Shown here one piece after another: positions 1 to 64,000 of a DNA stretch of 64,000 bases. Every line of letters begins with the position of its first letter. The first letter of the stretch is position 1. The stretch lies in IMG/VR virus record IMGVR_UViG_3300046472_000138; one strand, written 5' to 3'. The position numbers were made by a program, and so were the translations under genes. The notes below the pieces were generated by a model. The model was given only the letters and a program-made list of their open reading frames with translations. It was not told where the DNA came from and did not search any database. This stretch comes from an uncultured virus (IMG/VR IMGVR_UViG_3300046472_000138) (lineage: Duplodnaviria > Heunggongvirae > Uroviricota > Caudoviricetes).

Positions 1-427
1 CATTTTCTTTAATTATCTTTCTTTTTCTTTTATTGTTAGTGTCCTCTTGCTGCTCTCTTGCTGCTCTCTTGCTGCTCTCTTGCTGTACGTTTTGCTGCTC
101 TCTTGCCTGATACTTGTCATAGTTAATGATTGTTATTATTGAAGTTATATTATTTTTTTGCTGCTCTATTTGCTGCTCTATTTCGAGTATATTTAGAAAA
201 GTTTTTACAGCAGTTCTGCTCCATCCCCATCTGACGCTGATCTTCACGATAGACCAACCTACTTGACCGCGCTTGATTGGAATTCTCATATGCCTAACTA
301 AAATGAATCCGTCTTTATAATTGGCAAGCCCGATTAGGTCTATCCACGCTGCCCCATAACAAAAAGGCTTATGTTTCCATAGATCGTTATCAAATAAACT
401 CCGATGGATCAGGAAATAACCTTCCAC
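1..427 (-). CDS. Replication initiator, N-terminal part (truncated by the window edge)
   Basis: Near-identical to 44060-44486; GTG start at 427 (MEGYFLIHR). Confidence 0.85.
   Translation of the reverse strand, partial: MEGYFLIHRSLFDNDLWKHKPFCYGAAWIDLIGLANYKDGFILVRHMRIPIKRGQVGWSIVKISVRWGWSRTAVKTFLNILEIEQQIEQQKNNITSIITIINYDKYQAREQQNVQQESSKRAAREQQEDTNNKRKRKIIKEN
44..183. repeat. Iteron-like TGCTGCTCT(C/A)T direct repeats inside the initiator gene; putative origin
   Basis: Three tandem 11-bp units plus further copies nearby, next to A/T-rich DNA. The 11-bp period is not codon-phased. Confidence 0.65.
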
Positions 428-450
428 AATGGCGGCTCTCGCAGAAATAA

Positions 451-517
451 ACAGCCGCTCGGATGGGTAGGGGAAGCTACCGACCGCGCCTGGGAGACAC
501 GTTTACCAAGCGGCTGT
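451..517 (-). ncRNA. Structured leader RNA upstream of the initiator gene
   Basis: Closing stem ACAGCCGCT/AGCGGCTGT; inner stem GGTAG/CTACC covaries with the second copy. Confidence 0.6.
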
Positions 518-629
518 ATTTTGCGCCGATCATTTTCAGCGCAAACTTTTGAAATTGAAAATTGTTTTCCACGACTTCCCTCGTGACAGTGGATTGAGTG
601 GTAGAATCTATTTCAGCCGCTTTTCTGTG

Positions 630-830
630 TCAAGACTTTTCTTTCTCTCGCTCGGCAATCATGGCATCGGCTATTTTGTAAGCCTCAAGGCAATTATGCT
701 CATAGCCGATAGTTACATCACCGGAAGCGTACAACCCCTGCAATGCCATCCCTGCAAACCAATCCCGCAGAGACATGCCTTTATCGTAAATACCAAACTG
801 AATTGGGAAAGCCGGTCCCCCGTCTTTCAC
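630..830 (-). CDS. Conserved small phage protein (GGPAFP...GMSLRDWFA family)
   Basis: Recognisable phage motif; conserved at 44677-44904. Confidence 0.75.
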   Translation of the reverse strand: MKDGGPAFPIQFGIYDKGMSLRDWFAGMALQGLYASGDVTIGYEHNCLEAYKIADAMIAEREKEKS

Positions 831-981
831 TGGCAGACCTCCTGCAATAACTCACTCTCCCTCGCCCAGATCGCCATTCTTGGCTCTTCGCAACTCTGCA
901 AGCAGAATTGATCCTGTCTTTGGTCAATCACTTCCCATGCCTCTTCAGGCATGATTCGCAGTCGTACTATCTCTCCGATGG

Positions 982-1314
982 TCATCTTTCCTCCAATTGA
1001 GAAAGAATTAATTTTGCATTTCTGTATTCGTTTGAGCTTTGAATCATAACAATCTCATCGGACAAACCGGCGGCATCGTCAGGCTCAGAGATTCCATCCA
1101 TGTCGATGAGTCGAATTAATCCCTTAACAGTTTCAAGTAATTCAGGTGCAAGCACCATCAAGTTTGCATTCCCTTCTTGAAGGTATGATCCCTTCGGAAG
1201 AAATGCAAATGTCGGTCCTGCTTTTGGGCCAATTGCATAATGCTCTGAAATCCTGATTGGACGCTCGATCACGCGCTTATCGGTTAATTGCCAAGGCGTA
1301 GCAGTATGATTCAT
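982..1314 (-). CDS. Phage hypothetical protein (HTxxPW...NAxL..AP.L type), copy 1 only
   Basis: Motif pattern; strong SD upstream of the ATG at 1314. Confidence 0.6.
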   Translation of the reverse strand: MNHTATPWQLTDKRVIERPIRISEHYAIGPKAGPTFAFLPKGSYLQEGNANLMVLAPELLETVKGLIRLIDMDGISEPDDAAGLSDEIVMIQSSNEYRNAKLILSQLEER

Positions 1315-1491
1315 TTCTCCCCCTCCTCCTGAAAAGGTTGTGAAGGGTTTTGCTTGAAACAATCATGTGTCTTCATGGCAACGTGCGCGGCATCCATGTC
1401 CTCGTTGAAATTCCGGTTGAAGCTCTCGATGTGGCCGCAATCTTTGCAGATTATTTCATTGGTTTGTCCGAATCCGACTTCAGTTCTAGTG

Positions 1492-1662
1492 TTAGCCATT
1501 GTTTTTCTCCTTTTGCTCATCGTCAAGACCAAGCACCATATGCACATACTCCCTCAACTTCATCCGCGCTTCAAGTGCTTGCTCCTTGATCCTGTACAGA
1601 TTCTCTCGGCTCATCCTGATCGTGAGAGCCGTTATTTTTTCTTTTGGTTTCTTGTCGGTCAT
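1492..1662 (-). CDS. Ribbon-helix-helix (Arc/CopG-like) regulator, 56 aa, not in the ORF track
   Basis: Hand translation MTDKKPKEKITALTIRMSRENLYRIKEQALEARMKLREYVHMVLG shows a beta-alpha-alpha pattern. Core is amino-acid identical at 45217-45378. Confidence 0.7.
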   Translation of the reverse strand: MTDKKPKEKITALTIRMSRENLYRIKEQALEARMKLREYVHMVLGLDDEQKEKNNG

Positions 1663-1886
1663 AAGTTGTGTTGATTTAACAATCTCTCCGTTTTGATTTC
1701 TACTGCACCTTCTCTTTTCAACCGAGCAAGGAGTTTTCTTAATCCATTCTCGAACGCATACTCCGTAAACGTATGATGCGGAGGAAATTTATCTGAATTT
1801 TTAAATGAATAAGTAACTCTGTAAGTTTCTCTCATAAGTGGAGTTGATCCATAAAGTGGAAAGACTACATTCCATTCAGATTTCAT
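1659..1886 (-). CDS. Hypothetical first early gene, probably leaderless
   Basis: ATG lies 7 nt downstream of the TAGACT -10 box; not shared with copy 2. Confidence 0.5.
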   Translation of the reverse strand: MKSEWNVVFPLYGSTPLMRETYRVTYSFKNSDKFPPHHTFTEYAFENGLRKLLARLKREGAVEIKTERLLNQHNL

Positions 1887-1892
1887 AAAATC

Positions 1893-2000
1893 AGTCTAAA
1901 AAATCTATCGGCAAAAAGCAAGTAAAAAATTAAAAAAGTTATAAATCATTTATAATCAACAAAAATATCTTGACAATGTTTCAAGATTCAAATTGAATCA
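1893..2000. promoter_or_regulatory. Divergent promoter region with central palindrome
   Basis: Minus strand TTGCTT-17-TAGACT (1921-1893); palindrome TTATAAAT-C-ATTTATAA (1939-1955); plus strand TTGACA (1970-1975) with a weak -10. Conserved in copy 2. Confidence 0.7.
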
Positions 2001-2008
2001 GCAAGACA

Positions 2009-3607
2009 ATGCCGAAAGGGACAAACAGACAATCCAACGCGCAAGATAAAGCCTTGGAAACCATCTCAAAAGTCGGAACCATTGAAGCTGATCCAGAAGA
2101 GGAATCATTGAGCCAATCCGCAACCGTTTTACAGCATCCAGCATCAGAAACAGCAGCCGAAGAGCAGCCTAAACCAAAGAAAAAAGCACAAGTTGAAGAA
2201 GATTCGACAGATGCGGAGCTTAAACGTCAACCAGGAGAGGACTGGTTTGAATATGTAAACCGACTTCCTCCTGATGCTTTCACTGAACACAACGCTTGTA
2301 TCTACGTTTACAAGCAAGCGCAGACTGGAAACGTCCAAATCGACAAGATTTACCGGGCAATCACCTTTGACGAATTGAAAAATATCTATGCCGTCAAGAA
2401 TGGGGCCGGTAATTACTACCTCCAATACAACACTAGGAACAAAAAATATAGCTCTGCTGGTCAGCGTTACACCTTCGATGGTGACAACTTGACAGGGTTA
2501 GGTGATGCTGTGCAGAGTGGGTTATCAGCTTCAGGGTTAGCAAATCCACAACAGAGCGCAACGGCAGAAGCGATTAAGATCATTGCAGAGGCATCAAGGG
2601 AAGCAAACAAAGCAAATATCGAATTAATCAAGGATCACGCCAAGAAACCGGACGAAGGGTCCGCAATTACCGCTTTAATCATCAAATTGATGGACGTTCA
2701 ACGGTCAGAAGCCATTGAAAGAGCCGATCGGGACCGGAAGGAAGCCAAGGAACGGGCCGACAAGGAAGCAATCGAAGCCAAAGAACAGGCTAAAAGAGAC
2801 ATCGAAGCGGCAAAAGATCGGGCTGATCGGGATAATAAGTTCTTCCAACTCCTCATTGACGGCAACGAAAAGCGTGCAAACGAACGTGCCGAGATGATGA
2901 AGGCCATGCAAGAGGCACAGGGTAAGTGGTTTGACACGCTTTTGAAGGAAAAAGACAAAAAAGACGACTCTCTTGGCATGGGAAACGTTCTAAAAGAGCT
3001 ATTTAGCGCATTTGCCCGGGAAAGATTGGAAGGCAGCGGGGAGCAAACCCTACCGGGTTGGGCCGGGGTCATGCAAACCATCGTGCCAAGGATCGCAGAA
3101 GCCATTCCAACCATCCTAGCAGCACGAAACGGGGCTTCTCCTCAGCAAATCCAACAGATTCAAGAGCAACAACGCATTGCAGCCGAGACTCAACATGGGC
3201 CGAATGGTGGATTACGGCAACAGAATCCAGCGGAACCGAAGCTATTGACCACAGAAGACGAGTTAAACGGCTTCATCGACCGCTTGGGAACCTATCTCAC
3301 CGGCAAGATTCAGCAGGGCAGGCCGGCAGACCCGGCGTATATGATTCAAGTTCTCGATGAAGAATTCCTGCTTGTGGCCAATCTCCTTGAGAACAACACT
3401 AAAGAAGTCATCATATCGGCTATCCAATCCGCTCCACTCGGTGGACAGCTACTTCAAATTCCAACAGCACCGGCCTTTCTTGAAGAATTGATTAATAAAC
3501 TCAAGCAACCTGAAGAGGAAGAAGAACAAGAGCCTGAATTAGTCGGGGTTATACCGCAGGCGCAATCACAACCAACCACTAAAAAGAGAAAATCTGCCGC
3601 GCACTAA
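2009..3607 (+). CDS. Large coiled-coil/helical protein of unknown function, first late-arm gene
   Basis: 532 aa with a charged E/K/R/A-rich helical middle; conserved in copy 2. Confidence 0.85.
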   Translation: MPKGTNRQSNAQDKALETISKVGTIEADPEEESLSQSATVLQHPASETAAEEQPKPKKKAQVEEDSTDAELKRQPGEDWFEYVNRLPPDAFTEHNACIYVYKQAQTGNVQIDKIYRAITFDELKNIYAVKNGAGNYYLQYNTRNKKYSSAGQRYTFDGDNLTGLGDAVQSGLSASGLANPQQSATAEAIKIIAEASREANKANIELIKDHAKKPDEGSAITALIIKLMDVQRSEAIERADRDRKEAKERADKEAIEAKEQAKRDIEAAKDRADRDNKFFQLLIDGNEKRANERAEMMKAMQEAQGKWFDTLLKEKDKKDDSLGMGNVLKELFSAFARERLEGSGEQTLPGWAGVMQTIVPRIAEAIPTILAARNGASPQQIQQIQEQQRIAAETQHGPNGGLRQQNPAEPKLLTTEDELNGFIDRLGTYLTGKIQQGRPADPAYMIQVLDEEFLLVANLLENNTKEVIISAIQSAPLGGQLLQIPTAPAFLEELINKLKQPEEEEEQEPELVGVIPQAQSQPTTKKRKSAAH

Positions 3608-3616
3608 GGAGATTCC

Positions 3617-3832
3617 ATGATTAAGAATTGGCTTACATCGCTATTCGGTATCGCCTCAATCATCGTGGCCCTATTTCACTGTGTCCACAACGGCAGCATT
3701 GACTTGACCTGTGTTCAATCCATTCTCGTTGGGGCTGGGCTTCTCGCAGCCAAACAATTCAACGTGACCGGCGGGACAGTCCCCGCAACAGTAGAAGCGG
3801 AATCAAGAGTTAATTCTCCAAAGGCTCCATGA
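3617..3832 (+). CDS. Small two-TM holin-like protein
   Basis: KNWLTSLFG start, two hydrophobic segments, SD AAGGAG; identical protein in copy 2. Confidence 0.55.
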   Translation: MIKNWLTSLFGIASIIVALFHCVHNGSIDLTCVQSILVGAGLLAAKQFNVTGGTVPATVEAESRVNSPKAP

Positions 3833-4281
3833 AAAATTCTAATCGACTCAAGATTGCCCTGATTTATCTTGTCATCGCTGCCTCAATCGCTTGCAAAGAC
3901 GATTCCATCCGCAAAGCAGCGCGTGCAAGCGATGACATGGCCTCAACAATCTCTCTCGCCATTGATGTCAAGCGGCAACTGGCAATGTCAACACCTCCAC
4001 TCATCGACCATGACGAGGAAGTGAAGCTCACTCTTGGACTTCAGAAAGTCAATACTTCGGTAAGAGCATTCAATACCGAAGTCAAGCGGCTGTCTAAACT
4101 CGATCCTGCGGCCAAAGGAAATCTAGTCGCACTCTTTGCCAGTGTCACGCAGTCAATCAACGAGCTAAACGCGCAAGGTGTGCTTGGAATCAAGAACGAG
4201 CAATCAAAACAGAAAGTGCAAGCGGTTCTTGCGGCATTCTCAGAAAGTATTGCTGTGATTCAGGTAGTATTAGGGACATGA
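3829..4281 (+). CDS. Helical lipoprotein
   Basis: Basic N-terminus, hydrophobic stretch and lipobox-like ASIA-C. Confidence 0.65.
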   Translation: MKNSNRLKIALIYLVIAASIACKDDSIRKAARASDDMASTISLAIDVKRQLAMSTPPLIDHDEEVKLTLGLQKVNTSVRAFNTEVKRLSKLDPAAKGNLVALFASVTQSINELNAQGVLGIKNEQSKQKVQAVLAAFSESIAVIQVVLGT

Positions 4282-4349
4282 TTTCTGTTAAAACTTTTTC
4301 GTATCAAGAAATAGCGAGGCCGCATTACTATTTTTAAGAAGGAGAAACC

Positions 4350-4538
4350 ATGCTAGCCCTACTTATTGCCCTTGCTCCACTACTCACAAACCTAACCCCG
4401 GCAGTTGTCGCACTCATCCAGCAAATCAAGGCACAAGGCGGACTCACAACCGATCAGATCATTGCCAATGCAGGAGTCACACTTGATGCAAACGATCAGA
4501 AGTTGATTGATGACTTGAAACGATTAGGAGTAATCTAA
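4350..4538 (+). CDS. Small amphipathic protein
   Basis: SD AAGGAG; conserved in copy 2. Confidence 0.7.
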   Translation: MLALLIALAPLLTNLTPAVVALIQQIKAQGGLTTDQIIANAGVTLDANDQKLIDDLKRLGVI

Positions 4539-4605
4539 CCGCAGTGAACTTATTCTGCCTTTACCGCGCAAAAGGCCAATTGTGAACGTGTAAAGGAGAA
4601 TTCCC

Positions 4606-4878
4606 ATGACGATACCCCAATGGATTCAAAAAACCCAAAACGCTGTAATCAGTTCAGTCGGAACTGTATTCAGCCATTCACTCAGTTTTAACGGAGTTCC
4701 TATTACTCCTGCCGGGACATGGGGAGAGACTCGGATTGTGCTACGCAGTGCCGGTGCTAACTCAGCCGCAGTCATTCTTTCTTTGTCTGATTCAGTGACC
4801 GTGACAATTCAATCCCAGGGCGGCAACGCAGTAACAGCCGACGTAATTTGCCAATTGTATTGGAGTGCAATGGCCTAA
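4606..4878 (+). CDS. Small beta-rich protein (possible virion component)
   Basis: SD AAGGAG; S/T/V-rich; conserved in copy 2. Confidence 0.7.
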   Translation: MTIPQWIQKTQNAVISSVGTVFSHSLSFNGVPITPAGTWGETRIVLRSAGANSAAVILSLSDSVTVTIQSQGGNAVTADVICQLYWSAMA

Positions 4879-4879
4879 G

Positions 4880-6685
4880 ATGGGCTACAAGATTGACATA
4901 GGATCAGGCAAATCAAAACAGCCTGGATGTATCGGGCTTGATTATGAGGACTTTGGGCAGGAGATTGTCAGGGACTTAACCAAGGGTCTTCCTTTCTCTG
5001 ACAATAGCGTGTCGGAAGTCCATCTCAATCATTCCTTAGAGCATTTCAGGAGTGGAGAAGAGGTTTGGTTTCTCTTCTCAGAGATTTACCGTGTCTGCCA
5101 TGCCGGGGCAACGATTCATGTCAGAGTTCCCCATAGTGCCTCTCCAGACGCTCACAATCCATCCCATCTCAGCTATTGGAGTGAAGAGTCTCTAATGGTT
5201 TTTGATCGTAAATCCTGGCCTTATGCCTCGATTCCTTCAAAATACTTTTGGGACTTTGAAATAGGGAAGATCGAGCGCAACGGCATTGAGCTTCAGTTTG
5301 AGTTAGTCACCCGCAAGCAAAAGTCCTATATCAACCCAGAAACCGGCAAAGTGGCAATCATCACGGTTGCCTACAATCAACTTCAGCATACCAAGAAGTT
5401 TATCCAATCCTTGCGCCGAAATACTTTAAATCCGTTCAAGATGATCGTTGTCAACAATAACTCAGACGACGGAACAAAAGAATGGCTAGAGGAGCAAGAG
5501 GACATTATTGCAGTCAATCTCGAAGAGAATCTTGGTTGGGTTGGCGGGATCAATACAGGCTTGAAATTCACCCCGGCGGATACGGATTACATTGTTTTCG
5601 CTAACAATGATGTAATTGTCCCGAATAGTTGGGACCGGCAACTGCTCAACCATTTTGATGATACAGTTGGGGCCGTTGGCCCGACCTCGAACTATGTCGC
5701 AGGAAGACAGAACAAAGTTTTTAACCATCAGGGAATTTATGAGGAAGAAGTCAATACCTTAATCGGGTTTTTCATGTGCGTCAGGAAGGATGTCGTTGAA
5801 GCTGTCGGGCCTCTTGATGACCTCCACTCATACGCAAAAGACGGCGCAATTGTTTCAGGAGCCGACGACCATGACTATTCCATACGAATCCGTTCTTTGG
5901 GCTATCGTTTGTTGTGCGCCAGGGATGTGTTTGTTTTTCATGCTGGCTCGCAGTCTCTCAAGGAGAAATTATCCGATAACGAATATCGGGAACTCTGCAC
6001 AGACGCAGACCAAGCCTTGATTGAGAAATGGGGAACAGAAGAAACCTCACTCTTGATGCAATCACCTGTTAGGGTACTTGCTTGTGTCCCAATGCGGAAT
6101 AATTATCTCCATCGAAAATTCGCTTTTACCTTCTCACTGATGCACAAGCCTTTTTATTGGGAATGTGTAGACATGGCTCGGGCGCACGTTGGCGTAGGAA
6201 GAAATGCTTTTGTCAAGTTTGCCAAGGAACGGCAAGCCGATTATATTTTGTTTCTCGATGATGATCACATTCTCAAGCCGGACACATTCTTGCGGCTTTA
6301 TAGGATGGATGTTCCGGTTGCGACTGCTCTAGCCTTTCAGCGTGTTCCACCTTATCTGCCTTGCATCTATCAGTGGACAATGATTCCTGATAATGGTCAA
6401 ACCGCTTGTTTACCAGTCGGTCAACTGATTAAGCAGGGGCAAAGGAAAGTTGATGCTTCTGGCTTTGCTGCGGCTCTAATCAAGATGGAGGTTTTCGACA
6501 AAATTCCTGATCCTTGGTTTGAATGGAAGGAATTAGGCGAGGACATCGACTTTTGCCTGAAATGCAAAGATCACGACATTCCGATTTGGTGCGATACCGA
6601 TTTGATTTTGCCTCACATTGGCGAGAATCAGGAAGTTGATGAGCAAACCTTTTATTCTCACAATCCAGTGAGGAAAACGGCATGA
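4880..6685 (+). CDS. Fusion of a SAM-dependent methyltransferase, a GT2 glycosyltransferase and a second GT-A domain
   Basis: IDIGSG...RDL..GLPF.DNSV...HSLEH; VVNNNSDDGT, FANNDV; LFLDDD, GEDIDFC. Start refined using copy 2. Confidence 0.9.
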   Translation: MGYKIDIGSGKSKQPGCIGLDYEDFGQEIVRDLTKGLPFSDNSVSEVHLNHSLEHFRSGEEVWFLFSEIYRVCHAGATIHVRVPHSASPDAHNPSHLSYWSEESLMVFDRKSWPYASIPSKYFWDFEIGKIERNGIELQFELVTRKQKSYINPETGKVAIITVAYNQLQHTKKFIQSLRRNTLNPFKMIVVNNNSDDGTKEWLEEQEDIIAVNLEENLGWVGGINTGLKFTPADTDYIVFANNDVIVPNSWDRQLLNHFDDTVGAVGPTSNYVAGRQNKVFNHQGIYEEEVNTLIGFFMCVRKDVVEAVGPLDDLHSYAKDGAIVSGADDHDYSIRIRSLGYRLLCARDVFVFHAGSQSLKEKLSDNEYRELCTDADQALIEKWGTEETSLLMQSPVRVLACVPMRNNYLHRKFAFTFSLMHKPFYWECVDMARAHVGVGRNAFVKFAKERQADYILFLDDDHILKPDTFLRLYRMDVPVATALAFQRVPPYLPCIYQWTMIPDNGQTACLPVGQLIKQGQRKVDASGFAAALIKMEVFDKIPDPWFEWKELGEDIDFCLKCKDHDIPIWCDTDLILPHIGENQEVDEQTFYSHNPVRKTA

Positions 6686-7428
6686 ATCCTAAAGTCTCAG
6701 TCATCCTTACGACTCATGGAGAAGGCAAGTATCTCTCTCAAGCGATTGCCTCTGTGTTAGCGCAGACCTATACGGATTTTGAGTTGATGGTTGCAATAGA
6801 CGGGTCAGAATACAATGTTTTATCGAGAGGCTACACGAATTTTTCAGATAATAGGATTCGATATTTTAGTATAAAAGTCCCAAGCGATGTAGTTTGTAGA
6901 TTCGCTTACACAATCAATCAAGCGTTCAGAGAATCTAAGGGGAAGTACATCACCTACCTCTGTCACGATGATTTGTACTTGCCCTATCGCCTGCAAGTCA
7001 TGGTCAAGGTAATGGAGAAGATGAATCTTGATATCGTATTCGGGGATCAGCAATTGATTGATGGAATCGATCCAGATAACTTTTGGGTTGAGCAAGTCAG
7101 GAAAGGCTCGACAGAGCATCCAATGGGGGCGGTTGACCATTCCTCAGTGATGCACCGAAGGGAATGCTTTGAGAAGGTCGGCGGGTGGGATGAATCCGCA
7201 CCGATGCGCTATGGGGATGCCTTTTTCTGGAAACGATTACTTGATGCTGGTTACAAATTCAACGGGATTGCCGTAGTGCTTGATGTGCATCGGTTCAATA
7301 AAGATTCTGTAACCTGGAAAGAAGATAATCCAGAATCCAAGAGAGACTATCCTCCATTCGATGACCTTGGAAACAAGCGCACGATTGAAAGCGGAGTTGA
7401 TGCCGGTTGGAGTGCGGTGGAAAAGTGA
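6682..7428 (+). CDS. GT2 glycosyltransferase
   Basis: PKVSVILTT...AIASVLAQTYTDFEL, YLCHDD, GGWDE. Confidence 0.92.
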   Translation: MNPKVSVILTTHGEGKYLSQAIASVLAQTYTDFELMVAIDGSEYNVLSRGYTNFSDNRIRYFSIKVPSDVVCRFAYTINQAFRESKGKYITYLCHDDLYLPYRLQVMVKVMEKMNLDIVFGDQQLIDGIDPDNFWVEQVRKGSTEHPMGAVDHSSVMHRRECFEKVGGWDESAPMRYGDAFFWKRLLDAGYKFNGIAVVLDVHRFNKDSVTWKEDNPESKRDYPPFDDLGNKRTIESGVDAGWSAVEK

Positions 7429-8750
7429 AAATTGCATATGTTAAGTCCAATGTAGAGGCAAGCGGATACGTCATTCATGGCCTCGGCTTGCTCTCTTCCA
7501 TTGCCAAGCAGTACGGCCATGAGAGCAAATTTGCCAACATCGCAATCAACAGGGAACTTCCCGGTGATGTAGATGCAGTGGCAATCACAGCTTGCTCGGA
7601 TGCTTTCCCGTTAGCAGTAGCGGCAGCACAAGCGTACAAACGATTTAATCCAAAAATAGTCACTTTCGTTGGAGGCCCACATGCGACCTTTGCTCCAGAC
7701 GATTTTGATAAAGTACCTGAATTTGATTTCATCGTACGAGGAGATGGAGAGAATGTTTGGGAAGCCTTCTCTCAAGGAAATCTGCCAGGACAAAGGATTA
7801 TCAATGGCGAGCCGGTTGCTGACATTAATCGGCTTCCTTTTGTGGACAGGTGCCAGGAGCAAAACTTCTATCACGCTAGCGAATGCCCTCCGCGCCCACT
7901 TCATCGATTCCCAGGACCATACCGTTGTGTCTTAGCTGGAAGGGGCTGCAAATATAACTGCTCATTCTGTGTGCTTCATGAGCCAAAGGTAGATAAAATC
8001 GATGAACTACTCGGCAAAGAAAAACCATGGTCATTCCAAACCGGTTTCAGCAACCACCGTAAGCGCGACGTTGACCATATCCTCAGGGAGTTATCATATC
8101 TTGGGCCATTCGGTTCCTTATTCGTACACGACGATAACCTCATCGAAGCCAAAGAGTGGTGTACCGAATTTGCCGAAAAGTGGGATGGAAGACCATTCCT
8201 GATGCAGGGCCGCGCCGATCTGATGGTTAAGTATGCTGATGTCCTTGAAATAATGGTACGCAAGGGACTCTCGGCAATGCTCGTTGGGTTTGAGTCAGGC
8301 TCAGACAGGCTCTTGAGGTATATGAGAAAAGGCACGACACGGAAAATCAACGATGCGGCCGCAGCCTTGGCGAAGAGGTTAGGAATTTTCGTTCAAGCAA
8401 ATATGATGTTTGGGATTCCAACTGAAACCGAATCCGACGTTGAAGAATCTATTGACATGATTAAAACCTCGTTGAATGGCTTTGTCATCTGCCCTTCGAT
8501 CTTTACTCCTTATCCTGGTTCTGACCTTGCTAAGACCGTTGAAACGAACGGCTGGAATGCAGTCCAAAACTACGATTATCAGCGCGGGGCAGGGGGAGTG
8601 AAGTTGAAAGAAGAGGCGTTTGGTTACTCCTATAAGTGGCTTTATGAGCGGCTCCAGGAAGAGAATATCTATTCCGGCATGGTTTCAGAATTGACGCACA
8701 TTCCCTTAAAACAACTTGCCGAGATGCAAGAGAGTCAATTGGTACAATGA
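7425..8750 (+). CDS. B12-binding radical SAM protein (class B methyltransferase-like)
   Basis: GGPHAT cobalamin-domain motif, GRGCKYNCSFC, DDN, GFESGS; GTG start. Confidence 0.9.
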   Translation: MKIAYVKSNVEASGYVIHGLGLLSSIAKQYGHESKFANIAINRELPGDVDAVAITACSDAFPLAVAAAQAYKRFNPKIVTFVGGPHATFAPDDFDKVPEFDFIVRGDGENVWEAFSQGNLPGQRIINGEPVADINRLPFVDRCQEQNFYHASECPPRPLHRFPGPYRCVLAGRGCKYNCSFCVLHEPKVDKIDELLGKEKPWSFQTGFSNHRKRDVDHILRELSYLGPFGSLFVHDDNLIEAKEWCTEFAEKWDGRPFLMQGRADLMVKYADVLEIMVRKGLSAMLVGFESGSDRLLRYMRKGTTRKINDAAAALAKRLGIFVQANMMFGIPTETESDVEESIDMIKTSLNGFVICPSIFTPYPGSDLAKTVETNGWNAVQNYDYQRGAGGVKLKEEAFGYSYKWLYERLQEENIYSGMVSELTHIPLKQLAEMQESQLVQ

Positions 8751-9025
8751 GAGCAATTAATCCTCGGACATTTCATAGAATTGTCAGGGATTCAGTTTAT
8801 GAAGTTCTCAATCCAATGCCTCTTGGCTCTAGATGCTCTAAAGGTTCAGTTCAGAAACAGGGTAAGGTAGTTATCGAAAAAGATGGAACTGAATATCTAA
8901 TAATGCTTCCTGATGGTGAAATTAGATCAGCTAATTCACATGATAAAGCAGAAGCTATCGCCAAAAAATGGTTTAAGAAAAACTTAAAAGAAGATGTTGG
9001 GATAGGTACAATTGAATGGCGATGA
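8747..9025 (+). CDS. Accessory hypothetical protein, copy 1 only
   Basis: ATGA overlap with the upstream gene; absent in copy 2. Confidence 0.55.
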   Translation: MRAINPRTFHRIVRDSVYEVLNPMPLGSRCSKGSVQKQGKVVIEKDGTEYLIMLPDGEIRSANSHDKAEAIAKKWFKKNLKEDVGIGTIEWR

Positions 9026-9200
9026 AAAACTTCAATCTCTCAGGACTAGAGTGCAATGAGTGTAGAAATCCAGACATATAGTGGCTATTGTCCTTGGTGT
9101 AAGAAAGTAACAACCATTAGAAAAGAAATTTCAACTTCAGTTGATAAAAAGCCTTATACGACTCGATGCGAAGAATGCCATACATATTGTGGTGGAGGAT

Positions 9201-10154
9201 ATGAAGAGTTTAACCGATCCAGCCCACAAAATTGACAGGAAATTCAAAGCCTTGGATCACTTCCAAACGCATGGCTGGAGCTATCCTCTCTCGGCTGAAA
9301 TTGACCTGACGTGGCGTTGTGCGCTCAACTGTAAAGGTTGCCATAGTAAATGGCTGCATACCGACAAAGAACTCAACCAAGCCGATATTGTGCATATTCT
9401 AGGGGAATTATCGCAACATGGTTGCAAGTCTGTAACCTTCTCAGGAGGCGGCGATCCCCTGGAAAGCCCTCACTGGAAGTATGCAATCCTATCAGCAAAA
9501 CTTTTCGGGATGGATGTTGCTGTTTATTCATATCTTCCCGGCTTTGACCAAGAGAAAGCAGATTATTTAGGAAAGCAATGCCAATTCGTATACACTCACA
9601 GCGTTTCAACGAAAAGAATTAATAAGCCTTCTGGGAAATGTGTTTGGACTTATGGCTATCTACTGGACTCAACGAACTGGCATCAAATACCCGCTCTTAT
9701 TGATAAGGTCGATTTTGATTTCTTCGATTTTGTTGACTTTCGGCCACTCTCCCCAATTAACGCGCCTGATCCTCCAGACATGGACTATTCATGGGTTGCG
9801 CGTGCGGTTGAGGTACTTGAGAATGTCACGGCGCAAGACTCTAAAGTGAAGGCCGCGGATTACAAATTCTATGACCTCCTCAAATCCGATAAGGGTAGGA
9901 ACTACGGATGTTGTTATTCTACCGATTTTACCGCCGTTGTGGGGCCGGATGGGACAATGTACGAATGTATCAATCGAAGAAATGTATCGCCAATCGGAAA
10001 TCTACTCGAAGAAAGCCTTAAAGAAATCTGGGCTAGAAAAAATCATACTAGGGAAGACATGAGCCAATGTCGGATACTTTGCCGTAATCATCAAGCCAAC
10101 AAAACATTATGGCACTTACTTGGTCCTGAACCTCAACACGCGAGTTTTATATAA
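9201..10154 (+). CDS. Radical SAM protein with SPASM/twitch-like C-terminus
   Basis: CALNCKGC, FSGGGDP, DG.MYEC...IGNL.E.SL.EIW...C..LCR. SD GGAGG before 9201. Confidence 0.9.
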   Translation: MKSLTDPAHKIDRKFKALDHFQTHGWSYPLSAEIDLTWRCALNCKGCHSKWLHTDKELNQADIVHILGELSQHGCKSVTFSGGGDPLESPHWKYAILSAKLFGMDVAVYSYLPGFDQEKADYLGKQCQFVYTHSVSTKRINKPSGKCVWTYGYLLDSTNWHQIPALIDKVDFDFFDFVDFRPLSPINAPDPPDMDYSWVARAVEVLENVTAQDSKVKAADYKFYDLLKSDKGRNYGCCYSTDFTAVVGPDGTMYECINRRNVSPIGNLLEESLKEIWARKNHTREDMSQCRILCRNHQANKTLWHLLGPEPQHASFI

Positions 10155-10456
10155 TGCCTAATCAACCATTTTTCGCAAATCCACCTAAGCAGTTTCCACA
10201 GAGGCAACCTAATCCACCTCCGCAGAAAGTCACGCAGACGGTTGATGTTCAATATCAACTTATCTGTCCATGCGGCTCGGAATTATTTGAAAATAAAATT
10301 GCTCTTTTTAGAGTCCCCGGGCAAGTGATCGGGACTGTTGACGTAACGATGAATCAAGTGTTTGTGTGTATGCTGTGTGACAAGCCAGTGGATTTAATGA
10401 AAACAAAAACCAGAAAAGAGTTACAATCCGAAGAAGAAACACCGGAAGGTGCTTAA
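10154..10456 (+). CDS. Zn-ribbon protein
   Basis: CPCG...CMLC; conserved in copy 2. Confidence 0.7.
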   Translation: MPNQPFFANPPKQFPQRQPNPPPQKVTQTVDVQYQLICPCGSELFENKIALFRVPGQVIGTVDVTMNQVFVCMLCDKPVDLMKTKTRKELQSEEETPEGA

Positions 10457-10936
10457 ATGTTAGCAACTCAAAGAACAAGAGGTGGTCATTGGGGCAAACC
10501 GTATGCTTTACGAGGACTCCGGCAAGGCTATTGTGACGATCCAGCGAATGCGGCCGAGTGCGGTTGGGTTGATATCCCCGATCAAGTCAGCGGCGGTTAT
10601 TGCGACGATCCAGCCAATGCTGCCGAGTGTAGCTGGACTTATGACACTACGCCTGATCAAACCCTTCCATCCGATAGCGGGAATTCTCAAGTCTGGGCGC
10701 AGATTATCGCCGCGGCGGGAAAGATCGGTACGCAAATCATTAGTGCTGGTTCAACTCAATATCGGACTCCATACGGGACATATTCATACGGGTCAGGTCC
10801 ATACAGCGCATTGAATCCGACTTTGGCGCAACAGTACCTCGCTTCCCGCGTGGGGATGTTCGGCGGGATTTCAACAACTACTTGGCTCTTGATCGGCGGC
10901 GGGTTGCTCTTTGCCGTGATGATGATGAAAAGATGA
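10457..10936 (+). CDS. C-terminally anchored membrane protein with two Cys repeats
   Basis: LRGLR motif, two GYCDDPANAAEC repeats, TM helix ending MMMKR. Confidence 0.8.
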   Translation: MLATQRTRGGHWGKPYALRGLRQGYCDDPANAAECGWVDIPDQVSGGYCDDPANAAECSWTYDTTPDQTLPSDSGNSQVWAQIIAAAGKIGTQIISAGSTQYRTPYGTYSYGSGPYSALNPTLAQQYLASRVGMFGGISTTTWLLIGGGLLFAVMMMKR

Positions 10937-11071
10937 TATGGGGGATCTTAATGAAATCATAGCAGATGAATTTAAAGATGGTAAAAGCATGAGAGTACTT
11001 TCCATTGAACACAATCGCTCACTTGAGGAAATTGAAAAGGCTATCAGAGAAGTAATGATAGAAAGAACAAA

Positions 11072-11809
11072 ATGCCGGTCGTAACACCAACTCAAATTAA
11101 GCGAGTACCAGCAAGGCGTGAAATCTCGCAGCATTACGCTCGGCATATTAGCCCTATGCACAGAATGAGTGGGTTGGGTGACACTCAGGCTTTAGTGGGA
11201 TCAACAGTTGCAGGGGCTTGCGTAGCTGGTGCAATCGCCGCTCCTGGTACGTTTGGAGTTTCAGCGGCATTGACCTGCCTACCTTCAATCATCAAAGCAT
11301 TTCTTGGTTGGTTGACTTGCGGCCCTACTTCGGCCTGCGCGTTAAAAGTTACAGCGACTCAATTTGCCGAAGGGATTGTAAAGCTCTGCTATGGCTTGGA
11401 ACCTGGATGCGCACTTCCACCTGGAGGAATTGCCATTGTTCCTGGTGCAAATCCTCCTAAATTCTGCTCTTATTCTGTTGCCGGATTGATTGAGCGTTGC
11501 GACCTTTACAATGCCAGTATTGTCTTGAATCGGGCGCAATCCTTAATGCAGCAGAAATTGACCGTTACGAGCGATCCTGTTACGCCTTATGTTCAACGCT
11601 GGTATGATCAGTATGGGCCATCAACCTTCAATGACTTAAAATCTCATTTAGCAGCGGCTCAAGCTGTTTGTGGAGCATCGGCAATGCAACCGGGGACAAT
11701 TAATCAATATCCAGGTGGAATCATTCCCACTCCAACAACTAGTTCATATACGCCCTATATCATCCTCGGCGGGATTGGTTTAGTCGGATTGATCTTTATG
11801 ATGAAGTAA
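11072..11809 (+). CDS. Cys-rich membrane protein with basic propeptide-like N-terminus
   Basis: MSGLGD, hydrophobic Ala/Gly segment, C-terminal TM ending MMK. Confidence 0.8.
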   Translation: MPVVTPTQIKRVPARREISQHYARHISPMHRMSGLGDTQALVGSTVAGACVAGAIAAPGTFGVSAALTCLPSIIKAFLGWLTCGPTSACALKVTATQFAEGIVKLCYGLEPGCALPPGGIAIVPGANPPKFCSYSVAGLIERCDLYNASIVLNRAQSLMQQKLTVTSDPVTPYVQRWYDQYGPSTFNDLKSHLAAAQAVCGASAMQPGTINQYPGGIIPTPTTSSYTPYIILGGIGLVGLIFMMK

Positions 11810-11820
11810 AGGAGAACACT

Positions 11821-12042
11821 ATGTTTTTAGCAAAAGGATTAGGCAGAATGGGGAGAATGGGCGACTTTGTAAATCGTTCTCCTGATTACAAGATTGATAA
11901 CTGGATTGGTCAAGTTCCAGGTGGTGCTATGGCTCCAGTTGCCCCTAGCGTGATTCCAGGGGTTAGCAACACGACTGCTGCGGCGGTTGGGATCGGCGGG
12001 TTGGCAGCGGCCGCGGCTCTTGCATACTACCTAATGAAATGA
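11821..12042 (+). CDS. Small membrane protein
   Basis: KGLGRMGRMGD, DNWIGQ, C-terminal TM ending LMK. Confidence 0.8.
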   Translation: MFLAKGLGRMGRMGDFVNRSPDYKIDNWIGQVPGGAMAPVAPSVIPGVSNTTAAAVGIGGLAAAAALAYYLMK

Positions 12043-12684
12043 ATGTACCTTGCACTCGGTTACACACACGGTCAATTCAAGGGACTCCGAGCATTGCGCG
12101 GGAACTATCAGTCGCAGACTCCAGTTCAAGGTTTCACAATTTCGCCTGGAGATGTTGGAATCCGTCAAACATGCGATTTTATTCGGAAACAAATCGACTT
12201 GGGAAAAGCCGATCCATTAGTGCAAGCGACATTCCAACAGATAGCGGCAGAGTCATACGCAAAGGATAAGATCGAATTGAGTAAAGCACTCACCCATTGG
12301 GTTGTTCAGAATATCCGCTATACACCGGACGATGCCATGAGCATGACTGAAGAAGGCTTGCAATGGATCGATATCAAGCAGTGTCCAATAGCCTACAAGC
12401 AATGTGAGGCAGTTGAGATGATTGTTACTCCTCATCAAATCTTACAGAGCAAACAGGGCGACTGCGACGATCTTTGCATGATCTTGGGCGCGTTTCTAGA
12501 ACTCGGCGGGATGCCCGTAAGAATGGTCACAATTGCTGCCGATTCGAGCGATCCTAGCCAGTTCTCACACGTTTATTTGATAGCCAATATCAACGGCACT
12601 TGGATTCCGATTGATGCCGTGAACCATAACAATCCTTGGAATTGGGAAGCTCCGAATTATTACCGCAAGGAGATAATGTGCTGA
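12043..12684 (+). CDS. Transglutaminase-like cysteine protease, candidate virion maturation protease
   Basis: WV..NIRY..D, GDCDD, SHVY, W.PIDA give a Cys-His-Asp triad in transglutaminase order. Confidence 0.82.
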   Translation: MYLALGYTHGQFKGLRALRGNYQSQTPVQGFTISPGDVGIRQTCDFIRKQIDLGKADPLVQATFQQIAAESYAKDKIELSKALTHWVVQNIRYTPDDAMSMTEEGLQWIDIKQCPIAYKQCEAVEMIVTPHQILQSKQGDCDDLCMILGAFLELGGMPVRMVTIAADSSDPSQFSHVYLIANINGTWIPIDAVNHNNPWNWEAPNYYRKEIMC

Positions 12685-12883
12685 CTTGTAAAAGATGTGG
12701 AAACCAATTTAAGCCGGAATGGAAAGAAGGTTATTGCGGAACCTGTCGTTTTCTCTATGGAGTTGAAATGAAATTTGAAGACACTGGATTCCCAATAAAG
12801 GGCAGGGATACAATTACTGAACGCTTAAGAGAAGGGTTTGAATTACTTCGTTCTGGATATGATGAGAAGGTAGAAAGGGAAAT

Positions 12884-13114
12884 GTGTTGAGAGAAGGAAG
12901 CTGGTTTCTTGCCATTGCATATTTCATGACGGCCTTATTGTTTTCTTATGTCTCATTAGATCCCACAACCGCAAAATGGTTTTCAGGACTAATTTTATTA
13001 CCTGCGGTTGCTACTTACGCTCTCGGCCTCAACGAAACGATTAACATGATTTGTAAACCGTTCACGCAAAAAGAAAGTGGATGGGTTGACTATGATCGGA
13101 TAAAAATGGAGTGA
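12884..13114 (+). CDS. Small two-TM protein
   Basis: Hydrophobic; diverged homolog at ~56936-57142. Confidence 0.6.
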   Translation: MLREGSWFLAIAYFMTALLFSYVSLDPTTAKWFSGLILLPAVATYALGLNETINMICKPFTQKESGWVDYDRIKME

Positions 13115-13126
13115 ATAGGAGTCTTT

Positions 13127-13405
13127 ATGGCTTGTTGTGGCGGTAGTACAAAAGGAATCGGACATTTCGGGGCATATCAACCTGTTTCAGCGGCTCAAGT
13201 AATGACAGTGACCGGCGCGGTACAGGGGACTCCAAACGAAACCGGCGGGATGCACACGCAATATGCAGGAGCGCGGAATGTTTCAGGATTAGGCGACCTG
13301 TTCAATTTCCAACCGGCGGCAGGGGACTGGATTTCCGGCGTACCGAATGGGTATATCACAGCGGGTGCGATTGCAATTCTCGTAATGGTCTTAATGAAGA
13401 GGTAA
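13127..13405 (+). CDS. Small membrane protein
   Basis: KGIGHFG and VSGLGD motifs, WISGVPN, TM ending LMKR. Confidence 0.8.
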   Translation: MACCGGSTKGIGHFGAYQPVSAAQVMTVTGAVQGTPNETGGMHTQYAGARNVSGLGDLFNFQPAAGDWISGVPNGYITAGAIAILVMVLMKR

Positions 13406-13408
13406 TTT

Positions 13409-13972
13409 ATGGCAATGTCAGCTTCAGGTGGACAGGTTGTCCAATTTCCTGCTCAAGCAGCCGATACAGCAACAATGTTGCAGAATGATAAAACGAAGCT
13501 AATCTCGCTCGGCTCTCAGATTTCAACCCTTGTCCAGCACTTCAATGACTTGAAACAGCAGTTAATGGCTGCTCCTAGTCCGACGAGAGAGCAATTCGCG
13601 GCCTTGCTTGACCAACGTAAAGCAGCCTTGCAACAACTCATGGATGCCCATCAAGCGGCAATCGCGGATTTGCGACAGAAGGCGACAGCGGCAAACGTAG
13701 CAATCGACATTACTACTCCACCTGTCAACCTTTCTGGACTTGGGCAGCTTGTCGACACGGCGACAATTCAAACGCAGATTACAGACCAGCAATCAAAATT
13801 GACTGCCTTGCAGAACTATTATACATCCTATCAAGCAGCATTAGCGGCAGGCTTACAGCCTCCACCGATGCCAGCGGAACTATCAGGCGGGTTCTTGGGA
13901 ATGAGTGGAACGGCCATTACTATCGGAATTGCGGCTATTGTCGGAGCATTCTTACTTTTTGGAAAGAAATAA
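13409..13972 (+). CDS. Coiled-coil membrane-anchored protein
   Basis: Q/A/L helices, LSGLGQ, TM ending GKK. Confidence 0.8.
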   Translation: MAMSASGGQVVQFPAQAADTATMLQNDKTKLISLGSQISTLVQHFNDLKQQLMAAPSPTREQFAALLDQRKAALQQLMDAHQAAIADLRQKATAANVAIDITTPPVNLSGLGQLVDTATIQTQITDQQSKLTALQNYYTSYQAALAAGLQPPPMPAELSGGFLGMSGTAITIGIAAIVGAFLLFGKK

Positions 13973-14121
13973 TGGCATTCTTTGGGCAAGTCGATCCAGT
14001 CCAACAGCAGATTCAACAGCAAGTACAGGCTGCTACGGATTGGATTAAAAACGTCTTCTGGATTCTGATTATCGTGGCAATTCTTGTCATCATCTTTATG
14101 AGCCTAAGCAGCCATGCGTAG
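13972..14121 (+). CDS. 49-aa membrane protein, not in the ORF track
   Basis: MAFFGQVDPVQQQIQQQ...WILIIVAILVIIFM; same protein at 57984-58133 with synonymous changes. Confidence 0.75.
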   Translation: MAFFGQVDPVQQQIQQQVQAATDWIKNVFWILIIVAILVIIFMSLSSHA

Positions 14122-14311
14122 TGTTACTTTAAAAGATTTAAACGGCGGTCCATTCCTGATCGACGGGAAAAGATATACTGGAATTGTTAAGACCAGTGAT
14201 GGAGATCGAGCTTGGTTGCCAATTGACCCAAGATATGACGATCCTAAAGATTGGCAAGGCATCATTGAGCAACTTGGCAGGCCATTAATAAAGAAGGGAA
14301 TCTTGAGGTAA
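14114..14311 (+). CDS. Hypothetical protein
   Basis: Conserved at 58126-58323. Confidence 0.7.
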   Translation: MRSVTLKDLNGGPFLIDGKRYTGIVKTSDGDRAWLPIDPRYDDPKDWQGIIEQLGRPLIKKGILR

Positions 14312-14314
14312 TTT

Positions 14315-14602
14315 ATGTTTGCATCACAAGCGGCAACACTCGGAAGTTTGAAGCGCGTAGGCCGATTCGGTAGGCTCGGTGATCTAGTTACGATGGACAC
14401 AACCCAGATGATGATTCCGGTTCTCATCCCACAAACTGCAAGCCCAGCGGTCACAGGATTAAATTCAAACTGGCTCATAGCTGGTGGAACAATCCTGGCT
14501 CTTCTCGCTTCTTGGGGATTGTTCGGCTCAAGAGTAGCCAGGGCAAAAGTCAACACTCGCGGACCTCGTAAAGCAAAAGCAGTCAAGGCGGCTAAAAAAT
14601 GA
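14315..14602 (+). CDS. Membrane protein with basic C-terminal tail
   Basis: VGRFGRLGD, TM helix, K/R/A tail. Confidence 0.8.
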   Translation: MFASQAATLGSLKRVGRFGRLGDLVTMDTTQMMIPVLIPQTASPAVTGLNSNWLIAGGTILALLASWGLFGSRVARAKVNTRGPRKAKAVKAAKK

Positions 14603-15006
14603 AAAAGATTCTTGCAGCAATCGCATTATTGTTAGGCTTTTCTTCTCTAGGTCTTGCTCAATTGCCGAGTCAAGTTAAGCAAGTCCTGCCAAATACTCCG
14701 ACTGTCAACTTCTCTTGGGATTACAACACGGCAGATGAAGCGAGCATTGATAGCTTTGTCCTTCAAAGGACAGATTTCGCATCAACAACTACAATTACAA
14801 GTCCTTATAGCACTGAGATTGTCATTACTCAAAAGACGATGAGGACAGCAACCTTCACAATTCCAGCCGGTGTTCTAGCTGGACAAAAAGCATTTTTCCG
14901 TTTAGTAGCTCGAAAGGTTGGGCTAGCTGATAGTGCGCCGTCAAATGTGGTTGAGGTAGATATTGTGCCAACTCCTCCGAGTCCGACAAATTTCAGATTC
15001 CCATGA
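14599..15006 (+). CDS. Secreted Fn3/Ig-like protein
   Basis: Sec signal MKKILAAIALLLGFSSLGLA; FSW...F.L.A...S.PSN.V...P..PTNFR. Confidence 0.72.
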   Translation: MKKILAAIALLLGFSSLGLAQLPSQVKQVLPNTPTVNFSWDYNTADEASIDSFVLQRTDFASTTTITSPYSTEIVITQKTMRTATFTIPAGVLAGQKAFFRLVARKVGLADSAPSNVVEVDIVPTPPSPTNFRFP

Positions 15007-15233
15007 TTCAAATTATTTTCACTTGTGAGCATATAGGATGCAAGGAACTTGAGATTAAAATTGCCAAGAATCCTGAAGATGATGAAAGTTTATTCCCAGA
15101 CAAGCTTCAATGTGTAGGAATTTTCGGAGAAATGAAAATTCTTTGCTCTGATCATGCGAATGAATGGCATCAGGAAAAAATCAATCAACATCAAAAAGAT
15201 CATCCTAATGAGCCGTATGTAGTTTTAAGTTAA

Positions 15234-15599
15234 ATGAAAACCCTGATTCTGATCTTGCTTTTATCAAGCACTCTCTACGCTCAACTTTCTCCACCGACTC
15301 AAACGGTGAAGAAACGGAATGGGCAAGCGGTTACAGTAGCTTGGAATTTCACAGATAACGCAGCATCAGCGGGGTTGCTCTATTTTTCTGTCAAGGCGAC
15401 TCCTAATCTCAATCAAACTCCAACGCAGTTGGTTCAAGTTCCTCCGACTGCAAGGCAGACAGATTTAACGGTAGTCTTCACGGTATCAAATCCAAATAAT
15501 GTCTATTATATTGTGTCAGCTATTTACTCAAATCCAAAAGGCGAATCGTTTCCAAGTAATACCATTGCTGTTCAGAGAATCGGACCTCCTCCTCAATGA
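15234..15599 (+). CDS. Secreted Fn3/Ig-like protein (paralog-like)
   Basis: Signal peptide; VAW...YYIVSA...GES.PSN. Confidence 0.72.
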   Translation: MKTLILILLLSSTLYAQLSPPTQTVKKRNGQAVTVAWNFTDNAASAGLLYFSVKATPNLNQTPTQLVQVPPTARQTDLTVVFTVSNPNNVYYIVSAIYSNPKGESFPSNTIAVQRIGPPPQ

Positions 15600-16033
15600 C
15601 AGACGCGGAATATTGGTCTATTGCAAATGCCTTACCTAAGAGGGTTCTTAATGGAATCTATGTTGTGGATTGGCGCACAAAGATTCCCGGTTGCGATCCA
15701 ACCTTGCAACAAGCTTGTGAGTTTGTGCTTGGCTTTAATCCGCTCTCAGGCTGTTGGATTGATCCAGGGGCGCAATATGTTGCTCGGCCTAGTCCTTACC
15801 CTTCCCCGTCTTCTTGGGGTGTTACGCTTTGCAATGCGCCGATTACGCAACCACCTCCAACTGGAGGGGGGACGACAACTATTCCTCCGAGCGGGGGAAC
15901 GACAGGTGGAGGTGGAGGGACAACGACAACACCTCCAATTACAGCAACTCCTCCATCTTGGCCGGGAATCAACACAACTTTCGTTATGATTGCCATTGCA
16001 GGCGTGGCTCTACTTTTCTTTATGAGGAAATAA
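15596..16033 (+). CDS. Membrane-anchored protein with Cys domain and P/T/G linker
   Basis: PPPTGGGTTT linker, TM ending FMRK. Confidence 0.8.
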   Translation: MTDAEYWSIANALPKRVLNGIYVVDWRTKIPGCDPTLQQACEFVLGFNPLSGCWIDPGAQYVARPSPYPSPSSWGVTLCNAPITQPPPTGGGTTTIPPSGGTTGGGGGTTTTPPITATPPSWPGINTTFVMIAIAGVALLFFMRK

Positions 16034-16034
16034 T

Positions 16035-16298
16035 ATGTTTTTCGACATTAGCGCAAAAGGTTCTTGGAAAGGCTCAAGCGGGTATTGGACTTTTGTTCCG
16101 AATACTCCTGACAACAAAGGGACAGGAACAGAACTGGTCAGCGGTCCACCTCATGCGGTAGCAGATAAAGCAGCCGATGGGCCTTACTATCCTTGCCCTT
16201 GTGATGGGATAACGTATCAGACTTGGCTTGTTCCCGGGCCAACCCATCCGGCCTTGCAACAAATCGTCCGTTGGGATAGTCCGTTGCCAGCATTATGA
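16035..16298 (+). CDS. Hypothetical protein, conserved between copies
   Basis: Nearly identical at 59819-60085. Confidence 0.75.
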   Translation: MFFDISAKGSWKGSSGYWTFVPNTPDNKGTGTELVSGPPHAVADKAADGPYYPCPCDGITYQTWLVPGPTHPALQQIVRWDSPLPAL

Positions 16299-16658
16299 GC
16301 AAAGAAACCTCAAAGCAACTAAATGAATTGTACGATTCAGTCCAAGATAGATTAATGGGAATATTTTGGGATATTGTACAAGAGCGAAGAAACAGAAAAC
16401 CAATTACAATCGAAACCGCTTTGGAAAAATTGAAAGAGAAGGGTTATACGATCATTGAACCTTCAGAACTTGAAAAGATCGGGACTAATGAAACCGAAAA
16501 ACCAGCGGATGGAAGCAATTGAAGAACTAAATAAAGCCTTTTTAAAAGCCGAATCAAGGCATGAGCCTGAGTTTAAATTCGCTGGAAGATTAATTCCAAC
16601 TCGCTATGTGAAGAGTTTCATCGAATGGATGGAGCTTGAAGAAATCGGTAAACTCTAA

Positions 16659-17045
16659 ATGTATCTCGGCGCAACCTGCATCGATCATGGACAGCTAGCA
16701 GCATCATCGGGCGATACTTGTTGCCCGGGCCTTACTCCTTGGGTTTACGATGCCAATAGCGGGACTCCATACCCAATCATGGCTTGCTGGTCTGCGGGAT
16801 GTGCCAGTGCTGGTCAATGGGCCGGTCCTAGTGGGGTAGGAAATCACTGTTGCGCTGGATTGACGAATGTTGGCGGGAAATGTGCAGTTCCAGCAAGTGG
16901 AGGTGGAGGGGGAGGAACGACTTATAATCCTCCTAGTCCGATTTGCGCTGGAACAATCATCTGTTCACTTCCAGATATGGCAATCTACGCAATCGCCGGG
17001 GGATTGGTTCTTATGCTTGTGATGAGTAAAAAGAAGGGCGCATGA
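16659..17045 (+). CDS. Cys-rich (knottin-like spacing) membrane-anchored protein
   Basis: Two C...GQ.A...CC.GL...C units, TM followed by KKK. Confidence 0.78.
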   Translation: MYLGATCIDHGQLAASSGDTCCPGLTPWVYDANSGTPYPIMACWSAGCASAGQWAGPSGVGNHCCAGLTNVGGKCAVPASGGGGGGTTYNPPSPICAGTIICSLPDMAIYAIAGGLVLMLVMSKKKGA

Positions 17046-17219
17046 GATTCTCTGAAATGAAATTGCTGACTAATTATCCAAGAGATATTGAGTATCGAGC
17101 CAAGATAGCTTGTGAATCTAATTGGCGTAAAGATGATTGGAAGCCTGATTTTGATGAACAATTAGCTATCCGTCATCATCGAATGACTATTGCACTGGCG
17201 ATGCCTCAGAGGAAGAATC

Positions 17220-17843
17220 ATGGCCTTTGATTTCTCAACACTTCCAAAAATCAGGACTCATGCAAATCTTGGTTTTCTTGGGGATACAAACCAGGATGCG
17301 GTAGCGTTATTGGAAGATGCTCATTCAGTCGTGATTAGCATGGCAACCGCGGCAAGTGACCTATACAACGATGCTGTTGCAAATGGGGCGCCTCAAGAAG
17401 TGATTGATGCTTTGCAGTCGAGCTACAACGATGCGAGACAACTTGTCACCGATCACGTTGCTATAATGAATGCCTTCTACGCCTCAACAGGAGTCTCTGG
17501 ATTGTCAGGATTAAGTAAAGGCAGGCTCGGCAGTCTAGGTCAATGGCAAGCCTTAGCCTTAGTGCTAGGGGCTGCTCTCCGACAAGTGGCATGGGGCGCA
17601 TTATGGACTTATATTGCCAGCGTAGTTGGAAGGATAGCAGATGCGTTCAAATCCAACACCGATGCGGCACAGGCAAGCCTCAAGGTGTCTGGGGACTATT
17701 ACATACTGTGGAAGCAATGCCAGGAACAAGGGACACAATGTCCTCCACCTCCTCCTGGCTTAGGTAAGAGTGGCGATATGACTACCTATCTCTTAATCGG
17801 AGCAAGCGCATTAGTAGCGGTAATGCTCTTGATGAAAAAATAA
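17220..17843 (+). CDS. Helical membrane protein with multiple GLG-like motifs
   Basis: LGFLGD, VSGLSGLSKGRLGSLGQ, internal hydrophobic helix, TM ending MKK. Confidence 0.8.
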   Translation: MAFDFSTLPKIRTHANLGFLGDTNQDAVALLEDAHSVVISMATAASDLYNDAVANGAPQEVIDALQSSYNDARQLVTDHVAIMNAFYASTGVSGLSGLSKGRLGSLGQWQALALVLGAALRQVAWGALWTYIASVVGRIADAFKSNTDAAQASLKVSGDYYILWKQCQEQGTQCPPPPPGLGKSGDMTTYLLIGASALVAVMLLMKK

Positions 17844-18103
17844 TGTTCAGCGGAATGTGGGTTGATTCAAGATCGGCTTTGAAGGGTTTAGGTGCAACTG
17901 CTCGTTGCTGCGACTTTGCGACAGCAGCAGTTAATTCTAGCGGTCAAGCCTACGATGCAAGCGGATATTGCAATATTGATCCAGCACAAGGCGGAACTTC
18001 TGGACCTTGCGAGAGTCAATGGATTTCAGGCTTCAGCAACTCAACTGTAATGCTAGCAGTTGGTTTGCTTGGATTGATTATGCTTCTCGGAGCAAAGCGA
18101 TAA
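17843..18103 (+). CDS. Small Cys-rich membrane protein
   Basis: LKGLGAT, WISGFSN, TM ending AKR; identical in copy 2. Confidence 0.8.
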   Translation: MFSGMWVDSRSALKGLGATARCCDFATAAVNSSGQAYDASGYCNIDPAQGGTSGPCESQWISGFSNSTVMLAVGLLGLIMLLGAKR

Positions 18104-18369
18104 TGTTTGCCTTTCTTCCAAGCGATTCAAGTTACGATACATGCCCGACTGGTACAGTCTGGAGCGACCTTTCGCAGGATTGCGTAATTTCGGTTGATGT
18201 TGGGAATGGTAGCGGATTGCCAGGAACGGATAGCAACATGATGCTTTATCTCGGACTCGGGCTTGCCGCTTTATTGCTCCTAAGTTTCGCAGGGGGAAGG
18301 GCAAGCAAGAAAACTTCATCAGGATCAAGGTTAGTGAGCAGAACAACTACACGTTCACTTTTTGCATAG
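18103..18369 (+). CDS. Small membrane protein with CPxGxxW...C loop
   Basis: TAATG coupling; TM helix plus basic S/T tail. Confidence 0.75.
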   Translation: MFAFLPSDSSYDTCPTGTVWSDLSQDCVISVDVGNGSGLPGTDSNMMLYLGLGLAALLLLSFAGGRASKKTSSGSRLVSRTTTRSLFA

Positions 18370-18376
18370 GTGATTT

Positions 18377-18631
18377 ATGGCTCTTAAAGATTGGGTTTCG
18401 CCAGGAATGACAAGTGTTCGGCCATGCCAGGGCCAATTCTATCAGCACTCTTCAGGCGCGAATGTATTTTACGATGATTTCGGGTACTGTACGCCTCAAT
18501 ATGAGGGAATCCCGGCAAGCACGGCAGTTACAGTGACAAGTACATTCGACTGGACTACTCTACTCTTGTATGGCGCATTGGCTTTCGGGGCATATTATTT
18601 TTGGACGCACAGGAAGACGTTATTAGGATGA
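18377..18631 (+). CDS. Small membrane protein
   Basis: Two Cys, TM followed by HRK. Confidence 0.75.
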   Translation: MALKDWVSPGMTSVRPCQGQFYQHSSGANVFYDDFGYCTPQYEGIPASTAVTVTSTFDWTTLLLYGALAFGAYYFWTHRKTLLG

Positions 18632-18918
18632 ACCAAGTCAACCCTGAAGTAATCGTGAATTACATGACCGACAAGATTAAGACTCTGAGGAAGCCTGGAA
18701 CAGTCTTTCCACTCATGCACCTCTCGCAGACATTGAATCTTCAGCCTCAGATAGTCGAACAGATGCTAGAAAGTCTCCAGAATCAAAATAAAGTCCATCG
18801 TGTAGGCCGTGAGAATTGGGGACTCGGTGGGAATCCCTGGGCCGGTCAACGAAGGCAGAAGATTTATAACTGTCAGCATTGCGGGAAACCGAATACCGTC
18901 GATATTACGGGGGATTAA
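18628..18918 (+). CDS. Winged-helix-like protein with C-terminal CxxC
   Basis: LSQTLNL....VEQMLESLQ....VHR pattern; CQHCG. Confidence 0.55.
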   Translation: MNQVNPEVIVNYMTDKIKTLRKPGTVFPLMHLSQTLNLQPQIVEQMLESLQNQNKVHRVGRENWGLGGNPWAGQRRQKIYNCQHCGKPNTVDITGD

Positions 18919-19145
18919 GATGTCCTTTATGCTTGGATTTGCAGCCGGTATGGTTTTCATAACCATTGGATTTTTTATTTTTGATAGGCTAATAAGTTCA
19001 AAGGAATTCTTGACAGCCGAAGAAAAAGAGAAAAGAGAGCCAGGATGGAAATATCGACATCTTCAACCGGAATCAAATAGCGTTATCCCTGCGGTAGCCT
19101 ATGAAATCAGAAAAGAAATGAGTAAGCGCGGAGAAAAATCCATAA

Positions 19146-20045
19146 ATGGCCGGTAAATGGGGCAAGGCAGAAAACAGGGGATGGGGAAAGATGAAGGACA
19201 AGGAAGGTCTTTTTGAAGACCGGCTAAATCAACGGCTTTGCACAGATAAGTATTACACTTATCCATTTTACCCGATCAAACTCTTTCATTCTCAATTGAG
19301 GCGCATCTATTCAGAAGCAACGATGCGGGTAAGAGTCGTTAATGGTGATTACCTTGTTTATGCTTGCCGAAGATCCTCGCGGCTCTTAGCTCTCTGGGAA
19401 AAGATGGTTGGTCCTAAGATGGCCTATTGCAATCGATTGCGCGAATTGATCGAGGTTCATTCTATTTTACCTCCACACCTCAGCACATTCAATGGCGCGG
19501 AAGCAAACCCCAAGCTAGAAGAAGCCATGAAAGGCTATTCACACTTTCACGGTTCAGCACCAGACAAGATTTCAACAGATTCCTATGATTGGCCTCCACC
19601 TCTTGAGTTAGAAGATGAATTCGGGCCTTTCGATCCACAAGCACCGATTGACCTGATTGGACTCGGTGAATTGCTTGGCTTAGGTTATGAGCCGGTTGAC
19701 AGTGAACCGCTAGAAAGGGAAGTCATCAAATTCAAACGACCTTATCCACTCCTGGCATCTGATTACATCAATTATGAAGAAGGCGAAGAGGAATTGTTTG
19801 TTGTGGGCGGTCATTACAAAGAGAAACCTGAAGAGGACTTTGTTTGCGGGAACCTTCGATGGGTGACTTATCTCACTGTAAAATCATTTGACGACCTCAA
19901 GCCAATCGAATATACCCATGAGTTTAATGAACCTTACCCGCAGTTGTGTACCAACAAGAAAGGGACGCAGTATTACATTTTCAGGGGCGACAGTGAATTT
20001 TCAATCGGACGAGGGCATCCAGTCAGTGCGGGGATTGAGGGATGA
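19146..20045 (+). CDS. Conserved unknown protein: basic N-terminus, ANP, then an acidic internally duplicated domain
   Basis: Y.HFHG..P; GEL..LGY...YPLL...LFVVGG and GNL..VTY...YPQL...YYIFRG. Confidence 0.8.
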   Translation: MAGKWGKAENRGWGKMKDKEGLFEDRLNQRLCTDKYYTYPFYPIKLFHSQLRRIYSEATMRVRVVNGDYLVYACRRSSRLLALWEKMVGPKMAYCNRLRELIEVHSILPPHLSTFNGAEANPKLEEAMKGYSHFHGSAPDKISTDSYDWPPPLELEDEFGPFDPQAPIDLIGLGELLGLGYEPVDSEPLEREVIKFKRPYPLLASDYINYEEGEEELFVVGGHYKEKPEEDFVCGNLRWVTYLTVKSFDDLKPIEYTHEFNEPYPQLCTNKKGTQYYIFRGDSEFSIGRGHPVSAGIEG

Positions 20046-20368
20046 TCTTAGAATGGATTCTGTTTATAGTAATTGCACATTTCATTTTCACCATCTTTTC
20101 GGGGCGAACACTCAAGCAGAATGAATACCTACTCAACAAAATCATAAGGAGACTAGAAGAAATGCCAAGCAAAGCGGATTTAGACAATGCAATCGCAGCA
20201 CTAACACAGGCGATTAGCGACGAAGCAACCAAACTCCAGTCAGCCATTGACGCACTTCAGGCGCAAATCAATGCGGGTGGAGATTTCACGGCAGAAGTAC
20301 AAGCATTGCAAGATGCTCAGACCAGGATAGCGGCATTGCCAACAACGGCGACTCCTCCAACTCCGTAA
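20042..20368 (+). CDS. N-terminal TM plus coiled-coil protein
   Basis: Hydrophobic N-terminus and heptad-rich A/Q/L body. Confidence 0.65.
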   Translation: MILEWILFIVIAHFIFTIFSGRTLKQNEYLLNKIIRRLEEMPSKADLDNAIAALTQAISDEATKLQSAIDALQAQINAGGDFTAEVQALQDAQTRIAALPTTATPPTP

Positions 20369-21075
20369 CATGAAAGATAAATGCAAAATTTGCGGATCGG
20401 GTGATTGTTCAAGATACGGATTATATGAAAATGGTCAGCCTGAAAAAATCTGTTCAGTGTGTAGAGAATGGATGGTCGAATGTCTTGATCTTTTCATTTA
20501 CCTAATCTATGTATGATTCGAGTCGGTATTCGGCGTACTCACCCAATCGAAGATAAATGTGAGGTTACTTTCCAATCCGACTCGAAAGCATTAATAACTC
20601 TTTTAAAGGAATTGCAGGTTGCTCAGAAATGGGGATACGCAACAGAAGTCAGTGCGGTAGATATTTTCGTAGCATTGGCGCAACTGGACAAAGAAACAAA
20701 CAAGGTCAGAAAGTGGTAGTGAGTAGGCGCATTGATCCCCTTTGCGCCGAGGGTGGGACGTGGGGCTACTTGATTTAAATAGCATTGAATAACCTTATAT
20801 GATAAAAAGCGTGAACATAGGGGACAACGGAAAAGGACTTACGACGATTCATATTGATTGCGACCTCGTACAAACTGGAATCGAGTCAATAGATGTGGTT
20901 TGCGAACCAGGCAAGGCGCAACAGGCTCAGGACTTCGTTTTAAAGATCATGCAGATTATGTCACTGCCTGATAAGGTCACAAGAGCAGCCGGAGGAATAG
21001 GACAGCTTTTCGGAAGTAAGGTAAAAATCTAACGGTTTGTCCGTGCTGCGCGGCCGGATGACCCAAAGCAGTAAC

Positions 21076-21119
21076 GAAAAGGCTCAGTTCTCGTATACGA
21101 GCGAGAATTGGGCCTTTTC
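21076..21119 (+). terminator. 18-bp hairpin before the Arg-rich gene (terminator or processing site)
   Basis: GAAAAGGCTCAGTTCTCG / CGAGAATTGGGCCTTTTC, followed by a T-rich stretch. Confidence 0.55.
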
Positions 21120-21139
21120 TATTTGGGAGTAAATAAAAT

Positions 21140-22792
21140 ATGTGGCAACCAGTCAGAGTCGTGAATCCGTACAATCCGAGAGCGAGAAGGAGATACTCAA
21201 CAAGAGAAGGTGCGCCTTGGGCAAGAGGAGAAGGAAGAACAAAGAGCAGCATATTTTCAACTTCTTATAGGCCAGCAAGAAAATCCGTTGCACGACATTC
21301 ACGCGCTCATTCTCCAAAAGTAAAATCATGGTTGCCTAGTATGTTCAATAGCCCAAGACGGAGAAAGCGCAATCAAGACCTCATCACCGGCGCAGTGGCA
21401 AGCAAGATAGCCGATCAGGTGGCAGGGAAACTCGGCGGGATGTTTAGCAAGCCAAGGAAGAGGAAGGCGGCAAGTCATAAGAAACGGAATGTGAGAGCGT
21501 ACAAACGCTTTTTCACATTTGAGGGCGAACCACAACGTACCGCCGCCGGTAGCGCGGCAAGAATGTGGACCTACAAGGATAAACCGACAGCTATTGGACG
21601 ATCAATTCGCCGTCACAAAAAGAAAGCAAAGAAACGCGGCATATTTTCAAATCCAGCTTTAGCAGTGATCGGACTGAATCCACTACGAAAACGAAGAAGA
21701 TTTAAGACGCATGAGGGAAAGGGAAGAGTTCACAGGAAACCAGGAACCTTCACAGATGCCATTGAGCGGCATGAGCGGAAACGCAGGAAGAAAAGCAATG
21801 TGAGGGCGCGGAGAAGGTATACATCAAGAATAGGTTTATCCCACGCACCAGGAGGGACTAGAACTATTCGATATCGTAGAGAATATGCTCCTTCCTCATA
21901 TCTTTCCTCGACAGGTAAAAGTATTGAAAGACATATTAAGAGACGTAAGAAAAAATCATCAGGTCTTTTCAGCAGCAATCCAAAACGGAGGGTTACTATG
22001 GCAACACGTAGGCGAAGAAAGCGGAATCTTCCGCGGAGGAATGCAAAGGGAAGATTCGTAAAGAAATCCAACACACGAAGACGAAGACGGTCTAATCCAG
22101 TTGTCCGAAGGCGGCGGCGGCATACTCGCACAACGCTACGCCGGAGGCGACGACGTACTAACCCAGTGCGAGTAACCAGACGGAGAAGGAGAGCACCAAT
22201 GGCACATCGTAGGCGCAGACGGAGAGCAAATCCGGTAGTACGGCGCAGACGGCGCAGAACACACGCAACAACGCATCGTCGTCGTCGCCGAAGTAATCCA
22301 GTTCGGGCAAGACATTATCGAAGACACAACCGCAGTCGGCGTGGCCGTCGGCGTAATGCAATGCTCGGCGGGACATTGAGCCGAATTGATTGGAAGTCAG
22401 TATTGTTTGTTTCAGGGGGTGTGTTCCTCGGAGACAAATTGACTGGCTTGGTCAGCGACAAAATCATGACTATGACCAGCATGATTCCATCAAGCGCGGG
22501 ACCGTGGGTTAAATTGGCTGTCGGAGTATTGGCGGCTGGCTTGGCCTGGAAATATCAACCGGCTTTCGGGCTTGGAATCGCAGTCGGAGCAACAAATTCC
22601 TTGATGAACCAATATGTTTTCGGTCCAGCATGGGGTTATGTTGCACCATCAATCGGGATGTCTGGCTTGGCTGACTACCAGAATCGGGCATTCAAGCAAG
22701 ATAACTGGATCGGTCAAAGCTCAGGGGGTCCAGGGGCAGCAGGCACAATGAGTGGATTCGGGATGAATCCATTGCTTCAAAATCGGCTGTAA
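21140..22792 (+). CDS. Protamine-like Arg/Lys-rich protein with N-P punctuation and C-terminal membrane domain; candidate genome-condensing core protein
   Basis: Repeated RRRRR[S/T/A]NPV units; hydrophobic helices after RRNAMLGG; MSGLAD and MSGFG. Confidence 0.8.
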   Translation: MWQPVRVVNPYNPRARRRYSTREGAPWARGEGRTKSSIFSTSYRPARKSVARHSRAHSPKVKSWLPSMFNSPRRRKRNQDLITGAVASKIADQVAGKLGGMFSKPRKRKAASHKKRNVRAYKRFFTFEGEPQRTAAGSAARMWTYKDKPTAIGRSIRRHKKKAKKRGIFSNPALAVIGLNPLRKRRRFKTHEGKGRVHRKPGTFTDAIERHERKRRKKSNVRARRRYTSRIGLSHAPGGTRTIRYRREYAPSSYLSSTGKSIERHIKRRKKKSSGLFSSNPKRRVTMATRRRRKRNLPRRNAKGRFVKKSNTRRRRRSNPVVRRRRRHTRTTLRRRRRRTNPVRVTRRRRRAPMAHRRRRRRANPVVRRRRRRTHATTHRRRRRSNPVRARHYRRHNRSRRGRRRNAMLGGTLSRIDWKSVLFVSGGVFLGDKLTGLVSDKIMTMTSMIPSSAGPWVKLAVGVLAAGLAWKYQPAFGLGIAVGATNSLMNQYVFGPAWGYVAPSIGMSGLADYQNRAFKQDNWIGQSSGGPGAAGTMSGFGMNPLLQNRL

Positions 22793-22798
22793 AAATCC

Positions 22799-22927
22799 GA
22801 GAAGGAATTATCAGGGGCTTAAGTCAGATCGTGAAGGGTCGGGAAGCCCTCTCCGGTGACAAACGGACTTAGCGACCATCCGTAGATTTAAACCCCTGGC
22901 AATTCTCTCTCAAAAAAATGAGAGGAG
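22799..22927 (+). ncRNA. Structured leader upstream of the capsid candidate
   Basis: Long interrupted closing stem, two inner hairpins, and an alternative anti-SD hairpin. Confidence 0.55.
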
Positions 22928-22933
22928 ATTTAA

Positions 22934-23671
22934 ATGCAAATCATCAGGAAATTCAGAAACATCATTGAAGATGTCTTAGGCGTGCGTTTCAACGCTCGGC
23001 TGACAGACCTCGAATACCGAAAACACGGGAAACCAATTTCACATTTCGATTCATTGGCCGGGGAAGGGCAAGTCACTTTCCATGACGCAATGGACATGGG
23101 CAAGACAAACCCAACCTATACCGGCGTAGTTGAAGCGATTGACCGGCCTTTGTTCGATACCACGTTTATCGTATCAGGCACAACCACCGGGCAATTGCTT
23201 TTCACGGCTCCACAAGGCACAAACAGCAAATCACAGCTTGACACTAATTTGACTCAATCCAGGTCTTTGCCTTCGCCTGAGAGTTTCACCATCAAGCGAA
23301 TCGGCTATCAGATTCAGACAACCTCACTGCTCGACATGGGCAAGATTCAAAATCTGATTTTGCAGAGCTTCTTTGCAAACCAGAAATTGTATTCCCAAGC
23401 CCCATTGGTCTACTACCCTGTAGGCTTCGGGGTGTACGGTTGCACGACAGAATCAAACATTTCAGCAATCACAAGCGGTATCCCTGGAGAAAACGGGGTC
23501 AGGTCACTAGTCTATGACATTCCGTTGAATCCTCTCGATCCGTTCTACGCACAGCTTGACGTTTACGGCGGCGGATCATCGGCGGCACATACCATCTCAA
23601 CTTTGACTTTGACCACAACCACGACTCAAATCGTGGTCTATTTGCAAGGTCCATACCAGAGAGCAATCTAG
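22934..23671 (+). CDS. Candidate major capsid protein, single jelly-roll-like
   Basis: Beta-rich PLFDT...LF..PQG..KS..DTNL....LP.P.SF.I core; strong SD GAGGAG; downstream terminator; follows the core-protein gene. Fold is inferred. Confidence 0.55.
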   Translation: MQIIRKFRNIIEDVLGVRFNARLTDLEYRKHGKPISHFDSLAGEGQVTFHDAMDMGKTNPTYTGVVEAIDRPLFDTTFIVSGTTTGQLLFTAPQGTNSKSQLDTNLTQSRSLPSPESFTIKRIGYQIQTTSLLDMGKIQNLILQSFFANQKLYSQAPLVYYPVGFGVYGCTTESNISAITSGIPGENGVRSLVYDIPLNPLDPFYAQLDVYGGGSSAAHTISTLTLTTTTTQIVVYLQGPYQRAI

Positions 23672-23695
23672 TTCTTTGGTTGTTTCGTTTTATTC

Positions 23696-23722
23696 GGGGG
23701 AGTTTCGACTCCCCCTTCATTT
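23696..23722 (+). terminator. Intrinsic terminator/attenuator after the capsid candidate
   Basis: GGGGGAGT-TTCG-ACTCCCCC followed by TTCATTT. Confidence 0.8.
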
Positions 23723-23746
23723 CACGTTTTCATTTGAGGTGCAACC

Positions 23747-24160
23747 GTGTTGGCAAACGATCTTGTAGGACAGAAGGGGTTATTTAATTTCGTAGGCACG
23801 ATCACGCTTGCGGGCAACGCATTTGGAAACGTGATCATGCAGGTCAATCAAGGGTTAGATTACAAAGTAGTTTGTATCCAGACAGTTCAAACCGGAGTGT
23901 GGAAAGTTATCTGGGGAACAAACACGATCAACTTCATGGCAAGCGGTCAGCAGAATGCCACGACTCCACCTTATTGCACATATTCAAATGTCTTCGGGAC
24001 TGCTATACTCCCGCATCGGTATGTTGGGCCTGGATATGACTATGCGCCAATCTTCCCGCGTGGGTCGAATATGGTATTCAATTGTCAGGACACAAGCGGC
24101 TCTACCAATACGATTGAAATTGTAGTTGAAGGCATTTACGATAACTGGCTAGGTCAATAA
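23747..24160 (+). CDS. Small beta-sandwich (jelly-roll-like) structural protein
   Basis: Alternating hydrophobic strands; P..PRGS.M.F...D.SG..N.IEIVVEG end. Confidence 0.55.
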   Translation: MLANDLVGQKGLFNFVGTITLAGNAFGNVIMQVNQGLDYKVVCIQTVQTGVWKVIWGTNTINFMASGQQNATTPPYCTYSNVFGTAILPHRYVGPGYDYAPIFPRGSNMVFNCQDTSGSTNTIEIVVEGIYDNWLGQ

Positions 24161-24162
24161 CT

Positions 24163-25257
24163 ATGATCGGTGCAGATAGAGCAGCGCGGGGCATTACCTC
24201 TCTTCAATCCTCGCATCCTTTTCATATCCCTTTTAACTTTGCCACAATTACAACAGGCACAGAGCAAACCTTCCGAGTGGCTGTCAATCAAGGAGATATG
24301 CTTGTCTTTGGTTTGGCGATTTGGGATTCAGATTCCACAACTCAACAACTCGGCGCACAGAATACAAGCCAGTATTGGGTGAAGATCACCAATCGAGAAT
24401 ACAATCAATCATTAATGTCAACTTGGGTTGCTGGTCTTGGGATTCTTGAGACAGACGCACAGAGCGGCGGGTTTAGATTCCCTTCCCCCTGGTTTGTCAG
24501 GAATGGGACTTACCTCGATGTTACGGTAAGGTGTCCCGGCCAAAACGAGTTAAAGAATACTTCAGCAACTTATACGATTACTGCGCTGGAAATCGTTTTA
24601 CTTGCTCAGGTATTTCCGAGAGGCTATGAAAAGGAATTCGGCAGGAAAGCACCGATTAAGCAACCGTTCTTTTTGTCCTATATGGCTCCAATCGGTTTTC
24701 AGGCCGATACAACAACCGGGAATAACATCGTAACAACGACAGGCTCACAGCAACTCTATCCGGCGTTTCAAGCCTCTTGGCCTCCGTTGATGTGGGATTT
24801 TGAATTGACAAGTATTTCGATGGATTCCTCGACGCTTCAAACAACCAACCCGGCAGGATCGGGGACAGGCTACCCGGCCAATCTTCATATGCTTCAGGTG
24901 ATCGAGCGGAAATCTAAACGAATGGCTTTCCGTGGCCCTTGCACGCAAGCCAATGTTGCAGGGTCAAGAGTGCAGGATGCCTGTGATGCTTATGCCTTGA
25001 GTGCCGTTCCGACTGGACTCAATCCAACAGATGCCTATACGCACAATTTGGCCGTTCCGTTCTATTGTAAGAAGGGCTCACAGCTAACAGCCAAGGCGAG
25101 CTTTAATTGGGTTTACATCAATGATGCTGGAATTAGCTTTCAACCATCGAATGTGAATCAAGTTGTGAACGTCGTTCTCATGGGTAATAAATTCGAGAAT
25201 CCAGATCGATTTCCAGGTACAGGTCCATTTAGTCAACCTCCGACTTATGCCACTTAG
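24163..25257 (+). CDS. Structural protein with two tandem beta-sandwich repeats
   Basis: FPSPWFVRNGTYLDV...EIVLLA is paralleled by LAVPFYCKKGSQLTA...NVVLMG. Confidence 0.55.
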   Translation: MIGADRAARGITSLQSSHPFHIPFNFATITTGTEQTFRVAVNQGDMLVFGLAIWDSDSTTQQLGAQNTSQYWVKITNREYNQSLMSTWVAGLGILETDAQSGGFRFPSPWFVRNGTYLDVTVRCPGQNELKNTSATYTITALEIVLLAQVFPRGYEKEFGRKAPIKQPFFLSYMAPIGFQADTTTGNNIVTTTGSQQLYPAFQASWPPLMWDFELTSISMDSSTLQTTNPAGSGTGYPANLHMLQVIERKSKRMAFRGPCTQANVAGSRVQDACDAYALSAVPTGLNPTDAYTHNLAVPFYCKKGSQLTAKASFNWVYINDAGISFQPSNVNQVVNVVLMGNKFENPDRFPGTGPFSQPPTYAT

Positions 25258-25921
25258 ACAAGACGCACAAGCAGTAGCCTCAGACAGAGAAATGATTGCA
25301 ATGCCGCTTGACTCGATCATTCAGGCGATTCAAGGCGTGAATAATTTTCTCTGCTGTGTAAGGACTCCAAACCTTGTTGAGAATGCGATTCCTTACAATG
25401 CAATGCCGTTTTGGTTCTCAGGTGAACTGTTTCAATTTAGTACCCATTTTACAATCTTTCCGGTCTTCAATGTTCCGTTCGGCCAAACCGCAGTCATTAC
25501 TGGAATTGGTTTAGGAGAGCATCAACCTGGACTCGCAGCAGGATTCCGAGTTTCGTTGTTAATCAATAGTGAAACTACTCCAGCATTTCCTAGAATCTCA
25601 GGTTTGCTCGGTCTTGGAACAGGGATGCCGCTTCAAACTTGGATTCCAGTTCCAGAATCGGCTCAAGTAGCCTTGGCTCTTGATTGTCCTTGGATCATAA
25701 ACACCTTCGCTGAAACTCCTTTAGAATTCGGGGTGCAATGGTCTTTGCGCGGCTATTACATGGACAAGGAATTTTTTGTGCCGAGCTATGATAACGCAGC
25801 CGTTCCACAAGCTTTGACACCTGGAACAGATAGTTACCCAAATATCAATTACTTGACTTATGAAATTCCTGAAGCTGATACGGCCACTACAACGCCTGAC
25901 AATTTAATGCCGACAACTTAA
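25247..25921 (+). CDS. Beta-sandwich structural protein (penton-like candidate)
   Basis: F.VP.GQ.AVITG...WIPVPES.QV.L...W.LRGY. Confidence 0.5.
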   Translation: MPLRQDAQAVASDREMIAMPLDSIIQAIQGVNNFLCCVRTPNLVENAIPYNAMPFWFSGELFQFSTHFTIFPVFNVPFGQTAVITGIGLGEHQPGLAAGFRVSLLINSETTPAFPRISGLLGLGTGMPLQTWIPVPESAQVALALDCPWIINTFAETPLEFGVQWSLRGYYMDKEFFVPSYDNAAVPQALTPGTDSYPNINYLTYEIPEADTATTTPDNLMPTT

Positions 25922-25922
25922 T

Positions 25923-26363
25923 ATGGGTACTGAATTAGCGAATTTTGGACAACAGAATTATGATCCGCCGTCAGTGCTGGCGATCCCGCCGCGGAACTTT
26001 GTTTGCGGGACGTTATCAATGTCAACCGGGGCGCAATCTACGCTATTTGGATTCGATCTTTGGGTAATCCCTCGGGGTGGAGCGGCAACCGGACTAGGCA
26101 GTTCAATTGCCTCTGGTCCCGCAGCAGGATTAAATCTTTTATTGAGTGTAAACTGCAATCAGTCTGGAGTGACCTTTGTTCCGCAAGTTCAATTCGGGGA
26201 TGGAGTATTCATTACGATAGTTCCCGGCGGGGTTGTATTCCCAAGCGGATTTTCTCAATACGAACTCAAAGTCAACGGTGCATTCTTTAAAGGGCTTGTG
26301 ACTAGGGTTGCCTCGTCAACTACTGTGATTACTTTCCACGCTTCGATGTTAGGGGATAATTAA
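25923..26363 (+). CDS. Beta-rich structural protein
   Basis: Composition and operon position. Confidence 0.55.
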   Translation: MGTELANFGQQNYDPPSVLAIPPRNFVCGTLSMSTGAQSTLFGFDLWVIPRGGAATGLGSSIASGPAAGLNLLLSVNCNQSGVTFVPQVQFGDGVFITIVPGGVVFPSGFSQYELKVNGAFFKGLVTRVASSTTVITFHASMLGDN

Positions 26364-27136
26364 TGGCTGGAAATTATTTCTTAGATTATATCCGTTGCAA
26401 ATTCGGTAAAGGTCAAACAGGCCGGACAGACGATCCAATCATCTCTGTCGGAGGGATGAATGTTAGCGGGTCTTATGTAGGGTTATCCTTTGATGCTATA
26501 AATGCTCTAATTGTTACAGGGACTTTAACCGGTGGAGGTGGAGGGCCGGTTTCCCAATCTGGAACATGGTCAACAAGGGTATTTGATTCTTCTGGAAATC
26601 CTGTTCTTGCTACAAATACCAATCCAATCGGGACAGAGCAAGGATGGATCACGCGAATTGCAGCGGCTCAAGCCTTACAAGGTGGAACGGTTCAAGACAG
26701 TCCGGTGCTTGTCGGAGGAGAAGCTAGAACAACTGATGGGACGACTTCAGCCAGCGCAACCCAGCGAAGAATCATTCTTGATTCACTTGGGAAACTGGTC
26801 ACTCTTCCAGGCGCGATTAATGACCTACATCTTGACGGAGCATTGCAACAGGCTGGAGTTATAGCAACTGCCTTAATTGCTAACCAAGGCTCAGGAAAGC
26901 GCATTGCAATGCAATCCTTACTTGTGACTTGCTCTGGCTCGGCAACAGTTCAAGTCATCATCAGTGGAGGGCCAAACAACCGCACGTTCGGATTTGCTGC
27001 TCCTGGCGGTGGATTTGCTCTCAATGCTGGTGGTGCGCCTCTCTATATCACTTCTGCCTCAACTGCGTTATCCGTTGCAGGAGATGTGACCTCAACAATG
27101 GATATTTTCGCCTCTGGCTACTCTCTTGGTAACTAA
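26363..27136 (+). CDS. Gly/Ser/Thr-rich spike/fibre-like protein
   Basis: Extended N-terminal shaft-like region and C-terminal beta domain. Confidence 0.55.
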   Translation: MAGNYFLDYIRCKFGKGQTGRTDDPIISVGGMNVSGSYVGLSFDAINALIVTGTLTGGGGGPVSQSGTWSTRVFDSSGNPVLATNTNPIGTEQGWITRIAAAQALQGGTVQDSPVLVGGEARTTDGTTSASATQRRIILDSLGKLVTLPGAINDLHLDGALQQAGVIATALIANQGSGKRIAMQSLLVTCSGSATVQVIISGGPNNRTFGFAAPGGGFALNAGGAPLYITSASTALSVAGDVTSTMDIFASGYSLGN

Positions 27137-28188
27137 TGTCGATCTATCTTGCTCCATATGTCGGGACTGGAAAATTTAGAGTCGATCCTTTTAGACCATA
27201 TGGATACGATGAGCCTGGATGGTCATCTTTTGATTTAAGAAAAGATTGCACCAAACTAGGCAAATGTCTAGTCGAATACCAATTCCCAAACAACAATTAC
27301 AGACTAACAAAAATTGCCGAACATGGCTCTGAGTTAGAGCCTTGGGTTAAGACTCTCGGCTTTGATGATTTCCATCTAGGGAATTGGTCTTGGTATCGGA
27401 ATCCACATCAAGAGGAATTTATTTATGAAGTGGTTGGGCGTGATTTTTTAAAGAAGAGGAATCTTCGGCCAAAATTAATTGCCTCTTTAGGTTCTGCCTT
27501 GATTGCTTCTATTCTTGCTTCTTCAGGTTTGCTGGATTGGAAAGAAATCCTGCTTCTTATTCCGCCTTTCTTAACTCTTCCTGCAACTGATAATTTTTCT
27601 GGTTCTGTTGCTAATCTTATTGATCCACCTTGGAAACCTGTTAGGTCAGGAGCAAATTTCCTTATGCAACGAAATGGCAGTAGCCAAGCCACTCCAGCTA
27701 CTGTTGGAGGGTCATTCGATGCCTTTGCTTATTGGGATAGTGACACTTTTAACAATAATCAATATTCTCAATCAGTCTTTAAAGGGGCAGTGGCAGGAAG
27801 TGCTTACGTTTACATAATTTGTAGAGCGACTGGGCAAGACGCAACGCAGACATATTACTGGTGCTGGACTGATGGGTCAGGGGGAGATAATCATTTATTT
27901 AAAACAGTCAATAATGCTGGGACAGATTTACAAAACATTGGTGCAACATATGCTGTAAATGATTTGTTTTATATAGAAGCGAATGGAACAACGATCAAAG
28001 TTAAAAAGAATGGAGTCCAGACTGGAACTAATCAAACCGATAGCTCAATTGCTTCTGGGGCTGCCGGTATTGGTGGAGTTGGGAATGCCTCCTTAAGCCT
28101 TGTAACTAATTTTGAAGGCGGGAATATAGCCGCTTCAACAGGGAAAAGATTCTCAAATCTGGCTTTGTTAGGGGTTGGGAATAATTAG
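27136..28188 (+). CDS. Putative receptor-binding protein with lectin-like beta C-terminal domain
   Basis: DNFS...NQYSQ...IE.NGTTIKV.KNG...TDSSI.SG..GI; ends LALLGVG. Confidence 0.55.
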   Translation: MSIYLAPYVGTGKFRVDPFRPYGYDEPGWSSFDLRKDCTKLGKCLVEYQFPNNNYRLTKIAEHGSELEPWVKTLGFDDFHLGNWSWYRNPHQEEFIYEVVGRDFLKKRNLRPKLIASLGSALIASILASSGLLDWKEILLLIPPFLTLPATDNFSGSVANLIDPPWKPVRSGANFLMQRNGSSQATPATVGGSFDAFAYWDSDTFNNNQYSQSVFKGAVAGSAYVYIICRATGQDATQTYYWCWTDGSGGDNHLFKTVNNAGTDLQNIGATYAVNDLFYIEANGTTIKVKKNGVQTGTNQTDSSIASGAAGIGGVGNASLSLVTNFEGGNIAASTGKRFSNLALLGVGNN

Positions 28189-28190
28189 TT

Positions 28191-29642
28191 ATGCCTGGAA
28201 CTTTTACAAATTTCTGTTGCCGTTCTGGTGGATCAAATCTAAACGCAGGAACTAGGACTGGAGATACAACAGAGCCTGGAACTGGACCATTCAAATCTTA
28301 TGTATCCGGTACATGGGTACAGGCAACAAGGACATTCACTCCTGCTGGTGGAGCAAATCCAGTAACAGATGGAATTGCCGTCGGTGATTTTGTTTCAATC
28401 TTTCCTGATGCGGCGACAGTTTCTCCTTATGTCGCTAGAATTACAACAGTTACAGCAACTACCTTCATTACCAGTAATACAGCAAAATCAGGAACAGCTC
28501 CTGTTGATGGAGCTACTAACACAACGGCAAACATTGGAGGAGCCTGGAAAGGTCCAAATGCAGCCGAGGCTTTCCCGATTGGATTTGTTGCCTCAGCAAT
28601 GACCAATGTTGCAGGGAATATCCCCCGTATAAATTTCAAGAATACCGCTTCATACTCTATTACCGCCGCCATGACTCAGGCTGTAAACGGCCCATTAGTG
28701 TGGCAAGGATATAACTCTAGTTACGGTGATGGTGGGCTGGCAATAATTGATGGAGGAAGTTCAGGAGCAAGTTATATCCTGCTTACTTTATCTGGGAGTG
28801 CAAACCAATTACAGGAATTAATATTTCAAAATAATGGAGCAACTGGGAGTGCAACTGGAGTCCTTATTTCAGGGGCGAGAAATAATGTTGTAGGTTGCGT
28901 TGTTAATAATGTAGTTGGGCATGGAATACAGTGTACCCAAACCTCCATTGGTTTAATAGAATGTGAAGCATATTCCTGTAATACCTCTAATACCTCTGCC
29001 CTTGGTGGATTTGCATCAAATAACGACCAAAAGCTCATAAGATGCATCTCCCACGATAACAGCGCAGGAGCTAATGCTCATGGATTGGTTGTGACTGCTA
29101 CTGGAGTTGTTTGCATAGATTGCATTTTTGATACCAACTCAGGAAATGGAATTCTCGTCAATGCACAAGGTCAAGCAACAATAGAAAACTGCGATTTTTA
29201 CAATAATTCAGTCAATGGAATTCTCATTGCAAATGCTTCAATACCTTTTATTATTGAAAGCTGTAATTTCCTCAAAAATACAACAGCCGGAATAAATATT
29301 GCAAATGCTTTAGGGACTTGTGTTGGGAATATTCGCAACTGTGGTTTTGGTACTGGAACTATGGCGAATGGAACAGATATTATTAACGATACAAATATCC
29401 TTGAGTCTGGGAATATAAGCTATGCTTCCGGTGTAACACCTTGGGCTGCTCCTGACACTGGTAATTTTAAGATCACCCTTGCGGCGGCAATTAATGCCGG
29501 GCGAGGAACTTTTACAGAGACTCAAGCTAGTTATACGGGTACAGTTGGATTTCCTGTCATTGGGGCAGCGCAAGCAGTTGTCTCGGCTCTATTATCTGCG
29601 GGACTTGCTGCATTAAGATTGATCGGAGTTGGTCGATGGTAA
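28191..29642 (+). CDS. Right-handed beta-helix spike-like protein
   Basis: Repeated NC.F..N..NGI units; ends LRLIGVG. Confidence 0.75.
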   Translation: MPGTFTNFCCRSGGSNLNAGTRTGDTTEPGTGPFKSYVSGTWVQATRTFTPAGGANPVTDGIAVGDFVSIFPDAATVSPYVARITTVTATTFITSNTAKSGTAPVDGATNTTANIGGAWKGPNAAEAFPIGFVASAMTNVAGNIPRINFKNTASYSITAAMTQAVNGPLVWQGYNSSYGDGGLAIIDGGSSGASYILLTLSGSANQLQELIFQNNGATGSATGVLISGARNNVVGCVVNNVVGHGIQCTQTSIGLIECEAYSCNTSNTSALGGFASNNDQKLIRCISHDNSAGANAHGLVVTATGVVCIDCIFDTNSGNGILVNAQGQATIENCDFYNNSVNGILIANASIPFIIESCNFLKNTTAGINIANALGTCVGNIRNCGFGTGTMANGTDIINDTNILESGNISYASGVTPWAAPDTGNFKITLAAAINAGRGTFTETQASYTGTVGFPVIGAAQAVVSALLSAGLAALRLIGVGRW

Positions 29643-30991
29643 AATCTTTCTATTCTAGTATCGTCATTATCTTCTTTTCACTTTCACTTCAAGCTACTCC
29701 GATTGATGTCTCCCAGCTTGCGACTTCTGGCAATGGAAGCCAAGCCTCATGCTGGCAAGGTTGGGACACTGCGGCTACCTGGGTAGGAGAACAGGAATAT
29801 TATTTCCCTGGAGGAGTTTATTGCTACTCGACCTCTCCAAACTTCCTGCAAACTGGCATTGCTCTCAGGGGTGAAGCGGGAACGGTTCTAAAGCATATTG
29901 GCTCTGGAAATGCTGTCGTATTCGATAATCCGACTGCTTGGACTGAAAATGTTCGGATGGAGAATTTTATTATTCAAGGAAACTCGGCAACAACGAATGG
30001 GCTATTTCTTCGAGGATTGAGAGATTCTTATTTTAAGCATATTTCTGTCAGAGATGTTTCTGGAGCTGGTTTATGGTCCGAAGCTTGCGTAACGAATATC
30101 CTAGAAAATTTTAGGGTTACACATGCTGAGAATCCTAATTTTGTCTGGAATGTGAAGCCCGCTTACGGAATTGTTGTTGGCGGGAGAAATGGGAGCGGAG
30201 TTGATACGACAACCTACTGGACGATCGTCAATCCGGTGATTGAGGATGTAAAACTTGTAGGAATCTGGATCAAGCCCAATTGCTTCGGAATGTATATCAC
30301 GGGCGGAACGGTTGAGGGGAACGCTACCCCTGGATTCATCGGGGCTTTGATTGAAGGCTATTGGAACAAGTTGGATACCACTGATTTCGAGGCGAACGGG
30401 TCAAACACGGACATTCAGATTTCAAATAAAGAGAACTTTCTAACCAACGTTCTCAGTGGGAACTTTACTCATATTGTAGCCGGAGCGAGTAATCAAATTT
30501 CTGGTGGAAGTTACCACAACTTGACCATTGATCCTTTTGTCCATCAAACGATTTTAAGCGGAATTGAATGGACTGGCGTTCTGACTGACTTAGATACTCA
30601 GATTTCAACGATTAAGTTTGGGAATGTTGGTCCTTCGACTCAAGGCGGGTTGAGATATGATTCTCAGATTGGGAATGTTGTTCCCAATATGCTTCAACCT
30701 TCCTTTACTGGCGGGATTATCGGGACCGATTGTCTAAGAGCCTCTAATTTTTACATTGCCGTATTCTCGGACGTAATCTTAGGGAATCCCATTAATCCTG
30801 TAAATGGACAAAAGATTACCTGGAGAATTCAGCAAGGGGCTTGTTGCGGAGGGGCGCATAATATTTCTTATGGGTCTAAATTCAGACCAAGGGCAGATGG
30901 GACTTTCCCGACACTAATCAACGCTCCTGTATCATTCACCTACATTACAGCAATCTACAATTCAACTTTAGGCTCATGGGATATCCAATAA
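29636..30991 (+). CDS. Pectate-lyase-like beta-helix protein with signal-like N-terminus
   Basis: YFPGGVY...I.LRGE.GTVLK, asparagine-ladder repeats. Confidence 0.75.
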   Translation: MVKSFYSSIVIIFFSLSLQATPIDVSQLATSGNGSQASCWQGWDTAATWVGEQEYYFPGGVYCYSTSPNFLQTGIALRGEAGTVLKHIGSGNAVVFDNPTAWTENVRMENFIIQGNSATTNGLFLRGLRDSYFKHISVRDVSGAGLWSEACVTNILENFRVTHAENPNFVWNVKPAYGIVVGGRNGSGVDTTTYWTIVNPVIEDVKLVGIWIKPNCFGMYITGGTVEGNATPGFIGALIEGYWNKLDTTDFEANGSNTDIQISNKENFLTNVLSGNFTHIVAGASNQISGGSYHNLTIDPFVHQTILSGIEWTGVLTDLDTQISTIKFGNVGPSTQGGLRYDSQIGNVVPNMLQPSFTGGIIGTDCLRASNFYIAVFSDVILGNPINPVNGQKITWRIQQGACCGGAHNISYGSKFRPRADGTFPTLINAPVSFTYITAIYNSTLGSWDIQ

Positions 30992-32397
30992 AGAAAGTCA
31001 GCATCATCACGGTTTGTCATAATCAGCTTGCACATACAAAGCGGTTTATCAAGAGCCTCATCCGGTACACGCCGCAAGAGCCGATAGCATGGGAGTTGAT
31101 TGTAATTGATTCAGGATCAACTGATGGTACTGACAAATGGTTAAAAGAAAACATAGACTGCGAACAAGAACAATATTGCACTGGTAGATTTGATGAAAAT
31201 ATTGGCTGGATCAAGGGGATTAATCAAGGACTCTTGGCTATGTCAAGAGATTCAGATATTGTCATCTTCTCTAATAACGATGTTGTTCTTGAAAGAACAG
31301 GCTGGCTGGAAACCCTTTGCAAGCACTTTACTGAGAGCGTCGGGGCGGTTGGTCCAACTTCTAATTACGTCATGGGAAGGCAACAGGCAGAAAATAACGT
31401 GCCGGGAGTGACAGAAGAAGAAACAAGGTTCTTGATTGGTTTCTTCATGGCCGTAAGAAAAGATGTGATCGACTCACTTGGACCGCTTGAGGAGAATCTA
31501 GCCGATTGGCTGCCAGATGCTGATGAAGAGACAAAGCAGAAACTAGCACTCGGTGGAGCGGATGACCTGGATTACTCAATCAGAATGAGAATTTATGGTT
31601 ATCGCATGATGATAGCAAGAGATGTCTTCGTATGGCATTCAGGAAGCAAGACTTTCTTCGATGTTGTCGGCAAGGATGGATACAACAACCAATGGAGAAC
31701 AGCGGATCAGGCACTATTGAATAAATGGGGACCGGAAGAACTCAATGAGTTATATGCTGCACCTCTCAAGCTAGCCTTTGGAATTCCACTCAGGGGCTGG
31801 CACGTTCACTGGAAATTTGCTTCTAGCTTGAACCAGATGATAAAACCTCCAAACTGGGAGCAGATTGAAGCACCTCGCACAGTGGTTGACCATGCAAGGA
31901 ATTTAATCGTCCTGCAGGCCCAGAAAGACAACGCTAGTTATATTCTTTTCGTTGACGATGATCAGATTTTCCCGCGGGATTTGTTCTTTAGACTATTAGG
32001 GCATGGGAAAGAAGTGGTAGCGGCACTCGCTTTTGGGCGGGTTGCTCCCTATCGGCCTTGTGTCTATTCCTGGGAAACATCACGAGAGAATGGGAATCTG
32101 ATGGTACGGGACAGGCCGGACTTGATTAGGACTGGATTACAAAAGGTTGATGCTGTCGGGATGGGTGCAATGCTCATCAGGATGGACGTTTTTAAGCGTT
32201 TGGGCGGCCAGCCTTGGTTTAAGTTTGATGAAGTGGGAGAAGACTTGACCTTCTGCGACAAATGCGCTCAGAAGGGAATTCCAGTCTATTGTGACACCGA
32301 TCTAATCTTGCCTCACATCACAGATGAAGGGGTAGAGATTACGGATTATCATTTCAATGAATATTACAAGTTTCAGCAACAACAAAAAGTTGTATGA
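30976..32397 (+). CDS. Double GT-A glycosyltransferase, paralog of 4880-6685 without the methyltransferase domain
   Basis: Shared VGAVGPTSNYV.GRQ, LIGFFM.VRKDV, GADD.DYSIR and CDTDLILPHI. Confidence 0.9.
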   Translation: MGYPIKKVSIITVCHNQLAHTKRFIKSLIRYTPQEPIAWELIVIDSGSTDGTDKWLKENIDCEQEQYCTGRFDENIGWIKGINQGLLAMSRDSDIVIFSNNDVVLERTGWLETLCKHFTESVGAVGPTSNYVMGRQQAENNVPGVTEEETRFLIGFFMAVRKDVIDSLGPLEENLADWLPDADEETKQKLALGGADDLDYSIRMRIYGYRMMIARDVFVWHSGSKTFFDVVGKDGYNNQWRTADQALLNKWGPEELNELYAAPLKLAFGIPLRGWHVHWKFASSLNQMIKPPNWEQIEAPRTVVDHARNLIVLQAQKDNASYILFVDDDQIFPRDLFFRLLGHGKEVVAALAFGRVAPYRPCVYSWETSRENGNLMVRDRPDLIRTGLQKVDAVGMGAMLIRMDVFKRLGGQPWFKFDEVGEDLTFCDKCAQKGIPVYCDTDLILPHITDEGVEITDYHFNEYYKFQQQQKVV

Positions 32398-32400
32398 TTC

Positions 32401-33429
32401 ATGCCATTCAAGTTGCACACAATTATAATATCCGTCCTGCTCTCGCTAGGGGGTTACTTTGGCAACCTTGCCGATGCTCAAACTATAAGTGTAGCCAAAG
32501 GGACTGCAATTGATACAATTGCAAAGGGAATCGCCCTACTCACTCCTGGGGGAACACTAATTGTTAATTCAGGCTCTTATGCCGAAGTCATTGGAAACAT
32601 CCCTTCTGGAACGTCAGATTCACTTAGGACAACGATTCAAGCCAATGGTGCGGTCATCTGCAATGGAATTGATGTTTATAGCCGGAATTACATCACAGTC
32701 AGGGGATTCACGTTTAACGGTTACACAAACCGCATAGGCCGATCCAGTGAAACGAATGCGCCTAGCACCTATATCACATTTGAGAACTGCACTGCCCAGA
32801 ATTGGGGAGGGGGAGGATCAGGCGGCGGCGGATTCATGCCGGGATTCAGGCAATACGGAGTCAGTTGCTTTATCCGACTCATTAACTGCTCGGCACACGG
32901 TAATGGAAGTACGAGCCTCGATCATGGGGTATACGTCTCAGGCCGTGACATTACAGTCCAAGGGGGTAGTTTTTACGGCAATTCAGGTCATGGAATCCAG
33001 GTCTTCGCATCTGCCGGGGCTGGTTCAACGAATAATTCCATAGTCCAGGGTGTAGATGCTCACGATAACGGATCCTTCGGGATTGGGCTTTATTCAGGCG
33101 TAAACCTTCGGGCAATTGGAAACAAGGTTTATAATAATGGGAAGACTATCTCCGGCTCAGGTCAACTCAGAATCGACTATGGAGCTATTTCGGCAGTGGT
33201 TCAAAACAATGACATTTGCGGGGCAAATCCTATTGTTGACAATGGAACAAATACCCAGAAGTCTAACAATACTTGCGGGGGTGTAGTGATTCCTCCAACT
33301 CCATTGCCTCCTGTCACAGTTCCTCCGCCATCAAATTTAAATACTCCTCCCGCGGCTAGTTCTGGAATTTCTCCGATGGTCCTAGCAGCTGGAGCGGGGT
33401 TTTTGTTATTGATTATGTCAGGCGAGTAA
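32401..33429 (+). CDS. Beta-helix protein with N-terminal signal and C-terminal TM anchor
   Basis: HG.Y...N.GHGI...HDN..GI repeats; Pro linker followed by TM. Confidence 0.75.
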   Translation: MPFKLHTIIISVLLSLGGYFGNLADAQTISVAKGTAIDTIAKGIALLTPGGTLIVNSGSYAEVIGNIPSGTSDSLRTTIQANGAVICNGIDVYSRNYITVRGFTFNGYTNRIGRSSETNAPSTYITFENCTAQNWGGGGSGGGGFMPGFRQYGVSCFIRLINCSAHGNGSTSLDHGVYVSGRDITVQGGSFYGNSGHGIQVFASAGAGSTNNSIVQGVDAHDNGSFGIGLYSGVNLRAIGNKVYNNGKTISGSGQLRIDYGAISAVVQNNDICGANPIVDNGTNTQKSNNTCGGVVIPPTPLPPVTVPPPSNLNTPPAASSGISPMVLAAGAGFLLLIMSGE

Positions 33430-33611
33430 TGTTTAAAGATTCAACCAATCAGGAAACTCTTGGAACGTGCGATGTTTGCAAACAGCAGAAAATGGTGTCT
33501 TATTGTCCATTATGCAAAGCGTGGTTGTGTGATCAATGTCAACGAGATTGGGCAGGTAGGGGGTTAGCTGCCCTGAAAAGATTTTTGGATTACGGGCGCG
33601 CAATCTAAACA

Positions 33612-33923
33612 ATGGCTATATCTCTGAAAAAATACATGCGCGTTCATCAGGAGGAGACTAAAGCGCGATGGCGGGCGCATGAACGTGAACATGAATTTCT
33701 GGAAATGGCTCGGCTTACAGCCGAAAACTCAATGAATCAAAGACTGGCAGCAATGAACGAATTCCGCAGCCAACTAGAGAAGCAAGCCGATGGATTCGCC
33801 AGTAAAACTACAGTTGAGGAACTACAACGATTTCGGGATCGATTTATTGGGGTACTTTTCGGGGTGACTGCATTAAATGCGTTTGTGAGCTATTTAATCA
33901 TAAAAATCTTAGGGTTTAAGTAA
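33612..33923 (+). CDS. Coiled-coil protein with C-terminal TM (lysis-region type)
   Basis: RL..MNEFR.QL; hydrophobic C-terminus. Confidence 0.55.
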   Translation: MAISLKKYMRVHQEETKARWRAHEREHEFLEMARLTAENSMNQRLAAMNEFRSQLEKQADGFASKTTVEELQRFRDRFIGVLFGVTALNAFVSYLIIKILGFK

Positions 33924-34498
33924 TGCCAAGCCTTTCAGACATTCAAAACCTGATCATACAGGATGCCACTCAACAGGGGTTGAATCCTGCCTTGGCGTTG
34001 GCGATTGCTGAGACTGAAAGCGCATTCAATCCAGGTGCGGTCAGTCCGGTTGGGGCGGTTGGAGTCTTTCAGTTGATGCCTGCCACGGCGGGAGATTTAG
34101 GTGTTGATCCTTATGATTGGCAACAGAACATTGACGGGGGAACTAGATACCTTTCCAGCCTCTCAAGTCATTACCCTGGTCGACCAGATCTCATTTTAGC
34201 GGCCTACAATTGGGGTATGGGTAATGTTAACAGGATGATATGGGGGTCGACAGGATTTCCACCGGGGCAGACAATACAGGCGTTCTCGACTTCTCAGGTC
34301 ATGGGAAGTGTGCCGGGTGAAACTTCAGCCTATATCAATCGGGTTACTTCTCTGATGGTGAAATGGTCAAATGATCCGATCTTGATAGGCGTGCCAGGGA
34401 CAGACAACGGCGGGGTTGATATCACCAATTCAGATCAGCTAGTTATCATCGGGGTTGTTGTAGGGGTGATGTTGTTGTGGGTGATGCTGAAAAGATAG
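33923..34498 (+). CDS. Lytic transglycosylase (SLT) with C-terminal TM anchor
   Basis: ESAFNP.AVS..GA.G.FQLMP.TA, NI.GG..YL, AAYNWG; TM ending LKR. Confidence 0.92.
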   Translation: MPSLSDIQNLIIQDATQQGLNPALALAIAETESAFNPGAVSPVGAVGVFQLMPATAGDLGVDPYDWQQNIDGGTRYLSSLSSHYPGRPDLILAAYNWGMGNVNRMIWGSTGFPPGQTIQAFSTSQVMGSVPGETSAYINRVTSLMVKWSNDPILIGVPGTDNGGVDITNSDQLVIIGVVVGVMLLWVMLKR

Positions 34499-35393
34499 GA
34501 TCAGAAAAAAATTCTGCAATTAACCCGAATAAAGCATCGTGGTAAGGACTTGATAACCAATCATCATCGCTTGAAGCTATTTCTTCCAATTGGTCAGCCT
34601 TTTTATTTATTGTTCCAATGAAAGCCACTAGAACAGCCTCAACATATTTCTTATCGGTTAAGCCATTTTCCATGCACCATTTATTGAAGGCTTCTGTCAT
34701 TCCTTCTCCTCCTCAACCTCAACCTTGTAAGTGCCATTCTGCATTGCATTGCGTAGCTCAACCATCGACAGGCGGGCCTCTTTCTCTGAATCGTATTCCC
34801 GGTTGATGATGTCCGATCGGTCAAGGTCAAGGATGTTGACAACATAGAATCCGGCTTCATTCTTGGCGATCCTGATATAGTGCGTGATAGGTTGATAACC
34901 AAGAGGAGTAATAATTTCTTTTTGTTTATGTTTGAATTTGAAGAGGCTCATTTCCCCTCCGGAACCCATTCGTAACAATAATCGTCAGTAGCAACCCACG
35001 GCCAACAGGTTGCGTAAGCCTCTCCATCTTGCATCATTCCTTCCATTTGGCAATGCGGGGCTTTACGGTGGCAAGTCCCACCATTTTCATCTTCTGGAAC
35101 AAACGCGCCACAATTGCCGCAAGCCTGATCTTTTGATTTAGCCATTTTCCCCTCTCTTTTGATTTTGACTGTGTTGCTCATGGTTTCTTTTCTAATTCAG
35201 TAAGTAAAGCATCAGCTAGTGAAACTGTGTTAGTAACTAATCTATTTTGCAATTCATTGTTAATCGGAAGCGCACCGCAAGCCCTAATAATTTCTAGCAG
35301 AATATCCTTTGCTAGATTGAAGCGGTCGCTTGTAGTTCCAACTATTGGAATTACTCCGCAACCTTCTGACATTCCCTCAGTTCTTTCATTCAT
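34446..35393 (-). other. Run of four or five small overlapping early hypothetical genes
   Basis: ORFs 34446-34700, 34697-34978, 34948-35181 (Cys-rich) and 35178-35393, with overlapping starts and stops. Confidence 0.6.
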
Positions 35394-35947
35394 GCGCTCA
35401 CCCTAGCCTTGTATCGGTAAAATGTGGCAATCGATATTTTAGCCATGCGGCAAATGTCCTCTGGCCGGTTGGCAGGGTCTTTGGCAAGATTGAGGACCAT
35501 TTCCAATCCCTTATCTTTTAGCTTGCGCGGCCTTCCCCCCGTCTCGCCCTTCTCCCTTGCCGCGGCTCTCCCGATTTCAGTTCTCTCGTTGATCAATTCC
35601 CTCTCAAATTCGGCGAGTGCCGCCATGATATGAAAGAAAAGCCTCCCTGTTGACGTTGATGTGTCTATATTCTCATTCAGTGATACAAATTCAACTTTGC
35701 GATTCCTGAGATTGTTGACAGTGGAGACGAGGTGATTGAGACTTCTCCCAAGCCGATCAAGTTTCCATACGACCAAGCAATCACCTTCTTGTACTTTTTC
35801 GATTGCCCTTTGCATTTCTGGTCGGTCCTTGTTTGCGCCGGAGACTTTTTCTTTGAAGATTTCTTCACAACCGTATTTTTCGAGTGCTTGGGACTGAATT
35901 TCAAGTTTTTGGTCACGCGACGAGACTCTGGCATATCCTATTCTCAT
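35390..35947 (-). CDS. Small serine recombinase (resolvase/invertase) with C-terminal HTH
   Basis: IGYARVSS.DQ, VVWKLDRLGRS, LAEFERELI.ERT, GGRP, IS.ATFYRY. Confidence 0.95.
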   Translation of the reverse strand: MRIGYARVSSRDQKLEIQSQALEKYGCEEIFKEKVSGANKDRPEMQRAIEKVQEGDCLVVWKLDRLGRSLNHLVSTVNNLRNRKVEFVSLNENIDTSTSTGRLFFHIMAALAEFERELINERTEIGRAAAREKGETGGRPRKLKDKGLEMVLNLAKDPANRPEDICRMAKISIATFYRYKARVSA

Positions 35948-36030
35948 TATTTAGCTGAAATCGATTTATGAGTATCCATACTTTTGAAATTGAGTTTTGA
36001 TAATCTATTAGCGACAAATTATTGTCAATC

Positions 36031-36864
36031 TCAAAAAGTGTAATTATGAGAATGATGGATTAAAGCAGGTCTTACCCATCTCCGCTGAAATGATTTCCAT
36101 TTTATTTCCGGTTTCCATTTTTCGGCTGAAGGTGTTTCCGGTTGCCACAGCATAGCCATTGGAGTGAATCCAATCGAAAGCATTTGGGTCAATCGCTTCT
36201 CAGCCAATTCGAGGGTGTCTTTCGGAAATCCAATTAGGACATAACAACGAAGATTATGGGAGCAAGCTGTAAATCCAGACTCAAGTAATCTCGATGCAGC
36301 ACTTCTTAAGGTTTCAAACGGATCGCCAGGATCGTAGGCAAAGAAGCAAACCGGCTTAGGTTTCAAATCGGCCAATAATCCGACTTGATAATCCTCTAAT
36401 GCCATTGCTTCAAGTCCTCCGGTAAATTCTACTCTACCCTTCTGCTTTCTGAGCATTTCAAAAACAGTCTCAACATGAGGGCGAGGACAAGCCAAGAGAT
36501 TATCATCGAGAATATTCCAACCTTCTTGGACCGGCAGCAAGCGTGGAACAGGGTCACGTTTCCAGACAGAGCAAAACCAGCATTTCCTTGGACAACCCCT
36601 TGATGTGAAGGTATAGCCATGCTTGATATACTTGCCAGGAATAAAGTCTAAGCCAGGATCACCGTAGGCCACTCCTCCGACCTTAACAGGAGCTACTCTT
36701 TCCCATTGATGCGCTAACCATTCAGCTTTTGGTTTATCTTGGGTGAAGGCAACCGAGATATGAATTTCGTCGGCTTCATCAAAAAACCCAGGCGGGCCGA
36801 ATCTGGCTAATTCATCATCAGGGGTTGCTTTTGTGATTCTTGGGAAAACTCTAATTAGCTTCAC
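36031..36864 (-). CDS. Phage-type radical SAM protein
   Basis: TSRGCPRKCWFC, LDDNLLA, CYVLIGF. Confidence 0.85.
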   Translation of the reverse strand: MKLIRVFPRITKATPDDELARFGPPGFFDEADEIHISVAFTQDKPKAEWLAHQWERVAPVKVGGVAYGDPGLDFIPGKYIKHGYTFTSRGCPRKCWFCSVWKRDPVPRLLPVQEGWNILDDNLLACPRPHVETVFEMLRKQKGRVEFTGGLEAMALEDYQVGLLADLKPKPVCFFAYDPGDPFETLRSAASRLLESGFTACSHNLRCYVLIGFPKDTLELAEKRLTQMLSIGFTPMAMLWQPETPSAEKWKPEIKWKSFQRRWVRPALIHHSHNYTF

Positions 36865-36887
36865 TTAAAGACCTTCGTTTTTGAGAA

Positions 36888-37605
36888 TCAGCACTTAGGT
36901 TCCTTCTCCTTCATACCTTGTTTATACTTTTCCATCAAATCGGCGCATTTTCTGAAACAAGCAATGATCCTGCCGACCTCTTCTGGGTTTCCATCCCAAA
37001 ATTCTTCTTTTATTAATTCCTTAACTCTCTCTTCCAGATTGTCCCGATGCTCTAGCGATTCATGGTGAATAGTCTTTGCCTCTTTAACCAGTTCTGCAAA
37101 GAGGCATATGTCAACCGGAGATTTCTTAGCGTAACTGCTTATGGTGAAACTGGCTTCGGTAAAGTAATCTTTCAAAGCAAGCCAGACATGCTTGTTTATA
37201 ATCGGGTCAAGGCTGATAGTAGCCGTAATGTCACCACCTATGTTTGACAATTCAACTTCCTCGTCAGCATCCCAGACATGAGGGAATTTATCTGTCTGGT
37301 CATCAAAAGAAAGATCCCACATTGATTTAGTCTTGGCTTTCTTCATTGTCACCTCTAGAACAATCTATACAGCACTCCATTTTCCCATATGAAAGAAAGT
37401 ACCGCTTGCACTCCTTACAAGCATCAATCTTCTTTTTCTCATCATCTGGGAGTTGAGCCAGTACCTTATTCAGTTGATCCTTGACCGATGCAACTGAATC
37501 CATGCTTTCCTGAATTTCTTTCACCTTGTTGAGCAGCATAACGCATCGCTCAACGTCTATTCTAAGGCGGTTCATTTCAGCGACTGCGGTTGAAAGTTTT
37601 GGCAT
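36888..37605 (-). other. Two hypothetical early genes (36888-37352, 37327-37605)
   Basis: ORFs tile the early operon. Confidence 0.55.
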
Positions 37606-38420
37606 TCATCCTCTTTCAAAATTGCTCTTCCGATGGTTTCGATGACTTGCGGGACAACGGCATTCCCTAAGGCTTTAAGTCTGTCCACCCGGGAGGGAAC
37701 CCCATGAGCCACTCGACGAATTGCGGATTGAGGGAACCCGTCTGCTTCGTCGGGCCAACGACTCGACCCAGCAGTCCATTCTCCGGCACTCCGCTGACGT
37801 TTGTTCCATCCTTGTGATCCCTGCCGGTAGGAGTCGGCCACATCTTGACCTGACTGCTCAGTGTCCCATGACAATGCGATCCCCTGTCTCCGTTCCTCTT
37901 GACGAAACTCTCGCTGCTCTCCTCTGTCTCGTTCGCTCTTGGAGTGAGCCACAATCCAAACCCTGTCCCTTCGGTGCGGGGCATCGACACCGCAAGCCGG
38001 AATAATAGCCGTTTCGACCTCGTAACCAAGGGCTTCCAGTTCAAGTAACAGATTCTCGAAGACCACACCGGACTCAAGAGCAAGGATTCCACACACGTTT
38101 TCAAACAGGAGCCAGGCCGGCCGGACCTCTCGTACAATTCTAAAAGCTTCCGGCCAGAGCCAACGGTCATCGCTTGTGCCTCTTTGCTTCCCGGCAACAC
38201 TCGCAGGCTGGCAGGGAACCCCTCCGCAAATAAGGTCAACTGGGGGTAAGTTGTGGCATTCCTTGATGTCTCCGTACCTTCTGACATCAGGCCAGTGCTT
38301 GGCAAGCACCCGCTGGCAGAAGGGGTCGATCTCAACCTGCCATCCGCATCGCATTCCTGCTCGTTCGAGTCCAAGATCGAATCCCCCTATGCCAGAGAAT
38401 AGACTTCCAAAGGTCATCAT
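37572..38420 (-). CDS. C5-cytosine DNA methyltransferase, alpha-like chain (motifs I-VIII and X)
   Basis: LFSGIGG, EID, GGVPCQP.S.AG, ENV.G, PHRRDR, RLKALGNAVVP. Confidence 0.93.
   Translation of the reverse strand: MMTFGSLFSGIGGFDLGLERAGMRCGWQVEIDPFCQRVLAKHWPDVRRYGDIKECHNLPPVDLICGGVPCQPASVAGKQRGTSDDRWLWPEAFRIVREVRPAWLLFENVCGILALESGVVFENLLLELEALGYEVETAIIPACGVDAPHRRDRVWIVAHSKSERDRGEQREFRQEERRQGIALSWDTEQSGQDVADSYRQGSQGWNKRQRSAGEWTAGSSRWPDEADGFPQSAIRRVAHGVPSRVDRLKALGNAVVPQVIETIGRAILKEDECQNFQPQSLK
37667..38374 (-). CDS. Nested alternative-frame beta-like chain of the methyltransferase (motif IX)
   Basis: Uninterrupted 235-aa frame; WLTP/WPTP units; LNPQFVEWLMGFPPGWT. True start may lie downstream. 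Confidence 0.75.
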   Translation of the reverse strand: MDSNEQECDADGRLRSTPSASGCLPSTGLMSEGTETSRNATTYPQLTLFAEGFPASLRVLPGSKEAQAMTVGSGRKLLELYERSGRPGSCLKTCVESLLLSPVWSSRICYLNWKPLVTRSKRLLFRLAVSMPRTEGTGFGLWLTPRANETEESSESFVKRNGDRGSHCHGTLSSQVKMWPTPTGRDHKDGTNVSGVPENGLLGRVVGPTKQTGSLNPQFVEWLMGFPPGWTDLKP

Positions 38421-38517
38421 GTCAGCTAGATCGAATCAAAGAAACAAGCACACCGATGATAAGGATCAGAAACACTACTCCAATCGCGGCAACATCAAAA
38501 TAAAAGTTGGTTGGCAT

Positions 38518-39704
38518 TCACCTAAACAGGTCAGTTCCGCTTAAACTGAAAAGAACGCTGAGTATAAAGATCAGCGCAAATAAAATAATAATCACTTTTA
38601 AAACCTTATTGAACGGTTGAGGAGTTTCGCAGGCATCAATTGCCCACATCAAAGCCCAAAATATCAATCCGGCGATAACTACTTTCACAACTAGATTCAA
38701 CAATGCAGCGAGGGAAATCAACCCTACAGCTAGAAACGGCATTACATTTGCGATCATTTTAATTCTCCTTTTTTAGTTTCCATCATCTTCCATCCAAGGT
38801 TCAATAAGAGCATCCCAAACAAGGTTTGAGAGGATTGCGGCGGCGAATCCGAAGAACAGGGAAATTACACCTGTCCAGAATAGAGACAGGCCGATTGACA
38901 GAATAAACACGGTTGGGACTGTGACTAAGCAGCAAAAGGCAAAGGTGAAGAAACTTTTCATTGGCCTACCCTCTTTGACCTCCACAGCTTCCTGACATCC
39001 TGATCCTCTACCGGCTTATGTCCCTTACAGAGCCATTGTTTCTTGAGTAGTCGGACAAGTCTTGGGCCTCCATGAATGATTCTCGCGTCTTTCATACATC
39101 CTCCATTTTTAAAATTTTGAATTTTCCAACTTTCTTCCGATGGGCTATTTCGCATTTGACATGGAAAGGGAAATTTCCTCTTCTCAGATTAATTTTCTTC
39201 TTTCCGCAATACCGGCAAATATCCTTGATATGCTCTTCTGTTTTCTCATCTGCTACAAATTTAAGATCAAAAAGAACACATAACTCCTGAAGTCCTGAAA
39301 TCACCTTCTGCCGGTCATACTGCTTGTATTCGACAAATTTCCGAATCTCGGCAAAGGTTTCAGAAACAATATAGAGCAGGAATTTTCTTACTTCAGGGTC
39401 CAGATTATTCATCGTTCTGCCAACTTCACAAGAATGTAGACAATGGAAAAGACGATAGCGATACCGAAAATAAGATCGATCAAAAGTCACCATCCCATAA
39501 TGATTTAATCTCTTGGATTGGGAAGGTTAGAAAGTCCTTGAATGGCTCCCAGAAATCAAACCCTCTGTCATGCGACCAGTCAATCATTGCTCCACAAAAG
39601 AACAGGGGAGAAAAAAGAGGAATAGTAACAATTAAGAATATCTGAATTACTCCAAAGGCTAATAAAAATGGGGATGAGAAGATTAATCTAATGATCTTTT
39701 TCAT
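38518..39704 (-). other. Cluster of small, mostly hydrophobic early ORFs
   Basis: 38518-38757, 38773-38985, 38958-39155, 39092-39493, 39480-39704. Confidence 0.5.
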
Positions 39705-39715
39705 ATGATTTATGA

Positions 39716-39933
39716 TTCCCCGCTTGGCTTCCTCTTAGCTGTATAATTCTAAGCTAGCCGTCAACCCTGATGGGCTGTCCCGTCCAACAGGAGCGGGGAA
39801 ACTTATTCCCTCCCGCCTTCAATCTCGCTTCGCCTTTCGTGGATACGCCGGTATCAGGGCTTTCGGGCTACAGCAGCCACGGGAGGGAAAGTTGATAAGT
39901 TATTATTCCACGGCGGGACGCTGAATCCCGCCG
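39716..39933. ncRNA. Three adjacent structured non-coding elements
   Basis: TTCCCCGCT/AGCGGGGAA, TTCCCTCCCG/CGGGAGGGAA and CGGCGGGA/TCCCGCCG stems in an ORF-free gap. Confidence 0.45.
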
Positions 39934-39987
39934 CCTTCTTCCGTTGAATCACCGTTTCTGGATATCAAGACCTCCTTTCATTTGGAT

Positions 39988-40386
39988 TTACTCTTGATTT
40001 TCTTTTCGAGATTCTTTTGAAATACGATTTATTGACCATTGCAAGCATTCATCGTATTTAGCGCAGGTTTCTTTCAGCTTGACGTTCTCCGCTTCGAGTT
40101 CTTCAATTCGCTTCAATTCTTCGACAGGTGCGCTATTGAGTTGAGCAAGGGCTTGACCTAGCTTGGCGTTCTCCGCTTCTAGTTCGGAGATGCGCTGATG
40201 TAAATCAGGAACACGATTCTCGTAGACGTTGATACAATTCTTCAACCGCTCAATTTCCGCATCCTTTGCGGCCAGCAAGGGGTCAACGTCGATGGCGTAG
40301 GCTGCTTCAAGAGCTTTCTTGGCATCAAACCAGCCCTTGTCTAATCCTGCCAGCATTGCTTGAGTCGCCTTCTCACTCGGTTTCAT
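39988..40386 (-). CDS. Coiled-coil hypothetical protein
   Basis: Two RI.ELEAEN.KL units. Confidence 0.65.
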   Translation of the reverse strand: MKPSEKATQAMLAGLDKGWFDAKKALEAAYAIDVDPLLAAKDAEIERLKNCINVYENRVPDLHQRISELEAENAKLGQALAQLNSAPVEELKRIEELEAENVKLKETCAKYDECLQWSINRISKESRKENQE

Positions 40387-40723
40387 CTAGGGATTCCTCC
40401 TCTACCAATGCCCCTTGCTTGCTTTCATTGATCACGAGTTGATATTCAAACAACCCAAAATGTCGATCTCCTCTGGACTGTTTGTTGACCGTATGATAAC
40501 CAAATCGTTTCTTTCTCAAGTGTCTTAACTGTGCGCTGATACTGGCTTGAGGATCCCCTGTAATGCTTTCAATCTCTGCCAATGTGCGCCATTCCCCATC
40601 TTGCATCAGGTCATAGATTCGGAGGATTTGACCCGTCAACCGGACATCATCTAACTCGCGATCATAGTCCGAGCCAGTAAAGCGAAATTCAAGTGGTAAC
40701 TGGCGGGTTTCGTCGATCATCAT
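40373..40723 (-). CDS. Phage winged-helix DNA-binding protein
   Basis: LM.DG.WRTL.EI...TG.PQASISAQLR.LRK. Confidence 0.7.
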   Translation of the reverse strand: MMIDETRQLPLEFRFTGSDYDRELDDVRLTGQILRIYDLMQDGEWRTLAEIESITGDPQASISAQLRHLRKKRFGYHTVNKQSRGDRHFGLFEYQLVINESKQGALVEEESLDETE

Positions 40724-40806
40724 TTAAAAGTCCATCATCAATCAGAGATTGCCAAAACCAATCATTAAGGCCGCGCTCGGCCATTTCCCGGTCATGGTCG
40801 GAAATA

Positions 40807-41724
40807 TCAGGTTGTTTCAAGAACTCTTGACAATTCTGTATCTCTTGCTTTGTTCGTTCTTTCATCGCATCTTACCCATTCTCCGCTTACAATTTCTTCA
40901 AGGATCATTCCGAAATTATTTACTTTTTTTGGAATTTTAATTTCGGGTCGCCGCTTGAGTTGTTGAGTAAATCCTGAATAATCAACTTGGTGATGATTTC
41001 TTCCCCATTTCTCGGTAGCTACAACGATATCAGGATGAGCTCTCTGTAGTTCTTCTACAAATTCAAGACGGTTATCGGTCTTTTCGTAATAGTCCGTCAT
41101 TCCTCCGGCTACAGACATAGTCGTCTGTTTGTAAATTAGAAAAGCGTTGAAAAGGACCGTACACCAACCGCTTTTAAGGACTCTCAAGCAAAGATCAGTA
41201 TCGTCATTATAAAAAGTAACATTTCTAAAAGGTTTTCCGATCTTGTCTTTCGCAAAGGTACGAATCAACATATTTGAATAAATACGTGTATTTAAAGTAA
41301 ACGGTGGAATATTCCCGCTCTTTCTCGAAACAAACATAAAATAATTCATACCGGCAATAGAAATATTTTCATACCTTTGAACGAACTCCTCTATGATAGC
41401 CATAATTGTAGCATCGTAACAAGGAGTTTTTAGGTTGTAGTTGTACCGATAAAGACCGCTAATATTATCATCAAATGTCCAAAACCATTCCAAGTCTCTC
41501 TCGGCGGCGTAATCCCAAATATAATTTCTAGTGACGGTTAATCCTTTGTCTCTATGAGGAAGAATATGTATATCTTCAACCGAGACATATTTGGCGTATA
41601 AATCAAACTCTTGAGATTCAACAAAAATTGTATATGGTACACAAAGATCGTCAAACATCTTGATAGTTAGTCGTGTATCGGATCTTCCTTTAGTTGGGAT
41701 AAAAACCGGAAATTTAGGATTCAT
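40807..41724 (-). CDS. TAGT/GREB1-like glycosyltransferase, predicted DNA-modifying
   Basis: FPVFIPTKGR, VE.QE...Y, RNYIWDYA, FW.FDDNI, DTDLCLRVLK.G.CT..FN, GG.T..Y. Confidence 0.75.
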   Translation of the reverse strand: MNPKFPVFIPTKGRSDTRLTIKMFDDLCVPYTIFVESQEFDLYAKYVSVEDIHILPHRDKGLTVTRNYIWDYAAERDLEWFWTFDDNISGLYRYNYNLKTPCYDATIMAIIEEFVQRYENISIAGMNYFMFVSRKSGNIPPFTLNTRIYSNMLIRTFAKDKIGKPFRNVTFYNDDTDLCLRVLKSGWCTVLFNAFLIYKQTTMSVAGGMTDYYEKTDNRLEFVEELQRAHPDIVVATEKWGRNHHQVDYSGFTQQLKRRPEIKIPKKVNNFGMILEEIVSGEWVRCDERTNKARDTELSRVLETT

Positions 41725-41986
41725 AATCCTCTCTCTGGGCATATCGTTTTGTAACATATCGAGCAATTTCCTGCCTTGGAAACCAAAGGCTTTTTGTTTG
41801 CCGACCCTCTTCCGTACTAATATTTTGATTAATCAATTTCGCGAATTCTTCAACGTCACTTTTAAAAGCAAAATTTATAATTACTTGAAATTTTGCCGAC
41901 AAATCCTCGTGGGAATACTCAGGCATATTCTGCCATTCTTTTTTCCACGGGATCATTTCTTCTTCAGAAAATAATCGTCCATTCAT
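41714..41986 (-). CDS. Small TAGT-associated protein
   Basis: W..EW..MPEY..ED...I.F....D...F..L..Q...TKS.WFP pattern, overlapping the TAGT start. Confidence 0.6.
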   Translation of the reverse strand: MNGRLFSEEEMIPWKKEWQNMPEYSHEDLSAKFQVIINFAFKSDVEEFAKLINQNISTEEGRQTKSLWFPRQEIARYVTKRYAQREDYES

Positions 41987-43116
41987 TTTATTTTCTCCAA
42001 AGATTCTGCAATCTCACGCATCCAGGCGACGTTCTCGCATGTTGCCAAATCTTGCACAGTTAAAAACATATGGCCCATGCTGCATTTGGACTTTAAAGAG
42101 GTGTCTTTTAGAAATTGCTGGATGTCAAATTCATTACCTCCAGAAAGATTAAATAAGCGATCCTGAATTGTCATTCTCAAGCTGGCGATTTCTTTTTGCT
42201 TGGGGTCTTTTTTTTGTGATTCTTGACTTGATTTATTAACTCCTTCGCCAACAAGTTTCTCTCGGCTAGAGTTAATCCCTTCGTCAAAATTCTGATTATA
42301 TATTCCGGTGTTGCTTCTATCGTAATCTTCATGTCCTTCCTCCTGTGTTTTCGGATTCGGCTTAATTAGCCTGATTTCCTGGGGACTCGGCAGCACTCCG
42401 AAATTGTCTTCTTCGAGGGATGAATCAATGTGGTTTTTGTCATCAACTGAATCTAGGGCGATTGACTGGCGTAGCTCGACGGATGCCGGAAGAGACTTGC
42501 ATAGTCTTTTTAAAACGGTCTTCTTTGCCATTTCTACAAAGTCAGTCACCCAAGGGCCGTCATCGGCTGCTCGGCTTCTCAATCGGACCTTCTCAATTTC
42601 TGAAAGGTCCATCACTTCAAATTGAGTTTCATCGGATTTTAGCCTTGCCACGGCATACACGTAAGTCAACTCGCCTCGCTCGCCCATTGCAGGTTTGTGT
42701 TGAAGTCCTTCATGTATTCCATACCAGTAATCAAACGAATCATTCTCAAGAACTGCTCTGGCATAGATTGCCTTGATCTCGCCGGACCTTCTAGCAATCG
42801 CGCATAGTCCCTGATACCCTGGAATCATCCGGCAAATGTATTGTCCCATCTTGTTTTTGAATGGCAATAAGTATGCCTGTCCTAGCACACGTCCTGGCTC
42901 TAATCCAAGCTGGCTGCATTCCATCAATGCGCCAAGAAAACTCTCCGCGGTACATTCGTTTAAGTGTCTGACTTGCTGGAAATCAGTCAAGGCCATGCGG
43001 ATGATTCTGGCCGGGTCAAGGTGTTTTGGTAGGACTTTCTGGATTTCAGGTTTCATCTTTTCGAGCAACCCTCGAATGGTATCAATTTTGGTCAAACCTT
43101 GGACTTGTTTGTTCAT
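41983..43116 (-). CDS. recT: RecT-family single-strand annealing protein
   Basis: LPKHL...R..R.AL, QLGLEPG..LGQAYLLPF, GYQGL...ARRSG, GPW.TDF.EMAKKTV. Confidence 0.92.
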   Translation of the reverse strand: MNKQVQGLTKIDTIRGLLEKMKPEIQKVLPKHLDPARIIRMALTDFQQVRHLNECTAESFLGALMECSQLGLEPGRVLGQAYLLPFKNKMGQYICRMIPGYQGLCAIARRSGEIKAIYARAVLENDSFDYWYGIHEGLQHKPAMGERGELTYVYAVARLKSDETQFEVMDLSEIEKVRLRSRAADDGPWVTDFVEMAKKTVLKRLCKSLPASVELRQSIALDSVDDKNHIDSSLEEDNFGVLPSPQEIRLIKPNPKTQEEGHEDYDRSNTGIYNQNFDEGINSSREKLVGEGVNKSSQESQKKDPKQKEIASLRMTIQDRLFNLSGGNEFDIQQFLKDTSLKSKCSMGHMFLTVQDLATCENVAWMREIAESLEKIK

Positions 43117-43354
43117 TTTGCGCGGCTCCTTTTGAATCGAGTTTGATTTGATGCTGCAAATGTACACTCTTTATTCGTACAAGCATAATTCGCACTAAAT
43201 TTGAATTTAAATATAACCACTTCAGATCCACACTTCGGGCAACGTCCTCCGGTATAATGTGTAGGCGAGGGAGGCGATTGCTTGCACGCCTCCTGTGGTT
43301 GGTTTTCTTGGGATACTTCAGCGAATTGCGTGGATTGATTTAAGGGAGAGAGTT

Positions 43355-43777
43355 TCATTTTCCAAGCCTCTGTTTTTTGAATTCTTCATCTACGATTTCG
43401 TTCATTTTTGTGACCATCTCGGCAGCCTGTTGATTATCGTAATATTTTCCTTTATCTGGCATGAGTGGAAGTATTCTTTGAATGATTTTGGCTGTTGGTC
43501 CTTCTGGTATCTGATCGGCCCATTTTTTCGTAACAACCTCTTCTGGATCAGGGGCCATTGCCTCAATGAAATCTCCCGGCAAGGGAAATCCTTTTGAAAA
43601 TTCATTCTTAGACCTTTCCATCAACTTTCTGCAAGCATTCGTAAACTGGTCAGAGTTAAACCTAATCAACCGTTGCCAGTATTGGTCAAGAGCGACCTTA
43701 GAAAGGGAGGAGAGTCCCCACATTTCCCTCATCACATTCATTGCATTGGTAAAGCCTAATATTTCATCACTTTTCAT
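43355..43777 (-). CDS. Replication-associated protein downstream of the initiator (lambda P position)
   Basis: Overlaps the initiator stop; YW..L...F..AC........FP.P.DF pattern. Confidence 0.5.
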   Translation of the reverse strand: MKSDEILGFTNAMNVMREMWGLSSLSKVALDQYWQRLIRFNSDQFTNACRKLMERSKNEFSKGFPLPGDFIEAMAPDPEEVVTKKWADQIPEGPTAKIIQRILPLMPDKGKYYDNQQAAEMVTKMNEIVDEEFKKQRLGK

Positions 43778-44486
43778 TGGTCTTTGCCTGTTTAAACCCT
43801 TCCTCAATTCCGATAGTTGGTTGAGAATTAATGTCCGGCTCATCAAGCCAGCGTTTTCGGTTGAGATAGGTTGTGGGATGCGGAATATAACCAGCAATCC
43901 AACTACGCGATGACTTTTGCCATTCCAATGCTTTCAGGATTAGGTCAAGTGTTCCATTTCCGAGTTTCATCTTGATCCAGGTTTCAAGGCATTTAAGTTT
44001 ATCGACTTTCTTTGGGTACGAAGTCCAAAAAACCACAAACTCCGCAGGTGTATTTGTTTCATTTTCTTTAATTATCTTTCTTTTTCTTTTATTGTTAGTG
44101 TCCTCTTGCTGCTCTCTTGCTGCTCTCTTGCTGCTCTCTTGCTGTACGTTTTGCTGCTCTCTTGCCTGATACTTGTCATAGTTAATAATTGTTATTATTG
44201 AAGTTATATTGTTTTTTTGCTGCTCTATTTGCTGCTCTATTTCGAGTATGTTTAGAAAAGTTTTTACAGCAGTTCTGCTCCAACCCCATCTGACGCTGAT
44301 CTTCACGATAGACCAACCTACTTGACCGCGCTTAATTGGAATTCTCATATGCCTAACTAAAATGAATCCGTCTTTATAATTGGCAAGCCCGATTAGGTCT
44401 ATCCACGCTGCTCCATAGCAAAAAGGCTTATGTTTCCATAGATCGTTATCAAATAAACTCCGATGGATCAGGAAATAACCTTCCAC
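43767..44486 (-). CDS. Phage replication initiator / replisome organizer (lambda O-like architecture)
   Basis: N-terminal wHTH (GY..IHR...W...AWIDL...RGQ...RWGWSR); C-terminal FW..YPKK...YIPHPTTYLN..RW.DE; internal iterons. Confidence 0.85.
   Translation of the reverse strand: MEGYFLIHRSLFDNDLWKHKPFCYGAAWIDLIGLANYKDGFILVRHMRIPIKRGQVGWSIVKISVRWGWSRTAVKTFLNILEIEQQIEQQKNNITSIITIINYDKYQAREQQNVQQESSKRAAREQQEDTNNKRKRKIIKENETNTPAEFVVFWTSYPKKVDKLKCLETWIKMKLGNGTLDLILKALEWQKSSRSWIAGYIPHPTTYLNRKRWLDEPDINSQPTIGIEEGFKQAKTNEK
44103..44242. repeat. Iteron-like repeats, putative origin
   Basis: Same TGCTGCTCT(C/A)T array as 44-183. Confidence 0.65.
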
Positions 44487-44509
44487 TTGCTGTCTCGCAG
44501 TGAAAAAAG

Positions 44510-44576
44510 ACAGCCGCTCAGACGATAGGGATGAGCTATCTTCCGCGCCGGAGAGACACGTACACTAAGCGGCTGT
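44510..44576 (-). ncRNA. Structured leader RNA, copy 2
   Basis: ACAGCCGCT/AGCGGCTGT closing stem; inner GATAG/CTATC. Confidence 0.6.
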
Positions 44577-44676
44577 TTTCGTCGACGAACTTTGAATATC
44601 TTGATTGTTTTTCCACGAAACTCATCCTTTCGCGTTTCAGTTGGAAGTGTGAATCTATTTCAGCCGCTTTTCTGTG

Positions 44677-44904
44677 TCAAGACTTTTCTTTCTCTCGCTC
44701 GGCAAGCATGGCATCGGCTATTTTGTAAGCCTCAAGGCAATTATGCTCATAGCCGATAGTTACATCACCGGAAGCGTACAACCCCTGCAATGCCATCCCT
44801 GCAAACCAATCCCGCAGAGACATGCCTTTATCGTAAATACCAAACTGAATTGGGAAAGCCGGTCCCCCGTCTTTCACTGGCATATTCCATCCAAGAAACT
44901 CCAA
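44677..44904 (-). CDS. GGPAFP/GMSLRDWFA-family protein, copy 2
   Basis: Ortholog of 630-830; start uncertain. Confidence 0.72.
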   Translation of the reverse strand: MEFLGWNMPVKDGGPAFPIQFGIYDKGMSLRDWFAGMALQGLYASGDVTIGYEHNCLEAYKIADAMLAEREKEKS

Positions 44905-45077
44905 ACCAACTTATTTCGATCCGGCAACTCATCCTGCATGAGTTCTTCATCCCTTGCCCAGATCGACAGTTGCGCCTCGGTATTCTGCAAACACGCCTGC
45001 CCGTCTGCCTTCACATCGATCACTTCCCACTTTTCAGTAGGCATGATCTTGAGTTTTACTATTTCACCGATTGTCAT
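44874..45077 (-). CDS. Small beta-barrel-like hypothetical protein
   Basis: Diverged ortholog at 827-985; SD AGGAGG. Confidence 0.65.
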   Translation of the reverse strand: MTIGEIVKLKIMPTEKWEVIDVKADGQACLQNTEAQLSIWARDEELMQDELPDRNKLVWSFLDGICQ

Positions 45078-45216
45078 AAGACCTCCTAGTTGATTAAAGT
45101 GTTGAACCAGTCTTCAATTTCTCTTGATGCTTCCCTTTCAGAAAAAGAATTCATTTTCAATTCATCACAAAACCAAAACAGCGTATCAAGCGCAGCTAAT
45201 CGAATATTGTTTGGAT

Positions 45217-45378
45217 TCATTTCTCTTTCTCCTCCTCCATCTCCAACCCAAGCACCATATGCACATATTCCCGCAACTTCATCCTTGCCTCAAGTGCTTG
45301 CTCCTTGATCCGGTACAGATTCTCTCGGCTCATCCTGATCGTAAGAGCCGTGATTTTTTCTTTCTTCTTGTCGGTCAT
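45217..45378 (-). CDS. RHH regulator, copy 2 (53 aa)
   Basis: Ortholog of 1492-1662. Confidence 0.7.
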   Translation of the reverse strand: MTDKKKEKITALTIRMSRENLYRIKEQALEARMKLREYVHMVLGLEMEEEKEK

Positions 45379-45386
45379 AAATCCTC

Positions 45387-45429
45387 AAAAGGGGAGGCAA
45401 TTAAAGGGAACAAGAGTTCCAGCCTCCCC
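45387..45429 (-). terminator. Terminator-like hairpin downstream of the Mom-like gene
   Basis: GGGGAGGC/GCCTCCCC followed by TTTT on the minus strand. Confidence 0.5.
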
Positions 45430-45446
45430 AGATCCCTACCGTCCGC

Positions 45447-46148
45447 TTAGGAGGCAGGGTGCGGCAGGGAAACTCTTTTCTCATATGGAAAAACAGGCCA
45501 CTTCAACATGGCTCTAAAATTTCTTTTCTCTCTTCGATCTCCAAGAATATGAACATATCTACGCTTTCTAGGTCTGGGTTTGATTGTCATATGGCCTTTA
45601 ATCACTCCCACTGGTCCTACAATCACTTTTCCATAACCGTCGATATAATCCGGTCTCTTTTCAGTCCAACCGCAGTACAGCCAATTTGTGGCCTGATAAA
45701 CTGTGCCTATCTCTCCAGCCATAGGATCTGCAAAAGCAATAACGACTCGATAGCCAAGTTTTTCAATCTCTTTCAATCCATACCCGATCAGCTTTGACGA
45801 GGCGTGTTCATGCGCCCAGTGAACACTTGCACCACGTCCAAGTTGGATGACTTTTGAAGCATACTCTTTAGGGATTACTGAACTTGCTATCGATGGGGGG
45901 CTAGGAGAGCCAAATACAACAACCCCCCCGCAAAACCCGCCCCAATAGATCCCAAATGAGGCTATAGGCGCATTCGACATAGTTCCAAGGTATTCATATT
46001 GTCGGATGATAGCGGAAGCAGTAGCGTGGCTTATAGGCATTAATTCAGCCTTGTTGATGGATACATCAAGATCCTTCCAGAAGTGGAACAACTCCCCAGA
46101 AGGATCTTGAGAAATTTTCTCTCGGATGATTCGTTGATGACATTTCAT
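45447..46148 (-). CDS. Mom-like (GNAT fold) DNA modification protein; absent from the copy-1 slot
   Basis: GVVVFG, L.R...HW......S.LI, AFADP..GEIGTVYQATNW.YCG, K.RY. Confidence 0.75.
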   Translation of the reverse strand: MKCHQRIIREKISQDPSGELFHFWKDLDVSINKAELMPISHATASAIIRQYEYLGTMSNAPIASFGIYWGGFCGGVVVFGSPSPPSIASSVIPKEYASKVIQLGRGASVHWAHEHASSKLIGYGLKEIEKLGYRVVIAFADPMAGEIGTVYQATNWLYCGWTEKRPDYIDGYGKVIVGPVGVIKGHMTIKPRPRKRRYVHILGDRREKRNFRAMLKWPVFPYEKRVSLPHPAS

Positions 46149-46156
46149 TGGTCAGC

Positions 46157-46427
46157 CTAGAGGTATTTGTCAATATACTCTTGAGCCTTAGCCGCAGTTG
46201 TAAATCTCTGTCCAGCTTCAAGGACATATTCTTTTAAAAGAGGCTCCCACCAAAGGATTTCAAAAATATCGTGGTCCTGTCTGATCTTGGGTGGATGCGG
46301 ATTTTTCCAGCAACGCAAGCAAAGGGAATTGTCCATTCTGTCGGAAGTATCAATCCACATCTTCCGCTTACATTTTGAGCAAATCCCGTAAAAACCAAAT
46401 TCATCACGCATGATATGAGTTGTCATT
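46157..46427 (-). CDS. Zn-finger hypothetical protein
   Basis: CSKC...CLRC; SD AGGAGG. Start coordinate approximate. Confidence 0.5.
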
Positions 46428-46457
46428 GTTCGCCTCCTAAGCGTTAAGTTACTCATA

Positions 46458-46565
46458 AGCCTAATCTCTTTATCGGAAAAAGCAAGTAAAAAATTAAAAA
46501 AGTTATAAATCATTTATAATCAACAAAAATATCTTGACAATGTTTCGAGATTCAAATTTACTCAG
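46458..46565. promoter_or_regulatory. Divergent promoter region, copy 2
   Basis: TTGCTT/TAGGCT on the minus strand, palindrome at 46503-46519, TTGACA at 46534. Confidence 0.7.
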
Positions 46566-46572
46566 CAAGACA

Positions 46573-48171
46573 ATGCCGCCGATAGTAAAAAACCGTCAAT
46601 CCAATGCCCAAGATAAAGCCTTGGAAACCATTTCAAAAGTCGGAACCATCGAAGCTGATCCAGAAGAGGAATCATTGAGCCAATCCGCAACCGTAGTGAA
46701 TCATCCCGCAAACGAAGTCAACGAAGAACGCGAAGAAAAGCCCAAAAAGAAACCACAAGTGATTGAAAATAATGACTCTGACTTTAAAAAGCAGCCAGGA
46801 GAGGACTTCTTTGAGTACGTGAACCGGATTCCGCTTGAAGCGTTCACCTCAAACGGGGCTGGACTCTATGTCTACAAGCAAGCGCAGTCTGGAAACGTCC
46901 AGCTTGACAAAATCTATCGACCTCTCACCTTTGACGAACTGAAAAATATCTATGCGGCCAAGAATGGGGCCGGTAATTACTACGTTCAATTCAACACAAG
47001 AGACAAGAAATTTAGCTCAATGGGGCAGCGTTATACCTTCGATGGTGACAATTTAGCACTGTTAGGAGAAGGCGCAGGGACCGTGTTAGGGAGTAGTACG
47101 TTAGCAAATCCACAACAGAGCGCAACTGCGGAAGCCATTAAGATCATTGCAGAAGCATCAAGAGAAGCAAACAAGGCAAATATCGAATTAATCAAGGATC
47201 ACGCCAAGAAACCGGACGAAGGGTCCGCAATTACCGCTCTAATCATCAAATTGATGGACGTTCAACGGTCAGAAGCCATTGAAAGAGCCGACAGGGACCG
47301 CAAGGAAGCCAAGGAAAGAGCCGATAAAGAGACACTCGAAGCCAAGGAACAGGCCAAAAGAGACATTGAAGCGGCAAAAGACCGGGCTGACAGGGATAAT
47401 AAGTTCTTTCAATTGCTCATTGACGGCAACGAGAAGCGTGCAAACGAGCGTGCCGAGATGATGAAGGCCATGCAAGAGGCTCAAGGAAAGTGGTTTGACA
47501 CACTTTTGAAGGAAAAAGACAAAAAAGATGACTCTCTGGGCATGGGAAACGTCCTAAAAGAGCTTTTTAGCGCATTTGCCCGCGAAAGACTCGAAGGCGG
47601 CGGAGAGCAAACCCTTCCAGGTTGGGCAGGAGTGATGCAAACCATCGTGCCAAGGATCGCGGAAGCCATTCCAACCATACTCGCAGCACGAAATGGGGCT
47701 TCTCCTCAGCAAATCCAACAGATTCAAGAGCAACAACGCATTGCCAACGAGACTCAACATGGCCCGAATGGTGGATTACGACAACAGAATCCAGCGGAAC
47801 CTAAGTTGCTCACGACAGAAGACGAGCTAAATGGCTTCATTGATCGGCTTGGAACCTATCTCACCGGCAAGATTCAGCAAGGCCGGCCGGCCGATCCAGC
47901 CTATATGATTCAGGTTCTCGACGAAGAGTTCTTGCTTGTGGCAAATCTCCTCGAGAACAACACCAAAGAAGTCATTATCAGCGCGATCCAGTCGGCTCCA
48001 CTCGGCGGTCAGTTGCTTCAAATCCCAATAGCACCAGCGTTCTTAGAAGAACTCATTAATAAACTCAAACAACCTGAAGAGGAAGAAGAGCAAGAGCCTG
48101 AATTAGTCGGGGTTATACCGCAGGCGCAATCACAACCAACCACTAAAAAGAGAAAATCTGCCGCGCACTAA
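46573..48171 (+). CDS. Large coiled-coil protein, copy 2
   Basis: Ortholog of 2009-3607. Confidence 0.85.
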   Translation: MPPIVKNRQSNAQDKALETISKVGTIEADPEEESLSQSATVVNHPANEVNEEREEKPKKKPQVIENNDSDFKKQPGEDFFEYVNRIPLEAFTSNGAGLYVYKQAQSGNVQLDKIYRPLTFDELKNIYAAKNGAGNYYVQFNTRDKKFSSMGQRYTFDGDNLALLGEGAGTVLGSSTLANPQQSATAEAIKIIAEASREANKANIELIKDHAKKPDEGSAITALIIKLMDVQRSEAIERADRDRKEAKERADKETLEAKEQAKRDIEAAKDRADRDNKFFQLLIDGNEKRANERAEMMKAMQEAQGKWFDTLLKEKDKKDDSLGMGNVLKELFSAFARERLEGGGEQTLPGWAGVMQTIVPRIAEAIPTILAARNGASPQQIQQIQEQQRIANETQHGPNGGLRQQNPAEPKLLTTEDELNGFIDRLGTYLTGKIQQGRPADPAYMIQVLDEEFLLVANLLENNTKEVIISAIQSAPLGGQLLQIPIAPAFLEELINKLKQPEEEEEQEPELVGVIPQAQSQPTTKKRKSAAH

Positions 48172-48180
48172 GGAGATTTT

Positions 48181-49438
48181 ATGATTAAGAATTGGCTTAC
48201 GTCGCTATTCGGTATCGCCTCAATCATCGTGGCCCTATTTCACTGCGTCCATAACGGCTCGATTGACTTAACCTGTGTTCAATCCATCCTTGTCGGGGCT
48301 GGACTCCTAGCAGCAAAACAATTCAACGTCACCGGCGGGACTGTCCCGGCAACAGTAGAAGCGGAATCAAGAGTTAATTCTCCAAAGGCCCCATGAAAAA
48401 TCGACTCAAGATTGCTCTGATTTACCTTGTCATTGCCGCTTCCATCGCTTGCAAAGACGACGCAATCCGTAAAGCAGCACGTGCAAGCGATGACATGGCC
48501 TCAACTATCTCACTCGCTATTGATGTCAAGCGGCAACTGGCAATGAGTACACCTCCGCTCATTTCGCATGATGAAGAAGTCGCACTTACTCTCGGATTAC
48601 AGAAGGTCAATACTTCGGTAAGAGCATTCAATACCGAAGTCAAGCGGTTGTCTAAACTCGATCCAGCGGCCAAAGGAAATCTTGCTGCTCTCTTTGCCAG
48701 TGTCACGCAATCAATCAACGAGCTAAACGCTCAAGGAGTGCTTGGAATCAAGAACGAACAGGCAAAGCAGAAAGTGCAAGCGGTCCTAGCGGCATTCTCC
48801 GCTTCCATTGCAGTGATTCAGGCAGTGCTAGGGTGATATGCTTACATGGGAGAAGGATTTCCCGCAAATACATGCAGCTATTCAAAGTCAGGCCAGTAAA
48901 AAGGAAAAATCTATGTTGGCTTTGTTAATCGCACTTGCTCCCATGATTACGAATCTCACTCCGGCTGTTGTCGCGCTCATTCAGCAAATCAAGGCGCAAG
49001 GTGGATTGACAACCGATCAGATCATTGCCAACGCAGGAGTCACGCTTGATGCAAACGATCAAAAGTTGATTGATGACCTGAAACGATTAGGAGTAATCTA
49101 AACGCAGTTAATTATTCTGCCTTTACCGCGCAAAAGGCCAATTGTGAACGTGTAAAGGAGAATTTATGACGATACCCCAATGGATTGTAAAAACTCAAAA
49201 CATCAACATCAGTTCAGTCGGAACTGTTTTCACTCATTCGCTTTCTTGGCAGGGTGTTGCTCAAACTCCATCAGGAACATGGGGAGAGACTCGCATTGTC
49301 CTTCGCAGTGCAGGCGCAAACTCAGCAGCCGTAATTCTTTCGTTATCTGACTCAGTTACAGTCACACTGCAATCCTTGGGCGGTAACAGCGTGACCGCAG
49401 ACGTTATTTGTCAGTTGTATCATTCGATCATTGCCTAA
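48181..49438 (+). other. Holin-like (48181-48396), lipoprotein (48393-48836), amphipathic (48913-49101) and beta-rich (49166-49438) genes, copy 2
   Basis: Orthologs of 3617-4878. Confidence 0.8.
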
Positions 49439-49445
49439 ATTTTAT

Positions 49446-49542
49446 GTCCCGTGATCCATTTAGCTGAATGGGTGGCTTATCTAAGACCTAGCAAGTCATA
49501 GAAGGAAAGCGCAACGTCACAATAAGACGGCACGGGACTCCA
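49446..49542 (+). ncRNA. tRNA-like structured element ending in CCA, copy 2 only
   Basis: GTCCCGTG/CACGGGAC stem plus T-CCA and three internal hairpins; lacks canonical D- and T-loop consensus. Confidence 0.45.
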
Positions 49543-49550
49543 AAAATAAT

Positions 49551-51356
49551 ATGGGCTACAAAATCGACATAGGATGTGGAAACCATAAGCAGCCGGGGTG
49601 TATCGGCCTTGATTATGAGGACTGTGGGCAGGAAATTATCAGAGATTTAACTAAGGGGCTTCCATTCTCTGATTCCTCCGTGTCTGAAGTCCATATGAAT
49701 CATTCGCTAGAACACTTCCGCAATGGCGAAGAGTGCTGGTTTCTCTTTTCAGAGATTCACCGTGTCTGCCACTCAGGAGCAATGGTTCACATCAGAGTCC
49801 CTCACAGTGAAACACAGCAAGCCCACAATCCATCACACCTAAGTTTCTGGAATGAATCCTCTCTGATGATCTTTGATCGAAAGAACTGGCCTCACGCCTC
49901 AATTCCTTCAAAGTATCTTTGGGATTTTCAGATTGGAGAAATCAAGCGTAATGGAATTGAACTCCAGTTTACCCTCGTTGTAGTAAAGCAAAAAGGCCAT
50001 ATCAACCCAGAAACCGGCAGAACAGCTATTGTTACAGTTGCCTACAATCAACTCCAGCACACTAAGAAATTTATTCAATCTTTACGCCGCTACTCTGTTA
50101 ATCCATTCAAGATGATTGTTGTCAATAACGCATCGACAGACGGAACAAAGGAATGGCTTGAAGAACAGGAAGACATTATTGCAGTCAACCTACAAGAAAA
50201 CCTTGGTTGGGTTGGCGGGATTAATGAAGGGTTGAGATATATTCCGGCAAATACGGATTATGTCGTATTTGCAAACAATGACGTGATTGTCGATTATGCT
50301 TGGGATCGAAAGATACTCACTCACTTTGATGACACTGTGGGGGCTGTAGGTCCAACCTCAAACTATGTTGCAGGACGGCAGAACAAGATTTTTAACCACG
50401 ATGGAATCTATGAGGAAGAAGTCAATACGCTCATAGGTTTTTTCATGTGCGTGAGAAAAGATGTCATTGAGACTGTCGGACCTCTTGATGACCTCCACTC
50501 TTATGCAAAAGACGGTGCTGTTCTATCAGGGGCAGATGACCATGACTATTCCATACGAATCCGTTCTTTGGGCTATCGCTTGTTGTGCGCCAGGGATGTG
50601 TTTGTTTTTCATGCTGGCTCGCAGTCTCTCAAGGAGAAATTATCCGATAACGAATATCGAGAACTCTGCACCGACGCAGACCAAGCCCTCATTGCCAAGT
50701 GGGGAGAAAGTGAAACCAGTCTCTTGATGCAAAGTCCCATCAGGGTCATTTGTTGCGTCCCGATGCGGAATAATTACCTCCACAGGAAGTTTGCATTCAC
50801 CTTTTCACTCATGGCAAAACCCTTTCATTGGGAGTGTGTCGATATGCCTCGCACGCATCCAGGCGTGGGTCGCAACGCCTTTGTGAAATATGCCAAGGAA
50901 CGTCAAGCGGATTACCTTCTCTTTCTCGATGATGATCATATTATAAAACCTGACACATTCCTTCGGTTGTACCGCATGGATGTGCCAGTAGCGACTGCTC
51001 TTGCCTTTCAACGCACTCCGCCGTACTTGCCTTGCATCTATCAGTGGACGATGCTTCCAAACAACGGACAGACCGCTTGCCTTCCGATAGATCAATTAAT
51101 TAAGCAGGGGCAAAGGCAAGTCGATGCTACAGGATTCTCCGCGGCACTAATCAAGATGGAGGTTTTCGACAAAATCAAAGATCCTTGGTTTGAATGGCGG
51201 GAACTCGGAGAAGATATTGATTTCTGTCTGAAATGCAAAGACGCTGGAATCCCGATCTACTGCGATACCGATTTGATTTTGCCTCACATTGGCGAGAATC
51301 AGGAAGTTGATGAGCAAACCTTTTACGCCTTTAATCCAGTTAAGAAAACAGCATGA
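49551..51356 (+). CDS. Methyltransferase-GT2-GT fusion, copy 2
   Basis: Ortholog of 4880-6685. Confidence 0.9.
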   Translation: MGYKIDIGCGNHKQPGCIGLDYEDCGQEIIRDLTKGLPFSDSSVSEVHMNHSLEHFRNGEECWFLFSEIHRVCHSGAMVHIRVPHSETQQAHNPSHLSFWNESSLMIFDRKNWPHASIPSKYLWDFQIGEIKRNGIELQFTLVVVKQKGHINPETGRTAIVTVAYNQLQHTKKFIQSLRRYSVNPFKMIVVNNASTDGTKEWLEEQEDIIAVNLQENLGWVGGINEGLRYIPANTDYVVFANNDVIVDYAWDRKILTHFDDTVGAVGPTSNYVAGRQNKIFNHDGIYEEEVNTLIGFFMCVRKDVIETVGPLDDLHSYAKDGAVLSGADDHDYSIRIRSLGYRLLCARDVFVFHAGSQSLKEKLSDNEYRELCTDADQALIAKWGESETSLLMQSPIRVICCVPMRNNYLHRKFAFTFSLMAKPFHWECVDMPRTHPGVGRNAFVKYAKERQADYLLFLDDDHIIKPDTFLRLYRMDVPVATALAFQRTPPYLPCIYQWTMLPNNGQTACLPIDQLIKQGQRQVDATGFSAALIKMEVFDKIKDPWFEWRELGEDIDFCLKCKDAGIPIYCDTDLILPHIGENQEVDEQTFYAFNPVKKTA

Positions 51357-52069
51357 ATCCTAAAGTCTCAGTCATCCTCACAACTCACGGAGAAGGCAAG
51401 TATCTCTCACAAGCGGTTGCCTCTGTCTTGGCGCAGACGTACACGGATTTTGAGTTAATCATTGCGCGAGATGGACTTGGTCTTTTGCAGGGATTTAAGG
51501 ATTCTAGAATATTAGATTATGATGTAATTGTTCCTTCATCGGTCATATGCCGCTTTGCTTATACAATTAACCAAGCAATCAAATTCTCACAAGGCCAATA
51601 CATAACCTACCTCTGCCATGATGACTTATACCTTCCCTATCGCTTGCAGATCATGGTCAAGATCATGGAAAAGATGAATCTAGATATTGTGTTCGGCAAT
51701 CAGCAATTGATTGACGGAACCGATCCAGATAACTTTTGGGTGGAGCAGGTCAGGACTGGCAGCACAGAAAAGCCAATGGGAGCGGTTGACCATTCAAGTG
51801 TAATGCACCGAAGAGAATGCTTTGAGAAGGTGAACGGTTGGGATGAATCTTCTCCAATGCGTTATGGGGATGCGTTCTTTTGGAAGCGCTTGCTTGATGC
51901 TGGCTACAAATTCAATGGGATTGCAGTAGTGCTTGATGTGCATCGGTTCAATAAAGATTCTGTAACCTGGAAAGAAGACAATCCAGATTATCCGGCTATC
52001 GATGACCTTGGAAACAAGCGCACGATTGAAAGCGGAGTCGATGCGGGATGGAGTGCGGTGGAAAAGTGA
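51353..52069 (+). CDS. GT2 glycosyltransferase, copy 2
   Basis: Ortholog of 6682-7428. Confidence 0.92.
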   Translation: MNPKVSVILTTHGEGKYLSQAVASVLAQTYTDFELIIARDGLGLLQGFKDSRILDYDVIVPSSVICRFAYTINQAIKFSQGQYITYLCHDDLYLPYRLQIMVKIMEKMNLDIVFGNQQLIDGTDPDNFWVEQVRTGSTEKPMGAVDHSSVMHRRECFEKVNGWDESSPMRYGDAFFWKRLLDAGYKFNGIAVVLDVHRFNKDSVTWKEDNPDYPAIDDLGNKRTIESGVDAGWSAVEK

Positions 52070-52232
52070 TGGGACATTTCACTATCAAACTATGCTCGAA
52101 TTGCAATAAAGAAAACTACAGTTTTGTTTTTTATCGTGATCGCAGCGTTGGAAGACTTTTCCGAATGAGGGGTGAAAGAAGGCTTAGAAAACGGAAGCGA
52201 TGTGAATTTTGCAGGCATAAGATTGATTTCAA

Positions 52233-53579
52233 ATGAAAATTGGATATATCAAAAGCAATGTAGAAGCATCAGGCTATGTAATTCACGGCCTTGGCTTGCT
52301 CTCCTCCATTGCCAAGCAATATGGTCATCAAAGCGTATTCGCCAACATTGCAATCAACAGGGAACTTCCCGGTGATGTAGATGCAGTGGCAATCACAGCT
52401 TGCTCGGATGCTTTCCCGTTAGCAGTAGCGGCAGCACAAGCGTACAAACGATTTAATCCAAAAATAGTCACTTTCGTAGGTGGTCCTCATGCGACATTTG
52501 CTCCGCAAGATTTTGAGTCGATATCTGAGTTTGATTTTATTGTACGAGGAGATGGAGAGGCAGTTTGGGAAACCTTCTCTCAAGGAAATCTTCCCACTTC
52601 CAGAATCATCAATGGTGATCCGGTTGCAGACATTAACCAGCTTCCTTTTGTGGATCGTAACCAGGAGCAAAATTATTACTTTGCTAGTGAATGTCCCCCT
52701 CGCCCGCTTCATCGGTTTCCAGGGCCATACCGTTGTGTACTCGCAGGGCGTGGCTGTAAATACAACTGCTCATTCTGTGTTTTACACGAACCAAAAGTAG
52801 ACAAAATAGATGAATTACTCGGCAAAGAAAAACCGTGGAGTTTCCAAACTGGATTCAGCAACCACCGTAAGCGCGACGTTGACCATATCCTCAGGGAGTT
52901 ATCGTATCTTGGGCCATTCGGTTCCTTATTCGTACACGACGATAACCTCATCGAAGCCAAAGAGTGGTGCACAGAATTTGCCGAAAAGTGGGATGGAAGA
53001 CCATTCTTGATGCAGGGCCGCGCCGATCTGATGGTTAAGTATGCTGATGTCCTTGAAATAATGGTACGCAAGGGGCTCTCGGCAATGCTTGTCGGGTTTG
53101 AGTCAGGCAGTGACAGGCTCTTGAGATATATGAGGAAGGGAACTACGCGCAAAATCAATGATGCGGCCGCAGCACTTGCAAAGAGATTAGGCATTTTTGT
53201 TCAAGCAAATCTTATGTTTGCCTTGCCTACTGAAACAAAGGAAGACGTGGAAGCAACGATTGATATGATAAAAACCTCTCTCAATTCTTTTGTTTTATGC
53301 CCGTCGATATTTTCTCCTTATCCAGGTTCAGACCTCGCCAAAATAGTTACTGATAACGGATGGAATGCTGTAGAAGGATACGATTTTCAAAGGGGTGCAG
53401 GCGGCGGGAAGAAACTAAAAGAAGGAGTTGCGTTTGATTATACCTATGACTGGCTTTATCACAGGCTAGAAGAAGAGGGGATTTACGGCGGGAATATAAA
53501 ACTTCAAGAAACCCATGTCAGCCTGAAAGAATTAGCAGCAATGGGAGAAAGCAGACTTTACTCCGAAGCGACAGTATGA
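52233..53579 (+). CDS. B12-binding radical SAM, copy 2
   Basis: Ortholog of 7425-8750. Confidence 0.9.
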   Translation: MKIGYIKSNVEASGYVIHGLGLLSSIAKQYGHQSVFANIAINRELPGDVDAVAITACSDAFPLAVAAAQAYKRFNPKIVTFVGGPHATFAPQDFESISEFDFIVRGDGEAVWETFSQGNLPTSRIINGDPVADINQLPFVDRNQEQNYYFASECPPRPLHRFPGPYRCVLAGRGCKYNCSFCVLHEPKVDKIDELLGKEKPWSFQTGFSNHRKRDVDHILRELSYLGPFGSLFVHDDNLIEAKEWCTEFAEKWDGRPFLMQGRADLMVKYADVLEIMVRKGLSAMLVGFESGSDRLLRYMRKGTTRKINDAAAALAKRLGIFVQANLMFALPTETKEDVEATIDMIKTSLNSFVLCPSIFSPYPGSDLAKIVTDNGWNAVEGYDFQRGAGGGKKLKEGVAFDYTYDWLYHRLEEEGIYGGNIKLQETHVSLKELAAMGESRLYSEATV

Positions 53580-54529
53580 AAAGTTTAACCGATCCAGCCC
53601 ACAAAATTGACCGGCAATTCAAAGCCTTGGATCACTTCCAAACGCATGGGTGGTCATATCCATTGAGTGCTGAGATTGATCTCACTTGGCAGTGCAAATT
53701 GAATTGCTTTGGTTGTCACTCAAAGCATTTACATCAAGACAAAGAGTTAGGACAGGCCGATATAGTGCATATTTTAGGGGAACTGGCGCAACATGCTTGC
53801 AAGTCAATCACCTATTCTGGTGGTGGCGATCCTCTTGAAAGTCCACACTGGAAATATGCAATTCTATCAGCCAAACTTTTTGGAATGGATGTTGCTATTT
53901 ATAGCTATCTTCCAGGTTTTGACCAAGAGAAAGCAGATTATTTAGGCAAGCAGTGTCAATTTGTCTATACTCACTCCTGCTCTAGTAAAGGCATCAAAAA
54001 ACCAATTAGCAAATGTGTATGGACATATGGATATCTTTTGGATAGCTCGAACTGGCATAAAATCCCTGAACTTATTGACAAGACTGATCTGGATTTTTTT
54101 GATTTTGTCGATTTCAGACCCTTATCACCCATTAATACACCTGATCCACCCGATATTGACTACTCATGGGTTGAACGTGCGGTTGAGGTATTGGAGAATG
54201 TCACGGCGCAAGATTCGAGAGTAAAAGCAGCGGATTATAAATTCTATGACCTCCTCAAATCTGACAAAGGAAGAAATTATGGATGTTGCTACTCAACTGA
54301 CTTTGTGGCAGTTGTGGGACCAGAAGGTACGATGTACGAGTGCATTAATCGCAGAAATGTTACGCCAATCGGAAATATTCTCAAAGAATCACTTAAAGAT
54401 ATCTGGCAACGAAAAAACCATATCAGAAAAGACATGACAGAATGCCGGATACTTTGCCGTAATCACCAAATGAATAAATCTCTTTGGAATTTACTCGGAC
54501 CTGAACCTCAACACGCGAGTTTTATATAA
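53576..54529 (+). CDS. Radical SAM/SPASM-like, copy 2
   Basis: CKLNCFGC; ortholog of 9201-10154. Confidence 0.9.
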   Translation: MKSLTDPAHKIDRQFKALDHFQTHGWSYPLSAEIDLTWQCKLNCFGCHSKHLHQDKELGQADIVHILGELAQHACKSITYSGGGDPLESPHWKYAILSAKLFGMDVAIYSYLPGFDQEKADYLGKQCQFVYTHSCSSKGIKKPISKCVWTYGYLLDSSNWHKIPELIDKTDLDFFDFVDFRPLSPINTPDPPDIDYSWVERAVEVLENVTAQDSRVKAADYKFYDLLKSDKGRNYGCCYSTDFVAVVGPEGTMYECINRRNVTPIGNILKESLKDIWQRKNHIRKDMTECRILCRNHQMNKSLWNLLGPEPQHASFI

Positions 54530-56300
54530 TGCCTAATCAACCATTCTTTGCAAATCCACCTAAGCAATTTCCGCAGCGGCAACCTAATCCACCTCCGCAG
54601 AAAGTCACGCAGACGGTTGACATTCAATATCAACTGATTTGTCCGTGTGGCTCGGAATTATTTGAAAATAAAATTGCCTTGTTTCGCATTCCAGGTCAGG
54701 TCATCGGAACCGTTGACGTAACCATGAATCAGGTATTCGTCTGTATGCTGTGCGATAAGCCAGTTGATTTAATGAAAACAAAAACCAGAAAAGAGTTAGA
54801 CTCTCAGGAAGAAGAAACACCGGAAGGTGCATAATGCTTGCAATTCAAAGACGAGGGACTGGTCATTGGGGTAAGCCTTATGCCCTACGTGGGCTAAAGG
54901 ATGCCTATTGCGACATTGGGTATTATTATGACCCCAATGTGGATGATTGCGTGCCCATGCAAGAAAATAGCTCGGTTTGTGATATTGGCTGGTATTGGGA
55001 TTCCGCGCTTGAATCTTGTCAGCCTTCAGGTGGAGGAACAAGCGGAGGGGTTATTCCGACAGATGGAGGGAATCCCCAGATTTGGCAATCAATTATCAGC
55101 GGGATTACCTCAGTCGGAACTTTACTCCTGAAAGCAACAGGCACTCAGTATCAAACCAGATATGGAACCTATGCCTATGGTACTGGACCTTATACCGGAT
55201 TGACCCCAACCCTTGCCTCTCAGTATCTTGCTAGACAATCTATCGGCGGACTCAGTACAACCACTTGGCTCCTAATTGGCGGCGGGTTGCTCTTTGCCGT
55301 GATGATGATGAAAAGGTAATATGCCAGTCGTAACGCCAACCCAAATCAAACGAGTACCAGCAAGGCGTGAAATCTCGCAGCATTACGCTCGGCATATTAG
55401 CCCAATGCACAGGATGAGCGGGCTTGGCGATACTCAGCAAGGCGTTATCGGCTCAACAGTGGCCGGCGCCTGTCTTGCCGGGGCGATTGCGGCTCCAGGA
55501 ACATTTGGAGTTTCAGCGGCATTAACCTGCTTGCCTTCGGTCATTAAAGCCTTTCTTGGTTGGTTGACTTGCGGTCCAACTTCAGCGTGCGCTTTGAAAG
55601 TGAGTGCGACCCAATTTGCGGAAGGAATTGTAAAACTCTGCTATGGCCTTGAGCCAGGATGCACGCTTCCACCTGGAGGAATCCCAATTGTTCCCGGCGC
55701 GAATCCTCCTAAATTCTGCGCTTCTTCAGTCGCCGGGCTAATTGAGCGGTGCGACCTTTACAATGCGAATATAGTCCTTCAGAGAACACAAGCACTCATG
55801 CAGCAAAAACTCAACGTGACGAGTGATCCAGTTACGCCCTATGTCAAGAATTGGTACAATCAATATGGAGTAGCTACCTTCTCTGATTTACAGTCTCATT
55901 TAACCGCTGCTCAATCTCAATGCGGCGCAGCGGCATCTCAGCCGGGAAGTTCAAGTCAATATCCAGGCGGGGTTATTCCATTGCCAAGTACGAGCAGTTC
56001 TTATACGCCTTATATCATCCTCGGCGGGATTGGTTTAGTCGGATTGATCTTTATGATGAAGTAAAGGAGAACATTATGTTTTTAGCAAAAGGATTAGGCA
56101 GAATGGGCAGGATGGGCGATTTTGTGAATCGTTCTCCTGATTACAAAATTGACAATTGGATTGGTCAAGTTCCAGGTGGTGCTATGGCTCCAGTTGCTGC
56201 TCCTAGCGTGATTCCAGGGGTATCGAATACCACAGCGGCGGCGGTTGGGATCGGCGGATTGGCAGCGGCAGCGGCTCTTGCATACTACTTAATGAAATGA
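54529..56300 (+). other. Zn-ribbon (54529-54834) and membrane proteins (54834-55319, 55321-56064, 56076-56300), copy 2
   Basis: Orthologs of 10154-12042. Confidence 0.8.
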
Positions 56301-56942
56301 ATGTACCAGGAACCGGCTTACACACACGGCCAATTCAAGGGATTACGCGCATTAGGCGGGAATTTCCAATCACAAACTCCCGTTCAAGGGTTTACGATTT
56401 CACCAGGGGATGTTGGAATCCGTCAAACATGCGACTTCATTCGGAAACAAATCGACCTTGGCAAGCAAGATCCATTAGTGCAAGCGACATTCCGGCAGAT
56501 TGCAGCCGAAAGCTACGCAAAGGATAAGATCGAATTGAGTAAAGCACTCACCCATTGGGTTGTTCAAAATATCCGCTACACTCCAGACGATGCTATGAGC
56601 ATGACCGAAGAAGGCTTGAAGTGGATCGACATAAAACAATGTCCAATGGCCTATAAATCTTGTGAGGCAGTTGAGATGATTGTTACTCCTCATCAAATTT
56701 TACAGAGTAAGCAGGGGGACTGCGACGATCTTTGCATGATTCTCGGCGCGTTCCTCGAGCTTGGCGGGATGCCGGTAAGAATGGTCACAATTGCTGCCGA
56801 TTCGAGCGATCCTAGCCAGTTCTCACACGTTTATTTGATAGCCAATATCAACGGCACTTGGATTCCGATTGATGCCGTCAATCATAACAACCCTTGGAAC
56901 TGGGAAGCCCCGAATTATTACCGCAAGGAGATTATGTGCTAG
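56301..56942 (+). CDS. Transglutaminase-like protease, copy 2
   Basis: GDCDD/SHVY/IDA conserved. Confidence 0.82.
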   Translation: MYQEPAYTHGQFKGLRALGGNFQSQTPVQGFTISPGDVGIRQTCDFIRKQIDLGKQDPLVQATFRQIAAESYAKDKIELSKALTHWVVQNIRYTPDDAMSMTEEGLKWIDIKQCPMAYKSCEAVEMIVTPHQILQSKQGDCDDLCMILGAFLELGGMPVRMVTIAADSSDPSQFSHVYLIANINGTWIPIDAVNHNNPWNWEAPNYYRKEIMC

Positions 56943-57138
56943 GAAGTTTTTTTCTTGCATTAGCATTATTTTCTGCCGCTTTTGTTTGCTCTTATGTTTC
57001 GTTAGACCCAACAACAGCAAGGTGGTTCAGTGGGTTCGGATTAATACTAGGAATTATTTCTTATGCTTTCGGTCTTAATGAAGTCATTAACATGCTTTTC
57101 AAGCCATTTATGCACTCTCGAAGAGAAGAGGAATCTAT

Positions 57139-60100
57139 ATGAGTTGCTGTGGACAAGGAACTAAAGGGTTCGGACATTTCGGAGCATATCAACCAGTTTC
57201 AGCGGCTCAAGTTATGAGCGTGACTGGTTCAGTTCAAGGCACTCCAAACGAAACCGGCGGAATGCACACGCAATATGCAGGGGCAAGGAATGTTTCAGGA
57301 TTAGGCGACCTGTTCAACTTCCAACCGGCGGCAGGGGACTGGATTTCCGGCGTACCGAATGGGTATATCACAGCGGGTGCGATTGCAATTCTCGTAATGG
57401 TCTTAATGAAGAGGTAATTTATGGCAATGTCAGCATCAGGTGGGCAGGTTATCCAGTTTCCTGCTCAAGCAGCCGATACAGCAACAATGCTTCAGAATGA
57501 CAAAACGAAACTAATTTCTCTCGGCTCTCAAATTTCAACTCTTGTCCAGCACTTCAATACCCTGAAACAGCAACTCATGGCAACGGCCAGCCCAACAAGA
57601 GAGCAATTCGCGGCCTTGCTTGACCAACGTAAAGCAGCTTTACAGCAACTCATGGATGCACATCAAGCGGCAATCGCTGCATTGAGGCAGAAAGCAACAG
57701 AGGCAAACGTGGCGATTGATATCACGGCTCCACCTGTCAACCTCTCTGGACTTGGGCAGCTAGTCGACACGTCGACAATTCAAACGCAAATCGCTGACCA
57801 GCAATCAAAATTGACAGCCTTGCAGAACTATTATACGTCCTATCAAGCAGCGCTTTCGGCAGGGTTGCAACCTCCCCAGATGCCACCGGAACTATCGGGC
57901 GGGATGTTTGGAATGAGTGGCACGGCCATTACTATCGGAATTGCGGCCATTGTCGGAGCATTCTTACTTTTTGGGAAGAAATAATGGCATTCTTTGGGCA
58001 AGTCGATCCAGTTCAGCAGCAAATTCAACAGCAAGTCCAGGCCGCTACTGACTGGATTAAAAACGTCTTCTGGATTCTGATTATCGTGGCAATTCTCGTT
58101 ATCATCTTTATGAGTCTAAGCAGCCATGCGTAATGCTACTCTTAAAGATTTAAATGGTGGACCTTTTATCATTGACGGAAAGCGATACACTGGAATCGTC
58201 AAAACTTCTGATGGTGATCGGGCTTGGTTACCAATTGACCCAAGATATGACGATCCTAAAGATTGGCAAGGCATCATTGAGCAACTTGGCAGGCCATTAA
58301 TAAAGAATGGAATCTTGAGGTAATTTATGTTTGCATCACAAGCAGCAACATTAGGAAGTCTAAAGCGCGTAGGCCGATTCGGGCGTTTGGGTGATTTAGT
58401 CACGATGGATTCAAACCAGATGTTTATTCCTGTCCTCATTCCTCAGACAGCCAGTCCCGCGGTCACAGGATTAAACTCAAACTGGCTTATTGCTGGTGGA
58501 ACAATCCTTGCTCTTCTAGCTTCTTGGGGATTGTTCGGCTCAAGAGTAGCTAGGGCAAAAGTCAATACTCGCGGACCTCGTAAAGCAAAAGCAGTCAAGG
58601 CGGCTAAAAAATGAAAAAGATTCTCGCAGCACTCGCATTATTGTTTGGCTTCTCTTCCTTAGTTCATGCTCAATTGCCGAGTCAAGTAAAGCAAATCCTG
58701 CCAAACACTCCCACAGTCAACTTCTCATGGGATTACAACACGGCAGATGAAGCGAGTATTGATTCTTTTGTTCTACAAAGAACAGATTTCTCATCAACAA
58801 CTACGATCACAAGCCCATATAGCACAGAGATTGTGATTACTCAGAAGACTATGAGGCAGGCAACCTTTACGATTCCGGCAGGAGTTTTAGCAGGACAGAA
58901 GGCATTTTTCAGAATCGTTGCCCGGAAGGTTGGTCTTGCAGATAGCACGCCTTCAAATGTGGTTGAATTAGATATTGTGCCGACTCCTCCGAGTCCGACT
59001 AATTTCAGATTCCCATGAAAACGCTGATCTTATTTTTTCTGTTATCAATCAGTCTGTACGCTCAACTTTCTCCACCGACTCAAACGGTCAAGAAACGGAA
59101 TGGGCAAGCGGTTACAGTGGCCTGGAATTTTACAGACAATGCAGCATCAGCGGGATTGCTCTACTTTTCTGTCAAAGCGACTCCTAATCTCAATCAAACC
59201 CCTACGCAGTTGATTCAAGTTCCTCCGACTGCGAGGCAGACAGATTTAACGGTAGTCTTTACAACTCAGAATCCTAATAACGTGTATTACGTTGTTAGTG
59301 CAATCTATTCAAACCCCAAGGGCGAATCGTTTCCAAGTAATACGATTGCAGTGCAAAGGATCGGGCCTCCTCCACAATGATGACCGATGCTCAGTATTGG
59401 TCTATTGCAAATGCTTTACCTAAGAGGATTCTCAATGGAATCTATGTCGTGGATTGGCGCACAAAGATTCCTGGTTGCGATCCAACCCTGCAACAAGCTT
59501 GTGAGTTTGTGCTTGGCTTTAATCCGCTCTCAGGCTGTTGGATTGATCCAGGGGCGCAATATGTGGCGCGGCCTAGTCCTTACCCTTCCCCGTCGTCTTG
59601 GGGTGTTTCGCTCTGCAATCCTCCGATTACGCAACCTCCACCAACAGGAGGGGGGACAACAACCATTCCTCCGAGCGGGGGAGGAATTACAACAGGTGGA
59701 GGAGGGTCTAATACACCTCCAGTTACAGCAACTCCTCCATCTTGGCCGGGGATCAACACAACTTTCGTTATGATTGCAATTGCAGGCGTAGCCCTACTTT
59801 TCTTTATGAGGAAATAATATGTTTTTCGACATTAGCGCAAAAGGTTCTTGGAAAGGTTCAAGCGGGTATTGGACATTTGTTCCTAATACTCCTGACAACA
59901 AAGGCACAGGAACAGAATTGGTCAGCGGTCCACCTCATGCGGTAGCAGACAAAGCAGCCGATGGGCCTTATTATCCTTGCCCTTGTGATGGGATTACCTA
60001 TCAGACTTGGTTAGTTCCCGGCCCAACTCATCCGGCCCTGCAACAAATCGTCCGTTGGGATAGTCCATTGCCAGCGTTGGGTTAAAATGACAAGGGTTTT

Positions 60101-62926
60101 ATTTGGTGAAGATAGTCAACCTCGACAAATTATTACTGAACCAGAAGAATCTGCTAAATGTGAATTATGCGGAGTCGAGGAAGAACTTAGACCATATGGA
60201 CCAAATAGGGAAAGAATTTGTTTTAGGTGTATGTTAAAAAATCAAGAAACAGCAAAAGCAATTTTTCGCAAAGACGTTCTTGGGATTGAATAATGTCCTT
60301 CCTAGGCGCAACCTGTATCGATCATGGACAGCTAGCAGCATCATCGGGTGATACCTGTTGTCCTGGTCTTACTCCTTGGGTTTATGATGCCAATAGCGGG
60401 ACTCCATACCCAATCATGGCTTGTTGGTCTGCGGGATGTGCGAGTGCGGGTCAATGGGCCGGTCCTAGTGGGGTTGGGAATCACTGTTGCACTGGATTAG
60501 CGAATGTTGCCGGGAAATGTGGCACACCACAAACAGGGGGAGGTGGCGGCGGAACAACGTACGTGCCTCCCCCTCCGACTGCTTGTGCTGGAACAATCAT
60601 CTGCTCACTTCCAGACATGGCAATCTACGCAATTGCCGGGGGATTAGTTCTTATGCTTGTGATGTCAAAAAAGAAGGGCGCATGAGATTCTCTGAAATGA
60701 GATTGTTTACTGATTATCCTCGTAATACGAAATATTTAATTCCGATCTATTGTGAGCAGCAACGTAAAAGTTTAGAGTCTAAACCAGAATTCAATCTTAG
60801 ACTTGCAATCCGACATCACCGAATGACAATTGCCCTGGCAATGCCTCAGAGAGAGAAGAGATGAAAACAACTCCAGGGGGAATTATTTGGTGTACTTCTT
60901 GTGGAGCAACAAGGGGAAGTTATCGGGAAGAATCAGAAATCGAAAAGGATGGAAAAATTTTCATCCGCATTAGCGTTTGTTGTAGTATGTGCAACTATTT
61001 TATTTCAATGTCAGAAGAGCTAAAGAAAGTCTCAGCGGAGACATAATGGCCTTTGATTTCTCAACACTTCCTAAAATCAGGACTCATGCGAATCTTGGTT
61101 TTCTTGGGGATACAAACCAGGATGCAGTAGCCTTATTGGAAGATGCTCATTCAGTAGTCATCAGCATGGCAACCGCAGCAAGCGATTTATACAATGATGC
61201 TGTTGCAAATGGTGCGCCTCAAGAAGTAATTGACGCTTTGCAATCGAGCTATAACGATGCAAGACAACTTGTCACCGATCACGTTGCAATAATGAATGCC
61301 TTCTACTCTGCGACAGGTGTTTCTGGATTATCAGGATTAAGCAAGGGAAGGCTTGGAAGTTTAGGTCAATGGCAAGCCTTAGCCTTAGTGTTAGGAGCTG
61401 CATTGAGACAGATAGCATGGGGTGCATTGTGGACTTACATTGCAAGCGTGGTCGGAAGGATAGCAGATGCGTTCAAATCCAACACTGATGCGGCACAGGC
61501 AAGCCTCAAGGTGTCTGGGGACTATTACATACTGTGGAAGCAATGCCAGGAACAAGGGACACAATGTCCTCCACCTCCTCCTGGCTTAGGTAAGAGTGGC
61601 GATATGACTACCTATCTCTTAATCGGAGCAAGCGCATTAGTAGCGGTAATGCTCTTGATGAAAAAATAATGTTTAGCGGAATGTGGGTTGATTCAAGATC
61701 GGCTTTGAAGGGTTTAGGTGCAACTGCTCGTTGCTGTGATTTTGCTACAGCGGCGGTTAATTCTAGTGGTCAAGCCTACGATGCAAGCGGATATTGCAAT
61801 ATTGATCCAGCGCAAGGCGGAACTTCTGGGCCTTGCGAGAGTCAATGGATTTCAGGCTTCAGCAATTCAACTGTGATGCTAGCAGTTGGCTTACTTGGAT
61901 TGATTATGCTTCTCGGAGCAAAGCGATAATGTTTGCCTTTCTTCCAAGCGGTTCAAGTTACGATACCTGTCCAACGGGAACAGTCTGGAGTGATCTTTCA
62001 CAAGACTGCGTGATTTCGGTTGATGTGGGCGGGAACGGCAGCGGATTACCAGGAACGGATAGCAACATAATGCTCTATCTCGGACTCGGACTTGCTGCTT
62101 TGTTGCTTCTCAGTTTCGCAGGGGGAAGGGCAAGCAAGAAGACTTCATCAGGATCAAGATTAGTCAGTAGAACAACTACAAGATCATTGTTTGCTTAGGT
62201 GGACTTATGCTTAAAGATTGGGTTTCGCCAGGAATGACAAGCGTTCGGCCATGTCAGGGACAGTTCTATCAGCACTCTTCAGGCGCGAATGTATTTTATG
62301 ACAACTTCGGCTACTGTACGCCGCAATATGAAGGGATTCCGTATTATGGACCTGTCACTACTACTGTTTCCAGTACATTTGATTGGACAACGATAATCTT
62401 GTATGGCGCATTGGCTTTCGGGGCATATTATCTTTGGACGCATAGGAAGACGTTATTTTAATGAAAGAAAGATGGTCTGATTATTGTAGCGACCTATGTG
62501 CTTATTGTGATGAGCCGATGAGAGTTTTTGCAGATACCTATGAATTCAATCTTCATTTTGTAGATTGTCCACATTGCTATAAATTAAATCAAAGCGGATT
62601 CGTTAATAATCAATTTGTCTGGATAAAAGTAGCGAATGAACCAAGTCAACCCTGAAGTGATTGTCAATTACATGACGGACAAGATTAAGACTCTGAGGAA
62701 ACCAGGAACAGTCTTTCCATTAATGCACCTCTCGCAGACATTGAGCCTTCAGCCACAGATAGTCGAACAGATGCTAGAAAGTCTCCAGAATCAAAATAAG
62801 GTCCATCGAGTAGGCCGAGAGAATTGGGGTTTAGGTGGGAATCCTTGGGCCGGACAACGAAGGCAGAAGATTTATAATTGCCAGCATTGCGGTAAACCGA
62901 ATACCGTGGATATTACGGGGGATTGA
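57139..62926 (+). other. Membrane-anchored, Fn3-like and wHTH gene run, copy 2, with copy-specific inserts
   Basis: Orthologs of 13127-18918 in the same order. Confidence 0.85.
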
Positions 62927-63133
62927 TGGATATTGTCGTGGATTGTGAATTTAATTCAATTTGCAAAGTCAATGTCTATCATCATGGAGAACAGAACGCA
63001 CTTGAAATCATATTTGAAGAACATTCCGGTATCGCTGGTGACAAGGTAACACTTTTTCTTAATCCAGAAACATTAAATGAAATTAGGCATAGACTACTAA
63101 ATAATGATTTTCATTTTGGAAATGGTTTGACAT

Positions 63134-64000
63134 ATGGCCGGTAAATGGGGCAAGGCTGAAAACAGGGGATGGGGAAAGATGAAGGACAAGGAAGGTCTTT
63201 TTGAAGACCGGCTGAATCAACGGCTTTGCACGGATAAGTATTACACCTATCCATTCTACCCGATCAAACTCTTCCATTCTCAATTGAGAAGAATCTATTC
63301 AGAAGCAACGATGAGGGTAAAAATCTGGAATGGTGATTACCTTGTCTATGCTTGCCGCCGATCCTCTCGCCTGTTGGCCCTTTGGGAAAAGATGGTTGGT
63401 CCTAAGATGGCCTATTGTAACCGAATGCGGGAATTAATCGAGGTTCATTCTATCCTGCCTCCCCATCTCAGTACATTCAATGGCGCGGAAGCAAATCCAA
63501 AACTAGAAGAAGCCATGAAAGGCTATTCTCACTTTCATGGAGCCTCACCGGATAAGATTTCAACCGATTCATATGATTGGCCTCCACCTCTCGAACTAGA
63601 AGACGAGTTTGGTCCTTTTGATCCGCAAGCACCGATTGACCTAATTGGACTCGGAGAATTGCTTGGATTGGGTTATGAGCCGGTTGATTCAGAGCCATTA
63701 GAAAGGGAAGTCATTAAATTCAAGCGGCCTTATCCACTCCTAGCAAGTGATTACATCAATTACCCTGAAGGCGAAGAGGAATTGTTTGTTGTCGGCGGGC
63801 ATTACAAAGAGAAACCGGAAGAGGATTATGTTTGCGGAAATTTGCGATGGGTGACTTATCTCACTGTGAAATCATTCGATGATATGAAGCCGATCGAATA
63901 TACCCATGAATTCAATGAACCTTACCCGCAACTCTGCACCAATAAGAAAGGGACGCAGTATTACATTTTCAGGGGCGACAGTGAATTCTCCATCGGGCGA
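63134..64000 (+). CDS. Ortholog of 19146-20045, truncated by the window end
   Basis: ATG at 63134 (MAGKWGKAENRG); frame runs to the edge. Confidence 0.85.
   Translation, partial: MAGKWGKAENRGWGKMKDKEGLFEDRLNQRLCTDKYYTYPFYPIKLFHSQLRRIYSEATMRVKIWNGDYLVYACRRSSRLLALWEKMVGPKMAYCNRMRELIEVHSILPPHLSTFNGAEANPKLEEAMKGYSHFHGASPDKISTDSYDWPPPLELEDEFGPFDPQAPIDLIGLGELLGLGYEPVDSEPLEREVIKFKRPYPLLASDYINYPEGEEELFVVGGHYKEKPEEDYVCGNLRWVTYLTVKSFDDMKPIEYTHEFNEPYPQLCTNKKGTQYYIFRGDSEFSIGR

Follow-up and report, generated by a model that had tools for sequence, protein, structure and literature searches.

A protamine-like protein ending in a predicted helical domain, encoded beside a predicted double jelly-roll capsid gene: a candidate genome-condensing core protein of an uncultured virus

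Introduction

What would a virus do with a protein of 550 residues in which arginine and lysine dominate the first 400? Protein-condensed viral genomes are found in adenoviruses, baculoviruses and some archaeal viruses, and to our knowledge the icosahedral dsDNA viruses of bacteria are thought to hold naked DNA that is pumped in by an ATPase. The gene in question lies in a stretch of 64,000 nucleotides from an uncultured virus (IMG/VR record IMGVR_UViG_3300046472_000138), which was analysed as a whole and is called the window here. A preliminary description of the gene, made from the letters of the DNA, had called its product a protamine-like polyprotein punctuated by Asn-Pro and fused to a membrane domain. 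The unit of the element is about 44 kb, and the window reaches into what may be a second tandem copy or an assembly join; the basic gene of that copy would lie beyond base 64000.

Results

Composition, family and selection

The extreme content of basic residues that had been described over about 400 residues was borne out, with 26.3% arginine, 9.2% lysine and 3.2% aspartate plus glutamate in residues 1-400, and the protein as a whole carries a net charge of +137. In residues 287-406 arginine and lysine make up 52% (58 R and 4 K per 120 residues) and acidic residues do not occur. We took protamine-like to mean more than 40% Arg/Lys in blocks, a near-absence of acidic residues and conservation of the charge in preference to the sequence, and the protein is protamine-like in this sense, as judged from residues 287-406, from the basic parts of the 17 family members (27-51% R+K) and from switches between codon families. 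The mixture of CGN and AGR arginine codons was also seen correctly, because all six codons are used (AGA 34, CGG 22, AGG 15, CGA 15, CGC 13, CGT 13).

A homolog search of 1.84 billion representatives returned 16 matches at E<=1e-3, 14 of which were judged to be true members, and the set was enlarged by P0001 and by the loci L001-L005. The family is rare, unannotated and found in metagenomes only; 17 members were examined. Pfam gave no meaningful match for 16 family members and placed the window protein in no family at E<=0.01. No match was found in GenBank phages by tblastn with either the basic protein or the 364-aa protein encoded downstream of it, and scans of IMG/VR confirmed no relative. 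Scans of species-representative genomes confirmed no relative either and yielded no host.

Compared with the homolog in L001, 38 of the 48 aligned Arg-Arg pairs differ in codon and 17 of the 48 swap CGN and AGR, and the dN/dS of the C-terminal domain is 0.10. A non-coding or repeat artefact is ruled out by these two results. As judged from the sequences, the basic gene is under purifying selection, and is real and selected at the protein level.

Three modules

The label polyprotein could not be kept. The protein consists of three modules (Table 1) without separate enzymes, and a stand-alone N-terminal module was not found among proteins of 30-301 aa. Module A contains short conserved hydrophobic islands, namely an N-terminal W-x-x-[IV]-R-V-x-NPY, a helix-like stretch at residues 79-102 (NQDLITGAVASKIADQVAGKLGGMF) and NP-ALAVIG-LNP at residues 171-181, as well as repeats of the form KSIxRHxK...G[IL]FxxNP; it is shared with the long homologs P0001, P0004, P0005, P0013, L003 and L004.

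Module B begins with a conserved Met-Ala and an RNAKGRFVK motif and ends at the junction Asn406. The junction Asn is present in all 17 members, 20-23 residues N-terminal to the G..xG[DGS]K motif of the C-terminal domain. The three tandem units within module B follow the pattern P-V-x-R(5-6)-short neutral linker-R(5-6)-x-N, and the NP sites 319, 341, 364 and 386 of the window protein are retained in L001. A GGAG-type motif stands 6-7 nt 5' of the conserved ATG of Met287 in all four DNAs compared. A comparable motif precedes merely 8 of the 33 window genes, and Arg/Lys codons easily produce it, so the hint of an internal start is weak; initiation at Met287 is a possible lead from the sequence.

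Module C was modelled with AF2 from 18 sequences at low confidence (pLDDT 55.2, pTM 0.34). Its predicted helices (418-445, 451-472 and 474-501) each carry a small-xxx-small motif; the tail behind them is unstructured, yet conserved (Y513, R516, D521, W523, G539). The residues G427, G431, K433, G462, G479 and G483 are invariant in the alignment. The domain that had been described as hydrophobic and helical is predicted to be helical but is only moderately hydrophobic. The module is rich in Gly and Ala, and over 19 residues its Kyte-Doolittle mean reaches at most 1.38, where 1.6 is the usual mark of a transmembrane helix, so that we infer a membrane domain here and do not observe one. A complex prediction of this domain with the 364-aa protein scored 0.00, which is below the mark and counts neither for nor against an interaction.

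Table 1. Features of the basic gene and of its neighbours in the window
Feature	Position	Strand	Basis
Transglutaminase-like (papain-fold) protein	12043..12684	+	Pfam DUF553 3.6e-9, Transglut_core 3e-6
Protamine-like protein with C-terminal helical domain	21140..22792	+	Whole ORF, 550 aa plus stop
Module A, residues 1-286, moderately basic (R+K 29%)	21140..21997	+	Alignments
Possible internal start: GGAGG, then in-frame ATG (Met287) 6 nt on	21987..22000	+	Motif
Module B, hyperbasic core, residues 287-406	21998..22357	+	Composition, alignments
Three tandem 22-23-aa units, residues 320-341, 342-364, 365-386	22097..22297	+	Sequence reading
Module C, Gly/Ala-rich domain, residues 407-550	22358..22789	+	AF2, alignment
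245-aa protein, directly downstream of the basic gene	22934..23671	+	Synteny
137-aa beta-rich protein, conserved downstream	23747..24160	+	Present in L001, L002, L004, L005
364-aa double jelly-roll protein, likely major capsid protein	24163..25257	+	AF2, Foldseek, VIA-align

The Asn/Pro pattern

All of the motifs quoted in the preliminary description were found in the protein: VNPYNP (8-13), KRNV (115-118), FSNP (168-172), LNP (179-181), KSNV (218-221), SSNP (278-281), RSNPV, RTNPV, RANPV and RSNPV (within 317-388) and RRNA (404-407), as well as MLGG (408-411). The regular punctuation that had been read from them holds only for the three tandem units, and the NP sites are irregular elsewhere. 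The dipeptide is nevertheless strongly enriched. The 406-aa basic part contains 9 NP where 1.0 would be expected, a count of at least 9 was reached in none of 2000 shuffles, and the enrichment has p<=0.001 in 11 of the 17 members. Across the family 79 of 203 Asn residues precede Pro, and others precede A (24), R (23), V (18) and T (17); NP[RK][RK] is the form most common in the family.

Arg/Lys runs obey a directional grammar in which Asn closes a run and Pro opens one. In 14 members, Asn stands right after 64 of 174 runs of at least three basic residues (37% against 8% expected) and Pro right before 43 of them (25% against 6%). A hydrophobic stretch often lies between the Asn and the Pro, in linkers such as N-TLAA-P and N-VAAV-NP, which means that the two residues mark opposite ends of a linker and not a single fixed site. 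NP itself is dispensable, because it is absent from the 135 basic residues of P0014 and occurs once in P0003. To the earlier question whether homologs upstream of related capsid genes keep the NP punctuation, the answer is that the Asn/Pro pattern is conserved, but the spacing of NP is kept only among close relatives. N-glycosylation sequons were considered and dropped, since the Asn sites, inspected by eye, are mostly N-P or N-x followed by a residue other than S or T.

Capsid-type neighbours and packaging genes

In all five related loci the same capsid-type genes come immediately after the basic gene. Its most conserved neighbour is the 245-aa protein, whose homolog follows it in 5/5 loci with an identity of 38-71%. 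Atlas gave weak leads from this protein to the PM2 P2 and PRD1 P3 families (scores 0.75-0.77); no PDB or profile match was obtained (best PDB sequence E 0.22), and its profile found nothing in the family of the 364-aa protein (hhalign E 0.66).

The best AF2 model of the 364-aa protein is a middling one (pLDDT 61.2, pTM 0.63; 44-51 for the other four). Foldseek placed PR772 and PRD1 P3 at the top of its matches (E about 3e-7), and VIA-align gave Z 12.2 for the STIV major capsid protein (rmsd 4.0, 242 aa), 9.8 for PRD1 P3, 9.4 for FLiP and 9.1 for PM2 P2. Cellular double jelly rolls score as high as the viral proteins (DUF2961 Z 12.5, PHM 11.1), so the double jelly-roll fold seen in this middling model is one that cellular enzymes share with capsid proteins. 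On this model the protein is likely the major capsid protein, and the element looks like a membrane-containing double jelly-roll virus. The element encodes many tail-anchored membrane proteins; at least seven small proteins carry a hydrophobic anchor at the C-terminus with K/R after it. Judging by its SLT, DnaD-like, RecT and Mom genes, the host would be bacterial.

The transglutaminase-like protein, with the motifs GDCDD...SHVYL...PIDAV, is the element's one candidate protease. Also encoded are an SLT transglycosylase, fibre-like beta-helix proteins and two conserved acidic proteins nearby, of 532 aa (net charge -17) and 299 aa (net charge -10). A PDB sequence search gave nothing useful for the transglutaminase-like or the 299-aa protein.

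Packaging machinery was sought by several routes. No terminase, portal or packaging ATPase was found among 101 ORF translations compared with Pfam or among 81 compared with PHROGs, and the Walker A pattern [AG]xxxxGK[ST] is absent from every frame of at least 80 codons. Real ORFs match a GxGK[ST]-like pattern only in the SAM motif of a methyltransferase and in a PPPPGLGKS linker. By motif scan, Pfam and PHROGs alike, no Walker A packaging ATPase of the FtsK/HerA type was found.

Discussion

Because the basic gene sits just upstream of the jelly-roll capsid genes, a genome-condensing core protein is probable, and the conserved protamine-like composition, the synteny in 5/5 loci and the capsid context make a genome binder tethered to the membrane or the capsid the best reading. 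We therefore lean, with some reserve, towards a virion-internal protein that neutralises the genome of an undescribed membrane-containing double jelly-roll virus, a reading that draws on composition, conservation, the run grammar, synteny and the fold of the neighbour. We infer that the protein binds DNA, is located in the virion and is anchored to a membrane, and what its Asn and Pro residues do. It also speaks for a core protein that the sequence searches found no other protein of the element to package the DNA. On the other side, known DNA-binding families gave no Pfam match to 16 members, and the C-domain model has a pLDDT of 55 and a hydrophobicity under the transmembrane threshold. The capsid context itself depends on a single middling model (pLDDT 61), to which cellular double jelly-roll enzymes score equally.

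If the protein is a core protein, its roughly 400 residues of Arg/Lys blocks (net about +133) would bind and condense the approximately 44 kb of dsDNA non-specifically, for which protamines and adenovirus VII/mu are precedents. About 320 copies would neutralise half of the phosphates. The C-terminal domain, with three predicted Gly-rich helices of the GxxxG type and a conserved tail, may hold the protein, together with the DNA, at the internal membrane or at the inner face of the capsid. Asn and Pro would be mainly structural: Asn would shut each Arg block and Pro start the next, like helix or turn caps (compare the SPKK-type turns), splitting the polycation into units the size of a DNA turn. 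The Asn/Pro pattern fits such capping. However, the invariance of the junction Asn in 17/17 members exceeds the need of a cap, and there a processing site would fit equally well.

Such processing had been proposed before, as a second cleavage code. On this view the chain is a precursor that would be cleaved behind its Asn residues, through Asn cyclisation at Asn-Pro or through a viral protease such as the transglutaminase-like protein, and this would free mu-like Arg peptides of 22-23 residues and, at Asn406, the membrane domain. Arg runs do end in Asn (64/174) with a variable following residue, as they would at a site defined by P1, the position of the junction Asn is the same in every member, the units of residues 320-386 are mu-like in size with two Arg blocks apiece, and the element encodes a papain-fold protein. 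Asn-Pro autocleavage is also real chemistry in bacteria and viruses, but the known sites occur once in a protein, at a turn within a folded domain (PMC10328401), and are not repeated along a low-complexity polycation. Cutting linkers of the N-TALAAV-NP type would yield useless hydrophobic heptapeptides, and NP is missing from P0014 and almost missing from P0003. MLGG invites comparison with the adenain site, whose consensus we take to be (M/I/L)XGG-X or (M/I/L)XGX-G. Such a site is not conserved, since an adenain-like [MIL]xGG lies at the junction in just 1/17 members and the 101 ORFs contain no adenain-type or Asn-specific protease family and no match of the Peptidase_C5 type. Taken together, we regard cleavage as unlikely.

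The Gly-zipper helices might instead insert into or remodel a host or viral membrane at entry while the polycation escorts the genome, as in a DNA-delivery (pilot) protein. This would suit the small-xxx-small motifs with invariant Gly in all three predicted helices, the fusion of a polycation to a domain that looks membrane-active, and the availability of the SLT transglycosylase and fibre-like proteins for entry. However, the +137 net charge of each chain and the tandem protamine-like units far exceed the needs of a pilot, and no homology to known ejection proteins was found. We give this role little credence, although it is compatible with the core-protein reading. A function away from the virion DNA, such as condensation of the host nucleoid or RNA, shut-off, membrane permeabilisation, or a chaperone or scaffold for acidic partners in assembly, appears very improbable. 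Arg-rich peptides bind RNA and perturb membranes, and the two acidic proteins are conserved nearby; but the gene is fixed at the head of the capsid block in 5/5 loci, its orientation and spacing are those of structural genes, and so toxic a polycation would do less harm at a late stage of infection and in complex with DNA.

The favoured core protein is probably of a kind undescribed for bacterial viruses. No account of such a giant protamine-like protein was found in the phage literature searched, and the words "DNA-binding", "condens" and "nucleoprotein" are all absent from a 2019 review of membrane phages. A conserved protamine-like array of 400 residues with a putative membrane- or capsid-anchoring domain, in an element where no Walker-A protein was found, would make capsid filling driven by condensation directly testable as an alternative route, and the Asn...Pro grammar is a clean, unexplained rule for partitioning a polycation. 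A bolder version is a motor-less double jelly-roll membrane phage in which a giant protamine anchored in the membrane gathers the genome onto the vesicle by condensation, the shell assembles around it and cuts at Asn then release mu-like peptides of 22-23 residues. We hold this to be quite improbable; if true, it would mean an adenovirus-like core of independent origin in a phage and a new Asn-based maturation code.

Comparison with known systems

NPTH of FlhB/YscU is an Asn-Pro autoproteolytic site. In RsgI, the periplasmic domain is reported to cleave itself at one NP, which lies in a turn joining beta strands within a fold and has conserved neighbours, and reovirus mu1 and Asn42 of aquareovirus VP5 are cited as further cases (PMC10328401). 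The window protein has the same dipeptide, but as 9 NP in a basic, low-complexity polycation that looks disordered, and Pfam matched no autoproteolytic domain. In the SPKK or SPK(K/R) motifs of sperm histones, a small polar residue and Pro form a turn before basic residues, and many copies of the unit line a tail that compacts DNA (PMC9903204). The polar-Pro-basic unit is common to both; here Asn replaces Ser/Thr, so a phosphorylation switch is absent, the Arg runs are much longer and the turn is putative.

With PRD1, PM2, STIV and FLiP the element would share the capsid fold, going by the model of the 364-aa neighbour, and it has many small membrane proteins. According to a review, dsDNA members of the membrane double jelly-roll group employ a packaging ATPase, for example P9 of PRD1 (PMC6356626), whereas a Walker-A protein was not found in the element. 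SSIP-1 (43,788 bp) has a similar unit size but, unlike the element, encodes two Walker-A proteins and lacks an Arg-rich one, and was rejected as a relative (best tblastn E 0.02).

The J protein of Microviridae binds the genome through its basic N-terminal part and, through a hydrophobic C-terminal part, docks it to the interior of the shell; J has fewer than 40 aa, the genome is ssDNA and the capsid contains no membrane. Compared by description alone, its basic-plus-hydrophobic layout is that of the window protein, which is far longer. Fish protamine and baculovirus P6.9 consist of runs of 4-6 Arg broken by P, S, T or V, with acidic residues nearly absent. Their broken Arg runs and few acidic residues recur in the window protein, which is tenfold longer, ends its Arg runs with Asn and not Ser/Pro, has extra N- and C-terminal modules and, like the family members, gave no match to Pfam protamine (related work on P6.9: PMC5899202, PMC6669607).

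The adenovirus core offers another comparison. Several small proteins make up that core, and the window encodes one chain of 550 aa with a hydrophobic helical domain, in an element whose host is bacterial by gene content and where neither an adenain-type protease nor a conserved adenain-like site was found; adenovirus core Pfam models matched none of 16 members at E<=1. Adenovirus VII/mu carry Arg blocks with short neutral linkers and condense dsDNA inside a double jelly-roll capsid, their precursors being trimmed at maturation. The window protein resembles them in both the Arg blocks with short neutral linkers and the predicted double jelly-roll capsid context (related work on adenovirus core proteins: PMC7998265, PMC5491326, PMC10548178).

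Results

The Arg/Lys-rich reading frame with Asn-Pro (NP) punctuation reported in the preliminary description was borne out, and every motif listed there was found in the 550-aa translation. Residues 1-400 contain 26% Arg, 9% Lys and 3% acidic residues, and in residues 287-406 there are 58 Arg and 4 Lys among 120 positions and no Asp or Glu. The net charge of the whole chain is +137. The basic part, of 406 residues, carries 9 NP where 1.0 would be expected, and none of 2000 shuffles contained 9 or more. Regular punctuation is confined to a tandem array of three units, each 22-23 residues long (320-341, 342-364 and 365-386) and made up of two blocks of 5-6 Arg flanking a short neutral linker. 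The C-terminal 144 residues are Gly/Ala-rich and moderately hydrophobic (best 19-residue Kyte-Doolittle mean, 1.38). The mixed Arg codons were also confirmed, as all six are used 13 to 34 times apiece. In an alignment of 266 codons with L001, the closest DNA relative, dN/dS of the C-terminal domain was 0.10, and the Asn of NP sites was kept at 7 of 8 aligned positions. Among the 48 conserved Arg of the basic part, 38 have a different codon and 17 have switched between the CGN and AGR families; this switching shows that selection is for arginine itself rather than for a nucleotide repeat.

Among 5.8 billion clusters, a word-indexed search recovered a single full-length relative (P0001, 619 aa). 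With the C-terminal domain as query, exhaustive HMMER searching of 1.84 billion representatives returned 16 proteins at E<=1e-3. We accepted 14 of them (P0002-P0014 and P0017) and excluded P0015 (4225 aa), where the match fell in low-complexity sequence, and P0016, a repeat protein that is not related. Five related loci (L001-L005) came from a metagenome scan. No relative was confirmed in GenBank phages, IMG/VR or species-representative genomes, and no Pfam family matched any of the 16 members scanned. Long forms consist of three modules (see table). Several database entries begin at the conserved Met-Ala; the frame of L001 is open 5' of it, with homologous sequence, which means that some of them at least are truncated calls. 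Met287 may also be an internal start, yielding a short form of modules B and C. A stand-alone N-terminal module was not found among the shorter proteins. In all four DNAs compared (window, 21987-22000; L001, L003 and L004), the codon of this conserved internal Met is preceded at 6-7 nt by a GGAG-type motif; only 8 of 33 window genes carry one before the start.

Features of the window and modules of the basic protein
Feature	Position	Strand	Remarks
Basic gene	21140-22792	+	550 aa
Module A	residues 1-286		long forms; moderately basic, short conserved hydrophobic islands
Module B	residues 287-406		long forms; hyperbasic, opens with conserved Met-Ala and R-N/D-x-K-G-R-F motif
Module C	residues 407-550		long forms; Gly-rich domain
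532-aa protein	2009-3607		Glu/Asp/Lys-rich; long charged coiled-coil-looking middle; net charge -17
B12-radical-SAM	7407-8750
SPASM radical-SAM	9141-10154
Small anchor-tailed proteins	ORFs at 10457, 11072, 13409, 15596, 16659, 17190, 32401
299-aa acidic protein	19146-20045		net charge -10; no known family; upstream of basic gene
DNA hypermodification and recombination block	35390-46513	-	also holds RecT, DnaD-like loader, serine invertase
Radical-SAM protein of this block	36031-36864	-
C5 methylase	37572-38420	-
TET-associated glycosyltransferase	40807-41766	-
Mom-like protein	45447-46148	-

The NP punctuation, which the preliminary description proposed to check in homologs, is enriched (p<=0.001) in 11 of 17 sequences, several of them closely related, so that these are not 17 independent tests. 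The threshold was missed by P0003, P0007, P0008, P0009, P0011 and P0014; the basic parts of some are very short, and P0014 has no NP in 135 basic residues. Pro follows 79 of the 203 Asn in all 17 sequences pooled. We counted residues around runs of at least three Arg/Lys in 14 sequences; P0002 nearly duplicates L001 and was omitted, as were P0007 and P0009, whose basic parts are short. Asn stands right after 64 of 174 runs (37%, 8% expected) and Pro right before 43 of 174 (25%, 6% expected). By these counts the rule is broader than NP itself and directional, with Asn after runs and Pro before them, and the linkers take the forms N-P, NP-VL-NP, N-TLAA-P and N-VAAV-NP. All 17 members have a junction [R/K/H][R/K/H]-Asn exactly 20-23 residues before the C-domain motif G..xG[DGS]K. 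A Gly-Gly pair follows the junction Asn in nine, and the adenain-like [MIL]xGG occurs in the window protein only (1/17).

Five beta-rich proteins (245, 137, 364, 224 and 146 aa) are encoded downstream. The 364-aa model (8 sequences) reached pLDDT 61.2 and pTM 0.63, and the remaining four were poorer. Its top Foldseek matches were the P3 capsid proteins of PR772 and PRD1 (E about 3e-7), followed by peptidylglycine monooxygenase and the major capsid proteins (MCP) of iridovirus and STIV. VIA-align gave STIV MCP Z 12.2 (rmsd 4.0, 242 residues), PRD1 P3 9.8, FLiP 9.4 and PM2 P2 9.1, but cellular double jelly rolls scored equally (DUF2961 12.5, PHM 11.1). The Atlas gave weak leads (0.75-0.79) to the PM2 P2 and PRD1 P3 families. 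A 245-aa homolog directly follows the basic gene in all five related loci. The 364-aa homolog was found by tblastn in L001 and L002 and not, at E<=1e-4, in L004 or L005, where a 303-aa ORF in its place aligns at 25% identity. In identical form, the 364-aa protein is on record for 20 contigs, of which the longest has 86,288 bases. L004 has two paralogous small beta-rich proteins (4897-5748; 136 and 118 aa) compared with one (137 aa) in the window, and two beta-helix/fibre genes are in swapped order.

A unit of ~44 kb is present in the window as two tandem, diverged copies with identical gene order (1-20012 aligns to 44060-64000 in blocks that are 79-92% identical in nucleotides); therefore, one whole unit is visible (1-44059). 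The copies could be a true tandem pair or an assembler join of two strains. Genes for replication and DNA modification resemble those of phages. Searches of 101 ORF translations against Pfam and of 81 against PHROGs detected no terminase, portal, HK97-type capsid or packaging ATPase, and no real ORF of the full unit has a Walker A motif or encodes a P-loop protein; these absences are unusual in a dsDNA virus that has a double jelly-roll protein. At least seven small proteins (10457-18369 and 32401-33429) end in a hydrophobic segment, in most followed by Lys/Arg; some are Cys-rich (16659-17045) or have Pro/Thr-rich stalks. On either side of the ones encoded before the basic gene lie three GT2 glycosyltransferases, two or three radical-SAM enzymes and a transglutaminase-like protein. 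These small proteins may be post-translationally modified virion membrane proteins. The 299-aa protein, kept upstream of the basic gene in L004 (47% identity) and without a PDB match, could be a partner, chaperone or protease. The 532-aa protein, with no family match and in a region of strong AT skew, may be a scaffold.

Discussion

The simplest account is that the basic protein is a core protein of a membrane-containing particle, in which its Arg/Lys part would neutralise and condense the genome while the C-terminal domain would hold it to the membrane or shell. The interpretation in the preliminary description is supported in part. By calculation, about 320 copies would offset half of the 88,000 phosphate charges that a genome of 44 kb carries. 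AF2 predicted three helices in the C-domain with low confidence (418-445, 451-472 and 474-501; pLDDT 55), each with invariant Gly in small-xxx-small spacing, followed by a conserved unstructured tail.

The proposal that the protein is cut at Asn into short mu-like peptides seems less likely to us. An Asn of P1 type before a variable residue, the invariant junction Asn and the mu-sized units all fit cleavage. Asn-Pro autocleavage is documented in RsgI, reovirus mu1 and aquareovirus VP5 (PMC10328401), but those sites occur once per protein, in turns of folded domains. Cleavage at several linkers of the basic protein would release pointless fragments, some members can do without NP, and no suitable protease family was recognised, except for the uncharacterised transglutaminase-like protein. 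We read the Asn...Pro grammar as mainly structural. Helices often have Asn as their C-cap and Pro in their first turn. The NP[RK][RK] of this family is similar to SPK(K/R), a turn motif found in sperm histones (PMC9903204).

Within the limited literature searched, we found no report of a bacterial virus with a protamine-like core protein, and the words 'DNA-binding', 'condens' and 'nucleoprotein' are absent from a 2019 review of membrane-containing phages. The 43.8 kb membrane phage SSIP-1 is unrelated; it has Walker-A proteins and lacks an Arg-rich protein. The basic protein does not belong with adenovirus VII/mu, with protamines or with the J protein of microviruses: it is matched by no family model, and both the adenain site and the protease are missing. 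In the function proposed here, however, it would work much as these proteins do.
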